From positions 24,936 to 88,935 of the forward strand of contig WGAO01000120.1 of NCBI GenBank assembly GCA_015489065.1: a DNA stretch of 64,000 nt. Reading direction: 5' to 3'. The DNA is from Thermotogaceae bacterium (GTDB taxonomy: Bacteria; Thermotogota; Thermotogae; Thermotogales; Thermotogaceae). Each line of letters opens with the position of its first letter. Positions within the stretch are counted from its first letter, which is position 1. Positions 1-64,000 of the stretch are shown here, one piece after another. The notes below the pieces were generated by a model that saw only the letters and a list, made by a program, of their open reading frames with translations, ran no database searches and had not been told where the DNA came from. A program made the translations under genes and the position numbers.

Positions 1-2
1 GA

Positions 3-1145
3 TCAGTCTACAGGCAAGCCAAGGTAAACTGGGTCAGGCAGAACGAACCAAATGTTTGGAAGAAAACCCACAAAGTCCTTCAGATGAGTGGATATTTCAT
101 AAGCAGAATGACTGGAAATTTCGTTGATTCTATCGCTTCACAAGTCGGACACATTCCATTTGACTACAAAAAGAAAGACTGGTGTAGCTCCAAAGACATT
201 AAATCTTATCTATTTCCAATACCAAGAGAAAAGCTTCCAGATTTGATGCCACCATCATCTTCAGCTGGAAATCTGAGAAAAGAGATAGCAAATAAAATAG
301 GAATAAATACCGTCCCTGTAATTCTATCTGGATCAGACAAGGCATGTGAGATCCTCGGACTCGGCACAAAAGATGAGAATGAAGTAGCTTTGAGTTTGTC
401 AACAACTTCTATAGCTGCAACAACGACAAGGAAATACTTCGAACCACTCCCACATCTTCCACCGTATCCTGGAATAATGCCCGGAACATATAACCCGGAG
501 GTTGAGATATTCCGAGGTTTTTGGCTAGTCAGATGGTTCAGAGATGAATTCGCGCATCCAGAGAGGAAAAAAGCGTTTGAAAATAACACGAAACCTGAGA
601 AGCTGTTCGACGATTTCCTGAAGAAGACACCTCCAGGATCTCTAGGCCTCATCACTCACCCATACTGGACACCGGGACTCGACAAACCTCAGATAAGGGG
701 ATCCATAATCGGATTCTCGTCCTTTCACAAAAGAGAGCATATATATAGATCCTTAGTTGAAGGGCTGTTTTTTGCTCTGAGAGAAGGAAAGGAAAGACTG
801 GAAACAAGAGGAAGGATAAAATTCAAAAGAGCTGTTGTTGGTGGTGGAGCAAGTGAGAGTGATGAGATTGTCAAAATAGCCTCAAGTGTTATGAATCTTC
901 CTGTTTACAGATCGAAGGTCGAAGCTTCTATGATAGGTGCCGCTATGACAACTCTCGTTGGAACTGGGAAATTCTCAGATTTTAATGAAGCTATATGCAA
1001 CATGAAAAAACTTGAGGGTCCTTTCGATCCGGACCCCCATCTTGTAGATTTCTATTCAGAAATTTACGAAAGAGTTTACAAAAAGATCTACAGGAGAATC
1101 AAAAAGCTCACATCTGAAATTGAGAAGATCATCTCACCAACCTGA
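3..1145 (+). CDS. FGGY-family carbohydrate kinase (xylulokinase/glycerol-kinase-like), 5'-truncated by the window edge
   Basis: The frame is open from nt 3, so the listed ORF (84..1145) is only the part after an internal Met. The C-terminal FGGY domain pattern is visible (...GGGASESDEIVKIASSVMNLPV...IGAAMTT...). Confidence 0.75.
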   Translation, partial: SVYRQAKVNWVRQNEPNVWKKTHKVLQMSGYFISRMTGNFVDSIASQVGHIPFDYKKKDWCSSKDIKSYLFPIPREKLPDLMPPSSSAGNLRKEIANKIGINTVPVILSGSDKACEILGLGTKDENEVALSLSTTSIAATTTRKYFEPLPHLPPYPGIMPGTYNPEVEIFRGFWLVRWFRDEFAHPERKKAFENNTKPEKLFDDFLKKTPPGSLGLITHPYWTPGLDKPQIRGSIIGFSSFHKREHIYRSLVEGLFFALREGKERLETRGRIKFKRAVVGGGASESDEIVKIASSVMNLPVYRSKVEASMIGAAMTTLVGTGKFSDFNEAICNMKKLEGPFDPDPHLVDFYSEIYERVYKKIYRRIKKLTSEIEKIISPT

Positions 1146-2307
1146 AAAACTTTCTCTTACCTACTCTCAAAATTCCTTCTCTTGCAGCTGAATTTATGTC
1201 ATTTACCCTCTCACCGTCTATTTTAACTCCACCTTGAGTTATTAGTCTTTTCGCTTCACTTTTACTGGAAGCCGCTCCTATTCTAAAGAGGAGATCGACG
1301 AGTTTCTCATCATCATTTATTTTCACTTCAGGTATTTCATCTGGAAGCTCCTTTTTTGAAAATACTTTTATGAATTCTTCTTTTTCCCTGTCGGCAATAT
1401 CTTTCCCATAGAAGTGCGAAGTAATTATATGAGCGAGCTCCATTTTAACATCACGCGGATTTATCTTCCTTTCTTTCATTAGACGTTCATACTCTTCTAT
1501 TTTTTCTTTTGGGACATCAGTTAAAAGTCTCATGTATTTCGTTATCAAATAGTCCGGTATGGACATTATCTTTCCAAACATGTCCTTTGGCGTATCATTG
1601 AAAGCTATGTAATTTCCGAGCGATTTGCTCATCTTCTGCTTTCCATCAGTTCCCTCAATTATCGGCATTGTCATAACTATCTGAGGTTTAAGTCCATACT
1701 CCTCCATTATCTTTCTGCCTACAAGAAGGTTGAAAAGCTGATCGGTTCCCCCAAGTTCAACATCGGCGTTTATAGCAACTGAGTCCATCGCCTGAGCGAG
1801 GGGATATAGAAACTCAGATATCGATATCGGTATTCCTTCTTTGAATCTTCTTGAGAAGTCGTCTCGCTCCAGCATCCTTGCAACCGTGTATTTAGACACC
1901 AGCTTTATGACATCGGCAAAATTCATCTTTCCAAGCCATTCACTGTTATAACGGAGCTCTGTCTTCTCCGGATCCAAAACCTTAAATGCCTGCTCTGCAT
2001 AAGATTTAGCGTTCTCTCTTACCTCTTCTTCAGTGAGCATAGGACGCATTTCGTTCCTACCAGAAGGATCTCCTATCATCCCGGTGAAGTCACCTATTAT
2101 CAATATGACATGATGCCCTAAATCTTGAAATTGCCTGAGCTTTCTTAAAACAACCATGTGTCCGAGATGAAGATCAGGCCTTGATGGATCAACCCCAAGT
2201 TTCACCCTGAGAGGTCTTCCTTCTTTTAGACGCTCATAAAGCTCTTCTTCTGAAACCAAATCGACGGCGTTCTCTTTTAAAATCTCAAGCTGCTTTAGAG
2301 CATCCAT
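1129..2307 (-). CDS. tyrS: Tyrosyl-tRNA synthetase
   Basis: Class I HIGH motif (DLHLGH), KMSKS motif (QKMSKSLGN) and a C-terminal S4-like domain; 392 aa. Confidence 0.95.
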   Translation of the reverse strand: MDALKQLEILKENAVDLVSEEELYERLKEGRPLRVKLGVDPSRPDLHLGHMVVLRKLRQFQDLGHHVILIIGDFTGMIGDPSGRNEMRPMLTEEEVRENAKSYAEQAFKVLDPEKTELRYNSEWLGKMNFADVIKLVSKYTVARMLERDDFSRRFKEGIPISISEFLYPLAQAMDSVAINADVELGGTDQLFNLLVGRKIMEEYGLKPQIVMTMPIIEGTDGKQKMSKSLGNYIAFNDTPKDMFGKIMSIPDYLITKYMRLLTDVPKEKIEEYERLMKERKINPRDVKMELAHIITSHFYGKDIADREKEEFIKVFSKKELPDEIPEVKINDDEKLVDLLFRIGAASSKSEAKRLITQGGVKIDGERVNDINSAAREGILRVGKRKFFRLVR

Positions 2308-2311
2308 TTGA

Positions 2312-2542
2312 TCACCCCTTGAAGAGCCAAGAAATGAATATCGAGCTTACAAAGAAAGCTATTCCAAGAAGAACCGTTATCTTCCCGTCCTTATCGAGCC
2401 CCTTCTGCCTACCGAAATGTGTGTACATAGCTCCTCCACCAAAAGACCCTCCAAGCTCAACCGTCTTGCTCATCTGCTTAAGAGCATAATAGATAAGACC
2501 AACAACTATCAGCGCATGAATTATCACGGCAACTATTTTCAA
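2312..2542 (-). CDS. secG: Preprotein translocase subunit SecG
   Basis: 76 aa with two TM helices. The central QMSK..ELGGSFGGG....FGR.KGLD motif closely resembles Thermotoga SecG. It sits 4 nt upstream of tyrS. Confidence 0.85.
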   Translation of the reverse strand: MKIVAVIIHALIVVGLIYYALKQMSKTVELGGSFGGGAMYTHFGRQKGLDKDGKITVLLGIAFFVSSIFISWLFKG

Positions 2543-2595
2543 GACCTATCCCTCCTTATGCGTTTTGCCGTATTTTAACTCACATTGGCAGTATT

Positions 2596-4224
2596 TTAAA
2601 CCTTTTTGCTAGATACATGCTCCTTGAGAACTAGTAGAGAACTAATCGTCTCATCTGGAAGATCGTCTACCGTGCCCTTCTTGCTCTTCAAAAATACAAG
2701 CCTTCTGTTTATGTCTTCTAGGAATATATCCAGATACTCCTTTGAATCTATATCAAAACCAGAGATTTTCATTATCTCTATTCCAGGAACAAACTGTTCA
2801 AACTTTGCCTCTTCATCGACAATTGATTCTATTATTGAAAGTGTGAGCTCTTTGGTGACTTTCTTTCCAAGAAAAAATCCCGTGTTTATGACATAAGCTT
2901 TAACACCTTTTTCAAAGAGATATTTGAACTTTTCATAATCTTCAACAAGAGGCCATGTTCTGAACGGATTTGCATAAGGTTCAATCACTATTTTCGTTGT
3001 ATCAACATTCGCCTCAGCGGAAGTTCGCTTTGTTGACAGCGTAGCCCCGAAAACAGAAGCAAGTATGGGGTCATTCACTTTCATTATCGGCGGAATAGCC
3101 GGGTCTTTCATTATCCAGAAAATCGCATCTATGTGATCCTCTATCTTGTCGACTCTGTTTGGTGACCAAAGTCTTGACTTTATAGCTCTTCCGTTTCCAT
3201 TTCTAATATCTTCCATAACAGGTACTATTTTTCCATCTTTTGTCATAGTAGCTCCGCAATTCTGTATCGTTATCAAATACTTATTGTCCGGAGAAATCAC
3301 AGAATAGTCCGCAGTTTTGTCAAAATACTGAGGTTCTAAAGCTATCGAGTAACCTTCTTCAAGATTTATAATGAAGGCGTCATCATGAAGAACCGTTATG
3401 TCATATTTTCCATCATGCTTTGCATGTGTCAGGGTGCTTTTTCCAGAACCAGAGAGTCCAAAGAAAGCTGCGACGAACTTCTTCCCATTTTTCTCAAATC
3501 TCTTTAAACCACCATGACAAGCCACAAAGCCGTTCCTGTTAGCTGTCCCCCATCCCAGAGTCAGAGTACCCTTTTTGAACTCTCCAAAGTATCTCATTCC
3601 TAAAATAGCTCCGACATTGTGCTTAGGATCGAATACAGCCAATCCCATTGGAAAATCTGGATGTTTCCAATCAGGGTCTGTGAATATAAACACATCTCCT
3701 TCCCTGTACGGTTTAGATCTAGAATACATATTCTCGTAGAATGGAGTTGGATGTTGAAAGTTTAAAAGCCAGTTATAAAGTAAATTTTCATGTCCTTCTG
3801 GAATGAGTATGTGGTTCTTTATCATGAAGTCTTCGTGTAGGCCTGTGTAAGAAATAGCGTGATACATCTTTTTGTATCTGGAATTGTAAATTGCTTCTCT
3901 TATTATGGAGGCATAGAAATCCTCATCTACATTCATCCAACCTATTACTCTTCTGCCCGCCGCATATCTTCCGGTCACTGCACCATCGTTAAAAAGAAGC
4001 ATCTTCGTTCCCTCATCCAGATCGAGGTCAATAGGGCAACAGACTTCCCAATCTAAGACGATAGTGCCTGGTGATTTCTTGGCGAGTTTGTATGCTTCCC
4101 TCCTTGAATCTACAACCTCCACATTGTTTCTATAAAAGGCCGTCTCTATCGTACTCCTCAACCTTGAGAAGACTTCGTTGTTCGGGTTTATCTCCTCCAA
4201 ATCGTATCTGCCGATTGACGACAT
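2596..4224 (-). CDS. pckA: Phosphoenolpyruvate carboxykinase (ATP)
   Basis: 542 aa with the kinase-1a P-loop FFGLSGSGKSTLT typical of ATP-dependent PEPCK. Confidence 0.9.
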   Translation of the reverse strand: MSSIGRYDLEEINPNNEVFSRLRSTIETAFYRNNVEVVDSRREAYKLAKKSPGTIVLDWEVCCPIDLDLDEGTKMLLFNDGAVTGRYAAGRRVIGWMNVDEDFYASIIREAIYNSRYKKMYHAISYTGLHEDFMIKNHILIPEGHENLLYNWLLNFQHPTPFYENMYSRSKPYREGDVFIFTDPDWKHPDFPMGLAVFDPKHNVGAILGMRYFGEFKKGTLTLGWGTANRNGFVACHGGLKRFEKNGKKFVAAFFGLSGSGKSTLTHAKHDGKYDITVLHDDAFIINLEEGYSIALEPQYFDKTADYSVISPDNKYLITIQNCGATMTKDGKIVPVMEDIRNGNGRAIKSRLWSPNRVDKIEDHIDAIFWIMKDPAIPPIMKVNDPILASVFGATLSTKRTSAEANVDTTKIVIEPYANPFRTWPLVEDYEKFKYLFEKGVKAYVINTGFFLGKKVTKELTLSIIESIVDEEAKFEQFVPGIEIMKISGFDIDSKEYLDIFLEDINRRLVFLKSKKGTVDDLPDETISSLLVLKEHVSSKKV

Positions 4225-4562
4225 TTTCTCACCTCCAGTAGCATTTTAACGCTATCTGAAGGGGAAAAGTCAAGGTCATTTGAAAAACACTAATATAAAA
4301 CAGCAGAATTTCTCTCAAGTTCATTGCAATGGCTCTCGAAATAACAGAAAAAATAGTTCTCGAAAGTTAGGGAGTGTCTTTGAGCCGGAAGAGAAAACAA
4401 GGATAGGCATTGATATACAATTCCTAGATTTCAAACTTTAAAGTGAAAAATTAACACTTCGAATCAATAATACACTGTTGGTCTCTGTCTGTAGTTTCTC
4501 AAGTTTTGTTTTCAGAGGATTCTTGAGTATTGCTTGAAGATTAGAAAGATGTGCAATTTTTA

Positions 4563-5609
4563 TTAATCACATCCACACGATTTTCTGACTACTAGTCGAA
4601 CTGGAACTTGCTCTATCACAGGAACTTTCTCCTTCATCAACATCTTAGCTATCATTAAAGCGGCTCCCTCTCCCAAAGCCTCAAAATCTTGCTTCACCGT
4701 CGTTAACGGAGGAAAGGTATACTTGGCTACTTCCCTATCATCAAAGCTTACTACCTTTAAATCTTCTGGAATCAATACACCTTTGTGCATTAACATCGTC
4801 ATCCCATGGACTGCAAGAAGATCATGACAAAAGAATATAGCTTCTATCTCCTTTCTTATTAGAGGTATCGCTTCCTTGAATTCATATAAGCTTTTTAAGA
4901 TCAAACTCTTTACTTCTCCTCTTAAACCTCTTTTGAATCCTTCAAACCTTTCTCTCACGCTGGACAAGCTCATGGGTTCTTCCGCTATAAAAAGGGCTTT
5001 ATGTATTTTATGATCTTTTCTCAAATGCTTTCCTAGCAAAAAACCCCCTTGGTAGTTGTTCGATTCCACTGTAACAACTTCCAATCCTTCGATTCTTCTA
5101 TCAACAAAGACAATTGGAAAAGATCTTTTGACAAGGTCCTCAAAGACTCGGCTCTTCAAAAGAGCATCTGTTGGAGAAATAATAAGTCCAACTATTCCCT
5201 GTCTCAAAAGCGATCTTAATCTCTCTGAAATTTTTCGCGAATTTGTAAGATCTAAATCAACTGCTAAACCTTTAAGATTAAATTCCTCAAGTGTTCTCTC
5301 AATTCCAGCTAAGAGAGACCATCCACGCTCGTCAAATTTGTCTTGAATGAGTATTCCCACATATCTCACTCTGCTTTCCAGATGTCTCGATACATCTGCT
5401 ACAAATGTCCCTAAGCCTTGAATTCTGACAACAAGTCCTTCGTTCACCAACTTTTCAATGGCTTTACGCGCTGTTAACCTACTCACACCAAACATCTTTG
5501 CGAGCTCGTTTTCAGATGGAATCTTATCACCCGGGGAATAGGTTTCCATTATCTTTTTTCTCAGATAGTCTTCGATTATCTGATATTGAGGTTTCAAACT
5601 TGATGTCAC
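4563..5609 (-). CDS. Transcriptional regulator, AraR-type hybrid (N-terminal GntR winged HTH plus C-terminal LacI/PBP1 sugar-binding domain)
   Basis: The N-terminus IPSENELAKMFGVSRLTARKAIEKLVNEGLV is a GntR HTH. The remainder has a LacI/GalR-like periplasmic-binding fold pattern. It is the last gene of the sugar ABC operon. Confidence 0.8.
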   Translation of the reverse strand: MTSSLKPQYQIIEDYLRKKIMETYSPGDKIPSENELAKMFGVSRLTARKAIEKLVNEGLVVRIQGLGTFVADVSRHLESRVRYVGILIQDKFDERGWSLLAGIERTLEEFNLKGLAVDLDLTNSRKISERLRSLLRQGIVGLIISPTDALLKSRVFEDLVKRSFPIVFVDRRIEGLEVVTVESNNYQGGFLLGKHLRKDHKIHKALFIAEEPMSLSSVRERFEGFKRGLRGEVKSLILKSLYEFKEAIPLIRKEIEAIFFCHDLLAVHGMTMLMHKGVLIPEDLKVVSFDDREVAKYTFPPLTTVKQDFEALGEGAALMIAKMLMKEKVPVIEQVPVRLVVRKSCGCD

Positions 5610-5622
5610 CTCCGCTAGTTAG

Positions 5623-6462
5623 TTAGTACTTAGTGGATCCTCCCAGAAGTCCGGATATCAGATATCTTTGAGCCACTATCAAAAAAATCAGAACTGGTAT
5701 CATACCTATAACCATTGCAGCCGTTAGAGCACCCCAATCTATCCTGTAGAGCTTTACAAATCCCATTATAACGAGCTGTACAGTCTTTAAGCTATCACTG
5801 AATAGGAAATTCAAAGCCAACACGAATTCATTCCAGGATATTATAAATGAAAAAATAGCCGCTACAGACAGCCCCGGAACAGCTAACGGAAGGACAACTT
5901 TTCTGAGTGCTTCTAATCGCGTGCATCCATCCATCAAAGCCGCCTCTTCTATCTCTACAGGTATACCATCAAAATAATTTCGAAGAAGAAAAGTAGATAA
6001 TGGAAGAGTCATCGCTTGATAAGCTATCACCAGACCGAACCTGCTGTTGAGAAGTCCCAATTTGTTGAACATTAAGAAGAGCGGTATAACATTTATTAAA
6101 GGAGGTATCAAGTAGAGACCCAAAATAGTTGCCAAGATAATTTTCTTTCCTTGAAAGTTAAATCTCGAAAAAGCATATCCTGCCAAGCTAGACAGCACTA
6201 AGGATATAAATGTAGCCAATCCTGAAATTATCAAACTGTTTATAATTCCCCTGAGAAGTTTGGTTCTAGTAAACACGAATTTGTAGTGCTCAAAAGATAT
6301 CGACTTTGGTATCAAAGACGGAGGAAACGACACGAGTTCTTTAGAAGATTTTATAGATGTCGTGAAGACCCAGTATATAGGTATGAGTGTGAATAACGCG
6401 TAAGTTATTAAGAATGCAATAACTATAGAGTTTATTAGATATCTTTTTACTCTCTTTCTCAT
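5623..6462 (-). CDS. Carbohydrate ABC transporter permease (MalG-like, CUT1)
   Basis: 279 aa, 6 TM, with the EAA loop IEEAALMDGCTRLEALRKVVLPL. It overlaps the upstream permease by 4 nt. Confidence 0.9.
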   Translation of the reverse strand: MRKRVKRYLINSIVIAFLITYALFTLIPIYWVFTTSIKSSKELVSFPPSLIPKSISFEHYKFVFTRTKLLRGIINSLIISGLATFISLVLSSLAGYAFSRFNFQGKKIILATILGLYLIPPLINVIPLFLMFNKLGLLNSRFGLVIAYQAMTLPLSTFLLRNYFDGIPVEIEEAALMDGCTRLEALRKVVLPLAVPGLSVAAIFSFIISWNEFVLALNFLFSDSLKTVQLVIMGFVKLYRIDWGALTAAMVIGMIPVLIFLIVAQRYLISGLLGGSTKY

Positions 6463-7430
6463 GAGATATTTTCCCTCCCGATAGTTTTGAAATAAACAGC
6501 TGCGAGCGCTGCATTTATTATCAACATTACCAGTGTGATGGCAGCTCCATATCCGAAGAGCCCATACTTAAAAGCGTTGTTATACATGTACATGGCGGTT
6601 GTCATAGTCGCATCAGCCGGACCACCTTGTGTCATGACCAAGATCGTGTCAAACAAATTAAAAGTCCACATGGTAACCAAGATGAAATTTATAGTCAGAG
6701 CAGGCCTAAGAAGCTGCAAGGTTATGTAAAAAAATATCTGCCAACCCGATGCTCCATCGACTCTGGCAGCCTCATAGAGCTCTTTTGGTATGTTTTTAAG
6801 AGATGATTCCAGAAACAACATGGTGAAAGGAGTTCCTCTCCACACATTAGCTATAACTAATGCCCAAACGGCCATTTTTACATCATTTAGCCATTTGATA
6901 GGTTTTAAACCGATCATTCTCAAAATGGTGTTTATAAGTCCAAAGTTGTAGTTATACATCCATATCCAGCTGTAACCTATTATCAACGCCGATAAAAGCC
7001 AGGGAATCACAAATATTGGTCTGAAAAATCTCGCCAATCCCTCATACTTGTTGAATATCAAAGCTATCAGCAATCCAAGCATGAACTGTCCTACAATAGA
7101 TCCCAAAACGAAGTATAGAGATACGTGTAACGAGTGGTAAAACATGGGATCCTTAAAGAGTTCCATATAATTTTTCAACCCTACAAATGGATATCCTCTC
7201 ATAATATTGGTTGTTCGTACATCGTTCAAACTTATCCAGATGTTCCAAAAGAATGGAAACGCCTCAATAAATAACAGAACAGCTACTGTCGGAAAAACGA
7301 ATGCATAGGGTATTAAACTCCTGCTTAAACGAGGGGTCCCAAAATGGGAACCCCTCTGACTTTTTTTATTGATCATCTCTTTAAAATCACCATCCCAGTA
7401 TTCTCTTAACTTTTTCTGCTGCTCTATCAA
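6459..7430 (-). CDS. Carbohydrate ABC transporter permease (MalF-like, CUT1)
   Basis: EAA loop YEAARVDGASGWQIFFYITLQLL. The start is uncertain: TTG at 7430 overlaps the binding-protein gene by 44 nt, and the alternative ATG at 7376 (MINKKS...) lies 10 nt after its stop. Confidence 0.88.
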   Translation of the reverse strand: MIEQQKKLREYWDGDFKEMINKKSQRGSHFGTPRLSRSLIPYAFVFPTVAVLLFIEAFPFFWNIWISLNDVRTTNIMRGYPFVGLKNYMELFKDPMFYHSLHVSLYFVLGSIVGQFMLGLLIALIFNKYEGLARFFRPIFVIPWLLSALIIGYSWIWMYNYNFGLINTILRMIGLKPIKWLNDVKMAVWALVIANVWRGTPFTMLFLESSLKNIPKELYEAARVDGASGWQIFFYITLQLLRPALTINFILVTMWTFNLFDTILVMTQGGPADATMTTAMYMYNNAFKYGLFGYGAAITLVMLIINAALAAVYFKTIGRENIS

Positions 7431-8658
7431 GTGCTACCTTTGGATCTATACCTTTGAAGACCGCATCACTCATGGCCTGGAATATCGCATCGGAAACCTG
7501 CGACCATTGCGGAATAGCTGGTCTAGTACGTGCTACAGATGCCATCTTCATGTAAAAATCAAAGAATTCTATGGACTTCGATAGCTCCTCTTTATCCACA
7601 TCTGATCGGACCGGTACACGGGCCAAAGCGGCGTAATATTTTGTCATAACATCAGCTCTCAAAAAGGTTTTCATAACCTTTACCGCTTCTTTAAAGCGTT
7701 CAGGAGCTTTATCTTTTACAATGGCGGGTATTGACATTATCCATCCACCAGCAAGCGTTACGGGAACTTTTCCAGGCTCGGACACTGGAAGGGGAAGAAC
7801 TGCGATCATCTTCTCCCTCTCATCGGGAGTTGTACCAGGGAATCTACTTTCACTGGATGCCCAGTTTCCATGAGGATAAACTGCCCACTTTTTCTTTGCA
7901 AAATCATTTCCCCAGAAAGTTTCCGTCTGAGGATCTATCCCTGACTTAACTCTATCTACTAAGAATTTCAAGGCCTTCACTCCTGCTTCACTGTTAAACG
8001 CTGGATAAAACTTCCCGTTCTTCTTCACAAGGATCTTTCCACCCTCTTGCCACAAATATGGGAAAAATTCAAAATCGGGTGCCCAGCTTCCAGCCATGTC
8101 TAACCAACAAGCTCCTATTCCCTCGTCTGATAGCTCAGTCTTAAGCTTTTGACAAGCTTTTATAAAGGTATCCCAGTACAAGAGATTTCCTGGATTGACT
8201 CCTGCTTTCTTCAAAAGATCTGGCCAGTAAAACGTTGCACGCACATCTGTGTCGTACCATAGCCCATAGTATCTACCACTGCTTGGAGGCCATTGGGATC
8301 CTTCTCTAAACGCTTTGAACCAAGTTTTAGCTATTGGAGCTACAACATCGGTCAGATCTGCTAAGTATCCTCCTTCTACAAATTCACCAAGCCAAATGGA
8401 ATCTATCATTACTACATCTGGTGCAACTTCAGGATCTCTAGCCAACAAAGTCGTTTGTAATTTCGATCTCAGATCTCCGTACGAGAATTCGTGAATGTCT
8501 AGCTTCACACCACTTAGATCTTCTACTAATCCTTTTACTGCCTCCAACCCATATCCCTCTGGTTCCCATATTACAACAGTCCTTTGAGCGTAGAGAGTAC
8601 CAAATCCCAAGATAACGGTTAGTACTAATGCAAAAGTAGCGATACCAAACCTTCTCAT
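7387..8658 (-). CDS. Sugar ABC transporter extracellular solute-binding protein (family 1)
   Basis: 423 aa with an N-terminal signal/anchor (MRRFGIATFALVLTVILGF). It is the first gene of the binding-protein/permease/permease/regulator operon. Confidence 0.85.
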   Translation of the reverse strand: MRRFGIATFALVLTVILGFGTLYAQRTVVIWEPEGYGLEAVKGLVEDLSGVKLDIHEFSYGDLRSKLQTTLLARDPEVAPDVVMIDSIWLGEFVEGGYLADLTDVVAPIAKTWFKAFREGSQWPPSSGRYYGLWYDTDVRATFYWPDLLKKAGVNPGNLLYWDTFIKACQKLKTELSDEGIGACWLDMAGSWAPDFEFFPYLWQEGGKILVKKNGKFYPAFNSEAGVKALKFLVDRVKSGIDPQTETFWGNDFAKKKWAVYPHGNWASSESRFPGTTPDEREKMIAVLPLPVSEPGKVPVTLAGGWIMSIPAIVKDKAPERFKEAVKVMKTFLRADVMTKYYAALARVPVRSDVDKEELSKSIEFFDFYMKMASVARTRPAIPQWSQVSDAIFQAMSDAVFKGIDPKVALDRAAEKVKRILGW

Positions 8659-8692
8659 ACCTTATCCCCCCTTCTTTAGGCCTTTTCTCTAC

Positions 8693-8704
8693 TTGTATAT
8701 ACAA
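8693..8704. promoter_or_regulatory. Perfect 12-bp palindrome TTGTATATACAA, candidate GntR/AraR-type operator (proximal)
   Basis: Self-complementary 12-mer located 35-46 nt upstream of the binding-protein start codon (8658). An identical copy lies at 8787..8798. Confidence 0.55.
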
Positions 8705-8786
8705 TAACTAGATCAGAGAATTCATAGAATGCTTCACATTATCAAATGATAACTCTATGCATATTTAAAATCCAAATTTTTTATGC

Positions 8787-8798
8787 TTGTATATACAA
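8787..8798. promoter_or_regulatory. Perfect 12-bp palindrome TTGTATATACAA, candidate operator (distal copy)
   Basis: Identical to 8693..8704, and both are preceded by C (CTTGTATATACAA). The offset between copies is 94 bp. Confidence 0.5.
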
Positions 8799-8806
8799 CT
8801 AAATTC

Positions 8807-8848
8807 GAGAAAAAGAAAAACGCCGTAAAGGCTGGGATTTATTACGGC
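8807..8848 (-). terminator. Rho-independent terminator downstream of fliG
   Basis: On the minus strand the stem GCCGTAA-N13-TTACGGC is followed by GTTTTTCTTTTTCTC. It begins about 40 nt after the fliG stop. Confidence 0.7.
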
Positions 8849-8886
8849 AGGATTAAAGAATATAGAAAGGATTCACTACTAACTTA

Positions 8887-9903
8887 TCACAATATAAGCT
8901 CTTCTCCACCACCTCTTGCTATAACAATTTCACCAGCTTCTTCAAGTCTTCTTATGATGTTTATGATCTTCTGCTGAGCCTCCTCGACATCTTTCACTCT
9001 GACTGGCCCCATGAATTCGAGTTCATCCCTCAATAGCTGAGCTGCCCTCTTCGACATATTCTTGAATATCTTTTCCTTAACTTCTTCTGAGGCTCCTTTT
9101 AGAGCAACCGCGAGGTCTCTCGTATCCACCTCTCTCAAAACAAGCTGAATGGATCTGTCATCAAGTTTTAGTATATCTTCAAAGACAAACATTCTCCTTC
9201 TGATCTCTTCAGCGAGCTCTGGGGTTTCTTGCGATAATCTCTCCATTATCATTTTCTCCGTTTGCCTGTCTATGTTGTTCATTATTTCAGCGGCTGTATC
9301 AACTCCACCGACCTTGCTGAATTGTTGACTCACAACACCTGAGAGTTTTCTCTCAAGACTTTTCTCTATCTCTCTAACTATCTCTGGAGACGTTCTCTCA
9401 AGCAAAGCTATTCTCTTTACGACCTCAACCTGTAGCTCCTCTGGAAGCGCTCCCAGAACTTGAGCTGCCATTGATGGTTCTAGATAGCTCAGAACGAGTG
9501 CTATCACTTGTGGATGCTCATTCTGCAAGAAATTCACCAGCTGGATGGGATCGGTCTTTCTGACAAATTCAAAGGGTTTAACTTGCAGATTTGAAACAAG
9601 CCTTTCTATTATCTTCATTGCTTTCTCAGGACCAAAAGCTTTCTCAAGAACTTTCTTTGCGTACTCTATACCTCCCGTTGCCAGCATCTGCCTTGCTTTT
9701 AATATATTAGAAAACTCCTGGAGAACCACCTTTTTTTCTTCCTCAGAAACCTGACCAAGGTTGGCTATTTCTATTGTGAGCATCTCAACATCTGAATCAT
9801 CGAGGTGTTTTAAAACTTGCGCGGCCTTCTCAGGTCCCAAAATAACAAGGAGTATCGCTGCTTTTCTTCTACCGGGTATATCACTCGCCTTTAATTCTCC
9901 CAT
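8887..9903 (-). CDS. fliG: Flagellar motor switch protein FliG
   Basis: 338 aa. The sequence has the three-domain FliG pattern, including a C-terminal charged helix region (...RDELEFMGPVRVKDVEEAQQKII...). Confidence 0.92.
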   Translation of the reverse strand: MGELKASDIPGRRKAAILLVILGPEKAAQVLKHLDDSDVEMLTIEIANLGQVSEEEKKVVLQEFSNILKARQMLATGGIEYAKKVLEKAFGPEKAMKIIERLVSNLQVKPFEFVRKTDPIQLVNFLQNEHPQVIALVLSYLEPSMAAQVLGALPEELQVEVVKRIALLERTSPEIVREIEKSLERKLSGVVSQQFSKVGGVDTAAEIMNNIDRQTEKMIMERLSQETPELAEEIRRRMFVFEDILKLDDRSIQLVLREVDTRDLAVALKGASEEVKEKIFKNMSKRAAQLLRDELEFMGPVRVKDVEEAQQKIINIIRRLEEAGEIVIARGGGEELIL

Positions 9904-9918
9904 CTTAAACCACCTCCA

Positions 9919-11517
9919 TCAGGAGGAGCTCCCTATCCAGAGCTTTATGACATATGCTATATCGGCGGGGTCTTTTCCAAAGGCTCTTTCCAATCTGTCT
10001 GTAAGCTCTTTCATTTCCTTCGATTCTTCTGTCAAAATCTCTTCTTCTACCTCTTCTTCCATCAAAGCCTTCCTGAGTTCTTCCTCAAGTATGGATTTTC
10101 TTTCTTCGATAATCTTCTTTGCCTTCTTCTTCTTTATTTGGAGCATGAGAAGGTAGACTAGCATGAACATTATCACTGTGAGTAGGAGAATTCCGGTTGC
10201 AAAGAGTCTGAATTTTGTTCTCTTCTCCTCCTCCAACTTTGCAGAATAGAGCTCCTTTTCTAAGGATCTATCAAATGGCAAGAAAGCCACCGCCACTTTG
10301 AGATCCGTGACACTCGCGCTTGCTGCGATACCTTTCTCAACGAGGTCTTTTACCTCAGATGCCCATTTTGTGGCCTGCCCTTTTATCACAGAAGATGAAG
10401 CATCCACAACCACAGATATGGACATCTCTTTTATTTCTCCCTCTTCATTTTGAATTATCTTCTCGTAAGTTTCATTCAGCTCATAATTAACAACCTGGCT
10501 GTTTCTCTCGTAGCTTCCGCTGCCTTCACCTGTGATATATTGATATCCAGGTGGTATGTTGCTCTCAGATCCAACTGCACCTCCGCTCGGCGGCATATTA
10601 ACCGCCTTCTCACTCTCCGTCTGTTGGCTTCTTATCAAACCACCTTTTCTATCAGGTTTTTCGTATCTTTTTATTTCTTTCTCTATCTTAGTCCAATTGA
10701 GCTTTATATCCGGTATGACCTCCACTCTTCCCAATCCGAAAACCTTCTCAAGGGTACTTTTAATCTTTTCCCTGTAGTATTTCTCAAGCTCCATCTTGAG
10801 CTCCAATTTACTCGTAGCCATCATCGTGTTCATATCGGCCAAAACCCTATCACTTAAGACTCTCGAATACTGATCGATAACTTTAACATTTTCAAGCTTT
10901 AAACCCTCAACCGCCCCAGCGACTAGCTCCATTATCCCTTTTATCTGTTCTCTTGTAAGCTCCACACCAGGATCTAAGACAACCAAAACTGCTGCTCTTG
11001 GTTCCGTCATGTTACCTCTTACATAATAAGTGTACTTTGGAAGAACAAGGTGAACACGTGCAGCCCTTATACCCCTTATCGTCTTGATACTCCTTTCGAG
11101 CTCTCCCTGAAGCGCTATTTGATACCTGACTTGTTTGTCAAAGCTCGTCGCACCTAATCCACCCTGTTCAATGAGCTCATATCCCTTATCACCTCTCAGA
11201 ACACCGGCTGACGCGAGTTTCATTCTCACTTCGTATACATTGTACTTTACAGGAATGTAAATCCTGTTCCCTGCTCCAACCTTATAGGGAATTCCAAGCT
11301 CTTCTAGTTTACTCGTGACAGCTCCAGCTTCTTCTTCACTCAATCCACCTATTAAAAGTGTATACGGTGGATGAGTAGCAACATAAACTCCTATTATGAC
11401 GGCTATCAATATCGCAACAACAGACCCGCCGATCAAATACTTTTGCGCAGTAGATCGGCTCTTCCACCATTCTTTAAATTTTTTCATATGTTCGCTTAAT
11501 CGGTTCCAAAGATCCAC
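9919..11517 (-). CDS. fliF: Flagellar M-ring protein FliF
   Basis: 532 aa with an N-terminal TM, YscJ/FliF periplasmic domains, a second TM and a charged C-terminus. It lies directly upstream of fliG. Confidence 0.9.
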   Translation of the reverse strand: MDLWNRLSEHMKKFKEWWKSRSTAQKYLIGGSVVAILIAVIIGVYVATHPPYTLLIGGLSEEEAGAVTSKLEELGIPYKVGAGNRIYIPVKYNVYEVRMKLASAGVLRGDKGYELIEQGGLGATSFDKQVRYQIALQGELERSIKTIRGIRAARVHLVLPKYTYYVRGNMTEPRAAVLVVLDPGVELTREQIKGIMELVAGAVEGLKLENVKVIDQYSRVLSDRVLADMNTMMATSKLELKMELEKYYREKIKSTLEKVFGLGRVEVIPDIKLNWTKIEKEIKRYEKPDRKGGLIRSQQTESEKAVNMPPSGGAVGSESNIPPGYQYITGEGSGSYERNSQVVNYELNETYEKIIQNEEGEIKEMSISVVVDASSSVIKGQATKWASEVKDLVEKGIAASASVTDLKVAVAFLPFDRSLEKELYSAKLEEEKRTKFRLFATGILLLTVIMFMLVYLLMLQIKKKKAKKIIEERKSILEEELRKALMEEEVEEEILTEESKEMKELTDRLERAFGKDPADIAYVIKLWIGSSS

Positions 11518-11546
11518 ATTACCACCTCGAAGTTATTTTACCACTG

Positions 11547-12410
11547 TTAAGTTTCCCTATTTTGCAGGGATAAATACCAGAATGCACCTAGAAGCATAGC
11601 CACTGCACTGAAAAGCTGAGCAGCTCTTATATGTCCAAACCACAGGCTATCTGTTCTTAAAGCTTCCGTCATGATTCTCCCCATAGAGTACATAACCATA
11701 TAGAGGGATACTATCTCACCAGGCTTTCTGTAGTGCTTTAGCATATAAGATGTAAGAACCGCAAACACCATAAAATCCCAAACGGATTCGTAAAGGAATG
11801 TTGGATGAAAATACTCATAATTTATGTATTGAACAGGTCTGTGATCTTCCGGTACGAACATTTTCCAAGGGAGATTTGTAGGAACTCCGAAAGCCTCGTA
11901 GTTGAAAAAGTTTCCCCACCTTCCTATTCCTTGGCCAAGTGGAAATAACCAGCTCATAACATCCAAACCTTCCAAGAAGGAGAAAGACACATCTTTCTTA
12001 AACTTTGTGTAAAGCCACACTGCAAGTATTGCCCCCAAAAAACCACCGTGTATCGCTATCCCACCATGCCATATCTTGGGTATCTCTGAGGGATGATCTC
12101 TGAAATAATTCCACTCAAACACCACATAGTAGATCCTGGCACATATTATCCCAAGTACCACACCCCAAAGGAGTGCCTCATCCAGATGTTCGATATTCCA
12201 ACCTTTCCTTTTGAAAAACCACCGTGCGAGAAAATAATCTATCAATATTCCAAGGGTTATCAGTGTTGAATACCACCTGAGCTCAAAACGCTTAAACTTG
12301 AAGATATATCTGCTCACTATAAGCTTCCCAGAGAAAACATTAGCAAGGAATATCCAGATCAAGATTACCGCTACAACCAGTAGTACTATCCAGACCCACT
12401 TTTTCCCCAT
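11547..12410 (-). CDS. lgt: Prolipoprotein diacylglyceryl transferase
   Basis: 287 aa polytopic protein with Lgt-type motifs (HGGIAIHGGFLG..., GRWGNFFNYEAFG). Confidence 0.9.
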   Translation of the reverse strand: MGKKWVWIVLLVVAVILIWIFLANVFSGKLIVSRYIFKFKRFELRWYSTLITLGILIDYFLARWFFKRKGWNIEHLDEALLWGVVLGIICARIYYVVFEWNYFRDHPSEIPKIWHGGIAIHGGFLGAILAVWLYTKFKKDVSFSFLEGLDVMSWLFPLGQGIGRWGNFFNYEAFGVPTNLPWKMFVPEDHRPVQYINYEYFHPTFLYESVWDFMVFAVLTSYMLKHYRKPGEIVSLYMVMYSMGRIMTEALRTDSLWFGHIRAAQLFSAVAMLLGAFWYLSLQNRET

Positions 12411-12625
12411 ATTTTCACCACCACATTTTTTGGACTTAGAGAAGATAGTACCACATGCCCGCTGTCCATCAATATGACAGATCTTGTTCTCTTTCCATAA
12501 GAGAGATCTAGAATCTTCCCCTCAAAATCAGCCGCCTCCCTGATTTTCTTCACTATGGAAGCTTCCACAGGGAGGACGGCTATAATTCTCTCTATTGGAA
12601 GGTGAAATTTCCCAAAGCTATTCAC
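12386..12625 (-). CDS. RemA-like DUF370 protein (small DNA-binding regulator family)
   Basis: 79 aa. The stretch RIIAVLPVEASIVKKIREAA..GKILDLSYGKRTRSVILMDSGHVVLSSLSP aligns by eye with B. subtilis RemA/YlzA. Confidence 0.75.
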   Translation of the reverse strand: MNSFGKFHLPIERIIAVLPVEASIVKKIREAADFEGKILDLSYGKRTRSVILMDSGHVVLSSLSPKNVVVKIWGKSGSG

Positions 12626-14874
12626 AATCTGAGGAGAACCTCCTCCGGTGTTATTGGAAGACGGTTCATTGGAATTCCAAGGGCGTCGGATACGGCATTT
12701 GCTATAGACGGAGGACTGCTCATCAAAGATGGCTCTCCTAATCCTTTCGCTCCGAACGGCCCCTTTGAGAACGGCGACTCAACAAATTTCACATGGACTT
12801 TTGGTATATCTCTTATGGATGGAACAATGTAATTGTTGAAGTTCGTAACGATCATTCTCCCTTTCTCATCGTGTTTTATCTCCTCGGATATAGCGTATCC
12901 CATACCTTGAACGACTCCACCTTCAACTTGTCCTTCCGCACCTACGGGATTGAGAACTTTTCCTATATCATGACTAACCCAAGCTTCCTTCAGCTCTACC
13001 CTTCCTGTGAGGAGATCGACTTCCACAAGTGATAGCTGCGTGGAGAATGTATACGACACATAAGCCTCACCAGTTCCAGTCTCAAAATCGTATTTCAATC
13101 TAGGAGTACTGAACCATCCCATTTCAGCCAATTTCACATTGGCTGCGTTTGCTTCTCTTGCAATCTCAGAGAATGGAATCTCCTTTCCGTCAACTATCCA
13201 ATAACCGTTTTCCACCTTTATATCTTCCGCACCACTGGATTTCAGATAATCGATAATGTTATCTCTTATCCTTTCAGCTGCTATCCTCACAGCGTTTCCA
13301 GAAAAGACTGTCGTCCTTGAAGCAACTGTCGGTCCACTATCCTGAACTATTGAGGTGTTAGGCTGCATCACTCGAACATTTTCCACATCTACCCCAAGGA
13401 TTTCTGAAACAATCAGAGCCATAACAGTCTTAGCACCTTGCCCCATCTCCGTTCCGCCGATCATCACAAGGACAGATCCGTCCATTTTCACATGAACCTC
13501 TCCAGAAGAAGCATCGAGAAACTGACCAGCTGCTCCAAGAGAAACCCCGTATATTATGTGCGACCATCCGAGCCCCCGTTTTTTGTATTTATTTCCCTCG
13601 TTGAATTTCTTCACTTCTTCTTTAAGGTTATCGTAATCTGATATCTCTTTGACTATTTCCAGAGTTTCTTTCGCTCCGACAGATTCCTCAAGAAGATGTC
13701 CTGTGGCAGTTTCTTTCCCTATTTCCAAAGCATTTTTATACCTTATCTCCCACGGATCAATTCCGAGTTTTTTTGCGGCTTCGTCCATGATCCTCTCCAT
13801 TGCAAAGAGAACCTGAGGAGATCCAAATCCCCTAAAAGCCCCTGTTGGAACCTTGTTTGTGTATACTCCGTAGACATCCACAAAGACATTTTTGACATCA
13901 TATGCACTCGCAGCGTGTGTTACAGATCTGTACATTACTATTGGAGTGAGAGTTGAGTAAGCTCCCATGTCCAGATAAACAGTGGCTTTGACAGCTTTGA
14001 GTTTTCCGTCTTTCGTAAATCCAACTTTGTAATGGGATTTTGACGGATGCCTTTTGCTGGTCTCCCTGAAATCCATATCCCTGCTATAGATGAGCTTTAC
14101 TGGTCTTTTGGTCAAGTAAGAAAGAAGAGCAGCTTTCACGGCTATGTATGATGGAACATCCTCCTTTCCTCCAAAACCTCCACCTGTTTCCATCTGAACC
14201 ACCGTGACTTTGTTGAGAGGAAGCTTTAAGACCTCTGCAACATCGTTGTGAACATAAAAAGGACACTGCATAGATCCGTATACTGTAAGAGTATTTCCAT
14301 CCCACCATGCGACTACAGACTGCGGTTCAAGGTAAGCATGTTCTTGGTAACCAGTTTCAAAATCCATCTCAATGACAAGATCACTTTCTTCAAACGCTTT
14401 TTCTATGTCACCCCTTCTTATCTTCCTATGAAATGCTGCATTTCTCTCACCGTTAACTATAGGATCATCTTTCAAAGCCTCGTCGATAGTAAGGACAGGT
14501 TTGAGCTCTTCCACCTCAAATTCAACAAGCTCAGCGGCTTCTTCGGCAGCCTCTTTTGTCTCAGCAGCTATAAGAGCTATAGGGTCGGCTTCAAAACGTA
14601 TCTTCCCTCCGACTGGAACGAGCACATGCATATCTTTTGTCACTATACCCATCTCGTTGTTTGGAACATCTTTATAGGTAGCTATCTTTACGACACCCTC
14701 GACTTCTTTTGCTTTCTCCACGTTAAGCGACCTCAAAATCCCATGCGCTACTCCAGGATAAACTACAGAGGCGTAGAGCATCTTTGGAAAGTTCATATCG
14801 TTTGTAAACTTTGCCTTTCCAAACGCTTTCTCAATTGCGTCTATTCTCCTGACTTTCTTGCCTATTGCCCTCAT
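12622..14874 (-). CDS. Molybdopterin-binding large subunit of the xanthine dehydrogenase/aldehyde oxidase family
   Basis: 750 aa. It starts with the a/b-hammerhead domain, followed by Mo-cofactor-binding domains (GGGFGGKE, ...FRGFGSPQ..., GQGAKT). No Fe-S domain is present. Confidence 0.85.
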   Translation of the reverse strand: MRAIGKKVRRIDAIEKAFGKAKFTNDMNFPKMLYASVVYPGVAHGILRSLNVEKAKEVEGVVKIATYKDVPNNEMGIVTKDMHVLVPVGGKIRFEADPIALIAAETKEAAEEAAELVEFEVEELKPVLTIDEALKDDPIVNGERNAAFHRKIRRGDIEKAFEESDLVIEMDFETGYQEHAYLEPQSVVAWWDGNTLTVYGSMQCPFYVHNDVAEVLKLPLNKVTVVQMETGGGFGGKEDVPSYIAVKAALLSYLTKRPVKLIYSRDMDFRETSKRHPSKSHYKVGFTKDGKLKAVKATVYLDMGAYSTLTPIVMYRSVTHAASAYDVKNVFVDVYGVYTNKVPTGAFRGFGSPQVLFAMERIMDEAAKKLGIDPWEIRYKNALEIGKETATGHLLEESVGAKETLEIVKEISDYDNLKEEVKKFNEGNKYKKRGLGWSHIIYGVSLGAAGQFLDASSGEVHVKMDGSVLVMIGGTEMGQGAKTVMALIVSEILGVDVENVRVMQPNTSIVQDSGPTVASRTTVFSGNAVRIAAERIRDNIIDYLKSSGAEDIKVENGYWIVDGKEIPFSEIAREANAANVKLAEMGWFSTPRLKYDFETGTGEAYVSYTFSTQLSLVEVDLLTGRVELKEAWVSHDIGKVLNPVGAEGQVEGGVVQGMGYAISEEIKHDEKGRMIVTNFNNYIVPSIRDIPKVHVKFVESPFSKGPFGAKGLGEPSLMSSPPSIANAVSDALGIPMNRLPITPEEVLLRL

Positions 14875-14886
14875 TTCATCACCCCT

Positions 14887-17073
14887 TTAGAAGAGATGGT
14901 ATTTTGCAAAGAGTGACGCCATAAGTATCGAAACTATGGACATGATCTTTATAAGTATATTTATAGACGGACCTGCTGCGTCTTTCAAAGGATCTCCAAC
15001 TGTGTCTCCAACTACGAGTGCTTTATGCTCATCTCCACCTTTCGTACCACATTCAAGTTTACCACTTTCAAGGAGTTTCTTGGCGTTGTCCCATGCACCT
15101 CCAGCATTTGCCATGGTTATAGCAACAAGAGACCCACTGACAACGGTTCCTATGAGAAGCCCTCCGACGAATTCAGGACCGAAGAGAAATCCAACGATTA
15201 TAGGTGTAAAGAGAGCTAGAAAGCTTGGAAGCTTCATCTCTTTCAATGCCTGTCTGTTGCTTATAGCTATACACCTGTTGTAATCAGGTTTTGCCTTACC
15301 CTCTTTTATACCGGGAATCTCCTTGAATTGCCTTCTTACTTCGTCTATGAGAGCTTTAGCGGCTTCTGTAACGGAATCAGTTATCATAGCTGCGAACAAA
15401 TATGGAAGAGCCCCTCCTATCAAAGCTCCACTGATAGTTTTTGCATCCGTAAGGAAGAGCCTGGTCTTTTCACCCAAAAGATGTAGAAGGTTCGCTCCAG
15501 CCATTTGTCCCATTTCACTTATAGCTTCTGCACTGAGCTGTGAGAATATGTAAGAAGCAAACAAGGAAAGAGCTGCTAATACTGCTGAACCTATTGCAAA
15601 CCCTTTCCCTATAGCTGCTGTAGTGTTTCCCACAGCATCCAATTTATCTGTAATTTTTCTAACACCTTCATCTAGTCCCGCCATCTCGCTTATTCCACCG
15701 GCGTTATCAGCAATTGGACCATAACTGTCAACTGACACGGAAGCCGCAACGAATGAAAGCATGCCAAGCGCGGCTATCGCTATTCCGTAAAGCCCAGCTA
15801 TGTGGCTTGCAAGCAGAATACCGATCACTATCGTAGCTATCGGCAAGAATGTGCTTCTCATGCCGAGTGATATCCCGCTCGTCATTACGAGCCCAACTCC
15901 ACTCTTGGATTTAAGGCACAAGCTCTTTGTCGGTTTGTACTTATCACTCGTATAGTACTCAGCCCAATATCCTATGAGCATTCCGACTATTATCCCTACT
16001 ATCATCGCACCCCAAGGTGAATACCAACCATATTTGAATCCAACTACTTCTAAATTATGAAACTTTCCAAATAGCAAATAGCTCAGAAGCGTTCCGGATA
16101 AAAGTGTTATTATCGCCGATGTCCAAAGGCCAATATCCAGATCGTGTTGGGGTTCATCAGATCCTTTTTTCATCAAGACGAAAGATATACCTATCATGGA
16201 TGAAACGAGTCCAACTGCAGCAAGGCTGAGCGGGAATATGATCATGTTCTTCATCAAAGTATGGTCAACTCTGTTGTAGTATATGGCAAACATATAAGTA
16301 GCCAAAACCATTGATGCAACTATCGAACCGACGAAAGATTCCAAAAGGTCCGAACCAAGACCTGCTATATCTCCAACATTGTCTCCAACATTATCAGCGA
16401 TTGTCGCAGGATTTCTAGGATCATCTTCTGGGAGTCCTACTTCCGTCTTTCCAACAAGATCAGCTGCCATATCAGCAGCTTTTGTGTATATCCCCCCGCC
16501 AACTCTGTTGAACATGGCAACAAGAGAGCTTCCAAGTGCATATCCAGATATACTCATTGTGAACGGTATATAATTTATACCAAGCCAATTTGTAACAACC
16601 TTTATATTAACAACCTGTCCAAACATCTTCCCGAATATCAAATAGACTACTCCTAGCCCCAGGACAGCGAGTCCTGCGACCGATAAACCCATAACTGTTC
16701 CCCCAGCGTAGGCGACCTTCAGGGCATCTGAAACATTCCTAGTCTTTCTGGCCACATTTGCAACTCTCACATTTGAAGTGGTCGCGGCTCTCATACCGAT
16801 GTATCCAGCGAGCATGCTCATAATAGCTCCGAATATGAACGAAATCCCCACATACCACTCGGTCACTACAGCCAACACCACGGCGACCACCACAGCTGTT
16901 CTAAAAACAGCCTTAGCCTCGTCTGCCAAGAAAGTTTTTGCTCCTTCTCTTATGAAGGAAGCGATCTCAGACATCTCCTTCGTACCTTCATCCTTCTTCT
17001 TGACAGAGATATAGTTGGAAAGTGCGTACAAAAGCGCAGCAACAGATGTTGCAAGTATCCACCATATATGCAC
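14887..17073 (-). CDS. hppA: Membrane-integral cation-pumping pyrophosphatase, K+-dependent type
   Basis: 728 aa with about 16 TM helices and the motifs DNVGDNVGD and GNTTAAIGKGFAIGSA. Ala in GNTTAA is the K+-dependent signature. GTG start with RBS GGGAGGGG. Confidence 0.93.
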   Translation of the reverse strand: MHIWWILATSVAALLYALSNYISVKKKDEGTKEMSEIASFIREGAKTFLADEAKAVFRTAVVVAVVLAVVTEWYVGISFIFGAIMSMLAGYIGMRAATTSNVRVANVARKTRNVSDALKVAYAGGTVMGLSVAGLAVLGLGVVYLIFGKMFGQVVNIKVVTNWLGINYIPFTMSISGYALGSSLVAMFNRVGGGIYTKAADMAADLVGKTEVGLPEDDPRNPATIADNVGDNVGDIAGLGSDLLESFVGSIVASMVLATYMFAIYYNRVDHTLMKNMIIFPLSLAAVGLVSSMIGISFVLMKKGSDEPQHDLDIGLWTSAIITLLSGTLLSYLLFGKFHNLEVVGFKYGWYSPWGAMIVGIIVGMLIGYWAEYYTSDKYKPTKSLCLKSKSGVGLVMTSGISLGMRSTFLPIATIVIGILLASHIAGLYGIAIAALGMLSFVAASVSVDSYGPIADNAGGISEMAGLDEGVRKITDKLDAVGNTTAAIGKGFAIGSAVLAALSLFASYIFSQLSAEAISEMGQMAGANLLHLLGEKTRLFLTDAKTISGALIGGALPYLFAAMITDSVTEAAKALIDEVRRQFKEIPGIKEGKAKPDYNRCIAISNRQALKEMKLPSFLALFTPIIVGFLFGPEFVGGLLIGTVVSGSLVAITMANAGGAWDNAKKLLESGKLECGTKGGDEHKALVVGDTVGDPLKDAAGPSINILIKIMSIVSILMASLFAKYHLF

Positions 17074-17359
17074 GGCTCTCCCCTCCCGGAGATTTTTGCG
17101 GTTGAATTATATCGAAAAGTAGTTGGGAAAAGAAAAATTCCCAAAGAGATGGGCAAATTATAAAGAGAATGATGACATTTTGCAACAAGATAGATCCAAA
17201 ATCCAGTGATAAAACAAAAGCTGTGCTTTGAAAGTTATACCATGGCCTTGGATATTAATGGTTTTTCGATAAACCTTGAGTAAAATCCAATGTGCTCTTG
17301 AGCGTGATATGCATTTTGAGATAGATTTTTCCCTTTGACTGTTTTTTCATCAAGTAATT

Positions 17360-17388
17360 TTGCAACACAGGATGTTTTCCATTAAAAT
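17360..17388 (+). promoter_or_regulatory. Candidate sigma70-type promoter TTGCAA-17 nt-TAAAAT for the 17.4-24.3 kb cluster
   Basis: TTGCAA at 17360-17365, a 17-nt spacer, and TAAAAT at 17383-17388. The RBS GGAGGTGA at 17399-17406 and a TTG start at 17411 follow. Confidence 0.4.
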
Positions 17389-17410
17389 CATCTTCGCAGG
17401 AGGTGAATCA

Positions 17411-19213
17411 TTGCAGGCTGTTATATTGGCTGCCGGAATGGGGAAAAGACTCGGCAAGTACACAAAAGAAGTGACAAAGGGTATGGTCAGGGTTGTTGGA
17501 AAAACTTTATTAGAACATGCTTTAGACTCCTTGGTTGAAAAAGTCGACAGAGTCATATTGGTCGTTGGATACAAAGCCGAAAAGGTGAAGGAATTTCTCG
17601 GAAACTCTTACAAGGGATTAACGATATCTTATATAGACAACCCGCATTATGAAACCACAAACAACATATACTCACTATGGCTTGCGGCTGAGGAGATGAA
17701 AAAAGACGACACACTGCTCCTTGAAAGTGATGTGATTTTCGAAAGAGAAGTCATAGAACGCCTGGTTAAAACTGATGGTGAAGCGGTTGCCGTGATTCAC
17801 AAATTTGAAGACTGGATGGATGGTACCGTGGTTATCCTGGATGACTACGGGAACATAGCGTCTTTTCTGGATAAGTCTGCCATAGTTTGGGAAAACTCCG
17901 CAAATTATTACAAAACAGTTAACATTTACAAATTCTCCAAGGAATTCTTTTCAAAATACTATTTCCCATTTTTAAAGGCATATGTGGAATCGAACGGCTA
18001 CTCTTCTTACTACGAGGTAGTTCTTTCACTCATAGCCGGATTGAAAAATATAAAAATAAAACCTCTGATAATAGATGGATTGAAATGGTACGAGATAGAC
18101 ACACCAGAGGATCTGTGGTCCGCAAATGTCATATTCTCCGATTTGGACGAGAAATATGAGCTTCTAAAAAAATCGTATGGTGGGTACTGGAGATTTCCAA
18201 GTCTTAAAGACTTTTGCTATCTCGTAAATCCGTACTTTCCAAGTGAAAGCTTTTTATCTCGCATGAAAAAGATTTTTGAAAACCTGATAACTTCATACCC
18301 ATCCGGAAGAGAAAGAATAAAGCATCTCCTTTCGGAGATGTTTGGCGTTAGCCACGAGATGATCACAGCCGGTAACGGTGCCTCTGAAATCATCAAAGTT
18401 CTCTCAGAAGTGATTAAAGGAAGTTTCGGAATGATGATACCAACCTTTGAAGAATATCCAAACAGAATAAAGAACATCATCACTAGGAAACCAGAAAACG
18501 ATGGATTCAGATACTCTGAGAAGGATGTCATAGAGTTTTTCGAGGATGTCGACAACATCGTTCTTATCAATCCAGACAATCCAAGTGGAAACTTCATAAA
18601 CAGAGAAGGCATTCTAAATATTCTTGACAGCATTTCAGGATCAGAAAAGAATTTGATTCTCGATGAATCTTTTGTGGATTTCGCAAATCCTGATAAACGC
18701 TTCACTATGATAGTTGAGGATGTTCTGATGAAATACCCTAACTTGATTGTCGTGAAAAGTATAAGTAAAAGCTATGGTGTTCCTGGGATAAGACTCGGTG
18801 TAGTAGCTACTTCCAATGCAAACCTCCTGAGAAAGGTAGAAGAGAACATGCCAATATGGAACATAAACTCGTTTGCAGAATATTTTCTCCAAAAGATGGA
18901 GCCCTACAAAGATGAATACAAACTAGCTTGTGATCTTATATCTAAAGAGAGAGAATTTCTGATAAACGAATTGTCCAAGGTAGAAGGGATAAGAGTTTAT
19001 CCATCCCAAGCGAACTTCGTTTTATGTAGAGTAGAAAACTCTCAAGAAATAGCTCTGAAACTCTTGGCCAATGACATATTTATAAAGGACTGCTACGGAA
19101 AGTTGGGAATAGATAAGCCCAAGTACATTAGACTCTCTATTAGAAACAGAGAAGATAATAAAAAGCTGATTGAATCTATAAAAAGCGTACTGGAGGGCAA
19201 AGATGAAGTTTAA
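17411..19213 (+). CDS. Bifunctional fusion: LicC-like sugar/alcohol-phosphate nucleotidyl(cytidylyl)transferase plus class I/II PLP enzyme (HisC/CobD-like aminotransferase or decarboxylase)
   Basis: The N-terminus has AVILAAGMGKRLG...TNNIYSLWLA (NTP-transferase fold). The C-terminus has NPDNPSG and the PLP-lysine motif KSISKSYGVPGIRLG. The probable start is TTG 17411 behind GGAGGTGA; the ORF track starts at ATG 17360. Confidence 0.8.
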   Translation: MQAVILAAGMGKRLGKYTKEVTKGMVRVVGKTLLEHALDSLVEKVDRVILVVGYKAEKVKEFLGNSYKGLTISYIDNPHYETTNNIYSLWLAAEEMKKDDTLLLESDVIFEREVIERLVKTDGEAVAVIHKFEDWMDGTVVILDDYGNIASFLDKSAIVWENSANYYKTVNIYKFSKEFFSKYYFPFLKAYVESNGYSSYYEVVLSLIAGLKNIKIKPLIIDGLKWYEIDTPEDLWSANVIFSDLDEKYELLKKSYGGYWRFPSLKDFCYLVNPYFPSESFLSRMKKIFENLITSYPSGRERIKHLLSEMFGVSHEMITAGNGASEIIKVLSEVIKGSFGMMIPTFEEYPNRIKNIITRKPENDGFRYSEKDVIEFFEDVDNIVLINPDNPSGNFINREGILNILDSISGSEKNLILDESFVDFANPDKRFTMIVEDVLMKYPNLIVVKSISKSYGVPGIRLGVVATSNANLLRKVEENMPIWNINSFAEYFLQKMEPYKDEYKLACDLISKEREFLINELSKVEGIRVYPSQANFVLCRVENSQEIALKLLANDIFIKDCYGKLGIDKPKYIRLSIRNREDNKKLIESIKSVLEGKDEV

Positions 19214-19898
19214 GGAAACATTCAGATATTTCGAATCTCCCGCTTCTATGGTTTCATACTTTTTCGTGGATAGAATAGCGGCGCCTCTGGTATGGATGAA
19301 TGTGAACTTTTTAAAAATTCATCCAAATGTCCTATCGATGTTATCGGGGTTTTTCGCCATTCTAACGGTCTTAGAGTTTTTCAAAGGAAATTTCATAACC
19401 GGAGCTTTCCTTTACTTTCTATCGTTTTTGCTTGACTCCGCAGATGGACCATCTGCAAGAGCTATGAACAAAAAGACCCGTCTTGGAGTAGCCCTTGAAG
19501 TGTGGTTCGATTCGGCAAGACTTATTGGGTCTTCGTTCTCCATGGCTTGGAAACTGTACGAGGGTACGGAGAATTTTCTTTGGATGATACTCTTTCTTCT
19601 CTGGGGTGTATCATTCGGAGCAGGGATCTGGATTTATCAAAAAGCAAAAGAATCTTTTAAAGAAAACATATTCGAAAAACCAAAAAAGGAGTATTCATTC
19701 GCACCGCTCATAACTTGGATGGATCTTGAAATGCTTGAATTTTTCTTCGCTCCCATCTTTGGATTTGTGAAAATCGGCTATATAGTTCTGTCAATAGGCT
19801 ATCTCATTACAACTGCTGGTATGACTGTATATACAGTGTTCGAAGATGAAATAAACAACTTTTTTGGCAAAACGAGAAAGGAGAAAAACAAATCGTGA
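19203..19898 (+). CDS. CDP-alcohol phosphatidyltransferase family membrane protein
   Basis: The motif DSADGPSARAMNKKTRLGVALEVWFD corresponds to D-x2-D-G-x2-A-R-x8-G-x3-(D->E)-x3-D. The protein is polytopic. It overlaps the upstream gene by 11 nt. Confidence 0.8.
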   Translation: MKFKETFRYFESPASMVSYFFVDRIAAPLVWMNVNFLKIHPNVLSMLSGFFAILTVLEFFKGNFITGAFLYFLSFLLDSADGPSARAMNKKTRLGVALEVWFDSARLIGSSFSMAWKLYEGTENFLWMILFLLWGVSFGAGIWIYQKAKESFKENIFEKPKKEYSFAPLITWMDLEMLEFFFAPIFGFVKIGYIVLSIGYLITTAGMTVYTVFEDEINNFFGKTRKEKNKS

Positions 19899-20863
19899 AA
19901 AAGTTCGTAGTAAGCGCAATAATAGCCGTTTCAATAAGCCTTGGTACCATGGCTCTCATAGGATTCTTCAACGGTGGATTCGATACTCTGGAAAATGTTC
20001 CGTTGAGGATACATCTTCTCACTCTTTTTGGATTTATATTCCTGTACATATTCGGGGGACTCAGTACAAAACTCTTCATGTGGTTTCTTGGATATAAAAT
20101 CAGCTTTCTCAACTCTCTGGAGAATTTCTTCTTTGGAAACTTTTTTTCGTACATAACTCCAATGTATATAGGAGGACAGCCATTCCAAATCCATCATTTA
20201 TCAAAGATTGGCGTTAAAAACGGAGATGCAACGAATTTTGTCATGACAAGACTTTTTGAATCCTTTATAACAACGCTCATTTTGGATCTTTCTATATACA
20301 GGTATGCTATGACAAAGCTGAACTTTGGTAAAGTAGGTGAAACACTCATAAAACTCGGATTCTCGCTTCAATTTCTTTGGACGGTCTTGATACTTCTTTT
20401 CTTGTTCTTTCCAAGAATTTTTAACTTTCTCATGAGACCGGTTTTCAAGATCATGAAGAGAAAGAGCGATGACCTGGAAACTTGGCTTTTGAGTTTGAAA
20501 AACAGTGTAAGAACTGTGTGGAGAAAAAAACCCCTCGCACTAGTACTTGATATGATCTGGTGGTTTGTCAACATAAGTATACATGCACTTCCGTTTTACA
20601 TGATCTTTGAGTACTTTAATCCTCAGTTTAAAATGGGATTTTTTCATCTTTTAGCCGTTTTGTCGCTCGTCAACACTGTTGCTTACTACACACCAACCCC
20701 TGGAGCCACCGGGGGAGTTGAAGGAATATACCACTTAACCTTATCTGGAATGGTGAGCTACGAATCAATTACAGTGGCACTGCTTATATGGCGCGTTTAC
20801 AGTTACTACATACCAATTCTGGTAGGTCTTATAATGATATGGCGTGTGAGGAAATTGATATAG
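19895..20863 (+). CDS. UPF0104 / lysyl-PG-synthase-TM-region (flippase-like) membrane protein, copy 1
   Basis: 322 aa polytopic protein with GGQPFQIHHLSKIGV and TPTPGATGGVEG motifs. It overlaps the upstream gene by 4 nt. Confidence 0.7.
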   Translation: MKKFVVSAIIAVSISLGTMALIGFFNGGFDTLENVPLRIHLLTLFGFIFLYIFGGLSTKLFMWFLGYKISFLNSLENFFFGNFFSYITPMYIGGQPFQIHHLSKIGVKNGDATNFVMTRLFESFITTLILDLSIYRYAMTKLNFGKVGETLIKLGFSLQFLWTVLILLFLFFPRIFNFLMRPVFKIMKRKSDDLETWLLSLKNSVRTVWRKKPLALVLDMIWWFVNISIHALPFYMIFEYFNPQFKMGFFHLLAVLSLVNTVAYYTPTPGATGGVEGIYHLTLSGMVSYESITVALLIWRVYSYYIPILVGLIMIWRVRKLI

Positions 20864-20875
20864 TAGGTGATTTGA

Positions 20876-22036
20876 ATGAAAGGTTCTTTATTTCTATATT
20901 TTTTCACAGGTTTTACTTTAGGATCTCTCATAATACTGCTTTTTGGGCTGAATTTTATAAGCGTGATATTCGCCGCGCTTTTGGGAATTATATTTGAAAT
21001 ATTCCTGTACATAAGGGGAATACCTCCAAAAAGAAAAAAAGATGTGGAAGATCTGGTGTGCATAATAATTCCTGCTTACAATGAAGAAAACTCTTTGAGA
21101 AAATCCGTAGAATCTGCAATAAAGCAAAGTTACAAAAACAGATTAATAGTCCTTATGAACGATAATTCAACCGACAATACAGGAATACTAATGGAAAGAT
21201 ACGCAAAAGAATATGAAAATGTGATCTACCTGAGAAATTATGAAAATCTCGGAAAATTTAGTTCTATAATGAGGGTTTTCAAAGAAGTAAATGCAGACAT
21301 ATATGTCATAGTGGATGCAGACAACGAATTTCCAGAAAACTATATCGAATACTATGTGAAGAGAATGGAAAATATAGACGCTCTTGAAACTCCACTATCT
21401 TCATACAATGCTTGCAAGAATTTCACATCTTTAATTCATACACTTGAAATATCTTTGATGAGCTCTATAAGGTTTATGAATCTATTCCCAAACTTCACGG
21501 GAAGAGGAATGTTTATAAGAAAAAAAGTACTGGAGTTTCTCCACGAAAAAAACATAAAAGGCAAAGACGATGGCGCTATGATGAATGTCGCTATGAAGCA
21601 TGGAAATTTCAAATACAGATACTTCACAGGACCCGCTCTCAAAGAGTATGCCACAGAAAAATTCAGGGATTTTGTAAACCAACGAGATAGGTGGTACACA
21701 CTTGGTATGGTAGAAACTCTTAAAAAAGGAGCTCGGACACTCTCTACGGTATTCGGATTGTATTCCAGCTTGGTTTTCTCAACGATATTTCTGGGTGTAA
21801 CTATGCCATTACTTGGCTTTAGATGGTACTCGGTTTTAATGATAGAATTGCTCACTGGTGTATTCTTCCATTCAATTATCTACTCAGTGAAATTTGAGAT
21901 AAACTGCAACAGGTTTATAAATGGAATATTCGGAATAGTGATGTTGTTGATAAACACCTCCCTAATATTCAGATCATTCTGCAGAGTAATATTTGGAAGG
22001 ATCCCAAAAACCTGGTACAAAGTTCCAAAATCCTGA
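20876..22036 (+). CDS. Membrane-embedded family-2 glycosyltransferase (IcaA/PgaC/NodC-like architecture), copy 1
   Basis: N-terminal TMs, then IIIPAYNEE, NDNSTDNT, VDADNE (DxD) and QRDRW (QxxRW), then C-terminal TMs. Confidence 0.8.
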   Translation: MKGSLFLYFFTGFTLGSLIILLFGLNFISVIFAALLGIIFEIFLYIRGIPPKRKKDVEDLVCIIIPAYNEENSLRKSVESAIKQSYKNRLIVLMNDNSTDNTGILMERYAKEYENVIYLRNYENLGKFSSIMRVFKEVNADIYVIVDADNEFPENYIEYYVKRMENIDALETPLSSYNACKNFTSLIHTLEISLMSSIRFMNLFPNFTGRGMFIRKKVLEFLHEKNIKGKDDGAMMNVAMKHGNFKYRYFTGPALKEYATEKFRDFVNQRDRWYTLGMVETLKKGARTLSTVFGLYSSLVFSTIFLGVTMPLLGFRWYSVLMIELLTGVFFHSIIYSVKFEINCNRFINGIFGIVMLLINTSLIFRSFCRVIFGRIPKTWYKVPKS

Positions 22037-22066
22037 TGTTCTCCAATCTGGTATAATGACGCTGTC

Positions 22067-23062
22067 ATGAGAATGAAAAAAATCCTACTATCACTTTTTA
22101 TAGCGTTCGTATCGAGTTTCACAGTTGTAATATTCTTAAACTTCTTTCATAGGGGCAGAGCGGGATTTCTTGATCTTTTGAGCACTTTGCCTATTCATAT
22201 TTATTTTATGGCTTTTCTAATATTTACGAGTTCTTATTTCCTAGAAGCTCTTAGAATAGTCTATCTCGTAAGACATAGAGGATACAAAATTGGCTTTTTC
22301 AGTGCCATTTACAACACAGTCATAGGATATTTGTTCTCTTTCCTGACTCCATTTGCCATGGGAGGGCAGCCGTTTCAGGTGTTCCACCTGTCGAAGCTCG
22401 GTGTGGATTCAAGCTATGCCACTGGTATAATGGGAGCAAGAATGCTAGAAAACTCTCTTGGTGGAGCAGTTATAGCCTTAATAATGCTCAACACCAGCCT
22501 TGGATGGATTCTAAAAAATGGTCACCTGGTAATTGGAGGAGTAATCATAAGCTTGTCTGTATCTATAGCTATAGTAATATCGATGTTCAAGCCCAAGATC
22601 TTGATGCCACTTGTTAAAATTGCTTCAAGAATTTTCAAAAAAGATCTCGTAGAATCTTTCAATACATGGAGAGAAAATTTCGAGCTTAGTATCAATTATA
22701 TGTGGAAAGAAAATTTCTATCTCGTCATACTTGATGTTTTGGAATGGTTCGCAACTCTGGTGATACAAATTTACTCTCTATTTTACATTCTAAATTTTCT
22801 TTCAAATGTCAAACTGAATTTCTGGCTAGTTTTCGGATCAATAAATGCCGTTAACGCTTTAGCATACTTCATCCCAACACCTGGGGCATCTGGAGGAATA
22901 GAGTTTACATATCAATATGTATTGTCGGGAATAACAATGAACAGTGGAATAGCTCTTAAAGCTGTTACCTCTTGGAGAGTGGTGTCTTATTACCTGCAAA
23001 TCCTTCTTGGAATAATATTTCTGGGAGCGTTTGGAAAGATCGGTCTGGAGGGAAATAAATGA
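22067..23062 (+). CDS. UPF0104 / flippase-like membrane protein, copy 2
   Basis: 331 aa with GGQPFQVFHLSKLGV and IPTPGASGGIEF, the same motifs as 19895..20863. Confidence 0.7.
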   Translation: MRMKKILLSLFIAFVSSFTVVIFLNFFHRGRAGFLDLLSTLPIHIYFMAFLIFTSSYFLEALRIVYLVRHRGYKIGFFSAIYNTVIGYLFSFLTPFAMGGQPFQVFHLSKLGVDSSYATGIMGARMLENSLGGAVIALIMLNTSLGWILKNGHLVIGGVIISLSVSIAIVISMFKPKILMPLVKIASRIFKKDLVESFNTWRENFELSINYMWKENFYLVILDVLEWFATLVIQIYSLFYILNFLSNVKLNFWLVFGSINAVNALAYFIPTPGASGGIEFTYQYVLSGITMNSGIALKAVTSWRVVSYYLQILLGIIFLGAFGKIGLEGNK

Positions 23063-24264
23063 GCTTGGTTTGGGTTTTCTTTTCACTATCAATTTCGGCG
23101 GGAATATTTACAATTCTGATAGGTAAATACATAAACTATATGAGAACAACAAGACTCCATGTCAGCAAGAAAAGGGATTTCAAACCATTTGTTTCCGTGA
23201 TCATACCAACCTGGAACGAAGCAGATGTTATAGAAAATACCATCAGAAATGTAGAAGAGAGTTTTTACGAGAAATTCGAAATAATAGTCGTGGATGATAG
23301 ATCCACAGACGGAACTTATGAAATACTCAAAGATCTAGAAAAAGAATACTCGAACTTAATAGTTCTCAAAAAGAAAGGAAGGAAAGGAAAGCCTCAATCT
23401 ATAAACGAAGCCATGGAAGTGGCTCGTGGAGACATCATACTGTTTTTGGATGCGGATTCAAGAATATCTCCCGAATATATTTCAACTCATGTTGCATGTT
23501 TCTCACACCCAAATGCAAATATGATATTCACAGATTTCGAACCTTACAACTACAAACCGAAAAATCTTTCCCACAAAATTCAAGAACTCTTCTTTTCTTT
23601 TGCAAAAGATGTCATATATTCAAACATATTTGTGAAGATGATATTCATGGGTAACGGGGTTTTCTTCAAGAGAGAGATACTCGACAAAGTTGTTCCAATA
23701 GATCCAACCACCTTAGTAGATGATTTTACGATAGCTTCAAAGCTATCAGAAATAGGTGTGAGAGAGGTCTTTTCAATCTACCCCTGGGTAAACATACAGT
23801 ACGCAAACTCCCTAAAGGATCTTTGGAAGCAACATATGAGATGGTATTACGGAGGATTCAGAGAAATAGTCAAGTTTATGAAAGCTGGAAATCTCAAATA
23901 CTTGCTTTTTTACATACTCTCAATCGCATTTTTTACAAGTCCCATATGGTTTACAATCCTCTGGATATTTTTCGGCAATTTCTGGCTATTTTTGGGGCTT
24001 TACCTTATAGTCTATGCTTACTCACTCTTTACTTTCTCACAACTCTTGGATGTCAATAGAAGATTAAGTGTCCTGTCAACTTTCATTCTACCAGCACTTG
24101 TCATGGTCTTCGAACTCTCCGTACTGATCCCCGCCATGCTAAAATCTCTTTTTGTGGAAAGATACTACGAGGTAATGGATAGGATAGGAAAAAGGATAAA
24201 CAAGAACTTGAGCAAAAAGGATAAAGAGGAGGATTGGTACAAAGTAAAAAGAGATAGATACTAA
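23059..24264 (+). CDS. Membrane-embedded family-2 glycosyltransferase, copy 2
   Basis: VIIPTWNEA, VDDRSTDGT, LDADS (DxD) and QHMRWYYG (QxxRW), with flanking TM helices. It overlaps the upstream gene by 4 nt. Confidence 0.8.
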   Translation: MSLVWVFFSLSISAGIFTILIGKYINYMRTTRLHVSKKRDFKPFVSVIIPTWNEADVIENTIRNVEESFYEKFEIIVVDDRSTDGTYEILKDLEKEYSNLIVLKKKGRKGKPQSINEAMEVARGDIILFLDADSRISPEYISTHVACFSHPNANMIFTDFEPYNYKPKNLSHKIQELFFSFAKDVIYSNIFVKMIFMGNGVFFKREILDKVVPIDPTTLVDDFTIASKLSEIGVREVFSIYPWVNIQYANSLKDLWKQHMRWYYGGFREIVKFMKAGNLKYLLFYILSIAFFTSPIWFTILWIFFGNFWLFLGLYLIVYAYSLFTFSQLLDVNRRLSVLSTFILPALVMVFELSVLIPAMLKSLFVERYYEVMDRIGKRINKNLSKKDKEEDWYKVKRDRY

Positions 24265-24278
24265 AGGAGGTGCTCCCG

Positions 24279-24617
24279 ATGGATTGTGTCTTCTGCAAAA
24301 TAATAGAGGGTGAGATACCATCGGAGAAAGTCTACGAAGATGAAGACTTTTTAGTGATAAAAGACATACGCCCTGTGGCGCCAGTTCATTTGCTCGTCCT
24401 TTACAAAAAGCATGTCGGAAAGATTCATCAGCTCTCAGAAGAGGACAGAAAGAAGCTCTCTAAGGTCTTTGAGTTAATAGCCAAAGTCGCAGAAAAGAGC
24501 GGAATTCTGGAGAGTGGATACAGGGTAGTTGTAAACAACGGTCCTGATGCAGGACAAGAAGTAGATCACATACACTTTCATGTGATAGGCGGAAAGAAGC
24601 TGGGGAAGATAGCGTGA
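24279..24617 (+). CDS. HIT-family nucleotide hydrolase/transferase
   Basis: The histidine triad HIHFHVIGG is present. The probable ATG at 24279 (MDCVFCKI...) lies 8 nt after AAGGAGG; the track ORF begins at GTG 24270. Confidence 0.9.
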   Translation: MDCVFCKIIEGEIPSEKVYEDEDFLVIKDIRPVAPVHLLVLYKKHVGKIHQLSEEDRKKLSKVFELIAKVAEKSGILESGYRVVVNNGPDAGQEVDHIHFHVIGGKKLGKIA

Positions 24618-25606
24618 AGAGAGTGGTGATAATCACCACAGGCGGAACTATAGCCATGACAAAAACTCATAACGGCGTTGTTCCTTTCTCAGGGGGAAAC
24701 TCTTTGATCACACAGATCCCAGGACTGGAAAATGTGGCAGAAATAGATCATGTCGAATTTTCAAATGTTCCAAGCCCCTATATGACGCCTGATATGATGT
24801 GGAAACTATCCAGAATGGTTCAGGATATCGTAAACGATAAGGAAGTTGATGGAGTTGTGATAACACACGGCACGGACACACTCGAAGAGACCTCATATTT
24901 TCTTGATCTGACCGTAAATACTGAAAAACCCATAGTGCTCACGGCAGCTATGAGAAACATAAACGAACTCGGAACCGATGGGCCTAGGAATGTTCTTTCA
25001 TCTCTGAGAGTTGCTGTTTCTGACAGCGCCTTTGGCATGGGCGTTATGGTGTGCTTGAACGATGAAATACATGCAGCAAGAGAAGTGACCAAAACTTACA
25101 CAAGCAATGTTGCAACCTTTGAATCACCTGGATATGGTCCACTTGGAATAGTTGATGAAGATGCAGTGGTCTTCTTCAGGAAGCCTCTTCTCAGAATGAA
25201 TATAGATACCGACAGGATAGAGAGCAGGGTAGCTCTTGTAAAAACCTTTACAGGAGATAACGGAGATATTCTTAGAAAAGTTGTTGATATGGGGTACAAG
25301 GGAATAGTGCTGGAAGGATTTGGAAGGGGAAATGTGCCACCGAAAGTTGCAGATGCTGTGTCAGATGTCATAGACAAAGTTGTGGTAGTTCTAACATCGA
25401 GATGCTTTAAGGGAAGAGTTCTGGATGTTTATGGATACAAAGGGGGAGGAGCTGATCTAGTAAAAAGAGGGGTTATACTTGGACAGGAAGTTTCATCTCA
25501 GAAAGCCAGGATAAAGTTAATGGTGGTTTTGGGAAAGACAGAAGATAGGGATAAGATAAGGAAGTATTTTGAGACCTCAAGGGCAGGTGGGGAAATATCG
25601 ATCTAA
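24614..25606 (+). CDS. ansA: L-asparaginase, type I
   Basis: TTGGTIAM and HGTDTLEETSYFL catalytic motifs; 330 aa. Confidence 0.9.
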   Translation: MKRVVIITTGGTIAMTKTHNGVVPFSGGNSLITQIPGLENVAEIDHVEFSNVPSPYMTPDMMWKLSRMVQDIVNDKEVDGVVITHGTDTLEETSYFLDLTVNTEKPIVLTAAMRNINELGTDGPRNVLSSLRVAVSDSAFGMGVMVCLNDEIHAAREVTKTYTSNVATFESPGYGPLGIVDEDAVVFFRKPLLRMNIDTDRIESRVALVKTFTGDNGDILRKVVDMGYKGIVLEGFGRGNVPPKVADAVSDVIDKVVVVLTSRCFKGRVLDVYGYKGGGADLVKRGVILGQEVSSQKARIKLMVVLGKTEDRDKIRKYFETSRAGGEISI

Positions 25607-25611
25607 AAAAA

Positions 25612-26610
25612 TTGAATCTTGCTACTCTAATTACCTTACTCTTCTTTCTATTTATAGTATTCGTTTTCATGATAAAGGATGTAGCAGTTGTTCTTGTACT
25701 CATCTTCATATCGGTTTCCGTGTTGAAAGCGTTGAATGACGCTCTAGAGAGGATTTTAAGGAGTAACTCCCTTAGGGTGTTAATATCGATCTCGATCTAT
25801 TTCTTATTTCTAGCTTTCACCATTTGGTTAATAGTCCCGGCTGTTGTTAAAGAATTCGGAAGTTTTTACAAGCTAATGATGGGAGATGTCAACCTAAAGA
25901 GCTGGAAGAAATTCTTTGAAAACGATAGGATTTTAGACCTTTTCCAAAAGATTATAGACTACATGAAACCCCGGATAAATGATTATGTCAATACAGCGCT
26001 CACAACATTAGCAACATCTACTCCTAAATTTGGTATGCAGATATTCTTCGTAATCCTCGGTACGATATACTCACTCATCTATTTCGATCATCTGAGAAAT
26101 CTTCCAAAGGTTCTCTATCCAAGAAAACTTCATTCTATTGTCTTGCCATTCTCCAACGAACTATTCGCAAATCTCATGAGATTCGTACAGGCCGTTTTTG
26201 TCACGGCGATGCTCACCGGAATTCTTTTCTTCCTATCCTTTGAGATAATGGGCCTAAAATACAGTATAACCATAGGCGTTTGGGCATTCGTGACAAATTT
26301 CATGCCGATAGTTGGTGTGCTCTTTGAATACATACCGGTTTTATTATTTTCGCTTTCGCTCGGTTTCAAAGGGGTTATAATCATGACACTGATAACTCTG
26401 GCGATACACACAGTATCTTTCGTAACATTCATACACATGATGAAGGGATACTCAAACATCAGCCCGGTGGAGATGCTGTTCTTTATTCTCCTTCTTTGGA
26501 AACTATATGGACTGATGGGAATATTCATAGCAGTACCGCTGACAATATTCATAAACACATTCTGGAAGTATTTCATAAGACCTCGTTATGAGGGGGAGGA
26601 AATGATTTGA
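25612..26610 (+). CDS. AI-2E family transporter (PerM/UPF0118)
   Basis: 332 aa polytopic protein with the typical AI-2E topology and the C-terminal pattern ...FIAVPL.... Confidence 0.7.
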   Translation: MNLATLITLLFFLFIVFVFMIKDVAVVLVLIFISVSVLKALNDALERILRSNSLRVLISISIYFLFLAFTIWLIVPAVVKEFGSFYKLMMGDVNLKSWKKFFENDRILDLFQKIIDYMKPRINDYVNTALTTLATSTPKFGMQIFFVILGTIYSLIYFDHLRNLPKVLYPRKLHSIVLPFSNELFANLMRFVQAVFVTAMLTGILFFLSFEIMGLKYSITIGVWAFVTNFMPIVGVLFEYIPVLLFSLSLGFKGVIIMTLITLAIHTVSFVTFIHMMKGYSNISPVEMLFFILLLWKLYGLMGIFIAVPLTIFINTFWKYFIRPRYEGEEMI

Positions 26611-27680
26611 AAAAGCTCTTAATAGCTCTTATTGTGATATCAGTTTTATCCTTTTCTATAACAAAAGAAGATATACTGAAAACTTCAAGAGAAGATATTG
26701 AAAGGGCTGTGAAGCTCCTCAAGATTTATATCGCCCAGCACCCCGATGAAAATGTGGAGGATATAGGAAAAATAGTCTTCGTCAAAAAGAAACTCTCTTC
26801 AGATCCTTTTATAGGCGAGGCGGTCGTTAAAGAAAATTTTGATGCTCTTCTCAAAGGCCTCGTCGAAAAGGGAAGTATTAGCAAAGAACTATTTGACGAT
26901 CTTAAAGTGATTTTCAATTTCAAAGATGAACTTGAAAAGAGATTGAGCAACCTAGATGAAAACGCGCTCAAGGTGTGCAACATGGTTGGAAGATATATCA
27001 AAGTGAGCTGCAGCGGAGTAGCTAAAAAAATCGTGGAAGAATATGTAAAGAACCCGCTAAAATTCGATCCAAAGCCCTATCTTAACCTAGCATGCATTGA
27101 TAAAAATGAAATGAAAAAAGCGTTATCAACAGCGCTTGAGGAAAAATTCAAAGAAGGAGAAAAATATTACCTGAAAATCTGGACACTCGCTGAGATTCTG
27201 AATGTTGATTTCCCCCACCTGAAAGATCTGAAAGAGTACTCCAATCTATCTATGGACATAGATGAAGCTTTGAGAAGTGGTGTCTCAACAGAAGAATATG
27301 ACAAGCTGATGAACCGCCTTAACAATTTAAAAGTGGAGAAAAGCTATCTTGAGAAAAAGATGGAGAATCTGAAGAAAATGATATATTCTCCTGAGAAACC
27401 ACAGAGAACAAATCCTCCTACTGGAAAGCCTATAATCACATACATAGCTGTGACGGTTGTCTCAGCTGCGGCGTTCTTCATTATTCTATTGCTTTTAGAT
27501 TCAAGACACAATGTTAAAAGGATAAAGCGAAAAATAGAGAAAGATCCGCTCAACCCAGATCTCCATATAAGACTGGCAGAACTCTATGAGAGAATTGGAA
27601 GATTGGAAGACGCTATGGAAGAGTACAAGATCGCCTCCAAACTCTCAAATAGTAAAGAAAAAAATAAGGAAGATGATTAG
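26607..27680 (+). CDS. Hypothetical bitopic membrane protein with a short C-terminal TPR-like repeat
   Basis: Signal peptide (MKKLLIALIVISVLSFS), about 270 aa of Lys/Glu-rich ectodomain, one TM (ITYIAVTVVSAAAFFIILLLL), and a cytoplasmic LHIRLAELYERIGRLEDAMEEYKIASKL segment. Confidence 0.5.
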   Translation: MKKLLIALIVISVLSFSITKEDILKTSREDIERAVKLLKIYIAQHPDENVEDIGKIVFVKKKLSSDPFIGEAVVKENFDALLKGLVEKGSISKELFDDLKVIFNFKDELEKRLSNLDENALKVCNMVGRYIKVSCSGVAKKIVEEYVKNPLKFDPKPYLNLACIDKNEMKKALSTALEEKFKEGEKYYLKIWTLAEILNVDFPHLKDLKEYSNLSMDIDEALRSGVSTEEYDKLMNRLNNLKVEKSYLEKKMENLKKMIYSPEKPQRTNPPTGKPIITYIAVTVVSAAAFFIILLLLDSRHNVKRIKRKIEKDPLNPDLHIRLAELYERIGRLEDAMEEYKIASKLSNSKEKNKEDD

Positions 27681-28495
27681 CTCTTCTGAGCTGCATATTT
27701 GAAGTACCTAAGCTCAACCTTAACTATCTTTCTTCCCTCGCACATTAAAGTTATCTCGTTCAGAAACACATTCACATTTATTACTCTGCACCTTTTTCCT
27801 TCGTATTCCACAGAACTTCCCTCATCTGGGACACCTTCCAGCGCTTCTTCATAAAATTCATGTTCATATGTAAGACAACACAGAAGTCTTCTACAAGTGC
27901 CAGATATCTTCGCCGGGTTTATCATCATTTGCTGCTTTCTCGCATGTTTCAATGTTACTGACTGAAATTCTCTTAAGAAAACCGTGCAGCACGCTGGCCT
28001 CCCACAAAGCCCCAGCCCTCCCATTAGTTTCATCTCGTCTCTAACGCCGAGTTGCTTTAGCTCTATCCGGGTTTTGAAATGTTTTGCAAGTTCCTTTACA
28101 AGATCTCTGAAGTCTACTCTTTCCTCCGAGGAGAAGAAAAATATGAGCTTCGATCTGTCGAAAGTATATTTGGCGAGTATCGGTTTCATTGGGAGATTCA
28201 TCTCTCTCACGGTTTTTTTGAAAAATTCCTTTGCTTCTTTTGCATCTTCTTCGTTCTTTTTATGGATCTCCATATCTTCATCTGTTAGTTTCCTCACTAT
28301 CGCCTTAAGCTCGTATCTAAGCTCCTCTATGCTCATCTCCCTTTTCCCGACGACCACTTTCGCTACCTCAAGACCGAAGTCCCCTATTACGAGGACAAGA
28401 TCTCCTTTCTTTATATCTTCTCCATTATCGGCATAGTACCTTATCCGTCCCACCGGAAAAAACTCTACACCGTATACAACTGCTGTGAGCTCCAA
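27677..28495 (-). CDS. PSP1-domain protein (RicT/YaaT family)
   Basis: PSP1 C-terminal domain (...FDRSKLIFFFSSEERVDFRDLVKELAKHFKTRIELKQLGVRD...CGRPACC). Located downstream of holB, as in many bacteria. Confidence 0.85.
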   Translation of the reverse strand: MELTAVVYGVEFFPVGRIRYYADNGEDIKKGDLVLVIGDFGLEVAKVVVGKREMSIEELRYELKAIVRKLTDEDMEIHKKNEEDAKEAKEFFKKTVREMNLPMKPILAKYTFDRSKLIFFFSSEERVDFRDLVKELAKHFKTRIELKQLGVRDEMKLMGGLGLCGRPACCTVFLREFQSVTLKHARKQQMMINPAKISGTCRRLLCCLTYEHEFYEEALEGVPDEGSSVEYEGKRCRVINVNVFLNEITLMCEGRKIVKVELRYFKYAAQKS

Positions 28496-29364
28496 GCTTC
28501 ATCCCTCCTCCTGATCTCCCTGTATCTTATCGCGATGTTGTAAAGTGTCAAAAGATTGTTGAAATTTGCCAACCTTGCTCTAGAAATTGCATCGAAAAAC
28601 CCTATACCTTCCATATCATAGATTCCTTCGATCTCCATAAGCCACAAAGCGGATTTTGCAAGAAGCACGTTTATCTTGAAAAGCTCTTTTCCAGAATAAT
28701 TAGAGTTTACAAAATCTACTATTTCCAGAAAAACTTTCTCATCAGAGTTGGAAATCCTTTCCAAAATCTCAAAAGCCGAGAGGTAAGACTTTAAAGTATC
28801 TTCTGAAAGTATCTTCACTAGCTTTTCATTTTCAGAAGATTTCACATGTTGAATGAATTCCCGAACATTTTTCACTTCACTCCGTACTCTCCACAACTTC
28901 TCCGCTATTTTATCCACCCAAGGGTGAATTTTCCCTTCAAATGGTGGGGGATTCAAAACGAATTTCACGAGTCTGCTTCTTATCGTTGGAAGAAGAAGAT
29001 GCCATCTTGTCGTGGTGAGGATTATAACAGCGTATCTGGGAGGCTCCTCAAGGGTCTTTAGAAGAGCATTTGCCGCTTGCTGATTTGCCCTATCGGCGTC
29101 ATACACAAAAACATATTTCTTTGATATATGCTCAGGAGAATATGTCAAGAAATTCCGTATTTCCCTAATCTCGCTTATGCCTATCTCTGTTCCTTCCGGA
29201 TCTATCAACATAATATCTGGGGAATTGAAAAGAATCCCCTCAAGATCTTTTACAATCTCTACCGTCTTATCTCTTAAATATCCTGAATCTCTTCCAGTAA
29301 GAGCTATTGATACACCAGATGAATTCTTTATGAAATTCTCTATCTTTTTCAGATATATCACCAA
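28465..29364 (-). CDS. holB: DNA polymerase III delta-prime subunit
   Basis: ANALLKTLEEPPRYAVIILTT and ..LPTIRSR.. motifs; 299 aa. Confidence 0.85.
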   Translation of the reverse strand: MVIYLKKIENFIKNSSGVSIALTGRDSGYLRDKTVEIVKDLEGILFNSPDIMLIDPEGTEIGISEIREIRNFLTYSPEHISKKYVFVYDADRANQQAANALLKTLEEPPRYAVIILTTTRWHLLLPTIRSRLVKFVLNPPPFEGKIHPWVDKIAEKLWRVRSEVKNVREFIQHVKSSENEKLVKILSEDTLKSYLSAFEILERISNSDEKVFLEIVDFVNSNYSGKELFKINVLLAKSALWLMEIEGIYDMEGIGFFDAISRARLANFNNLLTLYNIAIRYREIRRRDEAWSSQQLYTV

Positions 29365-30224
29365 CCCATGTAATTCTTTATGTTCGCATCATCTTTTCTT
29401 TCAATCTCTATATGATCCTTTGGCCCTGTCATTATAACCACAACTCCTGGGCCATGACCAGTTGTCACACAATTAGAATGAACAACAACCCCTATCGATA
29501 TGTATCCTTCCTTGTACCCTCCAACTCCATACTTGCAGTCATGGTTGTCTATAGCCACCAAGTCTCCTATTCTCAGCTTGTCTATACCGTACTCTTTAAC
29601 GAGATGTTCATCCCTTGTGTTTATATCGTAATCTGTAGCAGCCGGATTCGTCGAACCTATACCGGAACCCATCATAAAACCCGGTACTATGGTGGTTATA
29701 GGCGCGAGGACTTTTCCATCTCTCTCTTCAAATATCTTATCGAAGAGCTCTGGATCTATATTGTAAACCGCAAGCTCTGGATAATCTAAGAGTCTCAAAC
29801 CCTGTCCCCAGGCTTTTATAAGTATCCTATCACCTACAGAGAGTTTTTCCTTGTCGGGAAAATGAACTATCACATGGTTGATACCACCATGCTTTCCTAT
29901 GACAAACCCCTTCATTCCTTTACCATCCCCGGATATTACAACTGCTTCATTTCCTATTGACGCCAAAGCCATCAAGGCTTCGTTCTCAGACTTGTCTTTA
30001 TTTTTTATGGAAACATCAGGTTCTACATGATCGGCATATGGCTTAAATGCAAGATCACCGAGAGAAAAGTTATAAGTTATTCCTCCAACACTTGGAACAT
30101 AGTACACATTTCCCTCTCCATCTAATCTCGGCATACGAACGACTGGATGGGATACCTCTCCAGAAACCGATATCATTACGACTCTTTCCTTGTTCGTATT
30201 CACACTCTCACCCCTCTTTTCCAA
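29358..30224 (-). CDS. Conserved hypothetical protein (possibly DUF4438-type; family recalled from memory)
   Basis: 288 aa soluble ORF whose coding frame is packed tightly between the GDPD and holB genes. I could read no catalytic motif. Confidence 0.45.
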   Translation of the reverse strand: MEKRGESVNTNKERVVMISVSGEVSHPVVRMPRLDGEGNVYYVPSVGGITYNFSLGDLAFKPYADHVEPDVSIKNKDKSENEALMALASIGNEAVVISGDGKGMKGFVIGKHGGINHVIVHFPDKEKLSVGDRILIKAWGQGLRLLDYPELAVYNIDPELFDKIFEERDGKVLAPITTIVPGFMMGSGIGSTNPAATDYDINTRDEHLVKEYGIDKLRIGDLVAIDNHDCKYGVGGYKEGYISIGVVVHSNCVTTGHGPGVVVIMTGPKDHIEIERKDDANIKNYMGW

Positions 30225-30916
30225 GAAACGAATTTTTCCACATCATCAACTATAATTGCATCGAAAAGTTGTGCATGTTTTTTAACGAACTCCAAATCGT
30301 TTGTGTTCCATAAAAATATGTCTATACAATTCTCCTTCATTATACTTATAAATCTCATAGTCAGATCAGGTACAATATCGAATGCATCCTTTGGTATATG
30401 AACAGAATGCGGATGAGTTTTGATTATGTAACCAATCAACACCTGAGGATCTATGTCTTTGTGCTCTTCATCAAGAAGAAAAGCAAAATTCATGTTTGGA
30501 TGATGATATTTAAGCTCCCTTATGAGATCGTGATCGAAAGACGAGAATATTGCGCGATTCTTTAAACCCTTTTCTATAACAAGTTGAACAGCCATCTCAC
30601 CAGCATCGAACTCCTTTATTTCCACTATGACCCATTTCCCTTCTGGAACCAAATCCAAAACTTCTTCAAGGTTCGGAACTCTTTCTCCCCTATATCTGAA
30701 ACTCCTGATCTCTTCAGAAGACAGATCTTTTCCTCTTTTGTTAACCCCAAATATCCGTAGCATATCTTCATCGTGGAAAACATAGAGCTTTCCATCCTTC
30801 GAGAGTCTCACGTCGAGTTCTATGCCGTCTGCACCCATTTCAAAAGCCTTTTTGAAAGCTGTCAAGGTGTTTTCTGGATACTTCGAAGAATATCCGCGGT
30901 GGGCGAATATCATCAT
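30200..30916 (-). CDS. Glycerophosphodiester phosphodiesterase (GDPD family)
   Basis: N-terminal FAHRGYSSKYPENTLTAF...GADGIELDVRLSKDG...FHD motif set. Confidence 0.88.
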   Translation of the reverse strand: MMIFAHRGYSSKYPENTLTAFKKAFEMGADGIELDVRLSKDGKLYVFHDEDMLRIFGVNKRGKDLSSEEIRSFRYRGERVPNLEEVLDLVPEGKWVIVEIKEFDAGEMAVQLVIEKGLKNRAIFSSFDHDLIRELKYHHPNMNFAFLLDEEHKDIDPQVLIGYIIKTHPHSVHIPKDAFDIVPDLTMRFISIMKENCIDIFLWNTNDLEFVKKHAQLFDAIIVDDVEKFVSWKRGVRV

Positions 30917-31677
30917 CCTCCGAACACCTCCAGAGCATTTTCTAACGTGATATTCGAAACTTCCTCATAAGTCATTCCAAAGAGCTCTGCTAACTTTTCG
31001 ATGACAAATCTCACATAGGACGGTTCATTTCTTCTCCCTCTGAATCTCTGTGGCGGGAGATAGGGGCTATCAGTCTCGGTGAGAATATTTTTCAATCCAA
31101 CAGTTTTCACCGCTTCTCTTAGGTAGGAATTTTTCGGATAAGTTACAGGACCTCCTATCCCCAAGAAAAAACCCAGTTTAACGAACTTCAAAGCCCACTC
31201 TTTATCAGCAGAAAAAGCGTGTATGACCCCAGGTGGATCGGGAAGCTGAGATTTTGAAAGAATCTCATATGCATCCTCGTAGGCATCTCTTATATGAACA
31301 ACAAGAGGAATGTTAAACATTGCGGCCAAATCTATCTGTGATTGAAATATATCTCTCTGAATATCTTTTGGAGATATGTTTCTGTAGTAGTCAAGTCCAC
31401 ACTCACCAAGGGCAACAACATCCTCGTCCTCAATGAGTCTCTGGAGCTCTTCAAGGAAATGCTCTCCGGAATTTTTTGAATCATGTGGATGTATCCCCAC
31501 CGCCGCTTTAAAACCATATCTTTTAGCGTATCTAAGAGCCGTCTTGGAATCCTCCACATTCACTCCTATATTTAATAAAAATCTCCCACCGGTTTCTTTA
31601 AACCTTTTGACAACATCGTCAACATCGTTTCTAAACTTAGGAAAGTGTATGTGCGCATGGGTATCTGCATACCCCAT
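30913..31677 (-). CDS. tatD: TatD-family metal-dependent hydrolase (DNase)
   Basis: DTHAHIHF..., ...GECGLDY... and ...VHIRDA... motifs; 254 aa. Confidence 0.88.
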   Translation of the reverse strand: MGYADTHAHIHFPKFRNDVDDVVKRFKETGGRFLLNIGVNVEDSKTALRYAKRYGFKAAVGIHPHDSKNSGEHFLEELQRLIEDEDVVALGECGLDYYRNISPKDIQRDIFQSQIDLAAMFNIPLVVHIRDAYEDAYEILSKSQLPDPPGVIHAFSADKEWALKFVKLGFFLGIGGPVTYPKNSYLREAVKTVGLKNILTETDSPYLPPQRFRGRRNEPSYVRFVIEKLAELFGMTYEEVSNITLENALEVFGG

Positions 31678-31680
31678 ATC

Positions 31681-32625
31681 TCACACCTCATTCCCTCTAC
31701 CGAAGTCATCTTGAATCCTTATTATGTCATCCTCTCCGAAATAATCCCCGACTTGAACTTCTATCACCTCAACTATTTCGTTTTCAGATGGATTCTCCAG
31801 CCTATGAGGAGTTTCAACCGGTATAAACACGCTCTCTCCTACGCTCAAATCCATTATCTTATCTCCAAGAGTAACTCGTGCGGTCCCCTTGATCACCGTC
31901 CATCTTTCAGAGCGCCTTCTGTGAAGTTGCAGGCTGAGTCTTTTCTTCGGAAGAACGGTTATTCTCTTAACCTTATGATTTGGCTTATCCTCAATAACTG
32001 TGTAGCTCCCCCAAGGTCTGTAAGCGGTTTTATGAACTTTCCTTATCTCACCTTCCGCATATTTTTTAAATATCCCAGTCAAGTCCTCTTTGTTGGTAAC
32101 GACCACTACATCATCACTTACAACAACCTTTACATTGCCTAAATCAGAGATAACTTTATAGTAATCCGTATCAACCTTCCCCTTTCCATTTACAACTCCT
32201 GGGAGGTCGTCGAGCTTCACTACCCGCGCATCCACGCTTAAAAAATACCCACTCTTTGGAACCTCAAAACTGCCTGAGTAAAAAGCTATGATCTCACCAT
32301 TTTTGTTCATAACTACTCCTTCATCTTCTCTCAAATTTTCTAAGATTTTTTCTTCTATCTCTTCCAAGAGAATTGGTTTTACAACGAGCGCTGGAAATTC
32401 TATATCTTCTTCTATTGGAACTCCTACCTCCTCAGCCTGTCTTTCCGCCATAAAGAATATCCTCTTATCAACTTTCACGCCCAATGAACTTGAGATCTTT
32501 GAAAAGGTTTTGAGGGTTATCTGGAAAGGAGAAAATCTCCCCAGTTTCTGGAAGAAATACGGGTAAAGCTCTCTTGATATTGGCCAGAACTTCGGATCAA
32601 ATGAACAGTCAATGATTATTTTCAA
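31681..32625 (-). CDS. Protein with a C-terminal type-II mannose-6-phosphate-isomerase-like cupin domain and an unassigned roughly 200-aa N-terminal region
   Basis: C-terminus: RPWGSYTVIE...LSLQLHRRRSERWTVIKGTA...GESVFIPVETPHRLEN...IEVQVGDYFGEDDIIR. The N-terminal part has no motif I recognise. Confidence 0.65.
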   Translation of the reverse strand: MKIIIDCSFDPKFWPISRELYPYFFQKLGRFSPFQITLKTFSKISSSLGVKVDKRIFFMAERQAEEVGVPIEEDIEFPALVVKPILLEEIEEKILENLREDEGVVMNKNGEIIAFYSGSFEVPKSGYFLSVDARVVKLDDLPGVVNGKGKVDTDYYKVISDLGNVKVVVSDDVVVVTNKEDLTGIFKKYAEGEIRKVHKTAYRPWGSYTVIEDKPNHKVKRITVLPKKRLSLQLHRRRSERWTVIKGTARVTLGDKIMDLSVGESVFIPVETPHRLENPSENEIVEVIEVQVGDYFGEDDIIRIQDDFGRGNEV

Positions 32626-32657
32626 TCAGATCCCCTCCTTATAAAAATCGAGGGGGA

Positions 32658-33056
32658 TCACCCCTCGATCACCTTCACAAAAACCTTTCTGGTACGGGGA
32701 CCATCGAATTCGCAGAAGAATATCCCTTGCCAAGTTCCCAAAAGAGGTTCTCCGTTTTCCACGATCAGGGTCATCGATGGGCTGACAAGCGTTGTCTTTA
32801 TATGAGAGTCCGAGTTCCCCTCAAGATGCCTGTAACCAGCATTCGGTGGAACTAGTTTGTTCAAAGCGTTCTCCAGATCTGTTGCAACCGCGGGATCTGC
32901 ATGCTCATTCACAGTTATCGCAGCCGTTGTATGTGGCGTGTAAACGACACATATGCCACTTTTGACTTTTGACTTCTTCACTATTTCTCTAACTTTGGAA
33001 GTCACATCTATTATCTCGTTTCTCCTTGAAGTAGTCACATTAAAGCTCTCAAGCAC
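32658..33056 (-). CDS. YjbQ/UPF0047 family protein (secondary thiamine-phosphate synthase-like)
   Basis: 132 aa with HTTAAITVNEHADP...EGNSDSHIK... motifs. Confidence 0.8.
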   Translation of the reverse strand: MLESFNVTTSRRNEIIDVTSKVREIVKKSKVKSGICVVYTPHTTAAITVNEHADPAVATDLENALNKLVPPNAGYRHLEGNSDSHIKTTLVSPSMTLIVENGEPLLGTWQGIFFCEFDGPRTRKVFVKVIEG

Positions 33057-33074
33057 GGCTTCCCCTCCTTATCA

Positions 33075-33350
33075 TCAATGGAATAGAACATTTGTTATTA
33101 TTATTATGTGCCCCTCTCTTTCTTCAAACTCCACTTTCACTTTGCTCTTATCCACATTGAAAGTTTCTGAAACCCAAGAAGCTATCCTCTCTTTAATGAC
33201 TTCAGAATTCTTCTCAAACTCTTCTTTGGGTATCACCATGTTTTGCATACTCAAACTCTCTCGCCTAGTTGTACTTATCATCGTGTTGAGCCTCTTTTTC
33301 GCATCCTCTCTGCTTCCTTTTTTCTTCCTTCTGAAGAACCAAAATCTCAT
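33075..33350 (-). CDS. minE: Cell division topological specificity factor MinE
   Basis: 91 aa. It has an N-terminal amphipathic/basic membrane-targeting segment plus AKKRL. It overlaps minD by 4 nt. Confidence 0.8.
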   Translation of the reverse strand: MRFWFFRRKKKGSREDAKKRLNTMISTTRRESLSMQNMVIPKEEFEKNSEVIKERIASWVSETFNVDKSKVKVEFEEREGHIIIITNVLFH

Positions 33351-34189
33351 CTCTTATCACCCCTTCTTCCGAAGAGGCGCCTGAGGAAATCCAGAAATCC
33401 TCTACTCTCTGATATCTTCAAATCTTCTTCAACAGGGATCATCTCCCCCTGAAGTCTTCTTGCTATGTTTTCAAATGTAGAGGCAAGAGGAACACCATCG
33501 AGAACAACAGGAACACCTTTGTTGGTGGCTATTATCACATCTTCAGAATCCGGTATTATCCCTATGACATCAAGAGCGAGGGCATTCTTTATATCGTCTT
33601 TCGTGAGCATATCTCCACTCTTTATCATCTTCGGCTTAACACGATTTATTATGAGCTTAATGCTCTCGTCATCAAATCCAAAGTTCTCCAAGAGCCCTAT
33701 CACCCTATCTGCATCAGATATCGCTGGGAGCTCCGGGGTGGTCACAACAAGTGCCATATGTGCAGGGGAAACAGCGTTTCTAAATCCCCTTTCAATACCA
33801 GCTGGTGAATCTATGATTATGTAGTCAAAATCTCTCTCAAGTTCTTTTACAAGATTCTTCATATCCTCTGGAGAAACCATCTCTTTGGTGGCTATCTGCG
33901 ATGCGGCGAGCAGGTACATGTTCCTCAAAACTTTATGTCTGACGAGTGCCTCCTGCGGTTTTGCTCTCCCTTGAACCACATCTAAAAGCGTATAAACGAT
34001 CCTGTTCTCAAGTCCAAGAACAACATCCAAATTCTTAAGGCCTATGTCAGCATCTATTAGCGCCACTTTTTCTCCCATCTTTGCCAGTGTGCACCCCAAG
34101 TTCGCAGTTACAGTTGTTTTACCAACCCCGCCTTTTCCTGAGGTGACGACTATGACTCTCGCCACAAGACCACCCCTTTCATGAAACAC
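33347..34189 (-). CDS. minD: Septum site-determining ATPase MinD
   Basis: Deviant Walker A SGKGGVGKTT and a C-terminal amphipathic helix (GFLDFLRRLFG). Confidence 0.92.
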   Translation of the reverse strand: MFHERGGLVARVIVVTSGKGGVGKTTVTANLGCTLAKMGEKVALIDADIGLKNLDVVLGLENRIVYTLLDVVQGRAKPQEALVRHKVLRNMYLLAASQIATKEMVSPEDMKNLVKELERDFDYIIIDSPAGIERGFRNAVSPAHMALVVTTPELPAISDADRVIGLLENFGFDDESIKLIINRVKPKMIKSGDMLTKDDIKNALALDVIGIIPDSEDVIIATNKGVPVVLDGVPLASTFENIARRLQGEMIPVEEDLKISESRGFLDFLRRLFGRRGDKR

Positions 34190-34422
34190 CTCTCATCGAG
34201 TTATGTTATCACAAAACCGTATCTTTTGAGTTCACAAGTTTACAGTGTAAAAACAAATAACATAGAAAAAAGAAGAATTTTAGTCCTAATTACTTGTAAT
34301 CCCAAATAAATCTCAAAAACAGCATTTTAAGAATTTGGTTGTTTGGATATCATGGATGTAACATCCATATGTATGACATCTTACCATTGTTGTTATACAA
34401 CATATCTCCTGGGGGTGGTTGA

Positions 34423-35616
34423 ATGGGCTATAAGATTCTGAAAGAAGAAGATGTAGTAGATTATGTCAAAAGTAAGAAACTTTTAAACGGGAAAGAATTT
34501 TCCGTCAAACAAGTCGGAGATGGAAACCTAAACAATGTCTACAGAGTGGTCAATGAACAAGGAGAATCTATCATTATTAAACAGGCACTTCCTTATGTGA
34601 AAATAGTTGGAGACAGCTGGCCTCTTCCCCTAGAGAGAAACACTATAGAAGCAAAGGCACTGAAAATACATGGCAAATACTGCCGAAAGCATGTTGTGAA
34701 AGTTCTGTATGTAGATGAAGAATATTATTTAATGGTTATGGAAGATCTATCAAACATGGAAGTCATGCGTCTTGGAATGATACGAATGAAGAAATATCCC
34801 AAGTTTTCAGAACATATTTCTTCCTACTTGGCGAAAACTTTCTTTTACACAAGTGATTTCTTTATGGATCCTATAAAGAAAAAAGAGTTGGTTAAAGAAT
34901 TTATAAATCCTCATCTGTGCAAAATAACAGAGGATCTAATCTTCACGGATCCATACTATGACGCTCCAAGAAATAACATAAATCCTGAACTTTTATCTTA
35001 TCTAAAAAACAAATTTTGGAAAAGAAGATACCTTTGGAGAGAAGCTTCGAAGATGAAATACAAATTCCTCACAGAGGCAGAATCTCTGGTACATGGCGAC
35101 CTTCATACGGGCTCTATATTTGCAAATGAAAATGAGACAAAGGTATTCGATGCAGAGTTTGCATATTTCGGTCCGGCAGCTTTTGATCAAGGGCTCCTCC
35201 TTGGAAACATACTCATAAACTACATTTCATTTGAGGGAAAAGACTTCCCAAAAGATAAAGTTCAGGATTACAGGCAATTCATACTCACAATGATTGAGGA
35301 AATCTATGAAAAATTCTCAAAGAAACTCAGAAAGCTTTGGAAAAAAGTCAATGACATAAGCTTTAAAGACGAATGCTTTTTGGATTACTACTTAGAGAAA
35401 TACTTCGAGGATATGCTTGGATACGCGTCAGTTGTGATGATAAGAAGAATGCATGGCTTGGCTCACAATATAGATGTTGATGAGATCGAAGATTTAAAAG
35501 TTAGGAGCGAGGTTCAGAAGCTAATTTTAGATATGGCAACAAACATAATGATGACAAGAAAACACTGGAAGGACATAAAAGAAGTCACCGAATATGTAAA
35601 GAGTTTTATCTTCTAA
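34423..35616 (+). CDS. mtnK: 5-methylthioribose kinase
   Basis: VGDGNLNNVYRV...IIKQALPYVKIVGDSWPLPLERNTIEAKAL aligns by eye with B. subtilis MtnK. HGDLHTGSIF is the catalytic loop. Confidence 0.88.
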   Translation: MGYKILKEEDVVDYVKSKKLLNGKEFSVKQVGDGNLNNVYRVVNEQGESIIIKQALPYVKIVGDSWPLPLERNTIEAKALKIHGKYCRKHVVKVLYVDEEYYLMVMEDLSNMEVMRLGMIRMKKYPKFSEHISSYLAKTFFYTSDFFMDPIKKKELVKEFINPHLCKITEDLIFTDPYYDAPRNNINPELLSYLKNKFWKRRYLWREASKMKYKFLTEAESLVHGDLHTGSIFANENETKVFDAEFAYFGPAAFDQGLLLGNILINYISFEGKDFPKDKVQDYRQFILTMIEEIYEKFSKKLRKLWKKVNDISFKDECFLDYYLEKYFEDMLGYASVVMIRRMHGLAHNIDVDEIEDLKVRSEVQKLILDMATNIMMTRKHWKDIKEVTEYVKSFIF

Positions 35617-35634
35617 ACGAAAGGAGAGTCTGAA

Positions 35635-36051
35635 ATGCTTAAAAAAATTCCAAAGTTCTTTCCGCCGGAACTAATGAAAGTTTTAATGGAAATGGGACAT
35701 GGCGATGAAATAGTCATAGTTGATGGGAATTTTCCGGCATATTCTGTCAATAGTAAAGTTATAAGAGTCGATGGAGTAGACACTCCCACACTTCTTAAAG
35801 CCGTCTTGGAATTCCTTCCACTGGACACTTTCTCAAAGAACAATATTTTCCTGATGAAACCCACAGATGATCACATTCCAGAAGTTTGGAACAAGTACAG
35901 AGAGGTTCTTTCCAGATCAGATGAAGAAGTCGGGCAAGTCGCTTTAGACAGGATGGAATTTTACGAGAGGGCAAAGAAAGCTTTTGCTGTTGTAGCAACA
36001 TCCGACACTATGCATTATGCATGCGTCATATTGAAGAAGGGTGTTCTCTGA
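35635..36051 (+). CDS. RbsD/FucU-family sugar mutarotase/pyranase
   Basis: MLKKIPKFFPPELMKVLMEMGHGDEIVIVDGNFPAYS closely resembles the FucU N-terminus (..PELLKVLAEMGHGDEI...FPA.S). Confidence 0.85.
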   Translation: MLKKIPKFFPPELMKVLMEMGHGDEIVIVDGNFPAYSVNSKVIRVDGVDTPTLLKAVLEFLPLDTFSKNNIFLMKPTDDHIPEVWNKYREVLSRSDEEVGQVALDRMEFYERAKKAFAVVATSDTMHYACVILKKGVL

Positions 36052-36082
36052 ACTCCGTCAACTAGAGAAGGAGGGCTCTATT

Positions 36083-37117
36083 ATGTTAGATTCGATGGTT
36101 TGGATCGAAAAAGAGAAGAAATTGAAAGTTCTGAATCAGAGGAAACTTCCTACGGAAATAGAATATCTCGAGAAGAACACCGTCGATGATGTTTTCTGGA
36201 CTATAAAGAACATGGAAGTCAGAGGTGCTCCTCTCATAGGTGTCGTAGCTGCTTACGGAATTGTAATAGCTGCAAAATATGCGAAAGATGCCAACGACTT
36301 TTTAAAAAAAGTAGAATTAGGTGTTGAGAAACTTAAAAAATCCAGGCCAACAGCTGTCAATCTGTTCTGGGCTCTGGATAGAATGAAGAAGAAGGCTATG
36401 GAAATAAGCAAATCTGGTATGAGTGTGTCTGAAATGCTAGACGAGCTCGAAAAAGAAGCGAAAGCTATACACGAGGAGGATATAACATCTAACAGAAAAA
36501 TTGGAGAGAATTTCATAGAGAACGGTCTGGTGAAGGATGGCGACGTGATACTCACTCACTGCAATGCTGGGGCTTTGGCAACTTCGAAGTACGGAACGGC
36601 AACATCACCGATGTATCTAGCAAAGGAAAAAGGATGGAATATAAAAGTCTTTGCCGATGAGACAAGGCCTTACCTTCAAGGAGCGAGACTAACAACTTTC
36701 GAACTCTTCCAAGCTGGCATAGATGTTACGCTTATCTGTGACAACATGGCAGGTTGGGTTATGAAAAATAAGATGATAGATAAAATAATAGTCGGAGCTG
36801 ACAGAATAGCAAGGAATGGTGATGTTGCAAATAAAATTGGTACTATGAGCTTAGCAGTTCTAGCTAACAGATTTGGTATTCCGTTCTATGTGGCAGCTCC
36901 CACATCTACGATAGATATGAACTGCAAGGATGGAAGTGAAATACCAATTGAAGAGAGGAATCCTGAAGAGATCACCAAATGGTTTGGGATTCAGATAGCT
37001 CCCGAAGGCATTAATGTCTTCAATCCCGCCTTCGATGTTACCCCTAATGAATTGATAACAGCAATAGTTACCGAAAAAGGAGTTATAAAAGTTCCTGAGA
37101 GAGATCTTGATCTCTGA
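36083..37117 (+). CDS. mtnA: Methylthioribose-1-phosphate isomerase
   Basis: VRGAPLIGVVAAYG, CNAGALAT, ETRPYLQGARLT and GADRIARNGDVANKIGT motifs. The probable ATG at 36083 lies 7 nt after GAAGGAGGG; the track ORF starts at 36041. Confidence 0.9.
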   Translation: MLDSMVWIEKEKKLKVLNQRKLPTEIEYLEKNTVDDVFWTIKNMEVRGAPLIGVVAAYGIVIAAKYAKDANDFLKKVELGVEKLKKSRPTAVNLFWALDRMKKKAMEISKSGMSVSEMLDELEKEAKAIHEEDITSNRKIGENFIENGLVKDGDVILTHCNAGALATSKYGTATSPMYLAKEKGWNIKVFADETRPYLQGARLTTFELFQAGIDVTLICDNMAGWVMKNKMIDKIIVGADRIARNGDVANKIGTMSLAVLANRFGIPFYVAAPTSTIDMNCKDGSEIPIEERNPEEITKWFGIQIAPEGINVFNPAFDVTPNELITAIVTEKGVIKVPERDLDL

Positions 37118-37174
37118 CTTTGGGGGTGAAGGCGGTTTTTTGGATTTTCTCAAAATTTTGAAGGAGGGGTTAGT

Positions 37175-38197
37175 ATGATCAAGAGGGTACTTTTGGTAGT
37201 GGTGTTGGCATTGGCAGTTCTGATGGTAGCAAAACCCATAAAGGTTGTTCATGTTGCCCTTGGAAACTATGGAGACCACTGGGTACAGCTTGTATCAGGT
37301 GCAAGACAAATGGCAAAGGCTCTGGGAATGGATTTGACGGTCTTAGATTCACAAATGTCAAACAGTAAGCAAGTTCAGAACTTGGAAAACGCTATATCTA
37401 TGAAACCAGATGCCATATTCATAGATCATGGAGATGGAAATGCGTTGAAGCCTGGAATAGTCAGAGCAATGAAAATGGGAATTCCCGTGATAATATTTGA
37501 TGTCATAACGGATGCAGAAGTTACATCTGACATCTCACAGGATGATTACATGCTTGGATACAAAAGCTTGTTGAAACTCGCACTCGATATAAATGGAAAA
37601 GGAAACATAGTTATAGTTACCCTATCCGGTATAGCTCCACTTGAAAGAAGAATGAAGATAGTCCAGCTCATACTCGACAGATTTCCAAAGATAAAAGTTG
37701 CTCAGACACTTGCGCCAGAATTCGGCTCTGCAGTTATAACTCAAACCACAGCTTTGGTGGATGCTGTCCTGAAAGCCAAGGGAAAAGATATAGCCGCAAT
37801 ATGGGCTCCATATGATCAGCTTGCAATAGGCGCTCTCCAAGCTGTCAACCAAAACGGACTTAAAATCCCCGTTTACAGTGTTGATGTCAGTCCTTATGAC
37901 CTCACTCTTATGGCGAGACCTGGAAGCAATTGGAAAGCAACTGCAGCATGTGATCCTTCTGAGATCGGTAGAGTTGCTATGAGGATAGCCTACCTTGCTG
38001 CCACTGGGCAAAAAGATAAAATACCAAGGTATGTAATAATCCCAGCTGCCCTGATAACCCAAGAAATGGCAAGAAAAATAAACCTCAAAGCTGGAGAGTA
38101 CATAACCAAAAAACTTGTTCCAGAATGGGGAGATAGCGGATTCGCATGGACTGATGAAATGAGAAAAATGGTAGAAGGGAAATTGGGAGGAAAATGA
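37175..38197 (+). CDS. Sugar ABC transporter substrate-binding protein (RbsB-like, PBP type I)
   Basis: Signal peptide followed by a PBP1 fold pattern; 340 aa. It precedes the RbsA/RbsC-like genes. Confidence 0.8.
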   Translation: MIKRVLLVVVLALAVLMVAKPIKVVHVALGNYGDHWVQLVSGARQMAKALGMDLTVLDSQMSNSKQVQNLENAISMKPDAIFIDHGDGNALKPGIVRAMKMGIPVIIFDVITDAEVTSDISQDDYMLGYKSLLKLALDINGKGNIVIVTLSGIAPLERRMKIVQLILDRFPKIKVAQTLAPEFGSAVITQTTALVDAVLKAKGKDIAAIWAPYDQLAIGALQAVNQNGLKIPVYSVDVSPYDLTLMARPGSNWKATAACDPSEIGRVAMRIAYLAATGQKDKIPRYVIIPAALITQEMARKINLKAGEYITKKLVPEWGDSGFAWTDEMRKMVEGKLGGK

Positions 38198-38209
38198 GGG
38201 ATTGACGGT

Positions 38210-39721
38210 ATGGACAGATTCGTTCTAGTAACTAAGAAATTATCTAAGAGATTTCCAGGCGTTCAAGCTTTAAAAGATATAGACATGGAAATCCGTGGAG
38301 GAGAGATCCACTCTCTGGTTGGTGCAAATGGTGCGGGAAAGAGTACATTTGCAAAGATAATATCAGGGGTCTATAAGGATTATGAAGGAGAGATATTCAT
38401 AAATGGTGAAAAAGTCGTTTTGGATACACCGCAAAAATCCTTTCAATATGGAATAAGTGTCGTTTATCAAGAAGTTGACAGTGCTCTGATTCACTATTTT
38501 ACAGTCGCGGAGAATCTTCTCATGAGTTCGGTAACACAATACGGGAGTTTTGTGTCTCAAAAAAAGTTAGTGAAAATAGCTAAAGAAAAGCTAAAGTCTT
38601 TGGGATTGAAGCTCCCATTTGATCTGAACACAAGAGTGAGCGAGCTTTCAGTATCACAAAAACAGCTCCTTTTGATATTCAAATCACTGATACACAACAG
38701 TCGGTTGATAATATTCGATGAACCAACATCCTCTCTTGGTCCCGTGGAAGTCGAGCAACTTTTTGAAATCATCCATTCGTTAAAAGAACGGGGAATAGCA
38801 GTCCTGTACATATCACACAGAATGCCAGAGATATTCACAATATCTGACAAAATAACTGTCTTCAGGGATGGAAGAAAAATAGGGACATTTCCAAGAGATG
38901 AAGTTACTCCAGACGATATCATAAGATACATGATAGGGAAAAGCAGCCAGAAGATAGAGATATCTTCCAAAGAAATGTCAAATACCCCTATATTGGAAAT
39001 TCATAGAAAGAGCGACGAAAGTCAGAAACTTGTCCTTTACAAGGGAGAAGTTCTAGGGCTTACAGGATTGGTTGGAGCTGGAAAGACCGAGTTATTAAAG
39101 GAAATATACACAGGAAGTAAGGATTTAAAAGTAGCCTTAGACGGAAAAGAGGTCAGGATAAAAACCTCAACAGATGCGGTCAAGATGGGAATATATTTCT
39201 TGCCTGAAGAAAGGAGAAAAGAGGGTCTTCTCATAAAGGAAAATCTCATATGGAATATGCTTCTTCCAAGCTTTGGAGATTTTGCAAACGCTCTTGGATT
39301 TATGAAAGACAAAGAGGCAGCTCAGGTTTCAAAAAGATTTGCAGAGAAGCTTCGCGTTAAGTTTGCAGATCTTAGACAAAGAGTGGAAAGCCTGAGCGGT
39401 GGTAATCAGCAGAAACTGATAATAGCTAGATGGCTCATTAAAAATGAACTGAAGGGTGCTCGTGTAATACTCTTTGACGAACCTACCGTAGGAATAGATG
39501 TTGGAGCAAAAGAGGAGATATACAACATTGTCAGAACTGTAGCTGAGTCTGGAATAGGAGTGATATTCTCATCTTCTGACATAGACGAAGTTTTAAAAGT
39601 AGCAGACAGAATAGTTGTAATGAGGGATAACAAATTCATAGCAGAAATAGAAAGGAAAGATTTCTCAGAAGAGAAGATACTTTCTCTGGCTGCCGGAAGA
39701 CATGAAATAGTGAAAAACTAA
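38210..39721 (+). CDS. Sugar ABC transporter ATP-binding protein with duplicated ABC domains (RbsA/MglA-like)
   Basis: Walker A GANGAGKST, the signatures LSVSQKQ and LSGGNQQK, and Walker B motifs IIFDEPT and ILFDEPT. Confidence 0.92.
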   Translation: MDRFVLVTKKLSKRFPGVQALKDIDMEIRGGEIHSLVGANGAGKSTFAKIISGVYKDYEGEIFINGEKVVLDTPQKSFQYGISVVYQEVDSALIHYFTVAENLLMSSVTQYGSFVSQKKLVKIAKEKLKSLGLKLPFDLNTRVSELSVSQKQLLLIFKSLIHNSRLIIFDEPTSSLGPVEVEQLFEIIHSLKERGIAVLYISHRMPEIFTISDKITVFRDGRKIGTFPRDEVTPDDIIRYMIGKSSQKIEISSKEMSNTPILEIHRKSDESQKLVLYKGEVLGLTGLVGAGKTELLKEIYTGSKDLKVALDGKEVRIKTSTDAVKMGIYFLPEERRKEGLLIKENLIWNMLLPSFGDFANALGFMKDKEAAQVSKRFAEKLRVKFADLRQRVESLSGGNQQKLIIARWLIKNELKGARVILFDEPTVGIDVGAKEEIYNIVRTVAESGIGVIFSSSDIDEVLKVADRIVVMRDNKFIAEIERKDFSEEKILSLAAGRHEIVKN

Positions 39722-39726
39722 CGCAT

Positions 39727-39747
39727 CCCTGCCCCCTGCGGGCAGGG
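39727..39747 (+). other. GC-rich stem-loop between the ABC ATPase and permease genes
   Basis: CCCTGCC-(7 nt)-GGCAGGG starts 6 nt after the ATPase stop, in an otherwise AT-rich spacer, and is followed by GTTCTTC. Confidence 0.5.
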
Positions 39748-39782
39748 GTTCTTCAACATTTCTCTATCTAAGGAGGGTCAGT

Positions 39783-40790
39783 ATGGGCCAATCCAATATC
39801 AACAAAGGTGATCTTCTGAGAATCATAGTGGCTAAATATGGTGTCGTTATAGCTCTTGGAATCGTTATAGCCTTATTTGGAATCATTACTCCAAATTTCA
39901 TGAGTGTTGGAAACTTTACAAACATATTGAGATCGATATCAGTTATCACAGTTTTATCACTCGGCCTAACAGTGGCATTAGCTGCAGGAGCATTCAATTT
40001 GGCAGTAACAGGTATTGCAGGTTTTGCAGGAGCCTTATCAGCAGGTTTAATGGTATGGAATCAACTCAGTGCTATAACTTCTTCCGTAATTGCTCTCATC
40101 GTGGGGATGCTTATGGGAGCGGCAATAGGACTTTTCGTCATATATTTCAGGGTAGATGATCTTCTTGCAAGTTTAGGCGCAATGTACATAGCCCAAGGCA
40201 TGACGCTTACTTATACAGGTGGTTTGAATATATATTCAAACATGATAAAACCATCGCCCGGAGGAGGGTTCACAACGGCTCCTGGACGAATCTCAGATGG
40301 ATTTATATTCATGGGACAGGGAATGGTCGGAGTCATACCAATGCCCGTTATAATAATGTTCATAGTTATCGTTTTAGTTCATATATTTCTAAACAATACG
40401 AAATGGGGTAGAAACATATACTCTGTTGGATCAAATCCCGAAGCTGCATATCTAGCCGGTATACCGGTCAACGGATACAAGATATTCGCTTATTCCCTGT
40501 CTGGAATTCTGGCAGCCTTTGCCGGAATACTTCTTGTAGCTAGACTTGGCAGTGCTCAGATAGCGGAATCCCAAGCACTCCTTCTTGACTGCGTCGCTGC
40601 GAGTTACATCGGATTCTCTTTTCTCGGACAAGGAAAACCCAACGCTTTTGGAACCTTCATAGGAGCTGCTCTAATGGGTATAATGGTCAATGGACTAAGT
40701 ATGTTGGGAGTTTCCTATACAACTCAAGACATATTCAAAGGGATAATTCTTCTGTTGTCACTAGCTATCTCAAGACTCTCTCAAAAATAG
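39783..40790 (+). CDS. Sugar ABC transporter permease (RbsC-like, CUT2)
   Basis: 335 aa polytopic protein with a BPD_transp_2-like pattern (...ARLGSAQ...). Confidence 0.88.
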   Translation: MGQSNINKGDLLRIIVAKYGVVIALGIVIALFGIITPNFMSVGNFTNILRSISVITVLSLGLTVALAAGAFNLAVTGIAGFAGALSAGLMVWNQLSAITSSVIALIVGMLMGAAIGLFVIYFRVDDLLASLGAMYIAQGMTLTYTGGLNIYSNMIKPSPGGGFTTAPGRISDGFIFMGQGMVGVIPMPVIIMFIVIVLVHIFLNNTKWGRNIYSVGSNPEAAYLAGIPVNGYKIFAYSLSGILAAFAGILLVARLGSAQIAESQALLLDCVAASYIGFSFLGQGKPNAFGTFIGAALMGIMVNGLSMLGVSYTTQDIFKGIILLLSLAISRLSQK

Positions 40791-40803
40791 TGAGGAGATG
40801 CAC

Positions 40804-41535
40804 ATGAAAACCGAGAGATACAGGAAAAGCTTAGTGAGTCTTGCAAAAGAAGGAGTGCTGAAATATATATCATCTAACAATCTAAAGCCTGGAGATAAAT
40901 TGGCTTCCGAGATAGAGCTTTCACGAATCGTGGGGGTGAGCAGATCTACTCTCAGAGAAGCCCTTGCTGAATTATCGAGAGAAGGATACATATACAAAAA
41001 GCAAGGAAAGGGAACATTTGTTATGGAAAGAGCTAATTTTTTGAGAAGTGGGCTCGAAAAGTTCGAAGGGGTTACAGAAGTAATAAGATCATTCAATTAC
41101 AAACCAAGGACTGAAGTGATAAAAATAGAAGTTGGAGCACCAAATGAAGAAATCAAAGATATGTTGGAATTATCTGAAGAAGAGATGGTTGTGACTTTCT
41201 ATAGAAAAAGATTTGCCAACGATAAATTTGCAGTATATTCTGTAAGTTCTTCTCCAGCATCTCTATTTGTTGATGGAATACCAAAATGCTTTGAAAATGA
41301 ATCGATGATAGATTACTTTGAAAATCACCTGAAGATAAAAGTAAATGCTGCGATAGCGGAGATAAGTCCCTTTGTATTTGATGAAAATATGTCCAGAAAG
41401 CTGGGAATAAAACCAGGAATATTGTTTTTGCTATTAAAGCAAGTTGTAGTTGACTCGATGGGAAGAAAAGTAATATATTCTTTGGATTACTACAACTCAG
41501 AGCTTTTCAGGTTTTTCATAAATAGAAAGAGATAA
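40804..41535 (+). CDS. GntR-family regulator with a UTRA effector domain (HutC subfamily)
   Basis: LASEIELSRIVGVSRSTLREALAELSREGYIYKKQGKGTFV HTH plus a C-terminal UTRA-like domain. ATG 40804 lies 6 nt after GAGGAG; the alternative is ATG 40798. Confidence 0.85.
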   Translation: MKTERYRKSLVSLAKEGVLKYISSNNLKPGDKLASEIELSRIVGVSRSTLREALAELSREGYIYKKQGKGTFVMERANFLRSGLEKFEGVTEVIRSFNYKPRTEVIKIEVGAPNEEIKDMLELSEEEMVVTFYRKRFANDKFAVYSVSSSPASLFVDGIPKCFENESMIDYFENHLKIKVNAAIAEISPFVFDENMSRKLGIKPGILFLLLKQVVVDSMGRKVIYSLDYYNSELFRFFINRKR

Positions 41536-41664
41536 TAGAAAACCATGATATCTCCTCGTAGTAATCCCCCGTAGAGAAGGTCTCATTTGTGATTTCCCAC
41601 ACCAAAGGTGGTAAAATAAAACCACCAGAGGCTTAAGAAAAAACTCGGATGAGGAGGTGTTCAT

Positions 41665-42630
41665 ATGAGAAAGCTTTTAGCTATTCTCGTTGTGTTTGTT
41701 GTCGTCCTCGCGCTTGCAGAGACGGTCACCCTTCAACTCAAGTGGTTCAACCAGTTCCAGTTCGCCGGATTCTATGTTGCAAAGGAGAAAGGATTTTACT
41801 CTGAGGAAGGGTTGAATGTCATCATAAAACAGGGTGGGCCCACGGTAAGCCCCCTCAAAGAGATACTAGAGGGAAGAGCACAGTTTGCCATAGCAGGACC
41901 GGACATAATCCAGTATGTCTCTAAGAGAGTCCCTGTAAAAGCCATAATGACTGTTTTCCAGCAGAGTCCCACCTGTTTGATGACCCTTGAAAAGTCCGGT
42001 ATAAAGAGTCCAAAAGACTTTAAAGGAAAGACCGTTGGAATACTCAACGACTACACTTATATAGAGCTTAAGCTCATACTCAAGAAAGCTGGTTTGAGCA
42101 TTAGAGATATCAGAAAAGTCAGATGGACATTCGATCTCAAAGGATTTGTCAGCGGAAATTATGATGTAGTCCCAGCTTACAGAACAAATGAACCTGATAT
42201 CGTAAGAAGCATGGGATATGAAGTTAGACTCTTCTACCCTGAAAACTACGGCATCCACTTCGTTGGAGATGTTCTCTTTGTAAAGAGTGATCTTTTGAAA
42301 AACAACAGAGACCTCGTTAAGAGATTTGTCAGGGCTTCCTACAAAGGATGGCTTTACGCCATAGAACATCCCGAAGAAGCTATTCAGATAATTCTCGACA
42401 AATACAACACTCAAAATCTCACCAAAAAACATCTTGAATACGAAGCAGATCAGACTATTAAACTTGTTACCGCTAGGCTGAAAGACAAGAAGTACTTTGG
42501 AAGCTTTAACAAAGAACAGTGGGAGACCATGATAAAACTCATGTATGACAACAAACTAATAAGAAAAATGGTGTCTTATAACGATGTGGTCTGCGACAGT
42601 ATTATCAACGAGGTGATAGAGGGTAGGTGA
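41665..42630 (+). CDS. NMT1/THI5-like periplasmic substrate-binding protein
   Basis: A signal peptide followed by [24 protein letters not shown], typical of the NMT1/SsuA/ThiY class. No ABC permease or ATPase is adjacent. Confidence 0.75.
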
Positions 42631-44987
42631 TGAAGATGGGAATAGGAGGTAAAGTATTCACAATAGTCGCCGCTGTGGTCGCCGCCCTTCTGGTGGCGGC
42701 GATTGTAGTTAACGCTTCAGTCGCCTCTAAATTGAACAAAACCGTTTCAGATGAGCTCAACAACATGAGAACATCCATATCCTCTCAAATTGAGAACTTG
42801 AAAATTTCCTCCACTCAGAACTTCGATAAACTCAAAGGAAAGATAGAAGATTCTTTCAAGAGAGTTGGGGAAATGTTCCAAGGAAGTCTTGGTGATGTGG
42901 AAAACGAGGTAGTAAAGTCAGTTGAAGAGATAGCTCGTGAAGACGCTGTGAGAGCCGTTAAAGATAAGCTGGCAAAAATCGATCGAAAGGTAGAAGATTC
43001 TTTCAACATCGTGGTAAGCCAAATAAAAACACTGGCTCTTCTTCCATCACTGTCTGACTTTATGAACACATATGAATTCGACCCGGTATCTGCTGAGAGT
43101 ATCTCATATGGAATTGGTGATTATGTTATGAAGCTTATGGATCTGTATCCAATAGAGTCTGTGTATGTCGTTGGGACAGACAAGATGGTTCTCATAGAGA
43201 TATCGGATGATGTTTACTACGATACGGGTGAGGAATATCAAGATTCAGTTCTGGATGAAATATTAAAAGAAGCTTCAAATGTAAAGGACATATACTATGG
43301 CGACTTGAAGGAAGACATGGGTAATTACACCTTTAATATCTATGTTCCAATAAAAGATTCAAGGCTTAAAGGTGTCCTCGTTGCTCAGATTAACCTCACA
43401 GATTTTATTTCGAGTAATGTACCGACAAAGATAACAAAGAGCTCAAAAATATATGTTCTGGATGAAAATGGTGATGTAATACTACCAGTCGGAGGAAAGA
43501 GGCCTAGCAGGATTTTGAAGACGGTGAAACTTGAAGGTGATAAGGTAAAAGGTGGAATAGTTGCTAACCTTCCAGTACCAGTAACTATATACATAGAGGT
43601 CAATGTTGATGATTTCAAATCGAACATAGACAAAGTTGTATCAAATGTACTTAAGAATGTCTCCAGTTCTGTTCAGAAGAAAATGAAAGAAGAGACCAAC
43701 GGAATTATGTCGTCTCTTAACAAAGAGATAGGAGAGATCTCCAAGAATATCGACAGGGTCAGTGAAACCATTCAGAAATCTGTTAACGACTCCATAAATT
43801 CCGTGAAGAGCGGGATGGAACGTGAGAAGAAGACTGCCATGGTTACTGTTGTAGTTGTCTTCATAGTTGTTGGAGTAATTGCTCTTGTTTTTGCTCTTGT
43901 ATTCTCAAGACTCATATCAAGCCGAGTCTCAAAGATGGTCAAAGCCCTTGAAATGCTTTCAAAAGGAGATCTCACAGTTCAACTCCAAGACATGGGAAGT
44001 GACGAAATAGGAAAGATGGCACAAGCTCTCAATGAAGCTCTGGAGTCTCTTAGAGGAATGATAGAAGGTATATCTGGAACATCCGAAAGGGTTGAAAAGA
44101 CAACTGAGGATCTCGGAAACCTTTCAGACGAATTGAAAGAAGCAGGGGAAAATCTGAAAACAGCCGTTGATGACATAAAGAGAAGTTCTAACGATGTTGC
44201 AGCGGTTATAGAGGAAACAAGTGCAAGCGCTGATGAAATAGCAAGAGCGGCTCAGAGCGTTGCAGATTCGGCAGAAGGGCTCTCTGAGAAGGCAAACAAC
44301 ATATTCGATCTTGCAAGCAGAAGTAAAGACTCTTTGGAAAAGATGATGAACACCATACAAAGAGCTGTGGAGAAATCCCAAGAAGTTGGAAAAGAAGCGC
44401 AGAAGCTCTCCGATGCTACGAAGAATATAGAAGAGATCGTCAACACGATAAACTCGATAGCCGAGCAGACTAATCTCTTGGCTCTTAACGCGGCTATTGA
44501 AGCAGCAAGAGCTGGAGAAGCAGGAAAAGGTTTTGCGGTTGTTGCAGATGAGATAAGAAAGCTCGCTGAAGAATCTAGGAAATCCACAGAGGAAATTTCT
44601 CAAATACTTGGAGACATAAGGGAAAACACTGCAAAGGTCAGTGAAGAGCTCGGAGGGATGAATGACATAATAGATGAGACAGCGCAAAGCGGAAGGGAAG
44701 TCGAAGAGGAACTGAACAACGTCATAGGAGAGGTCGAAGCAATCGGTCATCTCATCGAAGCCACATCTGCTGCAGCTGAGGAGCAGAGCGCATCAACGAG
44801 GGAAATATCTGAAGCTATGAAAAACGCTGAAAGTCGCGTCAACGAGATGATAAGAAACATCGATGATATAGTAAGCATATCTGAGAGCCTCCTCAACATA
44901 TCTGAAGAGATTCAGCAGTCAAGTGATAACTTGAAAGAAGCTTTTGGAAAGCTCAAGGATGCCATAGATCGATTCAAAATAGATTAA
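42627..44987 (+). CDS. Methyl-accepting chemotaxis protein with a large (about 370 aa) extracytoplasmic sensor, HAMP and signalling domains
   Basis: TM1 (aa 8-30), TM2 ([24 protein letters not shown]), HAMP, and the highly conserved hairpin [38 protein letters not shown]. Confidence 0.93.
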
Positions 44988-44991
44988 AAAG

Positions 44992-45020
44992 AAAAAGGCT
45001 CCCGCTTGGGAGCCTTTTTT
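44992..45020. terminator. Bidirectional rho-independent terminator between the convergent MCP and ClpB-like genes
   Basis: AAAAAGGCTCCC-GCTT-GGGAGCCTTTTT is a perfect 12-bp stem with A/T tracts on both sides. The ClpB-like stop codon lies in the T-tract. Confidence 0.85.
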
Positions 45021-47421
45021 ATGACGCTTTCTGCACCATCGAATTTTTGTCCGCTTTTCTTATATCTATCTTTCCGTCTTTTACATCGATTATGACCGTG
45101 TCTCCTTCTTCGATCTCTCCGGATATGAGTTTCATCGCCAAAGGTGTCTCGACTTCTCTTTCTATAACCCTTCTAAGAGGTCTTGCACCAAACGCTGGAT
45201 CGTACCCTTTATTTGCCAGGTATTCTTTCGCACTATCAGATATCTGTAGCTTCAAGTTCTTATCTTTCAATCTCTTCTCAAGTTTCTTTATCATCAGATC
45301 GACTATTTGCTTGACATGTTCCTTCTTAAGTGGCTTGAATATCACCACAGAATCTATTCTGTTGATGAATTCCGGTCTAAAGTATCTCTTGAGCTCTTCT
45401 CTAACAAGCTGCTCTATCTCTTCGAAATCTTTTCCTCTTTCAAGATTTCTGAGTATCGTATCACTTGCTATGTTACTCGTCATGATTATTATCGTATTCC
45501 TGAAATCTACGGTGTTTCCTTTTCCATCTGTCAGTCTTCCATCGTCAAAGACCTGAAGAAGAACATTGAACACTTCCGGATGCGCTTTTTCTATCTCATC
45601 CAATAGCACCACGCTATAAGGTCTTCTTCTAACGGCTTCTGTAAGCTGACCACCTTCTTCGTACCCGACATATCCCGGAGGAGCTCCTATGAGTCTTGAG
45701 ACGCTATGCTTTTCCATGTACTCACTCATGTCGATTCTTATCATAGCATCCTCACTTCCAAAGAGCACCTCAGCCAGGGCTTTCGCAAGCTCAGTTTTTC
45801 CAACACCAGTCGGTCCGAGGAATAGGAATGTTCCTATTGGCCTCTTTGGATCCTTTATACCTGCTCTAGCCTTTCTAACGACGTCCGCTATTACCTTGAC
45901 AGCTTCTTCTTGGTCAACTATTCTCTGATGAATAAGCTCTTCAAGCTTCAAGAGCTTCTCTCTTTCAGATTGAACCATCTTGCTTGCTGGTATTCCCGTC
46001 CAGCTCTCAACTACTTTGGCTATAGCATCTTCATCTACGGTGTTGTCATTCTTCACTCCGAGTTCTTTAACCACAGCCTCATAATCCTTTCTCAACTTTA
46101 TAAGCTCTTGCTTCTTCTCAGCAGCTTCTTTGTACTGACCTTTTATCGTGAGATCGTCTATTTCTTCTTCGAGCTCCTTCATTTTCTTCTCCATCTCCGC
46201 GACTCTCGGATCTTTTAGCTGACCAGAGAGTCTCGTCTTGGAAGCGGCTTCATCTATCAAATCTATTGCTTTATCCGGCAAGAACCTATCGGTTATATAT
46301 CTCGCCGAAAGCTTTGCAGCAGCTTCTATTGCTTCATCGGTTATCTTGACTTTGTGGTGATCCTCGTAAACTGGCCTTAATCCCTTGAGTATCTCTATTG
46401 TCTCCTCTACCGAAGGCTCACCAACATAGACCGGCTGAAATCTTCTTGCAAGTGCTTTGTCTTTTTCTATGTATTTTCTGTATTCCTCAACTGTCGTAGC
46501 CCCTATGGCTCTGAGTTCTCCTCTTGCAAGTGCTGGTTTCAAAAGGTTCGCTGCATCCATAGCTCCTTCTGCCGCTCCAGCTCCGACTATTGTATGGAGC
46601 TCATCGATGAAGAGTATTACTTTATCTCCAAGCTTTTTTATTTCGTCTATAACCGCTTTAAGCCTTTCTTCAAATTCTCCTCTGAACTTCGATCCAGCAA
46701 GAAGCCGACCCATATCGAGCATAAGGACGCGTTTCCCTTTAAGCTCTTCTGGAACCTCTCCCTTGACTATCTTCTGAGCAAGCCCTTCAACAATTGCAGT
46801 CTTTCCAACTCCAGGATCTCCAACCAAGACTGGATTGTTCTTCGTCTTCCTTGAAAGTATCTCAATAACTCTCTGAAGCTCTTTTTCTCTGCCGATAACT
46901 GGCATGAGTTTTCCTTCTTTTGCCAGCTTGGTCAGATCCACCGTGTATTTAGCAAGAGCGCTCTCTTCTCCGAGCTCTCCATTGTCTTGCATTTCCCTGA
47001 TCTTACTCAGAACTTTCTCGTAATCGAGCCCAAATCTTCTTAGTATGTTGTATACTGGTGTTCCCGTCTCCAAAAGGAGAGCAAGTAGAAAGTGAATTGG
47101 TCCAACTTTCTTTTCACCAAATTTCAACGATTCCTTCCTAGCGGATTCTAAAACCCTTGCCAATTCTCTTGAAATGTATATCTCATCGGAATCTCCGTAG
47201 TATACTCCGTGATATCCTCTCGTAGCAGCTTCAAGTTCTGAAATTAAAAGAGCGGTGTCAACCTTGAGTTCTTTTAATATCTTCACAACCTCATTTTCGC
47301 CATCTTCAATAATAGATATGAGAACATGTTCTGGCCTCAGGAGATTCTGCCTTCTCATCCTGAGGTTTTCAGAAGCCCTCTGCATTATTTCCATCATCTT
47401 GTCGTTTAAATTCCTCATCAT
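45019..47421 (-). CDS. Hsp100/Clp AAA+ chaperone, ClpB-like (two AAA modules, no ClpP-docking tripeptide)
   Basis: Clp_N repeats, [25 protein letters not shown], Walker A motifs GDPGVGKT and GPTGVGKT, and ESEREKLL-type linker. No [ILV]-G-[FL] loop is present in D2. A CIRCE element lies upstream. Confidence 0.85.
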
Positions 47422-47443
47422 TTTATCACCTCCAGCTTTTATT

Positions 47444-47470
47444 TTAGCACTCGCTATAATAGACTGCTAA
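47444..47470. promoter_or_regulatory. CIRCE (HrcA operator) inverted repeat
   Basis: TTAGCACTC-GCTATAATA-GACTGCTAA versus the consensus TTAGCACTC-N9-GAGTGCTAA (17/18 positions). It lies 23-49 nt upstream of the ClpB-like start codon (47421). Confidence 0.75.
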
Positions 47471-47546
47471 TATCAAAAAAGGTTCAAATTTTTACTGATT
47501 TCGTAATACCATCAAAGCGCATAAAAAGATAAGCTGATAATGGTTG

Positions 47547-47575
47547 TTGAAAAGAATTTTTTGGTGAAGTACAAT
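47547..47575 (+). promoter_or_regulatory. Candidate sigma70-type promoter for tRNA-Ala (TTGAAA-17 nt-TACAAT)
   Basis: TTGAAA at 47547-47552 and TACAAT at 47570-47575, which is 12 nt before tRNA position +1. Confidence 0.5.
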
Positions 47576-47587
47576 ATCCGCCGGTGT

Positions 47588-47663
47588 GGGGGCGTAGCTC
47601 AGCTGGGAGAGCGCTACCTTCGCAAGGTAGAAGCCGTGGGTTCGAATCCCATCGCCTCCACCA
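47588..47663 (+). tRNA. tRNA-Ala (anticodon CGC), CCA encoded
   Basis: Hand-folded cloverleaf with acceptor stem GGGGGCG/CGCCUCC (including the G3:U70 alanine identity pair), D-arm GCUC/GAGC, anticodon loop UUCGCAA, T-arm GUGGG-UUCGAAU-CCCAU, and 3' ACCA. Confidence 0.92.
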
Positions 47664-48696
47664 AGGGGAGCCGAGAGCTCCCCATTATTTTTGTGATGAG
47701 ATTTACATCTTTATAAAGCGTCGCATGTGTGTACCCATAGAGGACTACCTTTTCTCCTGAAAGCTTTCCAAGCGCGAGTGCACTTTTTACAGGAACCATT
47801 CCATCCGTTGGAACAAATTCATCGTTTCCTTTTCCTATGAGTTCACCCAGAGCCGCCATGTACATGAGCTGTGAACTGAATTTTACCGCTCTTTTCTCAA
47901 ACGCCAATTTTATGGCCTTGAACGATGCTTCCACATCATCCGGTGATAGCATTCCAGCTATAAGGTGAAAACGAACGGAAGGGTAGCTTTTCAGCGGAGG
48001 CAGATTTTTATTCATCCAAGAGAGTTCTTTAGATCCCACGGACGAGACATATCCTATCGTGTAGCTCATAGCGAGTGTAAGTCTCATTGCATCTGCAGTG
48101 ATTTCATCCACCTTAAAAACTTTCTCAAAATCCTTTGGATCTATCCAGAAAACATTTGCAAAGGGACTTCCAAGATGAGGAGTCCCCAAAAAATATACAT
48201 CTTTCACATTTGCTCTAAAAGATTCGTTCGTTAGAGCGCACCTTGTTACGAGTCCACCTTTGCTATGCGCTATGATCTTTATGCTTTTCAAGTTTCTGGC
48301 AAACTCGGCAAGTTTTCTTCCAGAATCCCAGTAGCTTTCAAAATGTGAGGGGTATTTGAATACATAAAGCGAACATTTGCTTCTAGATTTCTCCCAAGCT
48401 TTGATCATTACATCTTTGAACTCTTCATAGTATACGTCTTTCTTCTGATATTCAAACGGATCCAGTCCCGGAATTGTTATTATGTTGCAACCATCTTTTC
48501 CTTTTTTCAAAAGGCTTAGGAAATCATCTTTCACATAAACCGTCTCTGTACTCACGGATACATCAAATCCAAAATCTACAGGTGTTCCATCACCTACGAA
48601 TCTGCCAACATCTAGCCATATAGAATGGTATATAGTTATATCGACCTTCAGTGAGAAAATGATAGCTGGTAACAAAATAACTATCAGTGTTCTCAT
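47614..48696 (-). CDS. Secreted alpha/beta-hydrolase, lipase/esterase-like (PGAP1/DUF676-like)
   Basis: Signal peptide MRTLIVILLPAIIFS, nucleophile elbow IIAHSKGGL (G/A-x-S-x-G), LGTPHLGSP, and Asp/His candidates TDGMVP and YTHATL. The last approximately 17 codons are antisense to tRNA-Ala. Confidence 0.7.
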   Translation of the reverse strand: MRTLIVILLPAIIFSLKVDITIYHSIWLDVGRFVGDGTPVDFGFDVSVSTETVYVKDDFLSLLKKGKDGCNIITIPGLDPFEYQKKDVYYEEFKDVMIKAWEKSRSKCSLYVFKYPSHFESYWDSGRKLAEFARNLKSIKIIAHSKGGLVTRCALTNESFRANVKDVYFLGTPHLGSPFANVFWIDPKDFEKVFKVDEITADAMRLTLAMSYTIGYVSSVGSKELSWMNKNLPPLKSYPSVRFHLIAGMLSPDDVEASFKAIKLAFEKRAVKFSSQLMYMAALGELIGKGNDEFVPTDGMVPVKSALALGKLSGEKVVLYGYTHATLYKDVNLITKIMGSSRLPLVEAMGFEPTASTLRR

Positions 48697-49952
48697 GAGA
48701 CATACTCCACCATTTTCCTTCCCAGTCTAAACTGGACCATAGTGAATATGAGTATTATCCCAAAAAGGAGATACGCCGCCGCACAGGCTATACCCATTCT
48801 TTGTTGATTGTAGAACAGGTCAAAAACATAGTAGACCATTGTTAGACCGGAATTGTTGTAAGGTCCTGGAAGCCCCTGATAGAGAACGAATATCTCAGTG
48901 AACACTTTGAAAGCCCCTATGAATGAAACTATTGTGAGAAAGAAAGTCGTCGGTGAAAGCAATGGCCAAGTGATGTAATAGAACTTTTGAAACGAATTCG
49001 CACCATCAACTTCTGCTGCTTCGTAATAAAATTTATCAATGTTCTGAAGCCCTGCCAAAAATATGACCGCATCATATCCCACTGTTTTCCAAATCGAAAC
49101 TATGGCAACAGTGGGAATAGTCCATCTTTCATCCTTGAGCCAAGCTATTCTCTCCACACCGAACCAGCTCAATATGTAGTTTAATAGCCCATAATCATCG
49201 TTGAATATCCACTGCCACACCAGAGATATCGCGACTACAGATGTGACAAATGGTATGAAATAAGATGTTCTGTAAATCGCGTTGAACTTTATATTGGAAT
49301 TCAAAAGGAGCGCTATCATCAGCGACAAAGCTATCGTAATCGGAACACTGAGTATGACATAATAAGTCGTGTTGTAAAGGGCTTTTAGAAAATCGTTTTT
49401 CTCCTTGGCATCGAAAAACCATTTGATTATGTCATACCTATGGGGGACAAATTGATTGATCACGATGAAAAGAGCTATTCCGATAAAGAGAACCGTCCAA
49501 AATCTCCTCAAAGCTTCCGCCGAATATTCCACCATGATCTTTATAAGAAACGGCCAAAGTACTATGTTTATCAACCCAAGAATTATCGAATTTGAAAACA
49601 CAGAGAACGATACAACAGATATAGCAGATACAAAGAGCGCTATGTACATATCTCTCTTTTTGCCGATCACTAAAAACATATAGACAACCCCTATAGCCGC
49701 TACGATTGCTAACAAACTTGCAAATAGAGAAGGCATAAACGGATACTTGGGCTTTGCCGTGAAATCGAATATCTCAAGATAGTTTGCAATGCCAGCAAAT
49801 GTAGGATGCCTCATATTCCTGAAATCCCATTTAAAAAAGCTCAGAACGAAAGAGAACCCTATAGGCCAGAAGACAAATATTCCCAAAACTATCATAGATG
49901 GCAATAGAAAGAGGTATCCTTCTAAAGTTTCACGAGCCTTTCTGGTGGCCAT
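48693..49952 (-). CDS. CUT1-type ABC transporter permease with extra transmembrane insertion; no cognate partners adjacent
   Basis: EAA loop YEAAEVDGANSFQKFYYITWPLL. The protein is about 419 aa, versus roughly 290 aa recalled as typical. The probable ATG at 49952 lies 7 nt after AGGAG; the track ORF starts at 49982. Confidence 0.8.
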   Translation of the reverse strand: MATRKARETLEGYLFLLPSMIVLGIFVFWPIGFSFVLSFFKWDFRNMRHPTFAGIANYLEIFDFTAKPKYPFMPSLFASLLAIVAAIGVVYMFLVIGKKRDMYIALFVSAISVVSFSVFSNSIILGLINIVLWPFLIKIMVEYSAEALRRFWTVLFIGIALFIVINQFVPHRYDIIKWFFDAKEKNDFLKALYNTTYYVILSVPITIALSLMIALLLNSNIKFNAIYRTSYFIPFVTSVVAISLVWQWIFNDDYGLLNYILSWFGVERIAWLKDERWTIPTVAIVSIWKTVGYDAVIFLAGLQNIDKFYYEAAEVDGANSFQKFYYITWPLLSPTTFFLTIVSFIGAFKVFTEIFVLYQGLPGPYNNSGLTMVYYVFDLFYNQQRMGIACAAAYLLFGIILIFTMVQFRLGRKMVEYVS

Positions 49953-49965
49953 AAGCTCACTCCTC

Positions 49966-51390
49966 TCAGCCTTTAACAACACCTACTGGAACGAGTCTAG
50001 CAACTTTCTTCGCTATCCCAAGGATATCTATTATATCAACAACCCTGCTAACATCCTTGTAAACCTGCGGTGCTTCCTCCACAAGTGTTTTTTTACCCCG
50101 ACTCATCACGGCTATTCCCTTCCTCTCAAGATCCTCCAATATCTTGGAAAGCTCCAATCTTCTTAAAGCCTCTCTTCTTCCCAAAACCCTCCCCGCTCCA
50201 TGTGCAGAAGATCCAAATGTCCACTCTTCCGCCCTTTTTGTCCCAACCATGATATAGGATTCGCTTCCCATATCCCCTGGTATTATCACAGGTTGCCCAT
50301 AAGATCTGTAAATCTCTGGGATATTTGGATTTCCCGGTCCAAAAGACCGAGTTGCCCCTTTTCTATGAACGACCAGCCACTTCTTCTTTCCGTTGACTTC
50401 ATATCTCTCCAGCTTTGCTATGTTGTGAGCAAGATCGTAAAGAAGTTCCACCTTGGTGGATTTTCCGAAGATCTTTCGCAACGCCTTTCTCACCAAATGT
50501 CCTATGATCTCGCGGTTTGCAAAGGCGTAATTCGCCGCGCATGCCATAGCCGAGAAATAATCCTGACCAAGTTCATGCTCAAAAGGAGCGTTTATGAGCT
50601 GCTTATCCGGAAGATCTGAGTTGTGTTTTTTTAGCTTATCCCTCATGATCTTTATATAATCCGTGGCTATCTGATGGCCAAATCCTCTGCTTCCTGTGTG
50701 GATGCTCACAACCAATTGTCCTTCGTAGAGTCCGAAAACCTCCGCAGTATCTTCGTCGTACACCTCAAAAACTCTCTGAACTTCTATAAAATGATTTCCT
50801 CCTCCGAGAGTCCCTAGCTCATCTCTTCCCCTCTCGTAGGCTTTCTGTGAGACAACATCAGGATCCGCAACCGGGAGTTTCCCACCATCTTCTATGAATT
50901 TGAGATCGTCTTCAGTTCCATATCCGGATTTCACCGCAAAAAGAGCCCCTTCTTGACATATCTTCTTCAAGCCCTTTTTTCCGACTTTTAAATCTCCTCT
51001 ACTTCCAACGCCAACAGGAACAGTTTTGTATATCTCCTCAACCAATTTTTTAATATCATCTTTCACTTTCTCTACTAAAAGATCGGTTTTCATCAATCTG
51101 ACACCACAATTTATGTCAAAACCAACAGCACCAGGCGATATTATTCCACTTTTTGAATCGAATGCAGCAACACCGCCTATGGGGAATCCGTATCCCCAGT
51201 GTATATCAGGCATACCGTAAACTTCCTTAACAACTCCTGGAAGCGAGGCGACATTGACTAGTTGCTTTATCGCTTCTCTGAACTGTGGATCATCAATCGT
51301 CTCCTTGTCAGTTAGAACTACAGCATCGACTCTCATCTTCCCCTCTTTTTCTATTCGCCAGACGTACTTTCCCTCTCTTCTTATCTTCAC
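49966..51390 (-). CDS. rtcB: RNA-splicing ligase RtcB (3'-phosphate/5'-OH RNA ligase)
   Basis: 474 aa with GGNHFIE, HTGSRGFGHQ and SAHGAGR motifs. Confidence 0.92.
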   Translation of the reverse strand: MKIRREGKYVWRIEKEGKMRVDAVVLTDKETIDDPQFREAIKQLVNVASLPGVVKEVYGMPDIHWGYGFPIGGVAAFDSKSGIISPGAVGFDINCGVRLMKTDLLVEKVKDDIKKLVEEIYKTVPVGVGSRGDLKVGKKGLKKICQEGALFAVKSGYGTEDDLKFIEDGGKLPVADPDVVSQKAYERGRDELGTLGGGNHFIEVQRVFEVYDEDTAEVFGLYEGQLVVSIHTGSRGFGHQIATDYIKIMRDKLKKHNSDLPDKQLINAPFEHELGQDYFSAMACAANYAFANREIIGHLVRKALRKIFGKSTKVELLYDLAHNIAKLERYEVNGKKKWLVVHRKGATRSFGPGNPNIPEIYRSYGQPVIIPGDMGSESYIMVGTKRAEEWTFGSSAHGAGRVLGRREALRRLELSKILEDLERKGIAVMSRGKKTLVEEAPQVYKDVSRVVDIIDILGIAKKVARLVPVGVVKG

Positions 51391-52460
51391 CCTTCTTCAC
51401 CTTCAACCAGGAGATTCTTCCTAGTCCTCAAAGAATTTATGCTCTCGACTATTGCTTTCGCTCTTTTCTCACCTATCCCTTCGACTTTCTTCAGATCTTC
51501 TTGAGACGCATGGCTTATTTCAAATATCCCATGGAACTTCTCAACAGCCTTTTTAATGACACTCATCGGTATCTTTGCGAGGTACTTAAGAAGCCTGTAC
51601 CCACGTGCTTCAACACTCACATCGTCAAGCTGTGAAAGATTCTGAATGCTGTATCCTAGTGATCTTGCTATCTTCACAAGGTCTATGCTTGGATCTTTAA
51701 CTAAATTCTCAACGATTTTAGAAGCCTCCGGATACTCTATCTCATCTTTTGAATAATCCATAGCCAGGAGCTTTACCAGATCATCGACATTTTCAGTCAG
51801 CTCTTCTATTTGCATCTTCGCAAGTCTTCCCTCATCCCCAAGTTCCACCAAATACGGTCTTAACTCTTCGGATATTTTCAGCACCATTATCCCTTTCTCT
51901 ATAACCCGGGAAACATCAGACAAACTCGTTCTGTTCTCAAGCTCTGTTATGTCGAGCTCTACAAGAAGCCTGTCAAAGTTCTTTCTGTATTTTTCCAAAG
52001 TATTTATCGCCTGATTGACCTTCGATATAACGAAGTTTATATCATTCACTACATACCTGTAGTTTTTGTAATAAATTGTTATAACATTTCTTCTCCTCGA
52101 AACCGCTATGGTCACCTTTTCGAATTGCTTTGCAAATCTCTCGGCAGTTCTGTGCCTTGTTCCAGTCTCTTGAGTAGATATGAAAGGATCCGGAACGAGC
52201 TGAACATTCGCAGCGTATATCTTGGAAGCATCTTCAGATATTGCTATCGCGCCATCCATCTTAGCAAGCTCATATAGGTACTCAGGCTCAAATGATATGT
52301 TAAGTCTAAAACCTCCTTGGACGGCATCGGAATACTTTTCAAGATCGTCCAGCATAACCACGAGTGCCCCCATTTTGGCTCTCAGTATATCGTCTAGGGC
52401 TTTCCTAAGCGGGGTCCCCGGAGCAATGAGCTTTATCTTTTCCAGAAGCTCTCTGGTCAC
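51387..52460 (-). CDS. disA: DNA integrity scanning protein DisA (diadenylate cyclase)
   Basis: DAC domain (DGAIAISED..., TGTRHRTAERF), a linker, and a C-terminal HhH (VEGIGEKRAKAIVESI). Confidence 0.92.
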   Translation of the reverse strand: MTRELLEKIKLIAPGTPLRKALDDILRAKMGALVVMLDDLEKYSDAVQGGFRLNISFEPEYLYELAKMDGAIAISEDASKIYAANVQLVPDPFISTQETGTRHRTAERFAKQFEKVTIAVSRRRNVITIYYKNYRYVVNDINFVISKVNQAINTLEKYRKNFDRLLVELDITELENRTSLSDVSRVIEKGIMVLKISEELRPYLVELGDEGRLAKMQIEELTENVDDLVKLLAMDYSKDEIEYPEASKIVENLVKDPSIDLVKIARSLGYSIQNLSQLDDVSVEARGYRLLKYLAKIPMSVIKKAVEKFHGIFEISHASQEDLKKVEGIGEKRAKAIVESINSLRTRKNLLVEGEEG

Positions 52461-53743
52461 TTTATCACCTCCGAGAGATTGGAGAGACTCCTGACTCTCA
52501 TCGTGGCTTCTTCGAAATTTCCGGCTAATTCATCAAAACCGCTCTTTTTCAAAGTTTCAAGTCTTCTTCTCAAAGAATAGGGCGGCCTTACCATACCATC
52601 GAGTCCTACCTCACCCATGAAAACTGTTCTTCCTATGTCCATCTCGATCAATGACGAGAAGACAGCGGCGGATATTGCCAAATCCACAGCCGGATCGGTT
52701 ATTCTCAATCCTCCAAGGACCTTCACATAAACATCGTGAAAATCGAGCGGGAGCTTGAGTATCTTGCTCATCGTTGCGATTATAGCTGAAACCCTGTTGT
52801 GATCTACACCAACTGAATTTCTCCTCGGTGAAGGAACTCTCGACTTTGAGACAAGAGCCTGGATCTGAACTATCAAAGGATGAGATCCTTCCACAACACA
52901 TGCCACAGCATTTCCAAACGGAAGATCCTCTCCAACAAAGACGGGATTCTCTATTCCGAGAAGCCCTTCCTCCCTCATCTCAAATATGCCTACCTCTCCA
53001 GAAGGCCCGAATCTGTTTTTGTAAACCCTGAGGAGTCGATAGTCAGTCGTTCGCTCCCCTTCGAAATAGAGAACGGTATCGACAATGTGCTCTATTATTT
53101 TAGGGCCAGCTATATCGCCACTCTTGGTTATATGACCTATTATCAGTGAAACAACGGAACTTTTCTTAGAAAATTCGACCACTTTAGAAGTCACCGATCT
53201 GATTTGAGCGATTCCACCAGGTATGGAACCTACATCACTATCGTAGAAAGTTTGTACAGAATCAATTACCAAAAAATCCATTCCGTTCACGCTTTTCAGA
53301 ACAGAATCTATATCCTGATCGTTTGTAACGAGTATATCTCCGCTTACATTTATTCTCGACGCCCTGATTTTTATCTGCTTTGCTGACTCCTCACCTGACG
53401 CATAGAGTACTCGTTTCCCATTTTCAACGAGATGGTTGGCTATCTGCAGTGCAAGAGTGCTTTTTCCTATTCCGGGCTCTCCGCCAAGCAATACAACTTG
53501 CCCTTTTACGAATCCTCCTCCCAGTATTGAGTCGATTACACTATCTCCCACCCTAAGTCTGTCGTCACTTTCAACACTTATCTGAGAAAGCTTCATTAAA
53601 GAAGAGGGGGATGACTTCCCCCTCTTTTCTGACTTTTTCACTTCAACCGCACTGTTCCAAGCTCCACATGATGGACATCTTCCAAACCACTTCGGAGACT
53701 CATATCCACATCTGTCACAGACATAAACTACTCTTTCTTTCAA
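52457..53743 (-). CDS. radA: DNA repair protein RadA/Sms
   Basis: Zn-finger [22 protein letters not shown], Walker [17 protein letters not shown] motif, and a Lon-like C-terminal domain. Confidence 0.93.
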
Positions 53744-56190
53744 CTTTTTGCCCCCACCTTCTTTCTATCTTTGGAAAACTTGAGTCCATCTCCACTTCTT
53801 CTGACAACTATGATATCTCCTTCTTTGAACCTTCCTTTGAGCAGATCCTCTGAGAGTGGATCTTCTATATACCTCTGTATCGTTCTTCTCATCGGACGAG
53901 CTCCATATACAGGGTCATATCCATGCTCTAATAAGAATTCTTTTGCTTCCTTAGTCAACTTGAGCTCCATGTTCTTCTCAGCGAGCCTCTTTCTGAGATC
54001 TTGAAGGAGTATATCTATTATCTTCAGAACATGTTTTCTTCCAAGCGGATGGAAGACCACGATTTCATCCAACCTGTTCAAAAATTCAGGCCTGAAAGTC
54101 TTCTTGACTTCGCCCATAACAAGATTCTTTATCTCTTCATACTGGGCTTTTTCGTCTTCGTGTGCTGCAAATCCCAAGGACCTCTTGCTCCTGTTTATGA
54201 ATTCTCCTCCAAGGTTGCTAGTCATTATAACTATAGTGTTTCTGAAGTCGACTTCTCTTCCTTGACTGTCCGTCAATCTTCCTTCGTCCATTATTTGTAG
54301 GAGCAAATTGAATATATCAGGATGTGCTTTCTCTATCTCGTCAAAGAGTATTACCGAGAACGGTCTCCTCCTTATCTTTTCCGTCAAGGAACCTCCTTCT
54401 TCGTATCCAACATAACCTGGAGGAGCTCCTATGAGTCTTGACATCGCGAACTTCTCCATATACTCACTCATATCAAACCTTATCAGAGCGTTTTCATCAC
54501 CAAACAAATGCTCTGCCAAGGCTTTTGCAAGCTCTGTTTTTCCAACACCAGTCGGTCCGAGGAACAAAAATGTTCCTATCGGTCTTCTTGGATCTTTCAA
54601 GCCAGATCTTGCCCTTCTTATAGCTTTTGAAACAGCTTTTATAGCGTCATCCTGACCGACTATTCTTCTGTGAAGAGCTTCCTCAAGATTGAGAAGCTTC
54701 TCTGATTCGGTCTCCTCTAACTTTCTCAAAGGTATTCCAGTCCAGCTTGAAACTATCTCAGCTATGTCTTCTTCCGTCACAGTAACAACAACATCGTCGA
54801 CTTCTTTCTTCCACTCGTTGTATCTCTTTCTATATTCTCTTTCCAGAGTTCTCTCATCTTCTTTAAGCTTAGCAGCTCTTTCATAATCCTGCATCCTGAC
54901 GGCTTCCTCTTTTTCTTTTCTCACATCATCAAGTTGAATCTTCAGAAGCTTTATCTCAGATGGAACGGTGAATATTTTGAGCCTTGCCTTAGCTCCTGCT
55001 TCATCTATGAGATCTATCGCTTTGTCCGGCAAGAAGTGATCGATTATGTATCTTTTCGAGAGATTGACTGCAGCTTTTAAAGCCTCATCTAAGTAGCGAA
55101 CCTTGTGATGCCTCTCATACCTGTTTCTCAAACCGTAGAGAATTTCTATCGCTTCATCCTCAGACGGCTCTCTGACATAGATCTTCTGAAATCTCCTCTC
55201 AAGAGCCGCATCCTTTTCTATGTACTTTCTGTACTCATCCGGTGTAGTTGCGCCTATACACCTTATCTCGCCCCTTGCAAGAGAAGGCTTGAGTATGTTT
55301 GCCGCATCAACAGCTCCCTCAGCAGATCCAGCTCCCACTATTGTGTGGAGCTCGTCTATGAAGAGTATTATGCTTTTGTCCTTGGTAACAACCTGAAGGA
55401 GCTTCTTCATCCTCTTTTCAAATTCTCCTCTGTATTTCGTTCCGGCAACAAGCGAAGCGACATCAAGAGAGAATATCACTTTGTTTCTCAAGGGTTCTGG
55501 AACTTCTCCTGATACTATCCTCTGAGCGAGCCCTTCAACAATTGCGGTCTTTCCAACTCCAGGTTCTCCTATAAGAACCGGGTTGTTCTTCTTTCGCCTG
55601 ACGAGTATTTGCATTATTCTGTTTATCTCTTCATCTCTTCCTATTACAGGATCGAGAAGTCCCCTTGCAGCGAGCTCTGTCAGATCGACTCCGAATCCTT
55701 CAAGCTGCTTTACAGAATTCGACTGGAAGGGAGCTTTTTTATCAGGCATCACACTTGAATCTGACACGGCATCCAAGATCTCTTTCCTGAGTACCTGGAG
55801 ATCTATTCCAAATTTTCTAAGAACATGGATAGCTATTCCTTCACCTTCTCTTATTATTCCAAGGAGAAGATGCTCCGGTTTTATACGCTCACTACCAAGA
55901 AGCTTTGCCTCTTCATAGGCAAGCTCCGTTACTCTCTTGGCTCTTGGAGTCATCTGGGGCGATGTTATAAAACCCCTCATACCCATTCCAACCATCGATA
56001 TGATCTCACTCTTGGCCCTGCTGTATGTCATACCCATAGTGGCGAGAACATCACTCGCCGGGTTATTCCCAACCTTCAAGAGTCCAAGGAGTATGTGCTC
56101 GGTCCCAACATAAGAATGACCGAGCTCTTTCGCTTCTTCCTGAGCGGTTACAAAAACCTGCGCTGCTTTTTCTGAAAACTTGTCAAACAT
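53740..56190 (-). CDS. clpC: ATP-dependent Clp protease ATP-binding subunit ClpC
   Basis: Clp_N repeats, a UVR-like linker ([14 protein letters not shown]), two AAA modules, and a ClpP-docking loop candidate SLGFAAH. ATG 56190 (MFDKF...) lies 6 nt after GGAGGTG; the alternative is GTG 56199. Confidence 0.9.
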
Positions 56191-56319
56191 ATATACCACC
56201 TCCGGGTATTACCTTAAAAATTCTACCAGAAATCGTGGAGTTTTTCCCGATGTGATTTAGACTCTCATTACACAGAAAAGGTTAAAAGACTTTTGTCTTC
56301 TTCTCAACCGAATGCTAAT

Positions 56320-56341
56320 ATTCGTCTTGGAGACGAATTTT
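56320..56341 (+). promoter_or_regulatory. 19-bp palindrome/hairpin ATTCGTCT-TGG-AGACGAAT followed by TTT, immediately upstream of the rocD RBS
   Basis: Perfect 8-bp arms at 56320-56327 and 56331-56338, then TTT. The RBS GGGAGGGG starts at 56346. Confidence 0.4.
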
Positions 56342-56359
56342 AAAAGGGAGGGGATCGTT

Positions 56360-57559
56360 TTGGATTTTTTAAGTAGAGCACACATAGAGATGACCGAGAA
56401 ATATGGAGCTCACAACTACAAACCCATACCTGTAGTAATTGAAAGAGGAGAAGGAGTCTGGGTTTGGGATGTTGAAGGTAGAAAATACATAGACATGCTT
56501 TCTTCGTACTCCGCTCTCAATCAAGGGCACAGACATCCAAGAATAATGAGAGCACTTTTTGAACAGTCTCAAAGACTCACTCTTACATCGAGAGCTTTCT
56601 ATAACGATGTGCTCGGAAGATTTTTCAAGAAGATGAACGAGATCACTGGATATGATAAAACGCTCCCGATGAATTCTGGTGTTGAAGCTGTTGAGACAGC
56701 TTTAAAGATAGCGAGAAAATGGGGGTATTACAAAAAAGGTGTTCCTAAGAACGATGGCGAGATAATAGTCATGGAGAACAATTTCCACGGGAGAACGATA
56801 ACCGTGATAACTTTCTCGACAACCGAGCAGTACAGAGATGGATTTGGACCCTATACCCCCGGATTCAAAGTTGTAAAGTATGGGGATATCTCAGAAATCG
56901 AAAAAGCGATAAACGAAAAGACAATAGCAGTACTGATGGAACCTCTTCAAGGCGAGGGTGGAATAATCGTTCCTCCAGACGGATATCTAAAGGAAGTCAG
57001 AGAGCTGACAAGAGAAAAGGGAATTCTCCTAATGCTTGACGAAATACAGACTGGCCTTGGAAGAACTGGAAAACTCTTTGCTTACGAATGGGAAGACGCA
57101 AGACCAGATATTTTGATACTTGGAAAAGCCCTTGGTGGGGGAGTTTATCCAGTATCCGCAGTTTTAACGAGCGATAGCATAATGGAGGTAATAACCCCAG
57201 GAGATCATGGATCGACTTTCGGAGGCAACCCTCTTGGAGCTGCGATTGCAATGGCTTCCTTGGATGTGATAATAGATGAGAACCTTCCTGAGAACGCAAG
57301 AGTTATGGGTGAGTACTTCATGAACGAGCTTAGAAAAATCAATTCTCCGATAGTTGAAGAAGTTCGTGGAAAGGGACTCATGATAGGTGTACAAGTTAAA
57401 GTTCACGCACGGGAGATTTGTGAAAAGCTCAAAGATTATGGGGTTCTTTCATATTATGCTCACGATTATGTCATGAGATTCGCACCGCCTCTTGTAATAA
57501 AGAGAGAGGAGATAGACTGGGCAATGGAGAGAATAGAAAAAGTGCTCAAATCTTACTGA
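56360..57559 (+). CDS. rocD: Ornithine aminotransferase (class III PLP; RocD-like)
   Basis: YGAHNYKPIPVVIERGEGVWVWDVEGRKYIDMLSSYSALNQGHRHPRI matches the RocD N-terminus. DEIQTGLGRTGK is present. The probable TTG start at 56360 lies 6 nt after GGGAGGGG; the track ORF starts at ATG 56312. Confidence 0.85.
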   Translation: MDFLSRAHIEMTEKYGAHNYKPIPVVIERGEGVWVWDVEGRKYIDMLSSYSALNQGHRHPRIMRALFEQSQRLTLTSRAFYNDVLGRFFKKMNEITGYDKTLPMNSGVEAVETALKIARKWGYYKKGVPKNDGEIIVMENNFHGRTITVITFSTTEQYRDGFGPYTPGFKVVKYGDISEIEKAINEKTIAVLMEPLQGEGGIIVPPDGYLKEVRELTREKGILLMLDEIQTGLGRTGKLFAYEWEDARPDILILGKALGGGVYPVSAVLTSDSIMEVITPGDHGSTFGGNPLGAAIAMASLDVIIDENLPENARVMGEYFMNELRKINSPIVEEVRGKGLMIGVQVKVHAREICEKLKDYGVLSYYAHDYVMRFAPPLVIKREEIDWAMERIEKVLKSY

Positions 57560-57572
57560 GCTAGGTGAGATT

Positions 57573-58331
57573 ATGGAATTTTTGGAGGAGATATTTGAAA
57601 ATCTCCAAATCCCGAAAATCGAAGATTTTAAAAAGGTGATGGTGATATCTCCCCATCCAGATGATGCAGAGATAGCAATTGGAGGTACTGTAGCAAAGCT
57701 TTCAGATTCAGGAGCTGAAATCGTATATGTTATAGCGACCGATGGATCTTTGGGAACAAGAGATCCTGATCTTCCAAGAGAAGCCCTGGCGCTGAGAAGA
57801 AAAGAAGAGCAGTCAAAAGCTGCGGAAGTTCTTGGAGTTAAAGAAATGATATGGCTTGGATTCGAAGACGGAGGAGACTACGCACATGAGAAGGTAAGAA
57901 GCTACCTTGTCAATATCATAAGGGATTACAAACCACAATTAGTTATGACAACCGATCCAACGCTCAGATACGAATTCCATCCAGATCACATAAAGGTTGG
58001 GAAAGCCGCTTCTGAAGCAGTTCTTTTCTATCAATTTCCGCATTTTGAATCTCCAAAGCCAAGAGCAGTTGAAGAAACCATACAAGCTATAGGATACTTC
58101 TTCACACCCAAACCCAATACCTTCGTGTGCATTGACGAATTCAGAGATAAAAAGATAGAAGCAATACAAAAACACGAGAGCCAGATGGGCGGCGGAATGG
58201 AGACGCTCCTTTGGTATTTAAGCAGAAAGGAGAATTTCCATGGTAAAAATGCCGGATGTGAATATGCGGAAGCTATCAGAATAATGCCGACTCTGGCTCT
58301 CCACGCTTTCGCTGAAGGTGAGCTTATCTGA
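57573..58331 (+). CDS. PIG-L/LmbE-family N-acetylglucosaminyl deacetylase
   Basis: ISPHPDDAEIAIGGT and ...HPDH... zinc-site motifs; 252 aa. Confidence 0.85.
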   Translation: MEFLEEIFENLQIPKIEDFKKVMVISPHPDDAEIAIGGTVAKLSDSGAEIVYVIATDGSLGTRDPDLPREALALRRKEEQSKAAEVLGVKEMIWLGFEDGGDYAHEKVRSYLVNIIRDYKPQLVMTTDPTLRYEFHPDHIKVGKAASEAVLFYQFPHFESPKPRAVEETIQAIGYFFTPKPNTFVCIDEFRDKKIEAIQKHESQMGGGMETLLWYLSRKENFHGKNAGCEYAEAIRIMPTLALHAFAEGELI

Positions 58332-58414
58332 GCGTGGTTCTTATATGCCAAAGTCATCTGTTGAATGCTCTCCCCAATATGTAGTAGAAGTTTTTTAAAA
58401 AAGGAGGGGGAGCT

Positions 58415-58834
58415 GTGGAAAAGATAGAGATTAGATGGACCGGAAACATGATGCTCTACGGGAAGTCCCCGTCGGGTCACGATGTTATTATGGACGCTTC
58501 AGAGAATGTAGGAGGCAAGGATTCAGCAGCACGTCCTATGGAACTTTTCGCATTTGCCATAGCTGGATGTACGGCTATGGATGTCCTTATGATACTCAGA
58601 AAGATGAAACTTCTAGACAAGTTGAAAGATTTCAGGGTAATTTTAGAGTATGAGAGAAAAGAAGATTATCCCAAGATCTACAAATGGGTAAAGGTACGCT
58701 ATCTGATAAAAGGAGACATCCCGAAAGAGAGCGTTGAAAAGGCGGCAAGTTTATCTCAGAGCAAGTACTGCTCAGCATCTGCCATGGTAAAGAGTTCGGT
58801 TGAGAACTTCACATACACGGTTGAAATAGTCTGA
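58415..58834 (+). CDS. OsmC-family protein
   Basis: 139 aa with two conserved Cys contexts (AIAGCTAMD and SKYCSASAM). GTG start after GGAGGGGG. Confidence 0.8.
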   Translation: MEKIEIRWTGNMMLYGKSPSGHDVIMDASENVGGKDSAARPMELFAFAIAGCTAMDVLMILRKMKLLDKLKDFRVILEYERKEDYPKIYKWVKVRYLIKGDIPKESVEKAASLSQSKYCSASAMVKSSVENFTYTVEIV

Positions 58835-58860
58835 AAGGAGAAAGCACAATGACTCTTGGA

Positions 58861-58887
58861 GCCCCGCCTGGGGCTTATATTTTTTTG
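58861..58887 (+). terminator. Rho-independent terminator after the OsmC-family gene
   Basis: AGCCCC-GCCT-GGGGCT followed by TATATTTTTTT. Confidence 0.8.
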
Positions 58888-58941
58888 CATATTTGAAGTA
58901 AAATAGATCGACAAAGGAAAAGCTCGGCGGGAGGGAAGAAT

Positions 58942-61317
58942 ATGAAAATATCTCTTGAGTGGCTGAAAGATTTCGTGGAATATGGCTCTGAAAATGAGGT
59001 TATCGATGCGCTGACAGATGTTGGCTTGAATGTTGACGAGGTGATAAAACCACATGTTGAGGGAGAGGTTGTCGTCGGGAAGGTCGAAGATGTCTACCAG
59101 CACCCAAGTGCCGAGAGACTTAATGTGTGCAGGGTAAACATTGGAGGCACATATTTGACATTGATAACTGCTGACAAAAATGTTAAAGCAGGCGATTATG
59201 TTCCCGTAGCCCTTCCTGGGACAAAACTAGCTAACGGGAATGTTGTGGAAGCAGTCGAAATGAGGGGAATTCCCAGCGAGGGTATGATGTGCTCACTCGA
59301 AGAGCTCGGTATAGAGCAGGAATCAACTGGAGTATACAAATTCGACTTTGATGTCACCGAAGGGCAAAATGTTCTAGACATCCTGAATCTCAACGACACA
59401 GTACTCGATGTTGAAATAACTCCAAACCGTGGAGATGCGCTATCTTATCTGGGAATAGCAAGAGATGTCGCTGCAAGAATGAAAAAGGATTTGAAAGTTC
59501 CCAATCCAAAAGTCAAAGAAGGCGAGAAAAAAACAGAAGACATCGTCTCAGTTGAGATAAAAGATTCTGAAGGATGCCCTAGGTACTCAGTTATGGTAGT
59601 TGAAGGAGTTAGAGTGAAAGAGAGCCCTGTATGGCTTAAAAGGAGATTGATGGCGAGCGGAATAAGACCGATAAACAACATAGTCGACGCTACGAATTAT
59701 GTGATGTTAGAGCTTGGCCATCCGATACACGCATTCGATCTGAATCTAGTAAAGTCAAAAAGAGTTGTTGTCAGAAGTGCAAAAGAGGGTGAAACTGTAG
59801 TCCTTCTCGATGGAAAAGAGTATGTACTTAACGGTGGAGAGACCCTGATAACTGATGGTGGTGAAGAAATAATAGCGGTTGGGGGTGTCATGGGAGCTGA
59901 AAACAGCGGTGTTAACGACAACACGACATCCATTCTGATAGAGGTAGCGTACTTCGATCCTGTGAGAATAAGAAGAACAGCGAAGGGGCTGGGGATATCC
60001 ACCGACGCGTCTTATAGATTTGAAAGAGGAGTTGATCCTGAAGATAACGAGCTCGTGATGAAGAGAGTCGTGGAGATCGTGACAAATCTTGCTGGAGGAA
60101 CACCTTCCAAGGGAATCTTGGATGTTAAACTGAAGGATTTCAAGACTGAAACAATAGATCTCAGGAAAGAGAAAGTTGAAGAAGTGCTCGGAATCAAAAT
60201 TCCTGAGTGGGAAATAGAAGATATTCTGAAAAGACTTGGCTTTAATTTGGACAGAACTTACTACGGCTGGAAGGTTGAAGTGCCGTCTTTCAGAATACAT
60301 GACATCTACAGAGAGATAGATCTCATCGAAGAAGTTGGAAGAATCTACGGGTACGGGAAGATAGAAGAGAAAAGAACGAAGGTGTGGTCTGGCCTCGGAG
60401 GTTTAAATGATTACCAGAAATTCAGGAGGAGAGTCGGAGAGATCATGAGAGCACTTGGATTCGATGAGGTCGTCACTTTTTCGTTCATCTCTTCAAAGAT
60501 CGTGAAAAATTGGAATTTCAAATCTGTTGAGATTCTTGAGCCGCTCAATCCAATAACCGATGACTTAGATGCGATGAGGCCTTCTCTCGTCTACACACTT
60601 GTCCAAGCTCTCTCCTACAACTACACACACCAAGTCAGAAATGTGAAATTCTACGAAATAGGAAAGATATTTTGGAAAGAGGAAGATGTTAAAGAAAACG
60701 AAGTTTTAGGAGCGATAGCGACTGGATTGGAGAACGAAATGGATTACACTGACAAAAGAACGGTATCTTTCTACACATTCAAGGGAAGTGTTGATGAGCT
60801 CCTCTCAAGATTTGGGGTCAATGCAGAATACGAGAGAGTTGAACTTGAAGGGTTCGTTCCCACAAGAACAGCTCAAATAAAGATAAAGGACAAGACTCTG
60901 GGATTTTTGGGGATGATCGACCCGGATATTTTAAAGAGTTTCGATGTAAAGAGCGAAGTCTACTATTTTGAGATTTCTCTTAAGGACCTTTACGAAGCAT
61001 CGGAAAAGATACCCAAATATAGACCTTCTCCGATCTTCCCAAGCGTAAAGCGTGATGTCGCATTCTTGATGGGAAAGAACATCAAGTCCTCAAAAGTCAT
61101 AGAGGATATCTATTCCTTAGGCGGAGAAATCGTTGAAGATGTGAGAATAATAGATGTCTACATCGGAAAAGGAGTACCTGAGGGTATGGTGAGCGTCACA
61201 TTCTCGATAACTTTCAGAAGTAAAGACAGAACCCTAAAAGATGAAGAAGTCAACGAGCTGTTTGAGAAGATTGTTAGTGAGATAGAGAAGAAACACGGCT
61301 TGAGGAGGAGATTCTAA
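58942..61317 (+). CDS. pheT: Phenylalanyl-tRNA synthetase beta subunit
   Basis: 791 aa with an N-terminal tRNA-binding (OB) domain (MKISLEWLKDFV...), B3/4, B5, and a C-terminal FDX-ACB domain (VKRDVAF...). Confidence 0.93.
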   Translation: MKISLEWLKDFVEYGSENEVIDALTDVGLNVDEVIKPHVEGEVVVGKVEDVYQHPSAERLNVCRVNIGGTYLTLITADKNVKAGDYVPVALPGTKLANGNVVEAVEMRGIPSEGMMCSLEELGIEQESTGVYKFDFDVTEGQNVLDILNLNDTVLDVEITPNRGDALSYLGIARDVAARMKKDLKVPNPKVKEGEKKTEDIVSVEIKDSEGCPRYSVMVVEGVRVKESPVWLKRRLMASGIRPINNIVDATNYVMLELGHPIHAFDLNLVKSKRVVVRSAKEGETVVLLDGKEYVLNGGETLITDGGEEIIAVGGVMGAENSGVNDNTTSILIEVAYFDPVRIRRTAKGLGISTDASYRFERGVDPEDNELVMKRVVEIVTNLAGGTPSKGILDVKLKDFKTETIDLRKEKVEEVLGIKIPEWEIEDILKRLGFNLDRTYYGWKVEVPSFRIHDIYREIDLIEEVGRIYGYGKIEEKRTKVWSGLGGLNDYQKFRRRVGEIMRALGFDEVVTFSFISSKIVKNWNFKSVEILEPLNPITDDLDAMRPSLVYTLVQALSYNYTHQVRNVKFYEIGKIFWKEEDVKENEVLGAIATGLENEMDYTDKRTVSFYTFKGSVDELLSRFGVNAEYERVELEGFVPTRTAQIKIKDKTLGFLGMIDPDILKSFDVKSEVYYFEISLKDLYEASEKIPKYRPSPIFPSVKRDVAFLMGKNIKSSKVIEDIYSLGGEIVEDVRIIDVYIGKGVPEGMVSVTFSITFRSKDRTLKDEEVNELFEKIVSEIEKKHGLRRRF

Positions 61318-62369
61318 TGATAACAGTCGGAGTCACCGGACTCCCTTTTGTTGGAAAAACAAAGCTTATGGAGCTGGTCGCAAGATACACAGGCCTTGAT
61401 AGGATTGAAGAGAGAATAATCGTCAAAGTTCCAGATAGCAGGCTGGAAAGACTTGTCGAGATATATAACCCCAAGAAGATCACACCCATGGAGATGGAAT
61501 TCATGGATGCTGGATCAATAGACCCAACTGAAGACAAGGTAACCACACGAACCTTTTCGAAACTCCAAGAAGTTGACTCTGTTGTAATAGTCATTAGAGC
61601 TTTTGAGAGCGAAGCTGTACCATTTGTCGAGGGGTATGAAAAGCCAGTAGATCAGTTAAAAGGAGTCTTAGACATATTTTTAGAAAGAGACTTGAAACTT
61701 CTCGAAGGAAGGATAGACAGGCTTAAGAATGCTAAAAGAAAGCTATCAAACATCGAAGAGATAGAACTTTCATTCTTAGAAAAAGCACTCGCTTATTTAA
61801 AGGAGAACAAAAACTTCATAGGCTTTGAGATGAAAAGCGACGAAAGGAAGATGATAACAGGGTACTCATTAATGTCGATGAAACCAAAGGTGGTATTGAT
61901 AAACAAAGGAGAAAACGAAGATTATGAAGGCAAAGAAGAAGTGCTCAAGATAGTTAAAAGAGAAGAGATGGGATATACGGAGCTACCAATAGGAATTGCC
62001 GCAGAGCTTTTAGAGCTTGATGAAGAAGATAGAAAGGTATTCATGGAAGAGTACAAGGTCAATGAGATAGATATAGAACCGCTGATGAAAGAGATAATGA
62101 AGGTATCAAATCTCATGGTCTTCTACACTGCAGGGGAAAAAGAAGTCCACGCCTGGGAAGTCAAGAGAGGCTCTACAGCACTCGATGTTGCCGGAACAAT
62201 ACACAGTGATATAGCTCGCGGATTTATAAGAGCTGAGATATTCTCTTTCGATGATATAGATAGAGAAGGATCCGAGAAAGCTCTTAAGGAAAAAGGTCTG
62301 ATAAGAGTTGTTGGAAAAGATCACATAGTCCAGGATGGAGACATTGTTTACATAAGATTCAATGTCTGA
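61317..62369 (+). CDS. ychF: YchF/OLA1-family P-loop NTPase with a C-terminal TGS-like domain
   Basis: P-loop GLPFVGKT and the C-terminal FYTAGEKEVHAWEVKRGSTALDVAGTIHSDIARGFIRAEI. The ATG shares one nt with the pheT stop (TAATG). Confidence 0.8.
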   Translation: MITVGVTGLPFVGKTKLMELVARYTGLDRIEERIIVKVPDSRLERLVEIYNPKKITPMEMEFMDAGSIDPTEDKVTTRTFSKLQEVDSVVIVIRAFESEAVPFVEGYEKPVDQLKGVLDIFLERDLKLLEGRIDRLKNAKRKLSNIEEIELSFLEKALAYLKENKNFIGFEMKSDERKMITGYSLMSMKPKVVLINKGENEDYEGKEEVLKIVKREEMGYTELPIGIAAELLELDEEDRKVFMEEYKVNEIDIEPLMKEIMKVSNLMVFYTAGEKEVHAWEVKRGSTALDVAGTIHSDIARGFIRAEIFSFDDIDREGSEKALKEKGLIRVVGKDHIVQDGDIVYIRFNV

Positions 62370-62381
62370 GGAGGAGATGTT

Positions 62382-64000
62382 TTGAGAAAACTCAGAGAGA
62401 GAGATTTGAGGCCGAAATACTACCTCCTTCCTAAGTTTAAAAAGACTAGTGATATTAAGGAGACTGATGAGTTCATAGGCCAAGAAAGAGCGAGAAAAGC
62501 AATGCTTTTTGGACTGTCTATAAAAGAGAGAGGATACAACATATTCGTCGTTGGCCCGGTAGGAACTGGCAGAAGAACATTCTCAAAAAAATTCTTAAGG
62601 GATTTCTCAAAAAATCTCCCGGTACCGGATGATTGGGTCTATGTTTTTAACTTCGAAAATCCTTTATTTCCTCTATCTCTCAGGCTTAGGGCCGGTATGG
62701 GAAAGAAACTCAAGAAAGATATGGAGAAATTAGTGGATGAAGTTTTGGCAAGAATACAAAAGTCTTTTGAAAGTGAGGAATTCTCAAGGAAAAGAGCGGA
62801 GATAGAAGACGAATACGCGAGAAAGAAGAACGAGATATGGAACAAAGTCGTAGAAGCCGCCAAAGAATTGGGATTCTCAGTCCAGATAAATGCCACTGGA
62901 GTCGTTAGTATGCCAGTGATGAATGGAAAACCTGTAACTCCTGAGATGTATGACCTCCTTCCAGATGAGAAAAAGAGAGAAATAGATGAAAACTCGATGA
63001 AAGTAAAACACTTGATTGAAGGAGCTCTTCACAGATCGAGCGTCTTGGATAGAGAGATGAACGAGAAGCTAAAGGAGCTCAGCAGAGATACCGCACTCTT
63101 TTCGATCGGCAGGCTCTTTGAATATCTCAAATCAAAATATCAAGAGTTCAATCAGGTAGTGGAATATCTAGAAAATGTCAAGTCTGATATACTGGAAAAT
63201 CTGGACGATATGAGATCTTCTAGTGAAAAGATTCCTTACTATAAGGTGAGATACAGCGTGAATCTATTGGTTGACAACTCAAATCTCAAAGGAGCTCCCG
63301 TTGTTTACGAACCCAATCCAACATATTCAAATCTATTCGGAAAAATCGAGTACACAACAAGACTCGGAATGCTCGTCACCGATTTCACGATGATAAGGCC
63401 GGGAGCACTCCATAGAGCTAACGGAGGATTTCTAATAGTTGACGCAGAGGCCATTCTGAAAAATCCTCACTCTTGGGAAGGTTTAAAAAGAGCTCTTGTG
63501 AACGGCATATTGAATATAGAAAACATGGAGAGTTTCTTGGGATTCTCAAATACAATAACCCTAAAACCGGAACCAATCCCACTCAATGTTAAAGTAATCA
63601 TGATCGGAACGAACTACATATACTCGCTTCTGTACAACTTGGACGACGACTTTTCAAAACTCTTCAAAGTAAAATCAGAATTCGATCCCGTGATGGAATA
63701 CAGCAGAAGAACCGCCAGGGCTTTTGTGAGTTTTCTGGAAAGCGTAAGAAAAAGTTGCGATCTTCCTGAAGTATCCTTCGATGCTGTCAAAGAAATGCTC
63801 TGGTATTCGAACAAACTCGCGGGAAGCAGAAAAAAGCTTTCGGCAAGGCTGGGAAAGATAGGAGATCTACTCAGAGAGTCCGCTTATGTATCGAAGATAT
63901 CTGGAAAAGCCTATGTGGACTCAGAAGACGTTTTAAAAGCGATCGAGGAAATGGAAGAAAGGGTTAATTTATATCAAGAGAAATATGATGATATGATAAG
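62382..64000 (+). CDS. Lon-like protease, AAA-like N-terminal module (COG1067/LonC-type), 3'-truncated by the window edge
   Basis: This ORF is not in the supplied track because it has no stop in the window. TTG 62382 lies 5 nt after GAGGAGGAG. My translation reads LRKLRERDL...FIGQERARKAMLFGLSIKERGYNIFVVGPVGTGRRTF...ANGGFLIVDAEAIL... and stays open to nt 64000. Confidence 0.75.
   Translation, partial: MRKLRERDLRPKYYLLPKFKKTSDIKETDEFIGQERARKAMLFGLSIKERGYNIFVVGPVGTGRRTFSKKFLRDFSKNLPVPDDWVYVFNFENPLFPLSLRLRAGMGKKLKKDMEKLVDEVLARIQKSFESEEFSRKRAEIEDEYARKKNEIWNKVVEAAKELGFSVQINATGVVSMPVMNGKPVTPEMYDLLPDEKKREIDENSMKVKHLIEGALHRSSVLDREMNEKLKELSRDTALFSIGRLFEYLKSKYQEFNQVVEYLENVKSDILENLDDMRSSSEKIPYYKVRYSVNLLVDNSNLKGAPVVYEPNPTYSNLFGKIEYTTRLGMLVTDFTMIRPGALHRANGGFLIVDAEAILKNPHSWEGLKRALVNGILNIENMESFLGFSNTITLKPEPIPLNVKVIMIGTNYIYSLLYNLDDDFSKLFKVKSEFDPVMEYSRRTARAFVSFLESVRKSCDLPEVSFDAVKEMLWYSNKLAGSRKKLSARLGKIGDLLRESAYVSKISGKAYVDSEDVLKAIEEMEERVNLYQEKYDDMI

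What the first reader, a model, noticed from the sequence alone, without database searches (positions are those of the whole stretch)
17360..24264. Six-gene head-group activation, phosphotransfer and double [flippase-like + GT2] cluster: candidate uncharacterised envelope lipid/glycoconjugate pathway
Six co-directional genes are packed with 4-11 nt overlaps or gaps of 30 nt or less. They encode a cytidylyltransferase::PLP-enzyme fusion, a CDP-alcohol phosphatidyltransferase, and two successive pairs of a UPF0104 (MprF-flippase-like) membrane protein with a polytopic GT2 carrying DxD and QxxRW motifs.

A biochemical sequence can be read from the domains. First, a small phospho-amino-alcohol is made or modified. 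It is then CDP-activated and transferred as a phospho-head-group onto a lipid or glycolipid acceptor. The GT2s build the glycan or glycolipid, and the flippase-like proteins translocate it.

I do not recognise this gene combination as a characterised pathway. Thermotogota are known for unusual phospho-glycolipids whose head-group genetics are largely unknown.
Basis: partly seen in the sequence, partly recalled or inferred. Interest (0 to 1): 0.75.

Follow-up and report, generated by a model that had tools for sequence, protein, structure and literature searches.

The report
Two-module membrane-lipid head-group gene cluster
Six tightly packed genes in an uncultured Thermotogota bacterium form two separable modules: one probably makes a CDP-activated amino-alcohol, attaches it to a membrane lipid and flips it, and the other probably builds and flips glycolipids, and neither matches a characterised pathway.

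Summary
Six co-directional ORFs lie at 17360-24264 with spacings of -11, -4, +12, +30 and -4 nt. The predicted domains and the DxD/QxxRW motifs are all present.

The six genes are not one conserved unit. They form two modules with different distributions.

- **Module A (g1-g2-g3).** It comprises a LicC-like cytidylyltransferase fused to a CobD-like PLP enzyme, a small CDP-alcohol phosphotransferase, and a UPF0104 flippase-like protein. The trio stays together in every relative that carries g2. g2 forms a very narrow clade: 2 representatives among 1.84 billion.
- **Module B (g4-g5-g6).** It comprises two membrane GT2s and a UPF0104 protein. It recurs without module A in other Thermotogota.

Best reading, all inferred. 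Phosphoserine is decarboxylated to phosphoethanolamine and activated to CDP-ethanolamine. A Kennedy-type transfer puts it on diacylglycerol or a glycolipid, and the product is flipped. Beta-glycolipid synthesis runs alongside.

Published analogues exist: IPCT/DIPPS, the Treponema CDP-choline route, the Bacteroidetes alternative inositol cluster, HexSDF and GpgSDF. No teichoic-acid, PNAG or DIP locus fits. I call it a new variant of a known kind, of moderate interest. The widespread g1 fusion enzyme appears uncharacterised and is directly testable.

The parts
17411..19213 (+). g1: bifunctional enzyme. N-terminal LicC-like cytidylyltransferase fused to a C-terminal CobD-like PLP enzyme. The longest ORF starts at 17360; the likely start is TTG 17411.
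   Evidence: Pfam NTP_transferase/NTP_transf_3 plus Aminotran_1_2. PDB sequence hits: 6oux 4e-44, CobD 1lc5 7e-28, LicC 1jyk 1e-10, IPCT 2xme 1e-9, PntC 6pd1 6e-9. RBS GGAGGTG lies before TTG 17411. More than 8000 full-length homologues at about 48-50% identity.
17429..17455 (+). g1 nucleotide-binding loop AAGMGKRLG (GxGxR type).
   Evidence: Position. Its first residue (aa 24) lies within the stretch aligned with LicC and IPCT. That GxGxR marks nucleotidyltransferases is established knowledge.
18758..18778 (+). g1 PLP-lysine segment SISK(470)SYG. The upstream LDESF(437) lies at 18659-18682.
   Evidence: Aligns with the SLTK segment of S. enterica CobD and with 6oux. The Phe in 'DESF' matches CobD, SMUL_1544 and 3ftb. 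The HisC 3ffh and 3fkd have Tyr there.
19203..19898 (+). g2: small (231 aa) CDP-alcohol phosphotransferase. It overlaps g1 by 11 nt.
   Evidence: Pfam PF01066 at 51.4 bits. AlphaFold model pLDDT 91. Best folds are AF2299 (TMq 0.71), IPCT-DIPPS, then PIP synthases. The clade is very narrow.
19434..19511 (+). g2 catalytic motif D78xxD81G82xxA85R86x8G95xxxE99xxxD103. The third Asp is replaced by Glu.
   Evidence: All eight motif positions, including E99, are invariant in the five clade members. The motif aligns with the PIP-synthase motif. Most distant relatives have Asp at this position.
19895..20863 (+). g3: UPF0104 (MprF flippase-domain-like) membrane protein. It overlaps g2 by 4 nt and belongs to module A.
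   Evidence: Pfam LPG_synthase_TM 108.8 bits. TIGR00374 65.2 bits against a cut-off of 43.2. It follows g2 in every locus that has g2.
20876..22036 (+). g4: membrane GT2 with D147AD and Q269RDRW. One N-terminal and three C-terminal hydrophobic segments.
   Evidence: Orthologue in L091 at 37% identity beside the g5 orthologue.
22067..23062 (+). g5: second UPF0104 protein, 30% identical to g3. It belongs to module B.
   Evidence: Orthologues: L091 at 53% beside GT2s; L006 at 37% beside a UDP-galactopyranose mutase and a GT2.
23059..24264 (+). g6: membrane GT2 of the GT21/cellulose-synthase-like kind, with D131AD and Q258HMRW. It overlaps g5 by 4 nt.
   Evidence: Pfam GT2 and Glyco_transf_21 (4e-14). 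Model pLDDT 89. Best folds are PcManGT, hyaluronan synthase and BcsA. Orthologues in Thermosipho (46-53%), Tepiditoga (42%) and Kosmotoga (39%); two sources name some hits '1,2-diacylglycerol 3-beta-glucosyltransferase'.
24270..27680 (+). Downstream co-directional block: HIT, asparaginase, AI-2E transporter and a TPR-like ORF. Probably co-transcribed. Not assigned to the pathway.
   Evidence: Gaps or overlaps of 5 nt or less. Pfam hits. The same block follows a different GT2 in L006.

Best explanation
The locus is a membrane-lipid head-group island made of two modules. None of the chemistry below has been shown; it is all inferred from homology and gene context.

**Module A (g1-g2-g3), a Kennedy-type route that needs no free amino-alcohol.**
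1. The CobD-like PLP half of g1 decarboxylates a phospho-amino acid. The most likely substrate is O-phospho-L-serine, giving phosphoethanolamine.
2. The LicC-like half of g1 condenses this product with CTP to give CDP-ethanolamine.
3. g2 is translationally coupled to g1. It transfers the phospho-amino-alcohol from CDP to a lipid hydroxyl at the cytoplasmic face and releases CMP.
   - I favour a diacylglycerol-type acceptor, giving a PE-like lipid. Given that the overall scheme holds, I put this at about 55%.
   - A glycosyl-diacylglycerol acceptor comes second, at about 30% on the same condition.
4. g3 moves the amine-bearing lipid to the outer leaflet.

**Module B (g4-g5-g6).** Two inverting membrane GT2s glycosylate a membrane lipid to give mono- or oligo-beta-glycosyl lipids, and g5 flips them.

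The two modules share the lipid-precursor pool. They may or may not act on the same molecule.
For: **g1.**
- The N-terminal half matches LicC, IPCT, PntC and IPCT-DIPPS best. All are cytidylyltransferases for small phospho- or phosphono-alcohols.
- The C-terminal half scores higher with CobD (TIGR01140, 175.6 bits) than with HisC (156.5 bits).
- The best PDB hits are 6oux (the SMUL_1544 enzyme), 3ftb and CobD. They share the PLP lysine and the 'DE(A/S)F' signature.

**Coupling of g1, g2 and g3.**
- The genes overlap by 11 and 4 nt.
- The trio is conserved in L001, L005, L006, L002, L007 and L008.
- In L009 a different PLP enzyme plus a LicC-like transferase sits before g2. So g2 follows a LicC-like nucleotidyltransferase in every locus that holds DNA upstream of it.

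**g2.**
- The high-confidence model is closest to AF2299 and DIPPS. DIPPS uses a soluble CDP-alcohol as donor (established knowledge).
- Among 80 metagenome loci of distant family members, 14 have a LicC-like transferase in the flank, and it abuts or overlaps the g2 homologue in 5.

**UPF0104 partners.** In published systems these proteins accompany enzymes that make amine- or sugar-bearing lipids: HexSDF (PMC10128005), GpgSDF (PMC12713373) and the BT_1521 homologue beside Bacteroidetes inositol-lipid genes (PMC9246714).

**GT2s.**
- D, DxD, D and QxxRW are present.
- g6 hits GT21 and, below the curated cut-offs, the HpnI and CruG models.
- Two sources name some g6 hits, including the Thermosipho africanus orthologue, as a beta-glucosyl-diacylglycerol synthase.
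- The GT2 plus UPF0104 linkage recurs in Thermosipho africanus and in L091.

[quoted passage not shown] An amine-bearing phospholipid would therefore add to the known repertoire of the phylum.
Against: - No biochemical datum exists for any of the six proteins or their close homologues.
- The PLP domain is below the CobD equivalog cut-off (175.6 against 290.55). It could be a threonine-phosphate decarboxylase or a transaminase.
- g1 homologues in Methanosarcina and Parabacteroides are followed by an OCD/mu-crystallin gene. The family's chemistry may therefore be more complex than a simple decarboxylation.
- g2 carries Glu in place of the third catalytic Asp, with unknown consequence.
- To my knowledge no CDP-alcohol phosphotransferase is known to use a sugar hydroxyl as acceptor.
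- The g6 fold also matches processive polymer synthases (HAS, BcsA).
- HexF and GpgF flippase activity is itself unproven (PMC10128005, PMC12713373).
- Whether this genome also has PssA/Psd could not be checked.
Confidence: 0.5

Rival explanations
1. The GT2s (g4, g6) are processive synthases of a secreted beta-glycan or oligosaccharide, like PNAG, cellulose, hyaluronan or NodC products. The UPF0104 proteins act as export or accessory partners. Module A would then decorate the polymer or its primer with a phospho-amino-alcohol.
For: - The best NCBIfam hit of g6 is PgaC_IcaA (1.7e-32).
- The g6 model superposes on hyaluronan synthase (TMq up to 0.70) and BcsA.
- The D, DxD, D, QxxRW set is typical of processive GT2s.
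- Source names among g6 hits include 'hyaluronan synthase related' and 'YdaM'.
Against: - All equivalog scores are far below their cut-offs: PgaC 112.9 against 422, CelA 48.9 against 699, NodC 34 against 550.
- None of the six products matches a deacetylase family, and no PgaD/IcaD-like small partner or other accessory gene lies within the cluster.
- I count only about 4 hydrophobic segments. The top structural hit is PcManGT, described by its authors as a minimal cellulose-synthase-like fold (my knowledge).
- Every characterised UPF0104 partner acts on lipids (PMC10128005, PMC12713373).
- The g2 active site, by homology, faces the cytoplasm. It could not reach a polymer that is extruded as it is made.
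Confidence: 0.2
2. The scheme is the same but the head group is different. The g1 PLP domain is an L-threonine-O-3-phosphate decarboxylase, giving CDP-1-amino-2-propanol. Alternatively it is a transaminase, for example dihydroxyacetone phosphate to serinol phosphate, giving CDP-serinol.
For: - The best curated model is the threonine-phosphate decarboxylase CobD.
- HisC-type transaminase models also score strongly (8.3e-46).
- C. jejuni Cj1436 and Cj1437 show that close relatives in this PLP family can be either a serine-phosphate decarboxylase or a serinol-phosphate-forming transaminase. This is my knowledge and was not checked here.
- An OCD/mu-crystallin partner in other phyla hints at varied chemistry.
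Against: - No threonine kinase (PduX-like) is in or near the cluster. Phosphoserine is a standard intermediate of serine biosynthesis.
- The top PDB hit is 6oux. It is the SMUL_1544 enzyme (name confirmed in PMC7755780), reported as a serine-phosphate decarboxylase (my knowledge of Keller et al.).
- The 'DESF' signature groups g1 with decarboxylases rather than with the HisC shown.
Confidence: 0.25
3. Module A makes a soluble phosphodiester compatible solute. g2 would be a DIPPS-like enzyme that transfers the head group to a soluble phospho-alcohol, not to a lipid.
For: - The g2 model is closest to AF2299 and IPCT-DIPPS.
- Its best NCBIfam hits are AIP/PIP synthases and IPCT-DIPPS.
- Thermophiles accumulate such solutes (established knowledge).
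Against: - A UPF0104 membrane protein follows g2 in every locus.
- The neighbours are membrane glycosyltransferases. No inositol-phosphate synthase or phosphatase is in the cluster.
- The NF041135 scores are 74 and 26 bits against a cut-off of 580.
Confidence: 0.05
4. g1 belongs to cobamide nucleotide-loop biosynthesis, combining CobD-like and CobY-like activities. Its position beside lipid genes would be incidental.
For: The CobD model is the best NCBIfam hit. JGI names for homologues mention 'cobyric acid decarboxylase-like' and 'GTP:adenosylcobinamide-phosphate guanylyltransferase'.
Against: - No cob or cbi genes are nearby. The 'CbiA' Pfam hit at 33347-34189 is a MinD/ParA-type ATPase.
- The nucleotidyltransferase half matches LicC, IPCT and PntC rather than a cobamide enzyme.
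- g1 overlaps g2 by 11 nt.
- Its homologues sit in capsule or teichoic-type loci next to Glyphos_transf or LicD.
Confidence: 0.02

Closest known systems
Bacterial CDP-choline (Kennedy-type) pathway of Treponema denticola: LicCA plus 1,2-diacylglycerol cholinephosphotransferase (my knowledge: Kent 2004, Vences-Guzman 2017; not checked here)
   Same: A LicC-type cytidylyltransferase activates a small phospho-amino-alcohol. A CDP-alcohol phosphotransferase family enzyme then transfers it to a lipid.
   Different: The Treponema head group comes from choline imported and phosphorylated by a kinase. Here a fused PLP enzyme would make the phospho-amino-alcohol de novo. Here a dedicated UPF0104 protein follows. 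g2 has no close sequence relationship to any characterised enzyme.
IPCT/DIPPS of Archaeoglobus fulgidus (PDB 4mnd) and AF2299 (PDB 4o6m)
   Same: Cytidylyltransferase and CDP-alcohol phosphotransferase are coupled: fused there, overlapping genes here. These are the best structural matches of g2. The g1 N-terminal half matches IPCT.
   Different: The DIPPS acceptor is soluble inositol phosphate and the product is a solute. No inositol-phosphate synthase is present here. NF041135 is far below its cut-off. g2 has Glu at the third Asp of the motif.
[quoted passage not shown]
   Same: The same three-part logic applies: a nucleotidyltransferase, a CDP-alcohol phosphotransferase and a UPF0104-type protein. 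The authors propose a Kennedy-like route.
   Different: The head group there is inositol from MIPS, there is no PLP enzyme, and the function is likewise unconfirmed.
SMUL_1544 (PDB 6oux) and CobD (PDB 1lc5), phospho-amino-acid decarboxylases of cobamide biosynthesis
   Same: These are the best sequence matches of the g1 C-terminal half. They share the PLP lysine and the DE(A/S)F segment.
   Different: They are stand-alone enzymes in cob operons. g1 is fused to a cytidylyltransferase and sits among lipid or glycan genes. It scores below the CobD equivalog cut-off.
PntC-AEPT fusion of Treponema denticola (PDB 6pd1), which activates 2-aminoethylphosphonate as a cytidylyl derivative (my knowledge: Rice 2019)
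   Same: A LicC-like nucleotidyltransferase is fused to a PLP enzyme that makes the amine-bearing head group. Its N-terminal half matches g1 at 5.6e-9.
   Different: The PLP domain there is a class V transaminase acting on a phosphonate. g1 carries a class I/II CobD-like domain. L009 may carry the class V type.
HexSDF (C. difficile), GpgSDF (P. aeruginosa) and MprF: a lipid-modifying enzyme plus a UPF0104 flippase domain
   Same: A head-group-modifying enzyme is paired with a UPF0104 protein in one operon. The products are amine- or sugar-bearing lipids (PMC10128005, PMC12713373).
   Different: Their synthases are a GT4 (GpgS) and an enzyme annotated as a monogalactosyldiacylglycerol synthase (HexS), each with a deacetylase. 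Here the synthases are GT2s and a CDP-alcohol phosphotransferase, with no deacetylase. The GlcN_PG_flip equivalog is not met (31 and 22 bits against 320).
Lipid-directed GT2/GT21 enzymes (cyanobacterial MgdA, ceramide glucosyltransferase, HpnI, CruG) and the minimal cellulose-synthase-like PcManGT (PDB 6yv7)
   Same: g6 shares the D, DxD, D, QxxRW set. It hits Glyco_transf_21 and, weakly, HpnI, CruG and ceramide glucosyltransferase. Its top structural hit is PcManGT.
   Different: No equivalog threshold is met. The sugar donor and the acceptor are unknown.

Membership tests
CDP-alcohol phosphatidyltransferase (PF01066) | Pfam gathering score and a fold of six transmembrane helices | tested here: met
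   51.4 bits against a cut-off of 22. The AlphaFold model has pLDDT 91, and AF2299 matches at TMq 0.71 with probability 1.00.
CDP-alcohol phosphatidyltransferase (PF01066) | Signature DxxDGxxARx8GxxxDxxxD with all four Asp | tested here: inconclusive
   D78, D81, G82, A85, R86, G95 and D103 are present. The third Asp is Glu99, invariant in the five clade members. Whether Glu supports catalysis is unknown.
Threonine-phosphate decarboxylase CobD (TIGR01140 equivalog) | Score at or above the curated cut-off | tested here: not met
   175.6 bits against 290.55. It is the best-scoring model, but g1 is a relative and not a member.
Fold-type I PLP enzyme of the CobD/HisC group | PLP lysine in an S-x-x-K segment aligned with that of CobD | tested here: met
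   SISK470 aligns with SLTK of 1lc5 and SLSK of 6oux.
LicC-type CTP:phospho-alcohol cytidylyltransferase | N-terminal GxGxR loop, and closest relatives that are cytidylyltransferases | tested here: met
   AAGMGKRLG at aa 24-32. The top four PDB hits for this half are LicC, IPCT, PntC and IPCT-DIPPS. CTP specificity itself was not tested.
UPF0104 / flippase-like domain (TIGR00374, PF03706) | Scores above the curated cut-offs | tested here: met
   g3 scores 65.2 and g5 scores 50.5 bits against 43.2. Pfam gives 108.8 and 98 bits against 33.4.
MprF (aminoacyl-phosphatidylglycerol synthase/flippase) | C-terminal aminoacyl-PG synthase domain | tested here: not met
   g3 and g5 are 322 and 331 aa and hit only LPG_synthase_TM.
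PNAG synthase locus (PgaC/IcaA with partners) | PgaC_IcaA equivalog score, plus deacetylase and small-partner genes | tested here: not met
   g6 scores 112.9 and g4 scores 65.3 bits against 422.3. None of the six products matches a deacetylase family, and no PgaD/IcaD-like small ORF lies among them.
Teichoic-acid-type phosphotransfer (TagF/Glyphos_transf or LicD) | A PF04464 or PF04991 transferase in the cluster | tested here: not met
   None is present in the window cluster. Such genes do accompany g1 homologues in other phyla.
Di-myo-inositol phosphate pathway (IPCT/DIPPS) | NF041135 equivalog score and an inositol-phosphate synthase | tested here: not met
   74.1 bits (g1) and 25.9 bits (g2) against 580. 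None of the six cluster products is an inositol-phosphate synthase, and none was seen among the flanking genes scanned.
Processive/inverting membrane GT2 (cellulose-synthase-like) | D, DxD, D, QxxRW motifs and a GT-A domain flanked by transmembrane helices | tested here: met
   Motifs. Fold matches to PcManGT, HAS and BcsA. Processivity itself is not testable with these tools.

The most novel reading that the evidence does not exclude
Module A is a complete, ethanolamine-independent bacterial Kennedy pathway: phosphoserine to phosphoethanolamine to CDP-ethanolamine to a PE-type lipid or phosphoethanolamine-glycolipid. It would use a Glu-variant CDP-alcohol phosphotransferase and its own MprF-type flippase. 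It would occur in a phylum whose model species makes no reported amino-phospholipid.

The g1 fusion has more than 8000 full-length homologues in Bacteria and Archaea. They lie beside LicD, TagF-like or CDP-alcohol transferases. The fusion would then be the general, so far uncharacterised, de novo source of CDP-amino-alcohol for decorating lipids, capsules and teichoic-type polymers.
Probability: 0.35. Interest if true: 0.7.

Novelty: new variant of a known kind. Interest (0 to 1): 0.55.

Why it matters
- **A new bacterial route to amine-bearing lipids.** If module A works as inferred, amine-bearing phospholipids or phosphoglycolipids can be made from a central metabolite without CDP-diacylglycerol, PssA/Psd or imported ethanolamine. 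This would add a positively charged head group to Thermotogota membranes. So far these are known for phosphatidylglycerol and glucosyl lipids (PMC8788747, PMC10160955).
- **A widespread enzyme with no known function.** The g1 fusion is found in Methanosarcina, Clostridium, Bacteroidales and Treponema. It always lies next to a transferase that uses CDP-activated head groups. I found no functional description of it. One enzyme assay would annotate thousands of genes in capsule, teichoic-acid and lipid loci.
- **A hint of surface selection.** Cluster proteins are 37-59% identical between relatives whose flanking proteins are 85-91% identical. This suggests the products are exposed at the surface and under diversifying selection or exchange.

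Tried and rejected
**Readings rejected.**
- **Cobamide biosynthesis for g1.** No cob genes are nearby, and g1 homologues sit in glycan loci.
- **DIP, PNAG and teichoic-acid readings.** The equivalog scores are far too low and the partner genes are missing.

**Searches that led nowhere.**
- **Genome scan with the 20-sequence g2 alignment.** It failed for lack of a conserved stretch. The five-sequence alignment found only one species genome.
- **Exact-protein look-ups.** P0001 and P0307 returned nothing. Cluster-member look-ups returned no names or accessions.
- **Direct PDB sequence search with g2.** It found nothing. Only the profile and fold searches did.
- **Literature.**
  - Two searches for a bacterial CDP-ethanolamine, phosphate-decarboxylase or CobD-cytidylyltransferase enzyme found no paper.
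  - A six-term search requiring any three terms listed only eukaryotic Kennedy-pathway papers, none mentioning a phosphate decarboxylase.
  - The search for serine-phosphate decarboxylase terms found nothing relevant.
  - The library covers open-access papers only.
  - The SMUL_1544 primary paper is not held.
- **Thermotogales polar-lipid search.** It gave only unrelated species descriptions.
- **Rfam.** It found only one tRNA in the window and nothing in the cluster.
- **Promoter and terminator scans.** The counts did not exceed those in shuffled sequence. No + strand terminator-like site lies at a gene boundary within the cluster.

**Test of limited power.** My custom HMMs for the PLP and UPF0104 domains found no partners in the 80 metagenome loci. 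These profiles are narrow and many of the contigs are short.

Full report
**1. What is in the sequence**

One search shows six + strand ORFs filling 17360-24264. Their spacings are -11, -4, +12, +30 and -4 nt.

| Gene | Coordinates | Pfam assignment |
|---|---|---|
| g1 | 17360-19213 | NTP_transferase/NTP_transf_3 (aa 20-256) plus Aminotran_1_2 (aa 330-607) |
| g2 | 19203-19898 | CDP-OH_P_transf |
| g3 | 19895-20863 | LPG_synthase_TM (UPF0104) |
| g4 | 20876-22036 | Glycos_transf_2 |
| g5 | 22067-23062 | LPG_synthase_TM (UPF0104) |
| g6 | 23059-24264 | Glycos_transf_2 |

- Both GT2s carry DxD and QxxRW. g4 has D147AD and Q269RDRW. g6 has D131AD and Q258HMRW.
- In 25 relatives of g6, the residues D80, D131, D133, D222, Q258, R261 and W262 are invariant.
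- g3 and g5 are 30% identical. g4 and g6 are 25% identical. They are old paralogues, not a recent duplication.

Three corrections apply.

1. g1 most likely starts at TTG 17411, behind a GGAGGTG ribosome-binding site. This gives the 600 aa of its nearest homologues.
2. The tightly packed co-directional run continues through HIT, asparaginase, an AI-2E transporter and a TPR-like ORF to 27680.
3. The cluster has 36-38% G+C against 41-44% in the flanks.

No + strand terminator-like site lies at a gene boundary within the cluster. Co-transcription remains an inference.

**2. Where it comes from**

- The proteins match a 95-kb NCBI contig without names.
- Among the 185,579 GTDB species genomes, g2 has one relative. 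Its record is titled 'MAG: Thermotogaceae bacterium'.
- g6 has orthologues in Thermosipho (46-53%), Tepiditoga (42%) and Kosmotoga (39%).
- The Thermotogota guess therefore stands.

**3. The six genes are two modules**

Gene-context look-ups and local BLAST give the following picture.

| Locus | What it holds |
|---|---|
| L001, L005 | Closest relatives: flanking proteins about 90% identical, cluster proteins 66-85%. All six genes in the same order. g1 is split into two ORFs in L005. |
| L006, L002, L007, L008 | Next lineage. g1-g2-g3 kept at 59, 49 and 48% identity (the start of g1 is cut off at the contig end in L007). g4 and g6 absent. |
| L009 | g2 at 55%, g3 split in two. g1 replaced by a class V aminotransferase and a frameshifted LicC-like transferase. 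|
| L091 | A Thermotogota MAG. Orthologues of g4 (37%), g5 (53%) and two of g6 (57-58%). No g1-g3. |
| L090 | Thermosipho africanus TCF52B. A g6 orthologue, a short GT2 and a UPF0104 gene in a row. No g1 or g2. |

- In L006, g1-g2-g3 sit beside a divergent GT4. A UDP-galactopyranose mutase, the g5 orthologue (37%) and an unrelated 297-aa GT2 lie next to them.
- So g3 belongs with g1 and g2 (module A), and g5 belongs with the GT2s (module B).
- The HIT-to-TPR block is 56-88% identical between the window and L006 (HIT and asparaginase 85-88%). The cluster proteins are only 37-59% identical, and the glycosyltransferase content differs.
- This is the pattern of a fast-evolving or exchanged surface-structure locus.

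**4. Module A**

*g1.*
- The N-terminal half matches LicC (1e-10), IPCT (1e-9), PntC (6e-9) and IPCT-DIPPS (1e-8) best. All are cytidylyltransferases for small phospho- or phosphono-alcohols.
- The C-terminal half scores best with CobD (TIGR01140, 175.6 bits). This is below the 290.55 cut-off but ahead of HisC at 156.5 bits.
- In the PDB it matches 6oux (4e-44), 3ftb and S. enterica CobD best.
- The name of 6oux is that of SMUL_1544 (PMC7755780). A reference title links that gene to norcobamide biosynthesis (PMC6461909, ref. 69). From my own knowledge it decarboxylates L-serine O-phosphate to ethanolamine phosphate.
- The PLP lysine (K470) aligns.
- The segment LDESF carries Phe, as in CobD, SMUL_1544 and 3ftb. 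The HisC 3ffh and 3fkd have Tyr at that position. This is suggestive, not decisive.
- The fusion is very widespread. More than 8000 full-length hits at about 48-50% identity include Methanosarcina, Clostridium, Bacteroidales and Treponema.
- In the four non-Thermotogota contexts I read, it sits in glycan loci. It lies next to a TagF-like Glyphos_transf in three (L003, L004, L092), and in the same locus as a LicD in the fourth (L093).
- These transferases use CDP-activated head groups (established knowledge). That fits a CDP-amino-alcohol product.
- In L092 and L093 an OCD/mu-crystallin gene follows the fusion. This warns that the family's chemistry may vary.
- I found no paper describing the fusion. 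The library covers open-access papers only.

*g2.*
- The word-based search found five clusters.
- An exhaustive profile search of 1.84 billion representatives found two below 1e-30. The next hit is at 2e-19.
- The clade carries D78xxD81G82xxA85R86x8G95xxxE99xxxD103. Glu replaces the third Asp, and all eight motif positions are invariant in the five members. Most distant relatives have Asp there.
- No NCBIfam equivalog fits g2 or ten of its distant relatives. The nearest models are AIP/PIP synthases and IPCT-DIPPS.
- The AlphaFold model (pLDDT 91) is closest to AF2299 (TMq 0.71) and IPCT-DIPPS. PIP synthases come next, and PgsA and PssA are far behind.
- In 80 metagenome loci of the distant family, a LicC-like transferase lies in the flank in 14, and it abuts or overlaps the g2 homologue in 5. 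A rough chance expectation is a few per cent. My profile was narrow and many contigs are short.

*Inference.* These results, the 11-nt and 4-nt overlaps, and the invariable g2-g3 pairing point one way. The most economical reading is that g2 uses the g1 product as donor, transfers the phospho-amino-alcohol to a membrane lipid, and g3 flips the product.

*Acceptor (open).* Family precedent favours a diacylglycerol-type hydroxyl, as for the choline and ethanolamine phosphotransferases. The constant presence of a glycosyltransferase next to module A keeps a glycolipid acceptor in play. That neighbour is g4 here and a GT4 in L002, L006 and L008.

*Head group.* Phosphoserine is the most parsimonious substrate, because no kinase is present and phosphoserine is a central metabolite. 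Phosphothreonine or a transamination is not excluded.

**5. Module B**

- g6 hits Glyco_transf_21 (4e-14). Below the curated cut-offs it hits PgaC/IcaA, HpnI, HpnB and CruG.
- By sequence its best PDB match is PcManGT. Ceramide glucosyltransferase is a weak match.
- Its model (pLDDT 89) superposes on PcManGT, hyaluronan synthase and BcsA.
- Two sources name some g6 hits '1,2-diacylglycerol 3-beta-glucosyltransferase'.
- I count one N-terminal and three C-terminal hydrophobic segments.
- In published systems UPF0104 proteins accompany lipid-modifying enzymes: HexSDF (PMC10128005), GpgSDF (PMC12713373) and the BT_1521 homologue beside inositol-lipid genes (PMC9246714). Their flippase activity is itself only predicted.
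- I therefore favour beta-glycolipid synthesis and flipping over secreted-polymer synthesis. The fold alone cannot separate the two.

**6. Comparison with what is known**

- T. maritima lipidomics report phosphatidylglycerol and glucosyl, diglucosyl and decanoyl-diglucosyl lipids. Genes were detected for PG and PI synthesis only (PMC8788747, PMC10160955).
- An amine-bearing phospholipid made by a Kennedy-type route would be an addition for the phylum. It would be confined to a narrow uncultured clade.
- Every step has a precedent elsewhere:
  - IPCT/DIPPS;
  - the Treponema CDP-choline route;
  - the unconfirmed Bacteroidetes alternative inositol cluster;
  - PntC fusions;
  - HexSDF and GpgSDF.
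- The combination, the CobD-type fusion, the Glu-variant g2 and the dedicated flippase are new as a set. I class the locus as a new variant of a known kind.

**7. Verdict**

- The best explanation has confidence about 0.5.
  - *Shown:* gene order, domains, motifs, folds, module distribution.
  - *Inferred:* all substrates, all products and the flipping.
- Interest is 0.55.
- The most valuable next step is a simple assay of the g1 fusion. It would also annotate thousands of homologues.

Noticed in passing
window 24270-27680 (+): HIT (HinT-like), asparaginase, AI-2E transporter and a TPR-like ORF continue the cluster's co-directional run with gaps or overlaps of 5 nt or less. The same four-gene block follows a different GT2 in L006. 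The transcription unit may therefore extend well beyond the six genes.
   Followed up: partly
window 18001-24000: The cluster has 36-38% G+C against 41-44% in the flanks. This could reflect membrane-protein codon content or horizontal acquisition. After the 59% clade, the nearest named g1 homologues are from other phyla at about 50% identity.
   Followed up: partly
L006 1-11621 compared with window 17360-27680: Flanking HIT and asparaginase proteins are 85-88% identical between the two genomes. Cluster proteins are only 37-59% identical, and the glycosyltransferase set differs (GT4, UDP-galactopyranose mutase and a 297-aa GT2 instead of g4 and g6). This resembles a hypervariable surface-glycoconjugate locus.
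   Followed up: partly
L009 8367-11634: Here g2 is preceded by a truncated class V aminotransferase and a frameshifted LicC-like nucleotidyltransferase instead of g1, and g3 is split into two ORFs. This could be a decaying locus, an error-prone assembly, or a different (possibly phosphonate-type) head-group module.
   Followed up: partly
L005 8159-10008: The g1 orthologue in the only GTDB representative genome is split into two overlapping ORFs. This is either a frameshift or an assembly error.
   Followed up: no
L092 8001-10821; L093 8001-10768: In Methanosarcina and Parabacteroides the g1 homologue is immediately followed by an ornithine cyclodeaminase/mu-crystallin family gene. Both lie in capsule-type loci with Glyphos_transf or LicD and a Wzx-like flippase. 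This two-gene unit is conserved across domains of life and its product is unknown.
   Followed up: no
L090 6394-8984: Two ORFs (393 and 471 aa) with no Pfam match lie directly upstream of the g6-like GT2, GT2 and UPF0104 run in Thermosipho africanus.
   Followed up: no
window 29358-30916 (-): A DUF4438 protein (29358-30224) and a glycerophosphodiester phosphodiesterase (GDPD, 30200-30916) lie about 5 kb downstream on the opposite strand. GDPD acts on deacylated phospholipid head groups. No link to the cluster was tested.
   Followed up: no
window 14248-14916, 18217-18705, 21436-21855 and similar: Long ORFs antisense to or overlapping the real genes have low-complexity, Ser/Leu/Phe-rich translations. 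I read them as mechanical artefacts of ORF calling.
   Followed up: no

Follow-up and report, generated by a model that had tools for sequence, protein, structure and literature searches.

The window examined here is a stretch of 64,000 nucleotides from a Thermotogaceae bacterium. It carries a gene for a protein with an N-terminal nucleotidyltransferase domain and a C-terminal PLP-dependent domain, followed by genes for a CDP-alcohol phosphotransferase, flippase-like proteins, and glycosyltransferases (Table 1). The fusion gene starts with a TTG codon, and two longer in-frame starts are available, TTG at position 17360 and ATG at position 17372, the latter being used in the database gene call (613 aa). 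Because homologues of the fusion protein begin at MQAVILAAG, equivalent to the TTG at position 17411, we considered this codon the best start. The two-domain gene reported in a preliminary description of this DNA proved to be real. The open reading frame was confirmed, and the four motifs quoted there were found at residues 6 to 15 (LAAGMGKRLG), 83 to 89 (TNNIYSL), 387 to 393 (NPDNPSG), and 450 to 463 (SISKSYGVPGIRLG). The Pfam matches to NTP_transferase/NTP_transf_3 (residues 3 to 239) and Aminotran_1_2 (residues 313 to 590) were all above the curated cutoffs, and an AlphaFold2 model of the 600-residue protein had a pLDDT of 91 and a pTM of 0.84. The motif residues were invariant across 25 diverse homologues. 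They were also kept in 80 to 86 of the 86 sequences representing 50%-identity clusters (G9/G11/R13/K23, E105, D107, E202, D230, N390, D418, K453, R461, and R574), so their conservation is far beyond chance. Judging from these residues, both domains look intact and under selection. An Rfam scan of the window gave one tRNA as its sole match, and promoter and terminator scans gave signals at background level only.

Table 1. Positions of the fusion gene, its domains, and the neighboring genes in the window
Feature	Position	Strand	Remarks
Ribosome-binding site GGAGGTG	17399..17405	+	5 nt 5' of the TTG start, read from the sequence
Fusion gene	17411..19213	+	600 aa; predicted N-terminal nucleotidyl(cytidylyl)transferase and C-terminal PLP-dependent CobD/SMUL_1544-like decarboxylase
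Nucleotidyltransferase domain, aa 1-245	17411..18145	+	Pfam PF00483/PF12804
PLP domain, aa 255-598	18173..19204	+	Pfam PF00155, 84 bits
CDP-alcohol phosphotransferase, 231 aa	19203..19898	+	PF01066, 51 bits
Flippase-like membrane protein, LPG_synthase_TM (MprF flippase-domain family)	19895..20863	+	PF03706, 108.8 bits; TIGR00374
Membrane-bound family 2 glycosyltransferase, first	20876..22036	+	PF00535/PF13641; gene order as in locus L003
Second flippase-like LPG_synthase_TM protein	22067..23062	+	PF03706, 98 bits
Membrane-bound family 2 glycosyltransferase, second	23059..24264	+	PF00535, 118 bits; PgaC/IcaA-like fold family

The CDP-alcohol phosphotransferase gene, which shares 11 nt with the end of the fusion gene, is served by a ribosome-binding site of its own, GGAGGG. 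Its product carries the signature of this enzyme class in a six-helix membrane core, with Glu replacing the third Asp of D-x2-D-G-x2-A-R-x8-G-x3-D-x3-D; the resulting motif, D78xxD81GxxAR86x8G95xxxE99xxxD103, was invariant in five homologues. The best fold matches were AF2299, IPCT-DIPPS, and PIP synthases. The transferase is rare, with 11 protein clusters in 5.8 billion sequences, and relatives of it occur in Thermosipho. The flippase-like gene that comes next overlaps the transferase gene by 4 nt, and it always followed this gene in the other loci (L003, L084, L085, L086, L088, and L089). The second glycosyltransferase further downstream scored 113 bits with TIGR03937, below the cutoff of that model. 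The preliminary description had pointed out the CDP-alcohol transferase next door, and the link held: the fusion, the transferase, and the flippase-like gene were found together in two other genomes, and the genomic location differed in one of the two.

In Thermotogota-type loci, the nucleotidyltransferase, CDP-alcohol phosphotransferase, and flippase-like genes are constant, and the PLP enzyme varies. The window, L003, and L084 have the CobD-like fusion, Thermosipho has a class V, PhnW/AEPT-like transaminase, and L089 has a HisC-like protein. The head group may therefore differ by lineage or arise by transamination. The CDP-alcohol phosphotransferase was confined to loci of the Thermotogota type, so it is not a general companion of the fusion family; other lineages have LicD or TagF-like transferases instead. 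In the window, translational coupling ties the fusion gene to those of the rare transferase and of the flippase-like protein of the MprF type, an arrangement suggestive of a Kennedy-like pathway leading to an amino-phospholipid.

The N-terminal domain resembles cytidylyltransferases for small phospho-alcohols, and its earlier description as LicC-like was borne out. The top four PDB matches were LicC (5.5e-11), IPCT (6.5e-10), PntC (1.4e-9), and IPCT-DIPPS. The nucleotide loop (G9-x-G11-x-R13-L), the lysine K23, and the acidic residues D107 and D230 are present, and these residues were kept in 81 to 84 of the 86 representatives (80 to 84 when E105 and E202 are included). By sequence alignment only, E105 and E202 correspond to Glu104 and Glu196 of Tde-PntC, which hydrogen-bond the primary amine of AEP (PMC6697681). 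LicC has Asp at both equivalent positions. By this comparison, the predicted pocket is of the primary-amine type (Glu/Glu, PntC-like), as opposed to the trimethylammonium type of LicC (Asp/Asp plus an aromatic box). CTP as the donor is favored by the PDB ranking, by the CDP-dependent partner enzymes, and by an alternative fusion with a PF01467 cytidylyltransferase (see below). However, NCBIfam models of sugar-1-phosphate UTP/GTP transferases scored slightly higher (Arch_glmU, 99 bits; AglF, 85 bits) than IPCT (75 bits), with all of them far below their cutoffs.

All the fold type I residues are present in the PLP domain, namely, the Schiff-base lysine K453 (codon 18767-18769), D418 for the pyridine nitrogen, N390 for O3', and R461 for the PLP phosphate, in agreement with an alignment with K216 and R224 of CobD. 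The domain also has K559, R574, and the motif D-F-C-Y-L-V-N-P-Y, whose general form, D-x-C-Y-L-x-N-P-Y, is common to the fusion family and SMUL_1544 only. A phmmer search of the PDB ranked SMUL_1544 (6oux; 1e-44) ahead of 3ftb (2e-40), CobD (2.5e-28), and true HisC proteins (1e-17 or weaker). The Foldseek ranking agreed, with TM scores, normalized to the target, of 0.77 to 0.88. With a family HMM, the scores were 231 bits for SMUL_1544, 186 for 3ftb, 149 for CobD of S. enterica, 132 for CobD of P. gingivalis, and 87 for HisC of E. coli, which at 19.7% identity was the most distant reference. A neighbor-joining tree on Kimura distances (100 bootstraps) placed SMUL_1544 as the sister of the fusion family with moderate support (60/100), rising to 72/100 for the sister group with CobD added. 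The second-best PDB relative, 3ftb, was deposited as a histidinol-phosphate aminotransferase, a name given without functional data.

The PLP domain, by these measures, groups with proven decarboxylases, SMUL_1544 first and CobD next, and not with HisC, and we infer decarboxylase rather than transaminase chemistry. The preliminary description had placed it in a fold shared by HisC, CobD, and Ser-P decarboxylases and had called for a phylogenetic placement among them; the fold assignment stands, and the placement favors the CobD/Ser-P decarboxylase type over housekeeping HisC. The CobD model TIGR01140 gave 175.6 bits and did not reach its cutoff of 290.55; therefore, the domain is not CobD itself but belongs to a separate subfamily. 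The HisC model TIGR01141 gave a close score, 156.6 bits, also short of its cutoff (276.55). In its PLP fold (type I) and in its Schiff-base, PLP-binding, and phosphate-binding residues, the fusion matches CobD and HisC, but it falls below both equivalog cutoffs and lacks a cobamide or histidine context. No cobamide gene (cbiB, cobU, or cobS) was found among the scanned open reading frames of the window or the recurrent neighbors in 79 related loci, and no histidine gene was found near the fusion gene in the window. A housekeeping HisC or CobD identity was thus rejected from scores, phylogeny, and gene context.

The fusion had been called unusual, which turned out to be wrong. More than 8,000 database proteins matched it at an E value of ≤1e-10, all 120 among the matches listed were full-length fusions, and relatives are encoded in at least 586 species-level genomes, with carriers in Treponema, Bacteroidales, Clostridia, Aquificales, Campylobacterales, and Methanosarcina. 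They are currently labeled aminotransferase class I/II. The same PLP clade also occurs in other fusions. A triple fusion (P0227) has an extra SAM methyltransferase whose best PDB matches are plant phosphoethanolamine N-methyltransferases (4e-11). Another variant has an added GNAT domain, and a third is fused to a TagF-like phosphotransferase. In P0199, an independent fusion, the place of the N-terminal domain is taken by a TagD/ECT-type cytidylyltransferase (PF01467) that is unrelated to it.

A LicD or TagF-like phosphotransferase, enzymes that use CDP-alcohols, was encoded within 8 kb in 46 of the 79 loci, across many phyla. Opine dehydrogenase or OCD/mu-crystallin proteins, which are imine reductases needing a primary amine, were encoded within 8 kb in 25 of the 79, mostly by the next gene downstream. 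These neighbors, together with the fusion variants, likewise point to a CDP-activated primary amino-alcohol.

The two-domain arrangement can be compared with known systems. In FrbH, from FR-900098 biosynthesis in Streptomyces rubellomurinus, the cytidylyltransferase is N-terminal and the PLP decarboxylase C-terminal. The enzyme converts 2-amino-4-phosphonobutyrate, which is phosphoserine's C-P isostere (PMC8976061, PMC9088020, PMC6697681), with cytidylylation before decarboxylation (PMC8976061, PMC9088020). Compared by described architecture, the fusion has the same domain order and would likewise yield a CMP-activated primary amine. However, FrbH uses a phosphonate substrate, and its antibiotic pathway requires PEP mutase, whereas the gene in the window lies in a membrane or cell-surface context. 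The PEP mutase motif EDKxxxxxNS was absent from all frames of the window, and a FrbH-like phosphonate pathway was therefore rejected for it. The motif was present in 4 of the 79 related loci, and those four also encode their own PntC-AEPT.

PntC-AEPT of Treponema denticola (Tde1415, 6pd1/6pd2) was the top whole-chain Foldseek match. It likewise has a LicC-like cytidylyltransferase at the N terminus and a PLP enzyme at the C terminus, and it supplies the cell surface with a 2-aminoethyl-P head group in CMP-activated form; its amine-binding Glu pair is kept in the fusion. It differs in its PLP domain, a class V transaminase in place of the class I/II, CobD-like domain of the fusion, in its phosphonate substrate, and in its domain packing (rmsd of about 22 Å). 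In four Treponema loci, PntC-AEPT and the fusion are encoded side by side; therefore, the two are not redundant.

SMUL_1544, from Sulfurospirillum multivorans, is the closest characterized relative of the PLP domain (32 to 33% identity; TM of 0.77 to 0.82, target normalized). Its Ser-P decarboxylase activity is reportedly described by Keller et al. in 2016 and 2019. It governs the synthesis of norcobamides, which have an ethanolamine linker (PMC6759758), and stands alone, its gene lying in a cobamide operon without a nucleotidyltransferase (PMC7755780). SMUL_1544 makes ethanolamine phosphate, the same head group as we propose for the fusion; there it goes to CbiB, whereas the fusion would send it to CTP activation. 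The Kennedy pathway (ECT plus ethanolaminephosphotransferase) and the LicCA/CPT route of T. denticola to phosphatidylcholine follow the same logic, in which a CDP-alcohol phosphotransferase uses a CDP-amino-alcohol to modify diacylglycerol. These routes, however, begin with the phosphorylation of free ethanolamine or choline by a kinase, whereas decarboxylation of an amino-acid phosphate is proposed for the window. Furthermore, the cytidylyltransferase fold of the fusion differs from that of ECT, the transferase matches human CEPT1 only weakly, and a dedicated flippase-like partner is present.

We propose, with a probability of roughly 55%, that the fusion protein converts O-phospho-L-serine, a central metabolite and the most probable substrate, and CTP into CDP-ethanolamine, the most probable product, which would feed a membrane acceptor before the product is flipped. 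The domain identities, catalytic-residue conservation, phylogenetic position, conserved gene module, and fusion variants behind this proposal were computed directly. From them, we infer the substrate, CTP specificity, step order, acceptor, and flipping. The PLP domain would remove the alpha-carboxylate, as in SMUL_1544 and CobD, and the N-terminal domain would move CMP from CTP onto the phosphate, as in LicC, PntC, and IPCT. The route could run from Ser-P through P-ethanolamine to CDP-ethanolamine or, in a FrbH-like order, from Ser-P through CDP-serine to CDP-ethanolamine. The idea put forward earlier, that a newly made phospho-amino-alcohol is turned into a CDP donor, gained from the conserved link to the CDP-alcohol phosphotransferase, but its order, with decarboxylation first, is only one of two possible because FrbH cytidylylates first. 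The view that the substrate cannot be read from the sequence also needs revision: the kinship with SMUL_1544, the P0227 methyltransferase, and the conserved Glu pair point to phosphoserine being converted to ethanolamine phosphate. The translationally coupled transferase would then move the phospho-amino-alcohol from CDP to a membrane acceptor with the release of CMP. This acceptor may be a lipid of the diacylglycerol type, or else a glycolipid produced by the pair of family 2 glycosyltransferases, and the flippase-like protein would carry the product to the outer leaflet. In methyltransferase-fused variants, the product may be CDP-choline. Against the proposed ethanolamine transfer, the nearest folds of the transferase (DIPPS, AF2299, and PIP synthases) are those of enzymes with inositol-phosphate acceptors.

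The same chemistry might act on another substrate, giving CDP-(R)-1-amino-2-propanol from Thr-O-3-P or CDP-3-aminopropanol from O-phospho-L-homoserine. The best NCBIfam model is indeed the Thr-P decarboxylase CobD, CobD structures are strong fold matches, and phosphohomoserine is a central metabolite. However, SMUL_1544, from an ethanolamine-linker pathway, was nearer than CobD on every measure, the P0227 methyltransferase resembles phosphoethanolamine N-methyltransferases, no PduX/GHMP-type Thr kinase was seen in the operon or the annotated recurrent neighbor clusters, and Thr-P is, to our knowledge, not a general metabolite; we regard these substrates as unlikely. Slightly less likely still is that the PLP domain acts as an aminotransferase of the HisC/Cj1437 type, making, for example, serinol phosphate from DHAP or phosphoethanolamine from phosphoglycolaldehyde before cytidylylation. 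This would fit the nearly equal scores of the HisC and CobD models, the name given to 3ftb, the real transaminases of related modules (PhnW-like in Thermosipho, HisC-like in L089), and PntC-AEPT as a known cytidylyltransferase-transaminase fusion (PMC6697681). It conflicts with the remote position of E. coli HisC in both identity and bit score, with E values of characterized HisC structures that trail those of the decarboxylases by 10 orders of magnitude or more, and with FrbH, a decarboxylase of the same architecture (PMC8976061).

The CDP-amine could also end up in a soluble phosphodiester, a compatible solute like di-myo-inositol phosphate, with the neighboring transferase being DIPPS-like. 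The source is a hydrothermal vent, the transferase model lies nearest AF2299 and IPCT-DIPPS, and the NCBIfam IPCT/DIPPS model matches both the N-terminal domain and the transferase. Yet the transferase gene is always followed by that of the flippase-like LPG_synthase_TM protein, the window encodes membrane-bound family 2 glycosyltransferases, inositol-1-phosphate synthase is absent nearby, and we know of no role for a PLP step in DIP-type pathways, which makes a soluble product quite improbable. A chance fusion, in which a sugar-1-phosphate nucleotidyltransferase is attached without metabolic connection to an unrelated housekeeping HisC or CobD, has very little in its favor beyond the generic aminotransferase class I/II annotations and the sugar-nucleotidyltransferase models at the top of the NCBIfam list for the N-terminal domain. 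Such an accident is hard to reconcile with conservation in at least 586 species, the independent P0199 fusion, which joins this PLP clade to a cytidylyltransferase of unrelated fold, the lack of his or cob genes nearby, and equivalog cutoffs that were both missed by more than 100 bits.

Although the two-domain architecture is already known from FrbH, no study of the common, nonphosphonate fusion family itself was found in the open-access literature searched (full text). A wider reading, which we hold tentatively and with somewhat less than even odds, is that many bacteria and some archaea make CDP-ethanolamine without free ethanolamine, by decarboxylating and cytidylylating phosphoserine within a single protein chain, and that a small group of Thermotogota use it in a hitherto unrecognized Kennedy-type pathway, bypassing Pss/Psd. 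There, the divergent transferase would make an amino-phospholipid or a phosphoethanolamine-glycolipid, to be exported by a dedicated MprF-like flippase. If so, a common gene now labeled aminotransferase class I/II would supply CDP-activated ethanolamine-type head groups in gut Bacteroidales, Treponema, Clostridia, Methanosarcina, and thermophiles. Through LicD and TagF-like enzymes, these would reach teichoic-acid-like polymers, capsules, and glycans, and in Thermotogota, membrane lipids. This would explain phosphoethanolamine-type and N-modified (carboxyalkyl, methyl, and acetyl) surface decorations made without free ethanolamine or a phosphatidylethanolamine donor. It would also correct the annotation of thousands of database entries, show the FrbH and PntC principle at work on ordinary phosphate esters as well as on phosphonates, and give bacteria another, Kennedy-like route to amino-phospholipids.

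The open reading frame of the fusion, its two-domain make-up and the four sequence motifs quoted for it in the preliminary description were confirmed by sequence reading and Pfam. Longer in-frame starts are present at TTG 17360 and at ATG 17372, the latter being the database gene call (613 aa). The TTG at 17411, as initially proposed, was considered the best start because homologous proteins start at residues corresponding to MQAVILAAG. The AlphaFold2 model of the fusion, for which 25 homologues were used as input, was confident (pLDDT 91, pTM 0.84).

Features of the fusion gene, its product and the genes that follow it (window positions, or residues where marked aa)
Feature	Position	Strand	Remark
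Ribosome-binding site GGAGGTG	17399-17405	+	5 nt before TTG 17411
Fusion ORF	17411-19213	+	TTG start at 17411
NTP_transferase/NTP_transf_3	aa 3-239		Pfam
LAAGMGKRLG	aa 6-15		quoted motif, found
TNNIYSL	aa 83-89		quoted motif, found
Aminotran_1_2	aa 313-590		Pfam
NPDNPSG	aa 387-393		quoted motif, found
SISKSYGVPGIRLG	aa 450-463		quoted motif, found
CDP-alcohol phosphotransferase, 231 aa	19203-19898	+	11-nt overlap with the fusion; own ribosome-binding site
LPG_synthase_TM, GT2, second LPG_synthase_TM, second GT2	19895-24264	+	tightly packed after the CDP-alcohol phosphotransferase

A firm grouping of the PLP domain with housekeeping HisC, the alternative raised in the preliminary description, was not found by scores, tree or identity. 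In the PDB phmmer search, genuine HisCs all came at 1e-17 or weaker. The Foldseek ranking agreed, and entry 6oux is named 'SMUL_1544, a decarboxylase from Sulfurospirillum multivorans'. In a neighbor-joining tree rooted with HisC, 3ftb branched off before the two CobDs, followed by SMUL_1544 and then the fused family; SMUL_1544 and the fused family were separated from CobD in 60 of 100 bootstraps, and these together with CobD from 3ftb in 72 of 100. At its start, the PLP domain carries the motif D-x-C-Y-L-x-N-P-Y, which SMUL_1544 also has but CobD and 3ftb lack. The NCBIfam equivalog cut-offs were missed for both CobD (175.6 vs 290.55) and HisC (156.6 vs 276.55).

Reference proteins compared with the PLP domain
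Protein	PDB phmmer E-value	Family PLP-HMM bits	Identity to window PLP domain
SMUL_1544 (6oux)	1e-44	231	32.9%
3ftb (uncharacterised, structural genomics)	2e-40	186	28.9%
CobD S. enterica (1lc5)	2.5e-28	149	26.6%
CobD P. gingivalis (3fkd)	1e-23	132	24.6%
E. coli HisC (1fg3)	1e-15	87	19.7%

In work by Keller et al. in 2016 and 2019, L-serine-O-phosphate was reportedly decarboxylated by SMUL_1544. Published accounts place its gene in a cobamide operon (PMC7755780) and describe it as governing the synthesis of norcobamide, in which the linker is ethanolamine instead of aminopropanol (PMC6759758). As a side observation, 3fkd from Porphyromonas gingivalis has a His at the position of the Schiff-base Lys in our alignment (SFSHAYG), and its deposited label, L-threonine-O-3-phosphate decarboxylase, may therefore be doubtful.

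The four best PDB relatives of the N-terminal nucleotidyltransferase domain (NT) were LicC, IPCT, PntC and IPCT-DIPPS, cytidylyltransferases whose substrates are small phospho-alcohols; sugar-1-phosphate enzymes came next. With NCBIfam, some sugar-nucleotidyltransferase models scored slightly higher, all of them far below the cut-off, so the substrate of this domain is not settled by homology alone. In the crystal structure of PntC with CMP-AEP, the primary amine is hydrogen-bonded by Glu104 and Glu196, both replaced by Asp in LicC (PMC6697681). The two Glu align with E105 and E202 in the window protein; of 86 family representatives, 80 retain the first and 82 the second.

The fusion had been described as unusual, which was not borne out: a database search gave more than 8000 proteins at E <= 1e-10, and all 120 matches listed were full-length fusions (47-100% identity, at least 97% query coverage). 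With one genome scanned per species, at least 586 species had a relative. Carriers include Treponema, Bacteroidales, Alistipes, Prevotella, a Bacteroides thetaiotaomicron isolate, Lachnospiraceae, Clostridium, Aquificales, Campylobacterales, Elusimicrobia, Melainabacteria and one Methanosarcina genome. Database entries carry generic names throughout, for instance 'aminotransferase class I/II-fold PLP-dependent enzyme'. When the PLP domain alone was used in a sensitive search, 623 clusters (50% identity) were obtained at E < 1e-30, and 102 of the 150 best had the NT-PLP architecture, the remainder being mostly fragments.

Several relatives from this search vary the architecture. P0227, P0145 and P0245 add a C-terminal SAM methyltransferase to NT-PLP. 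In P0227, the best PDB matches of this domain are the Arabidopsis phosphoethanolamine (4e-11) and phosphomethylethanolamine (2e-9) N-methyltransferases; in P0145, there are only generic methyltransferase matches. Such triple fusions may represent a one-protein route from phosphoserine to CDP-choline or methylated ethanolamine head groups. P0256 carries an extra GNAT acetyltransferase, the N domain of P0199 is replaced by an unrelated cytidylyltransferase fold (PF01467, TagD/ECT type), and in P0144 a TagF-like CDP-alcohol phosphotransferase is joined to the PLP domain. Together, the variants show cooperation of the PLP domain with cytidylyl activation and indicate that the PLP product bears an amine open to methylation or acylation.

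The architecture is of an already known kind, since FrbH of the FR-900098 pathway has the same layout. According to the FrbH literature, an N-terminal cytidylyltransferase is joined to a C-terminal decarboxylase, and 2-amino-4-phosphonobutyrate is cytidylylated before the CMP conjugate is decarboxylated (PMC8976061, PMC9088020, PMC6697681). The order initially proposed, with the phospho-amino-alcohol made first and CDP activation second, is thus possible but one of two options. The FrbH substrate is the C-P isostere of O-phosphoserine, the substrate proposed here. The PEP mutase motif EDKxxxxxNS was absent from every frame of the window and was found in 4 of 79 related loci in other genomes, all from spirochaetes (L010, L054, L065 and L082). 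Each of these four has the fusion immediately upstream of a complete 2-aminoethylphosphonate cluster (CyTase-Ppm, Ppd); L010 and L054 also have a PntC-AEPT gene (cytidylyltransferase-transaminase fusion), and the L065 contig stops short of its expected place. These spirochaetes seem to produce amino-alkyl head groups of both the phosphate and the phosphonate kind in parallel. Because the motif is so rare, most family members probably act on phosphate esters. Between phosphoserine and Thr-P, we favour phosphoserine as the likely substrate because it is a general metabolite while no Thr kinase was seen in the operon or among the recurrent neighbours, because the closest characterised relative, SMUL_1544, serves an ethanolamine-linker pathway, and because one fused methyltransferase resembles phosphoethanolamine N-methyltransferases.

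When neighbour genes were clustered across the 79 loci, these proved to be polysaccharide or teichoic-acid-like, with Wzx-type flippases, GT2/GT4, LytR-CpsA-Psr and sugar-nucleotide enzymes. A LicD or TagF-like phosphotransferase, families that use CDP-alcohols as substrates, lies within 8 kb of the fusion in 46 loci. An opine dehydrogenase or an ornithine-cyclodeaminase (OCD)/mu-crystallin protein is found within 8 kb in 25 loci, mostly next downstream on the same strand. Loci in which the fusion is directly succeeded by an opine dehydrogenase (L019, L022, L035, L043, L044, L055, L056, L061, L073, L074, L078-L080) or an OCD/mu-crystallin protein (L002, L024, L030, L037, L039, L057, L072, L075, L076, L083) come from Bacteroidales, one Methanosarcina genome and other sources. 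Both are imine reductases, which catalyse condensation between primary amines and 2-oxo acids, and their presence suggests that an N-(carboxyalkyl) group is added to the amino-alcohol phosphate. N-(1-carboxyethyl)ethanolamine phosphate, a substituent of some O-antigens, would fit such neighbours. In Treponema loci (L004, L009, L011, L014, L029, L048 and others), a conserved pair upstream of the fusion encodes a 912-aa protein (YidC-like 60KD_IMP domain, weak sulfatase-like region) and a divergent TagF-like phosphotransferase, often alongside a GtrA-GT1 fusion. The pair looks like uncharacterised spirochaete machinery resembling teichoic-acid synthesis.

In the window, the six module genes have a GC content of 35-39%, against 43-44% in flanking genes. 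The two pairs of LPG_synthase_TM (the MprF flippase-domain family) and membrane GT2 recall glycolipid synthase/flippase pairs in layout. In the signature of the CDP-alcohol phosphotransferase (aa 78-103), the third acidic residue is Glu (E99) instead of the expected Asp, and all five of its closest homologues share this Glu. This protein is rare, with 11 clusters in 5.8 billion sequences, a profile search included. Its subfamily includes Thermosipho africanus THA_1129 and T. melanesiensis, and in fold the protein most resembles AF2299, IPCT-DIPPS and PIP synthases. The order fusion, CDP-alcohol phosphotransferase, flippase-like gene recurs in L003 (fusion 79% identical, same synteny) and in L084, a 53% GC genome with the module beside a ribosomal protein operon. 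Genes for a HIT-family hydrolase, an asparaginase and an AI-2E transporter after the operon (24270-26610) travel with it in L003 and, in inverted orientation, also in L084. Elsewhere in the window, 34423-37117 holds a 397-aa ORF of kinase-like look, a small ORF and an IF-2B-family protein (family assignment checked), possibly a methionine-salvage cluster of MtnK/MtnA type.

Thermosipho-type contigs have a stand-alone NT and a PhnW/AEPT-like class V transaminase before the CDP-alcohol phosphotransferase/flippase-like pair, whose first member matches THA_1129. In one metagenome contig of T. africanus type (L088), the module PLP enzyme is a PhnW/AepZ-like class V transaminase; the stand-alone NT gene there (8292-9004) is interrupted by a frameshift at a run of T, which could reflect misassembly or mark a pseudogene. 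In L089, a stand-alone NT and a HisC-like gene precede the pair. These arrangements define a constant core of NT, CDP-alcohol phosphotransferase and flippase-like protein, with an interchangeable PLP enzyme. The simplest common product would be a 2-aminoethyl phosph(on)ate head group; the HisC-like gene of L089 could reflect chance adjacency or another head group.

From the computed domains, conserved catalytic residues, phylogenetic position, module conservation and fusion variants, we infer the chemistry, substrate, nucleotide, step order, acceptor and flipping as follows. One polypeptide would turn O-phospho-L-serine and CTP into CDP-ethanolamine, with either step coming first; the CDP-alcohol phosphotransferase would transfer phosphoethanolamine to a diacylglycerol-type lipid or a GT2-made glycolipid, and the flippase-like protein would translocate the product. 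The preliminary description thus pointed to a real feature with largely correct logic, although fusions of this kind are common and FrbH offers a precedent for the architecture. Judged against open-access text, what may be new is a fusion-type enzyme acting on ordinary phosphate esters to supply cell-surface CDP-amino-alcohols, and its coupling in a few Thermotogota with an MprF-like flippase and a divergent CDP-alcohol phosphotransferase in what may be a Kennedy-like lipid pathway.
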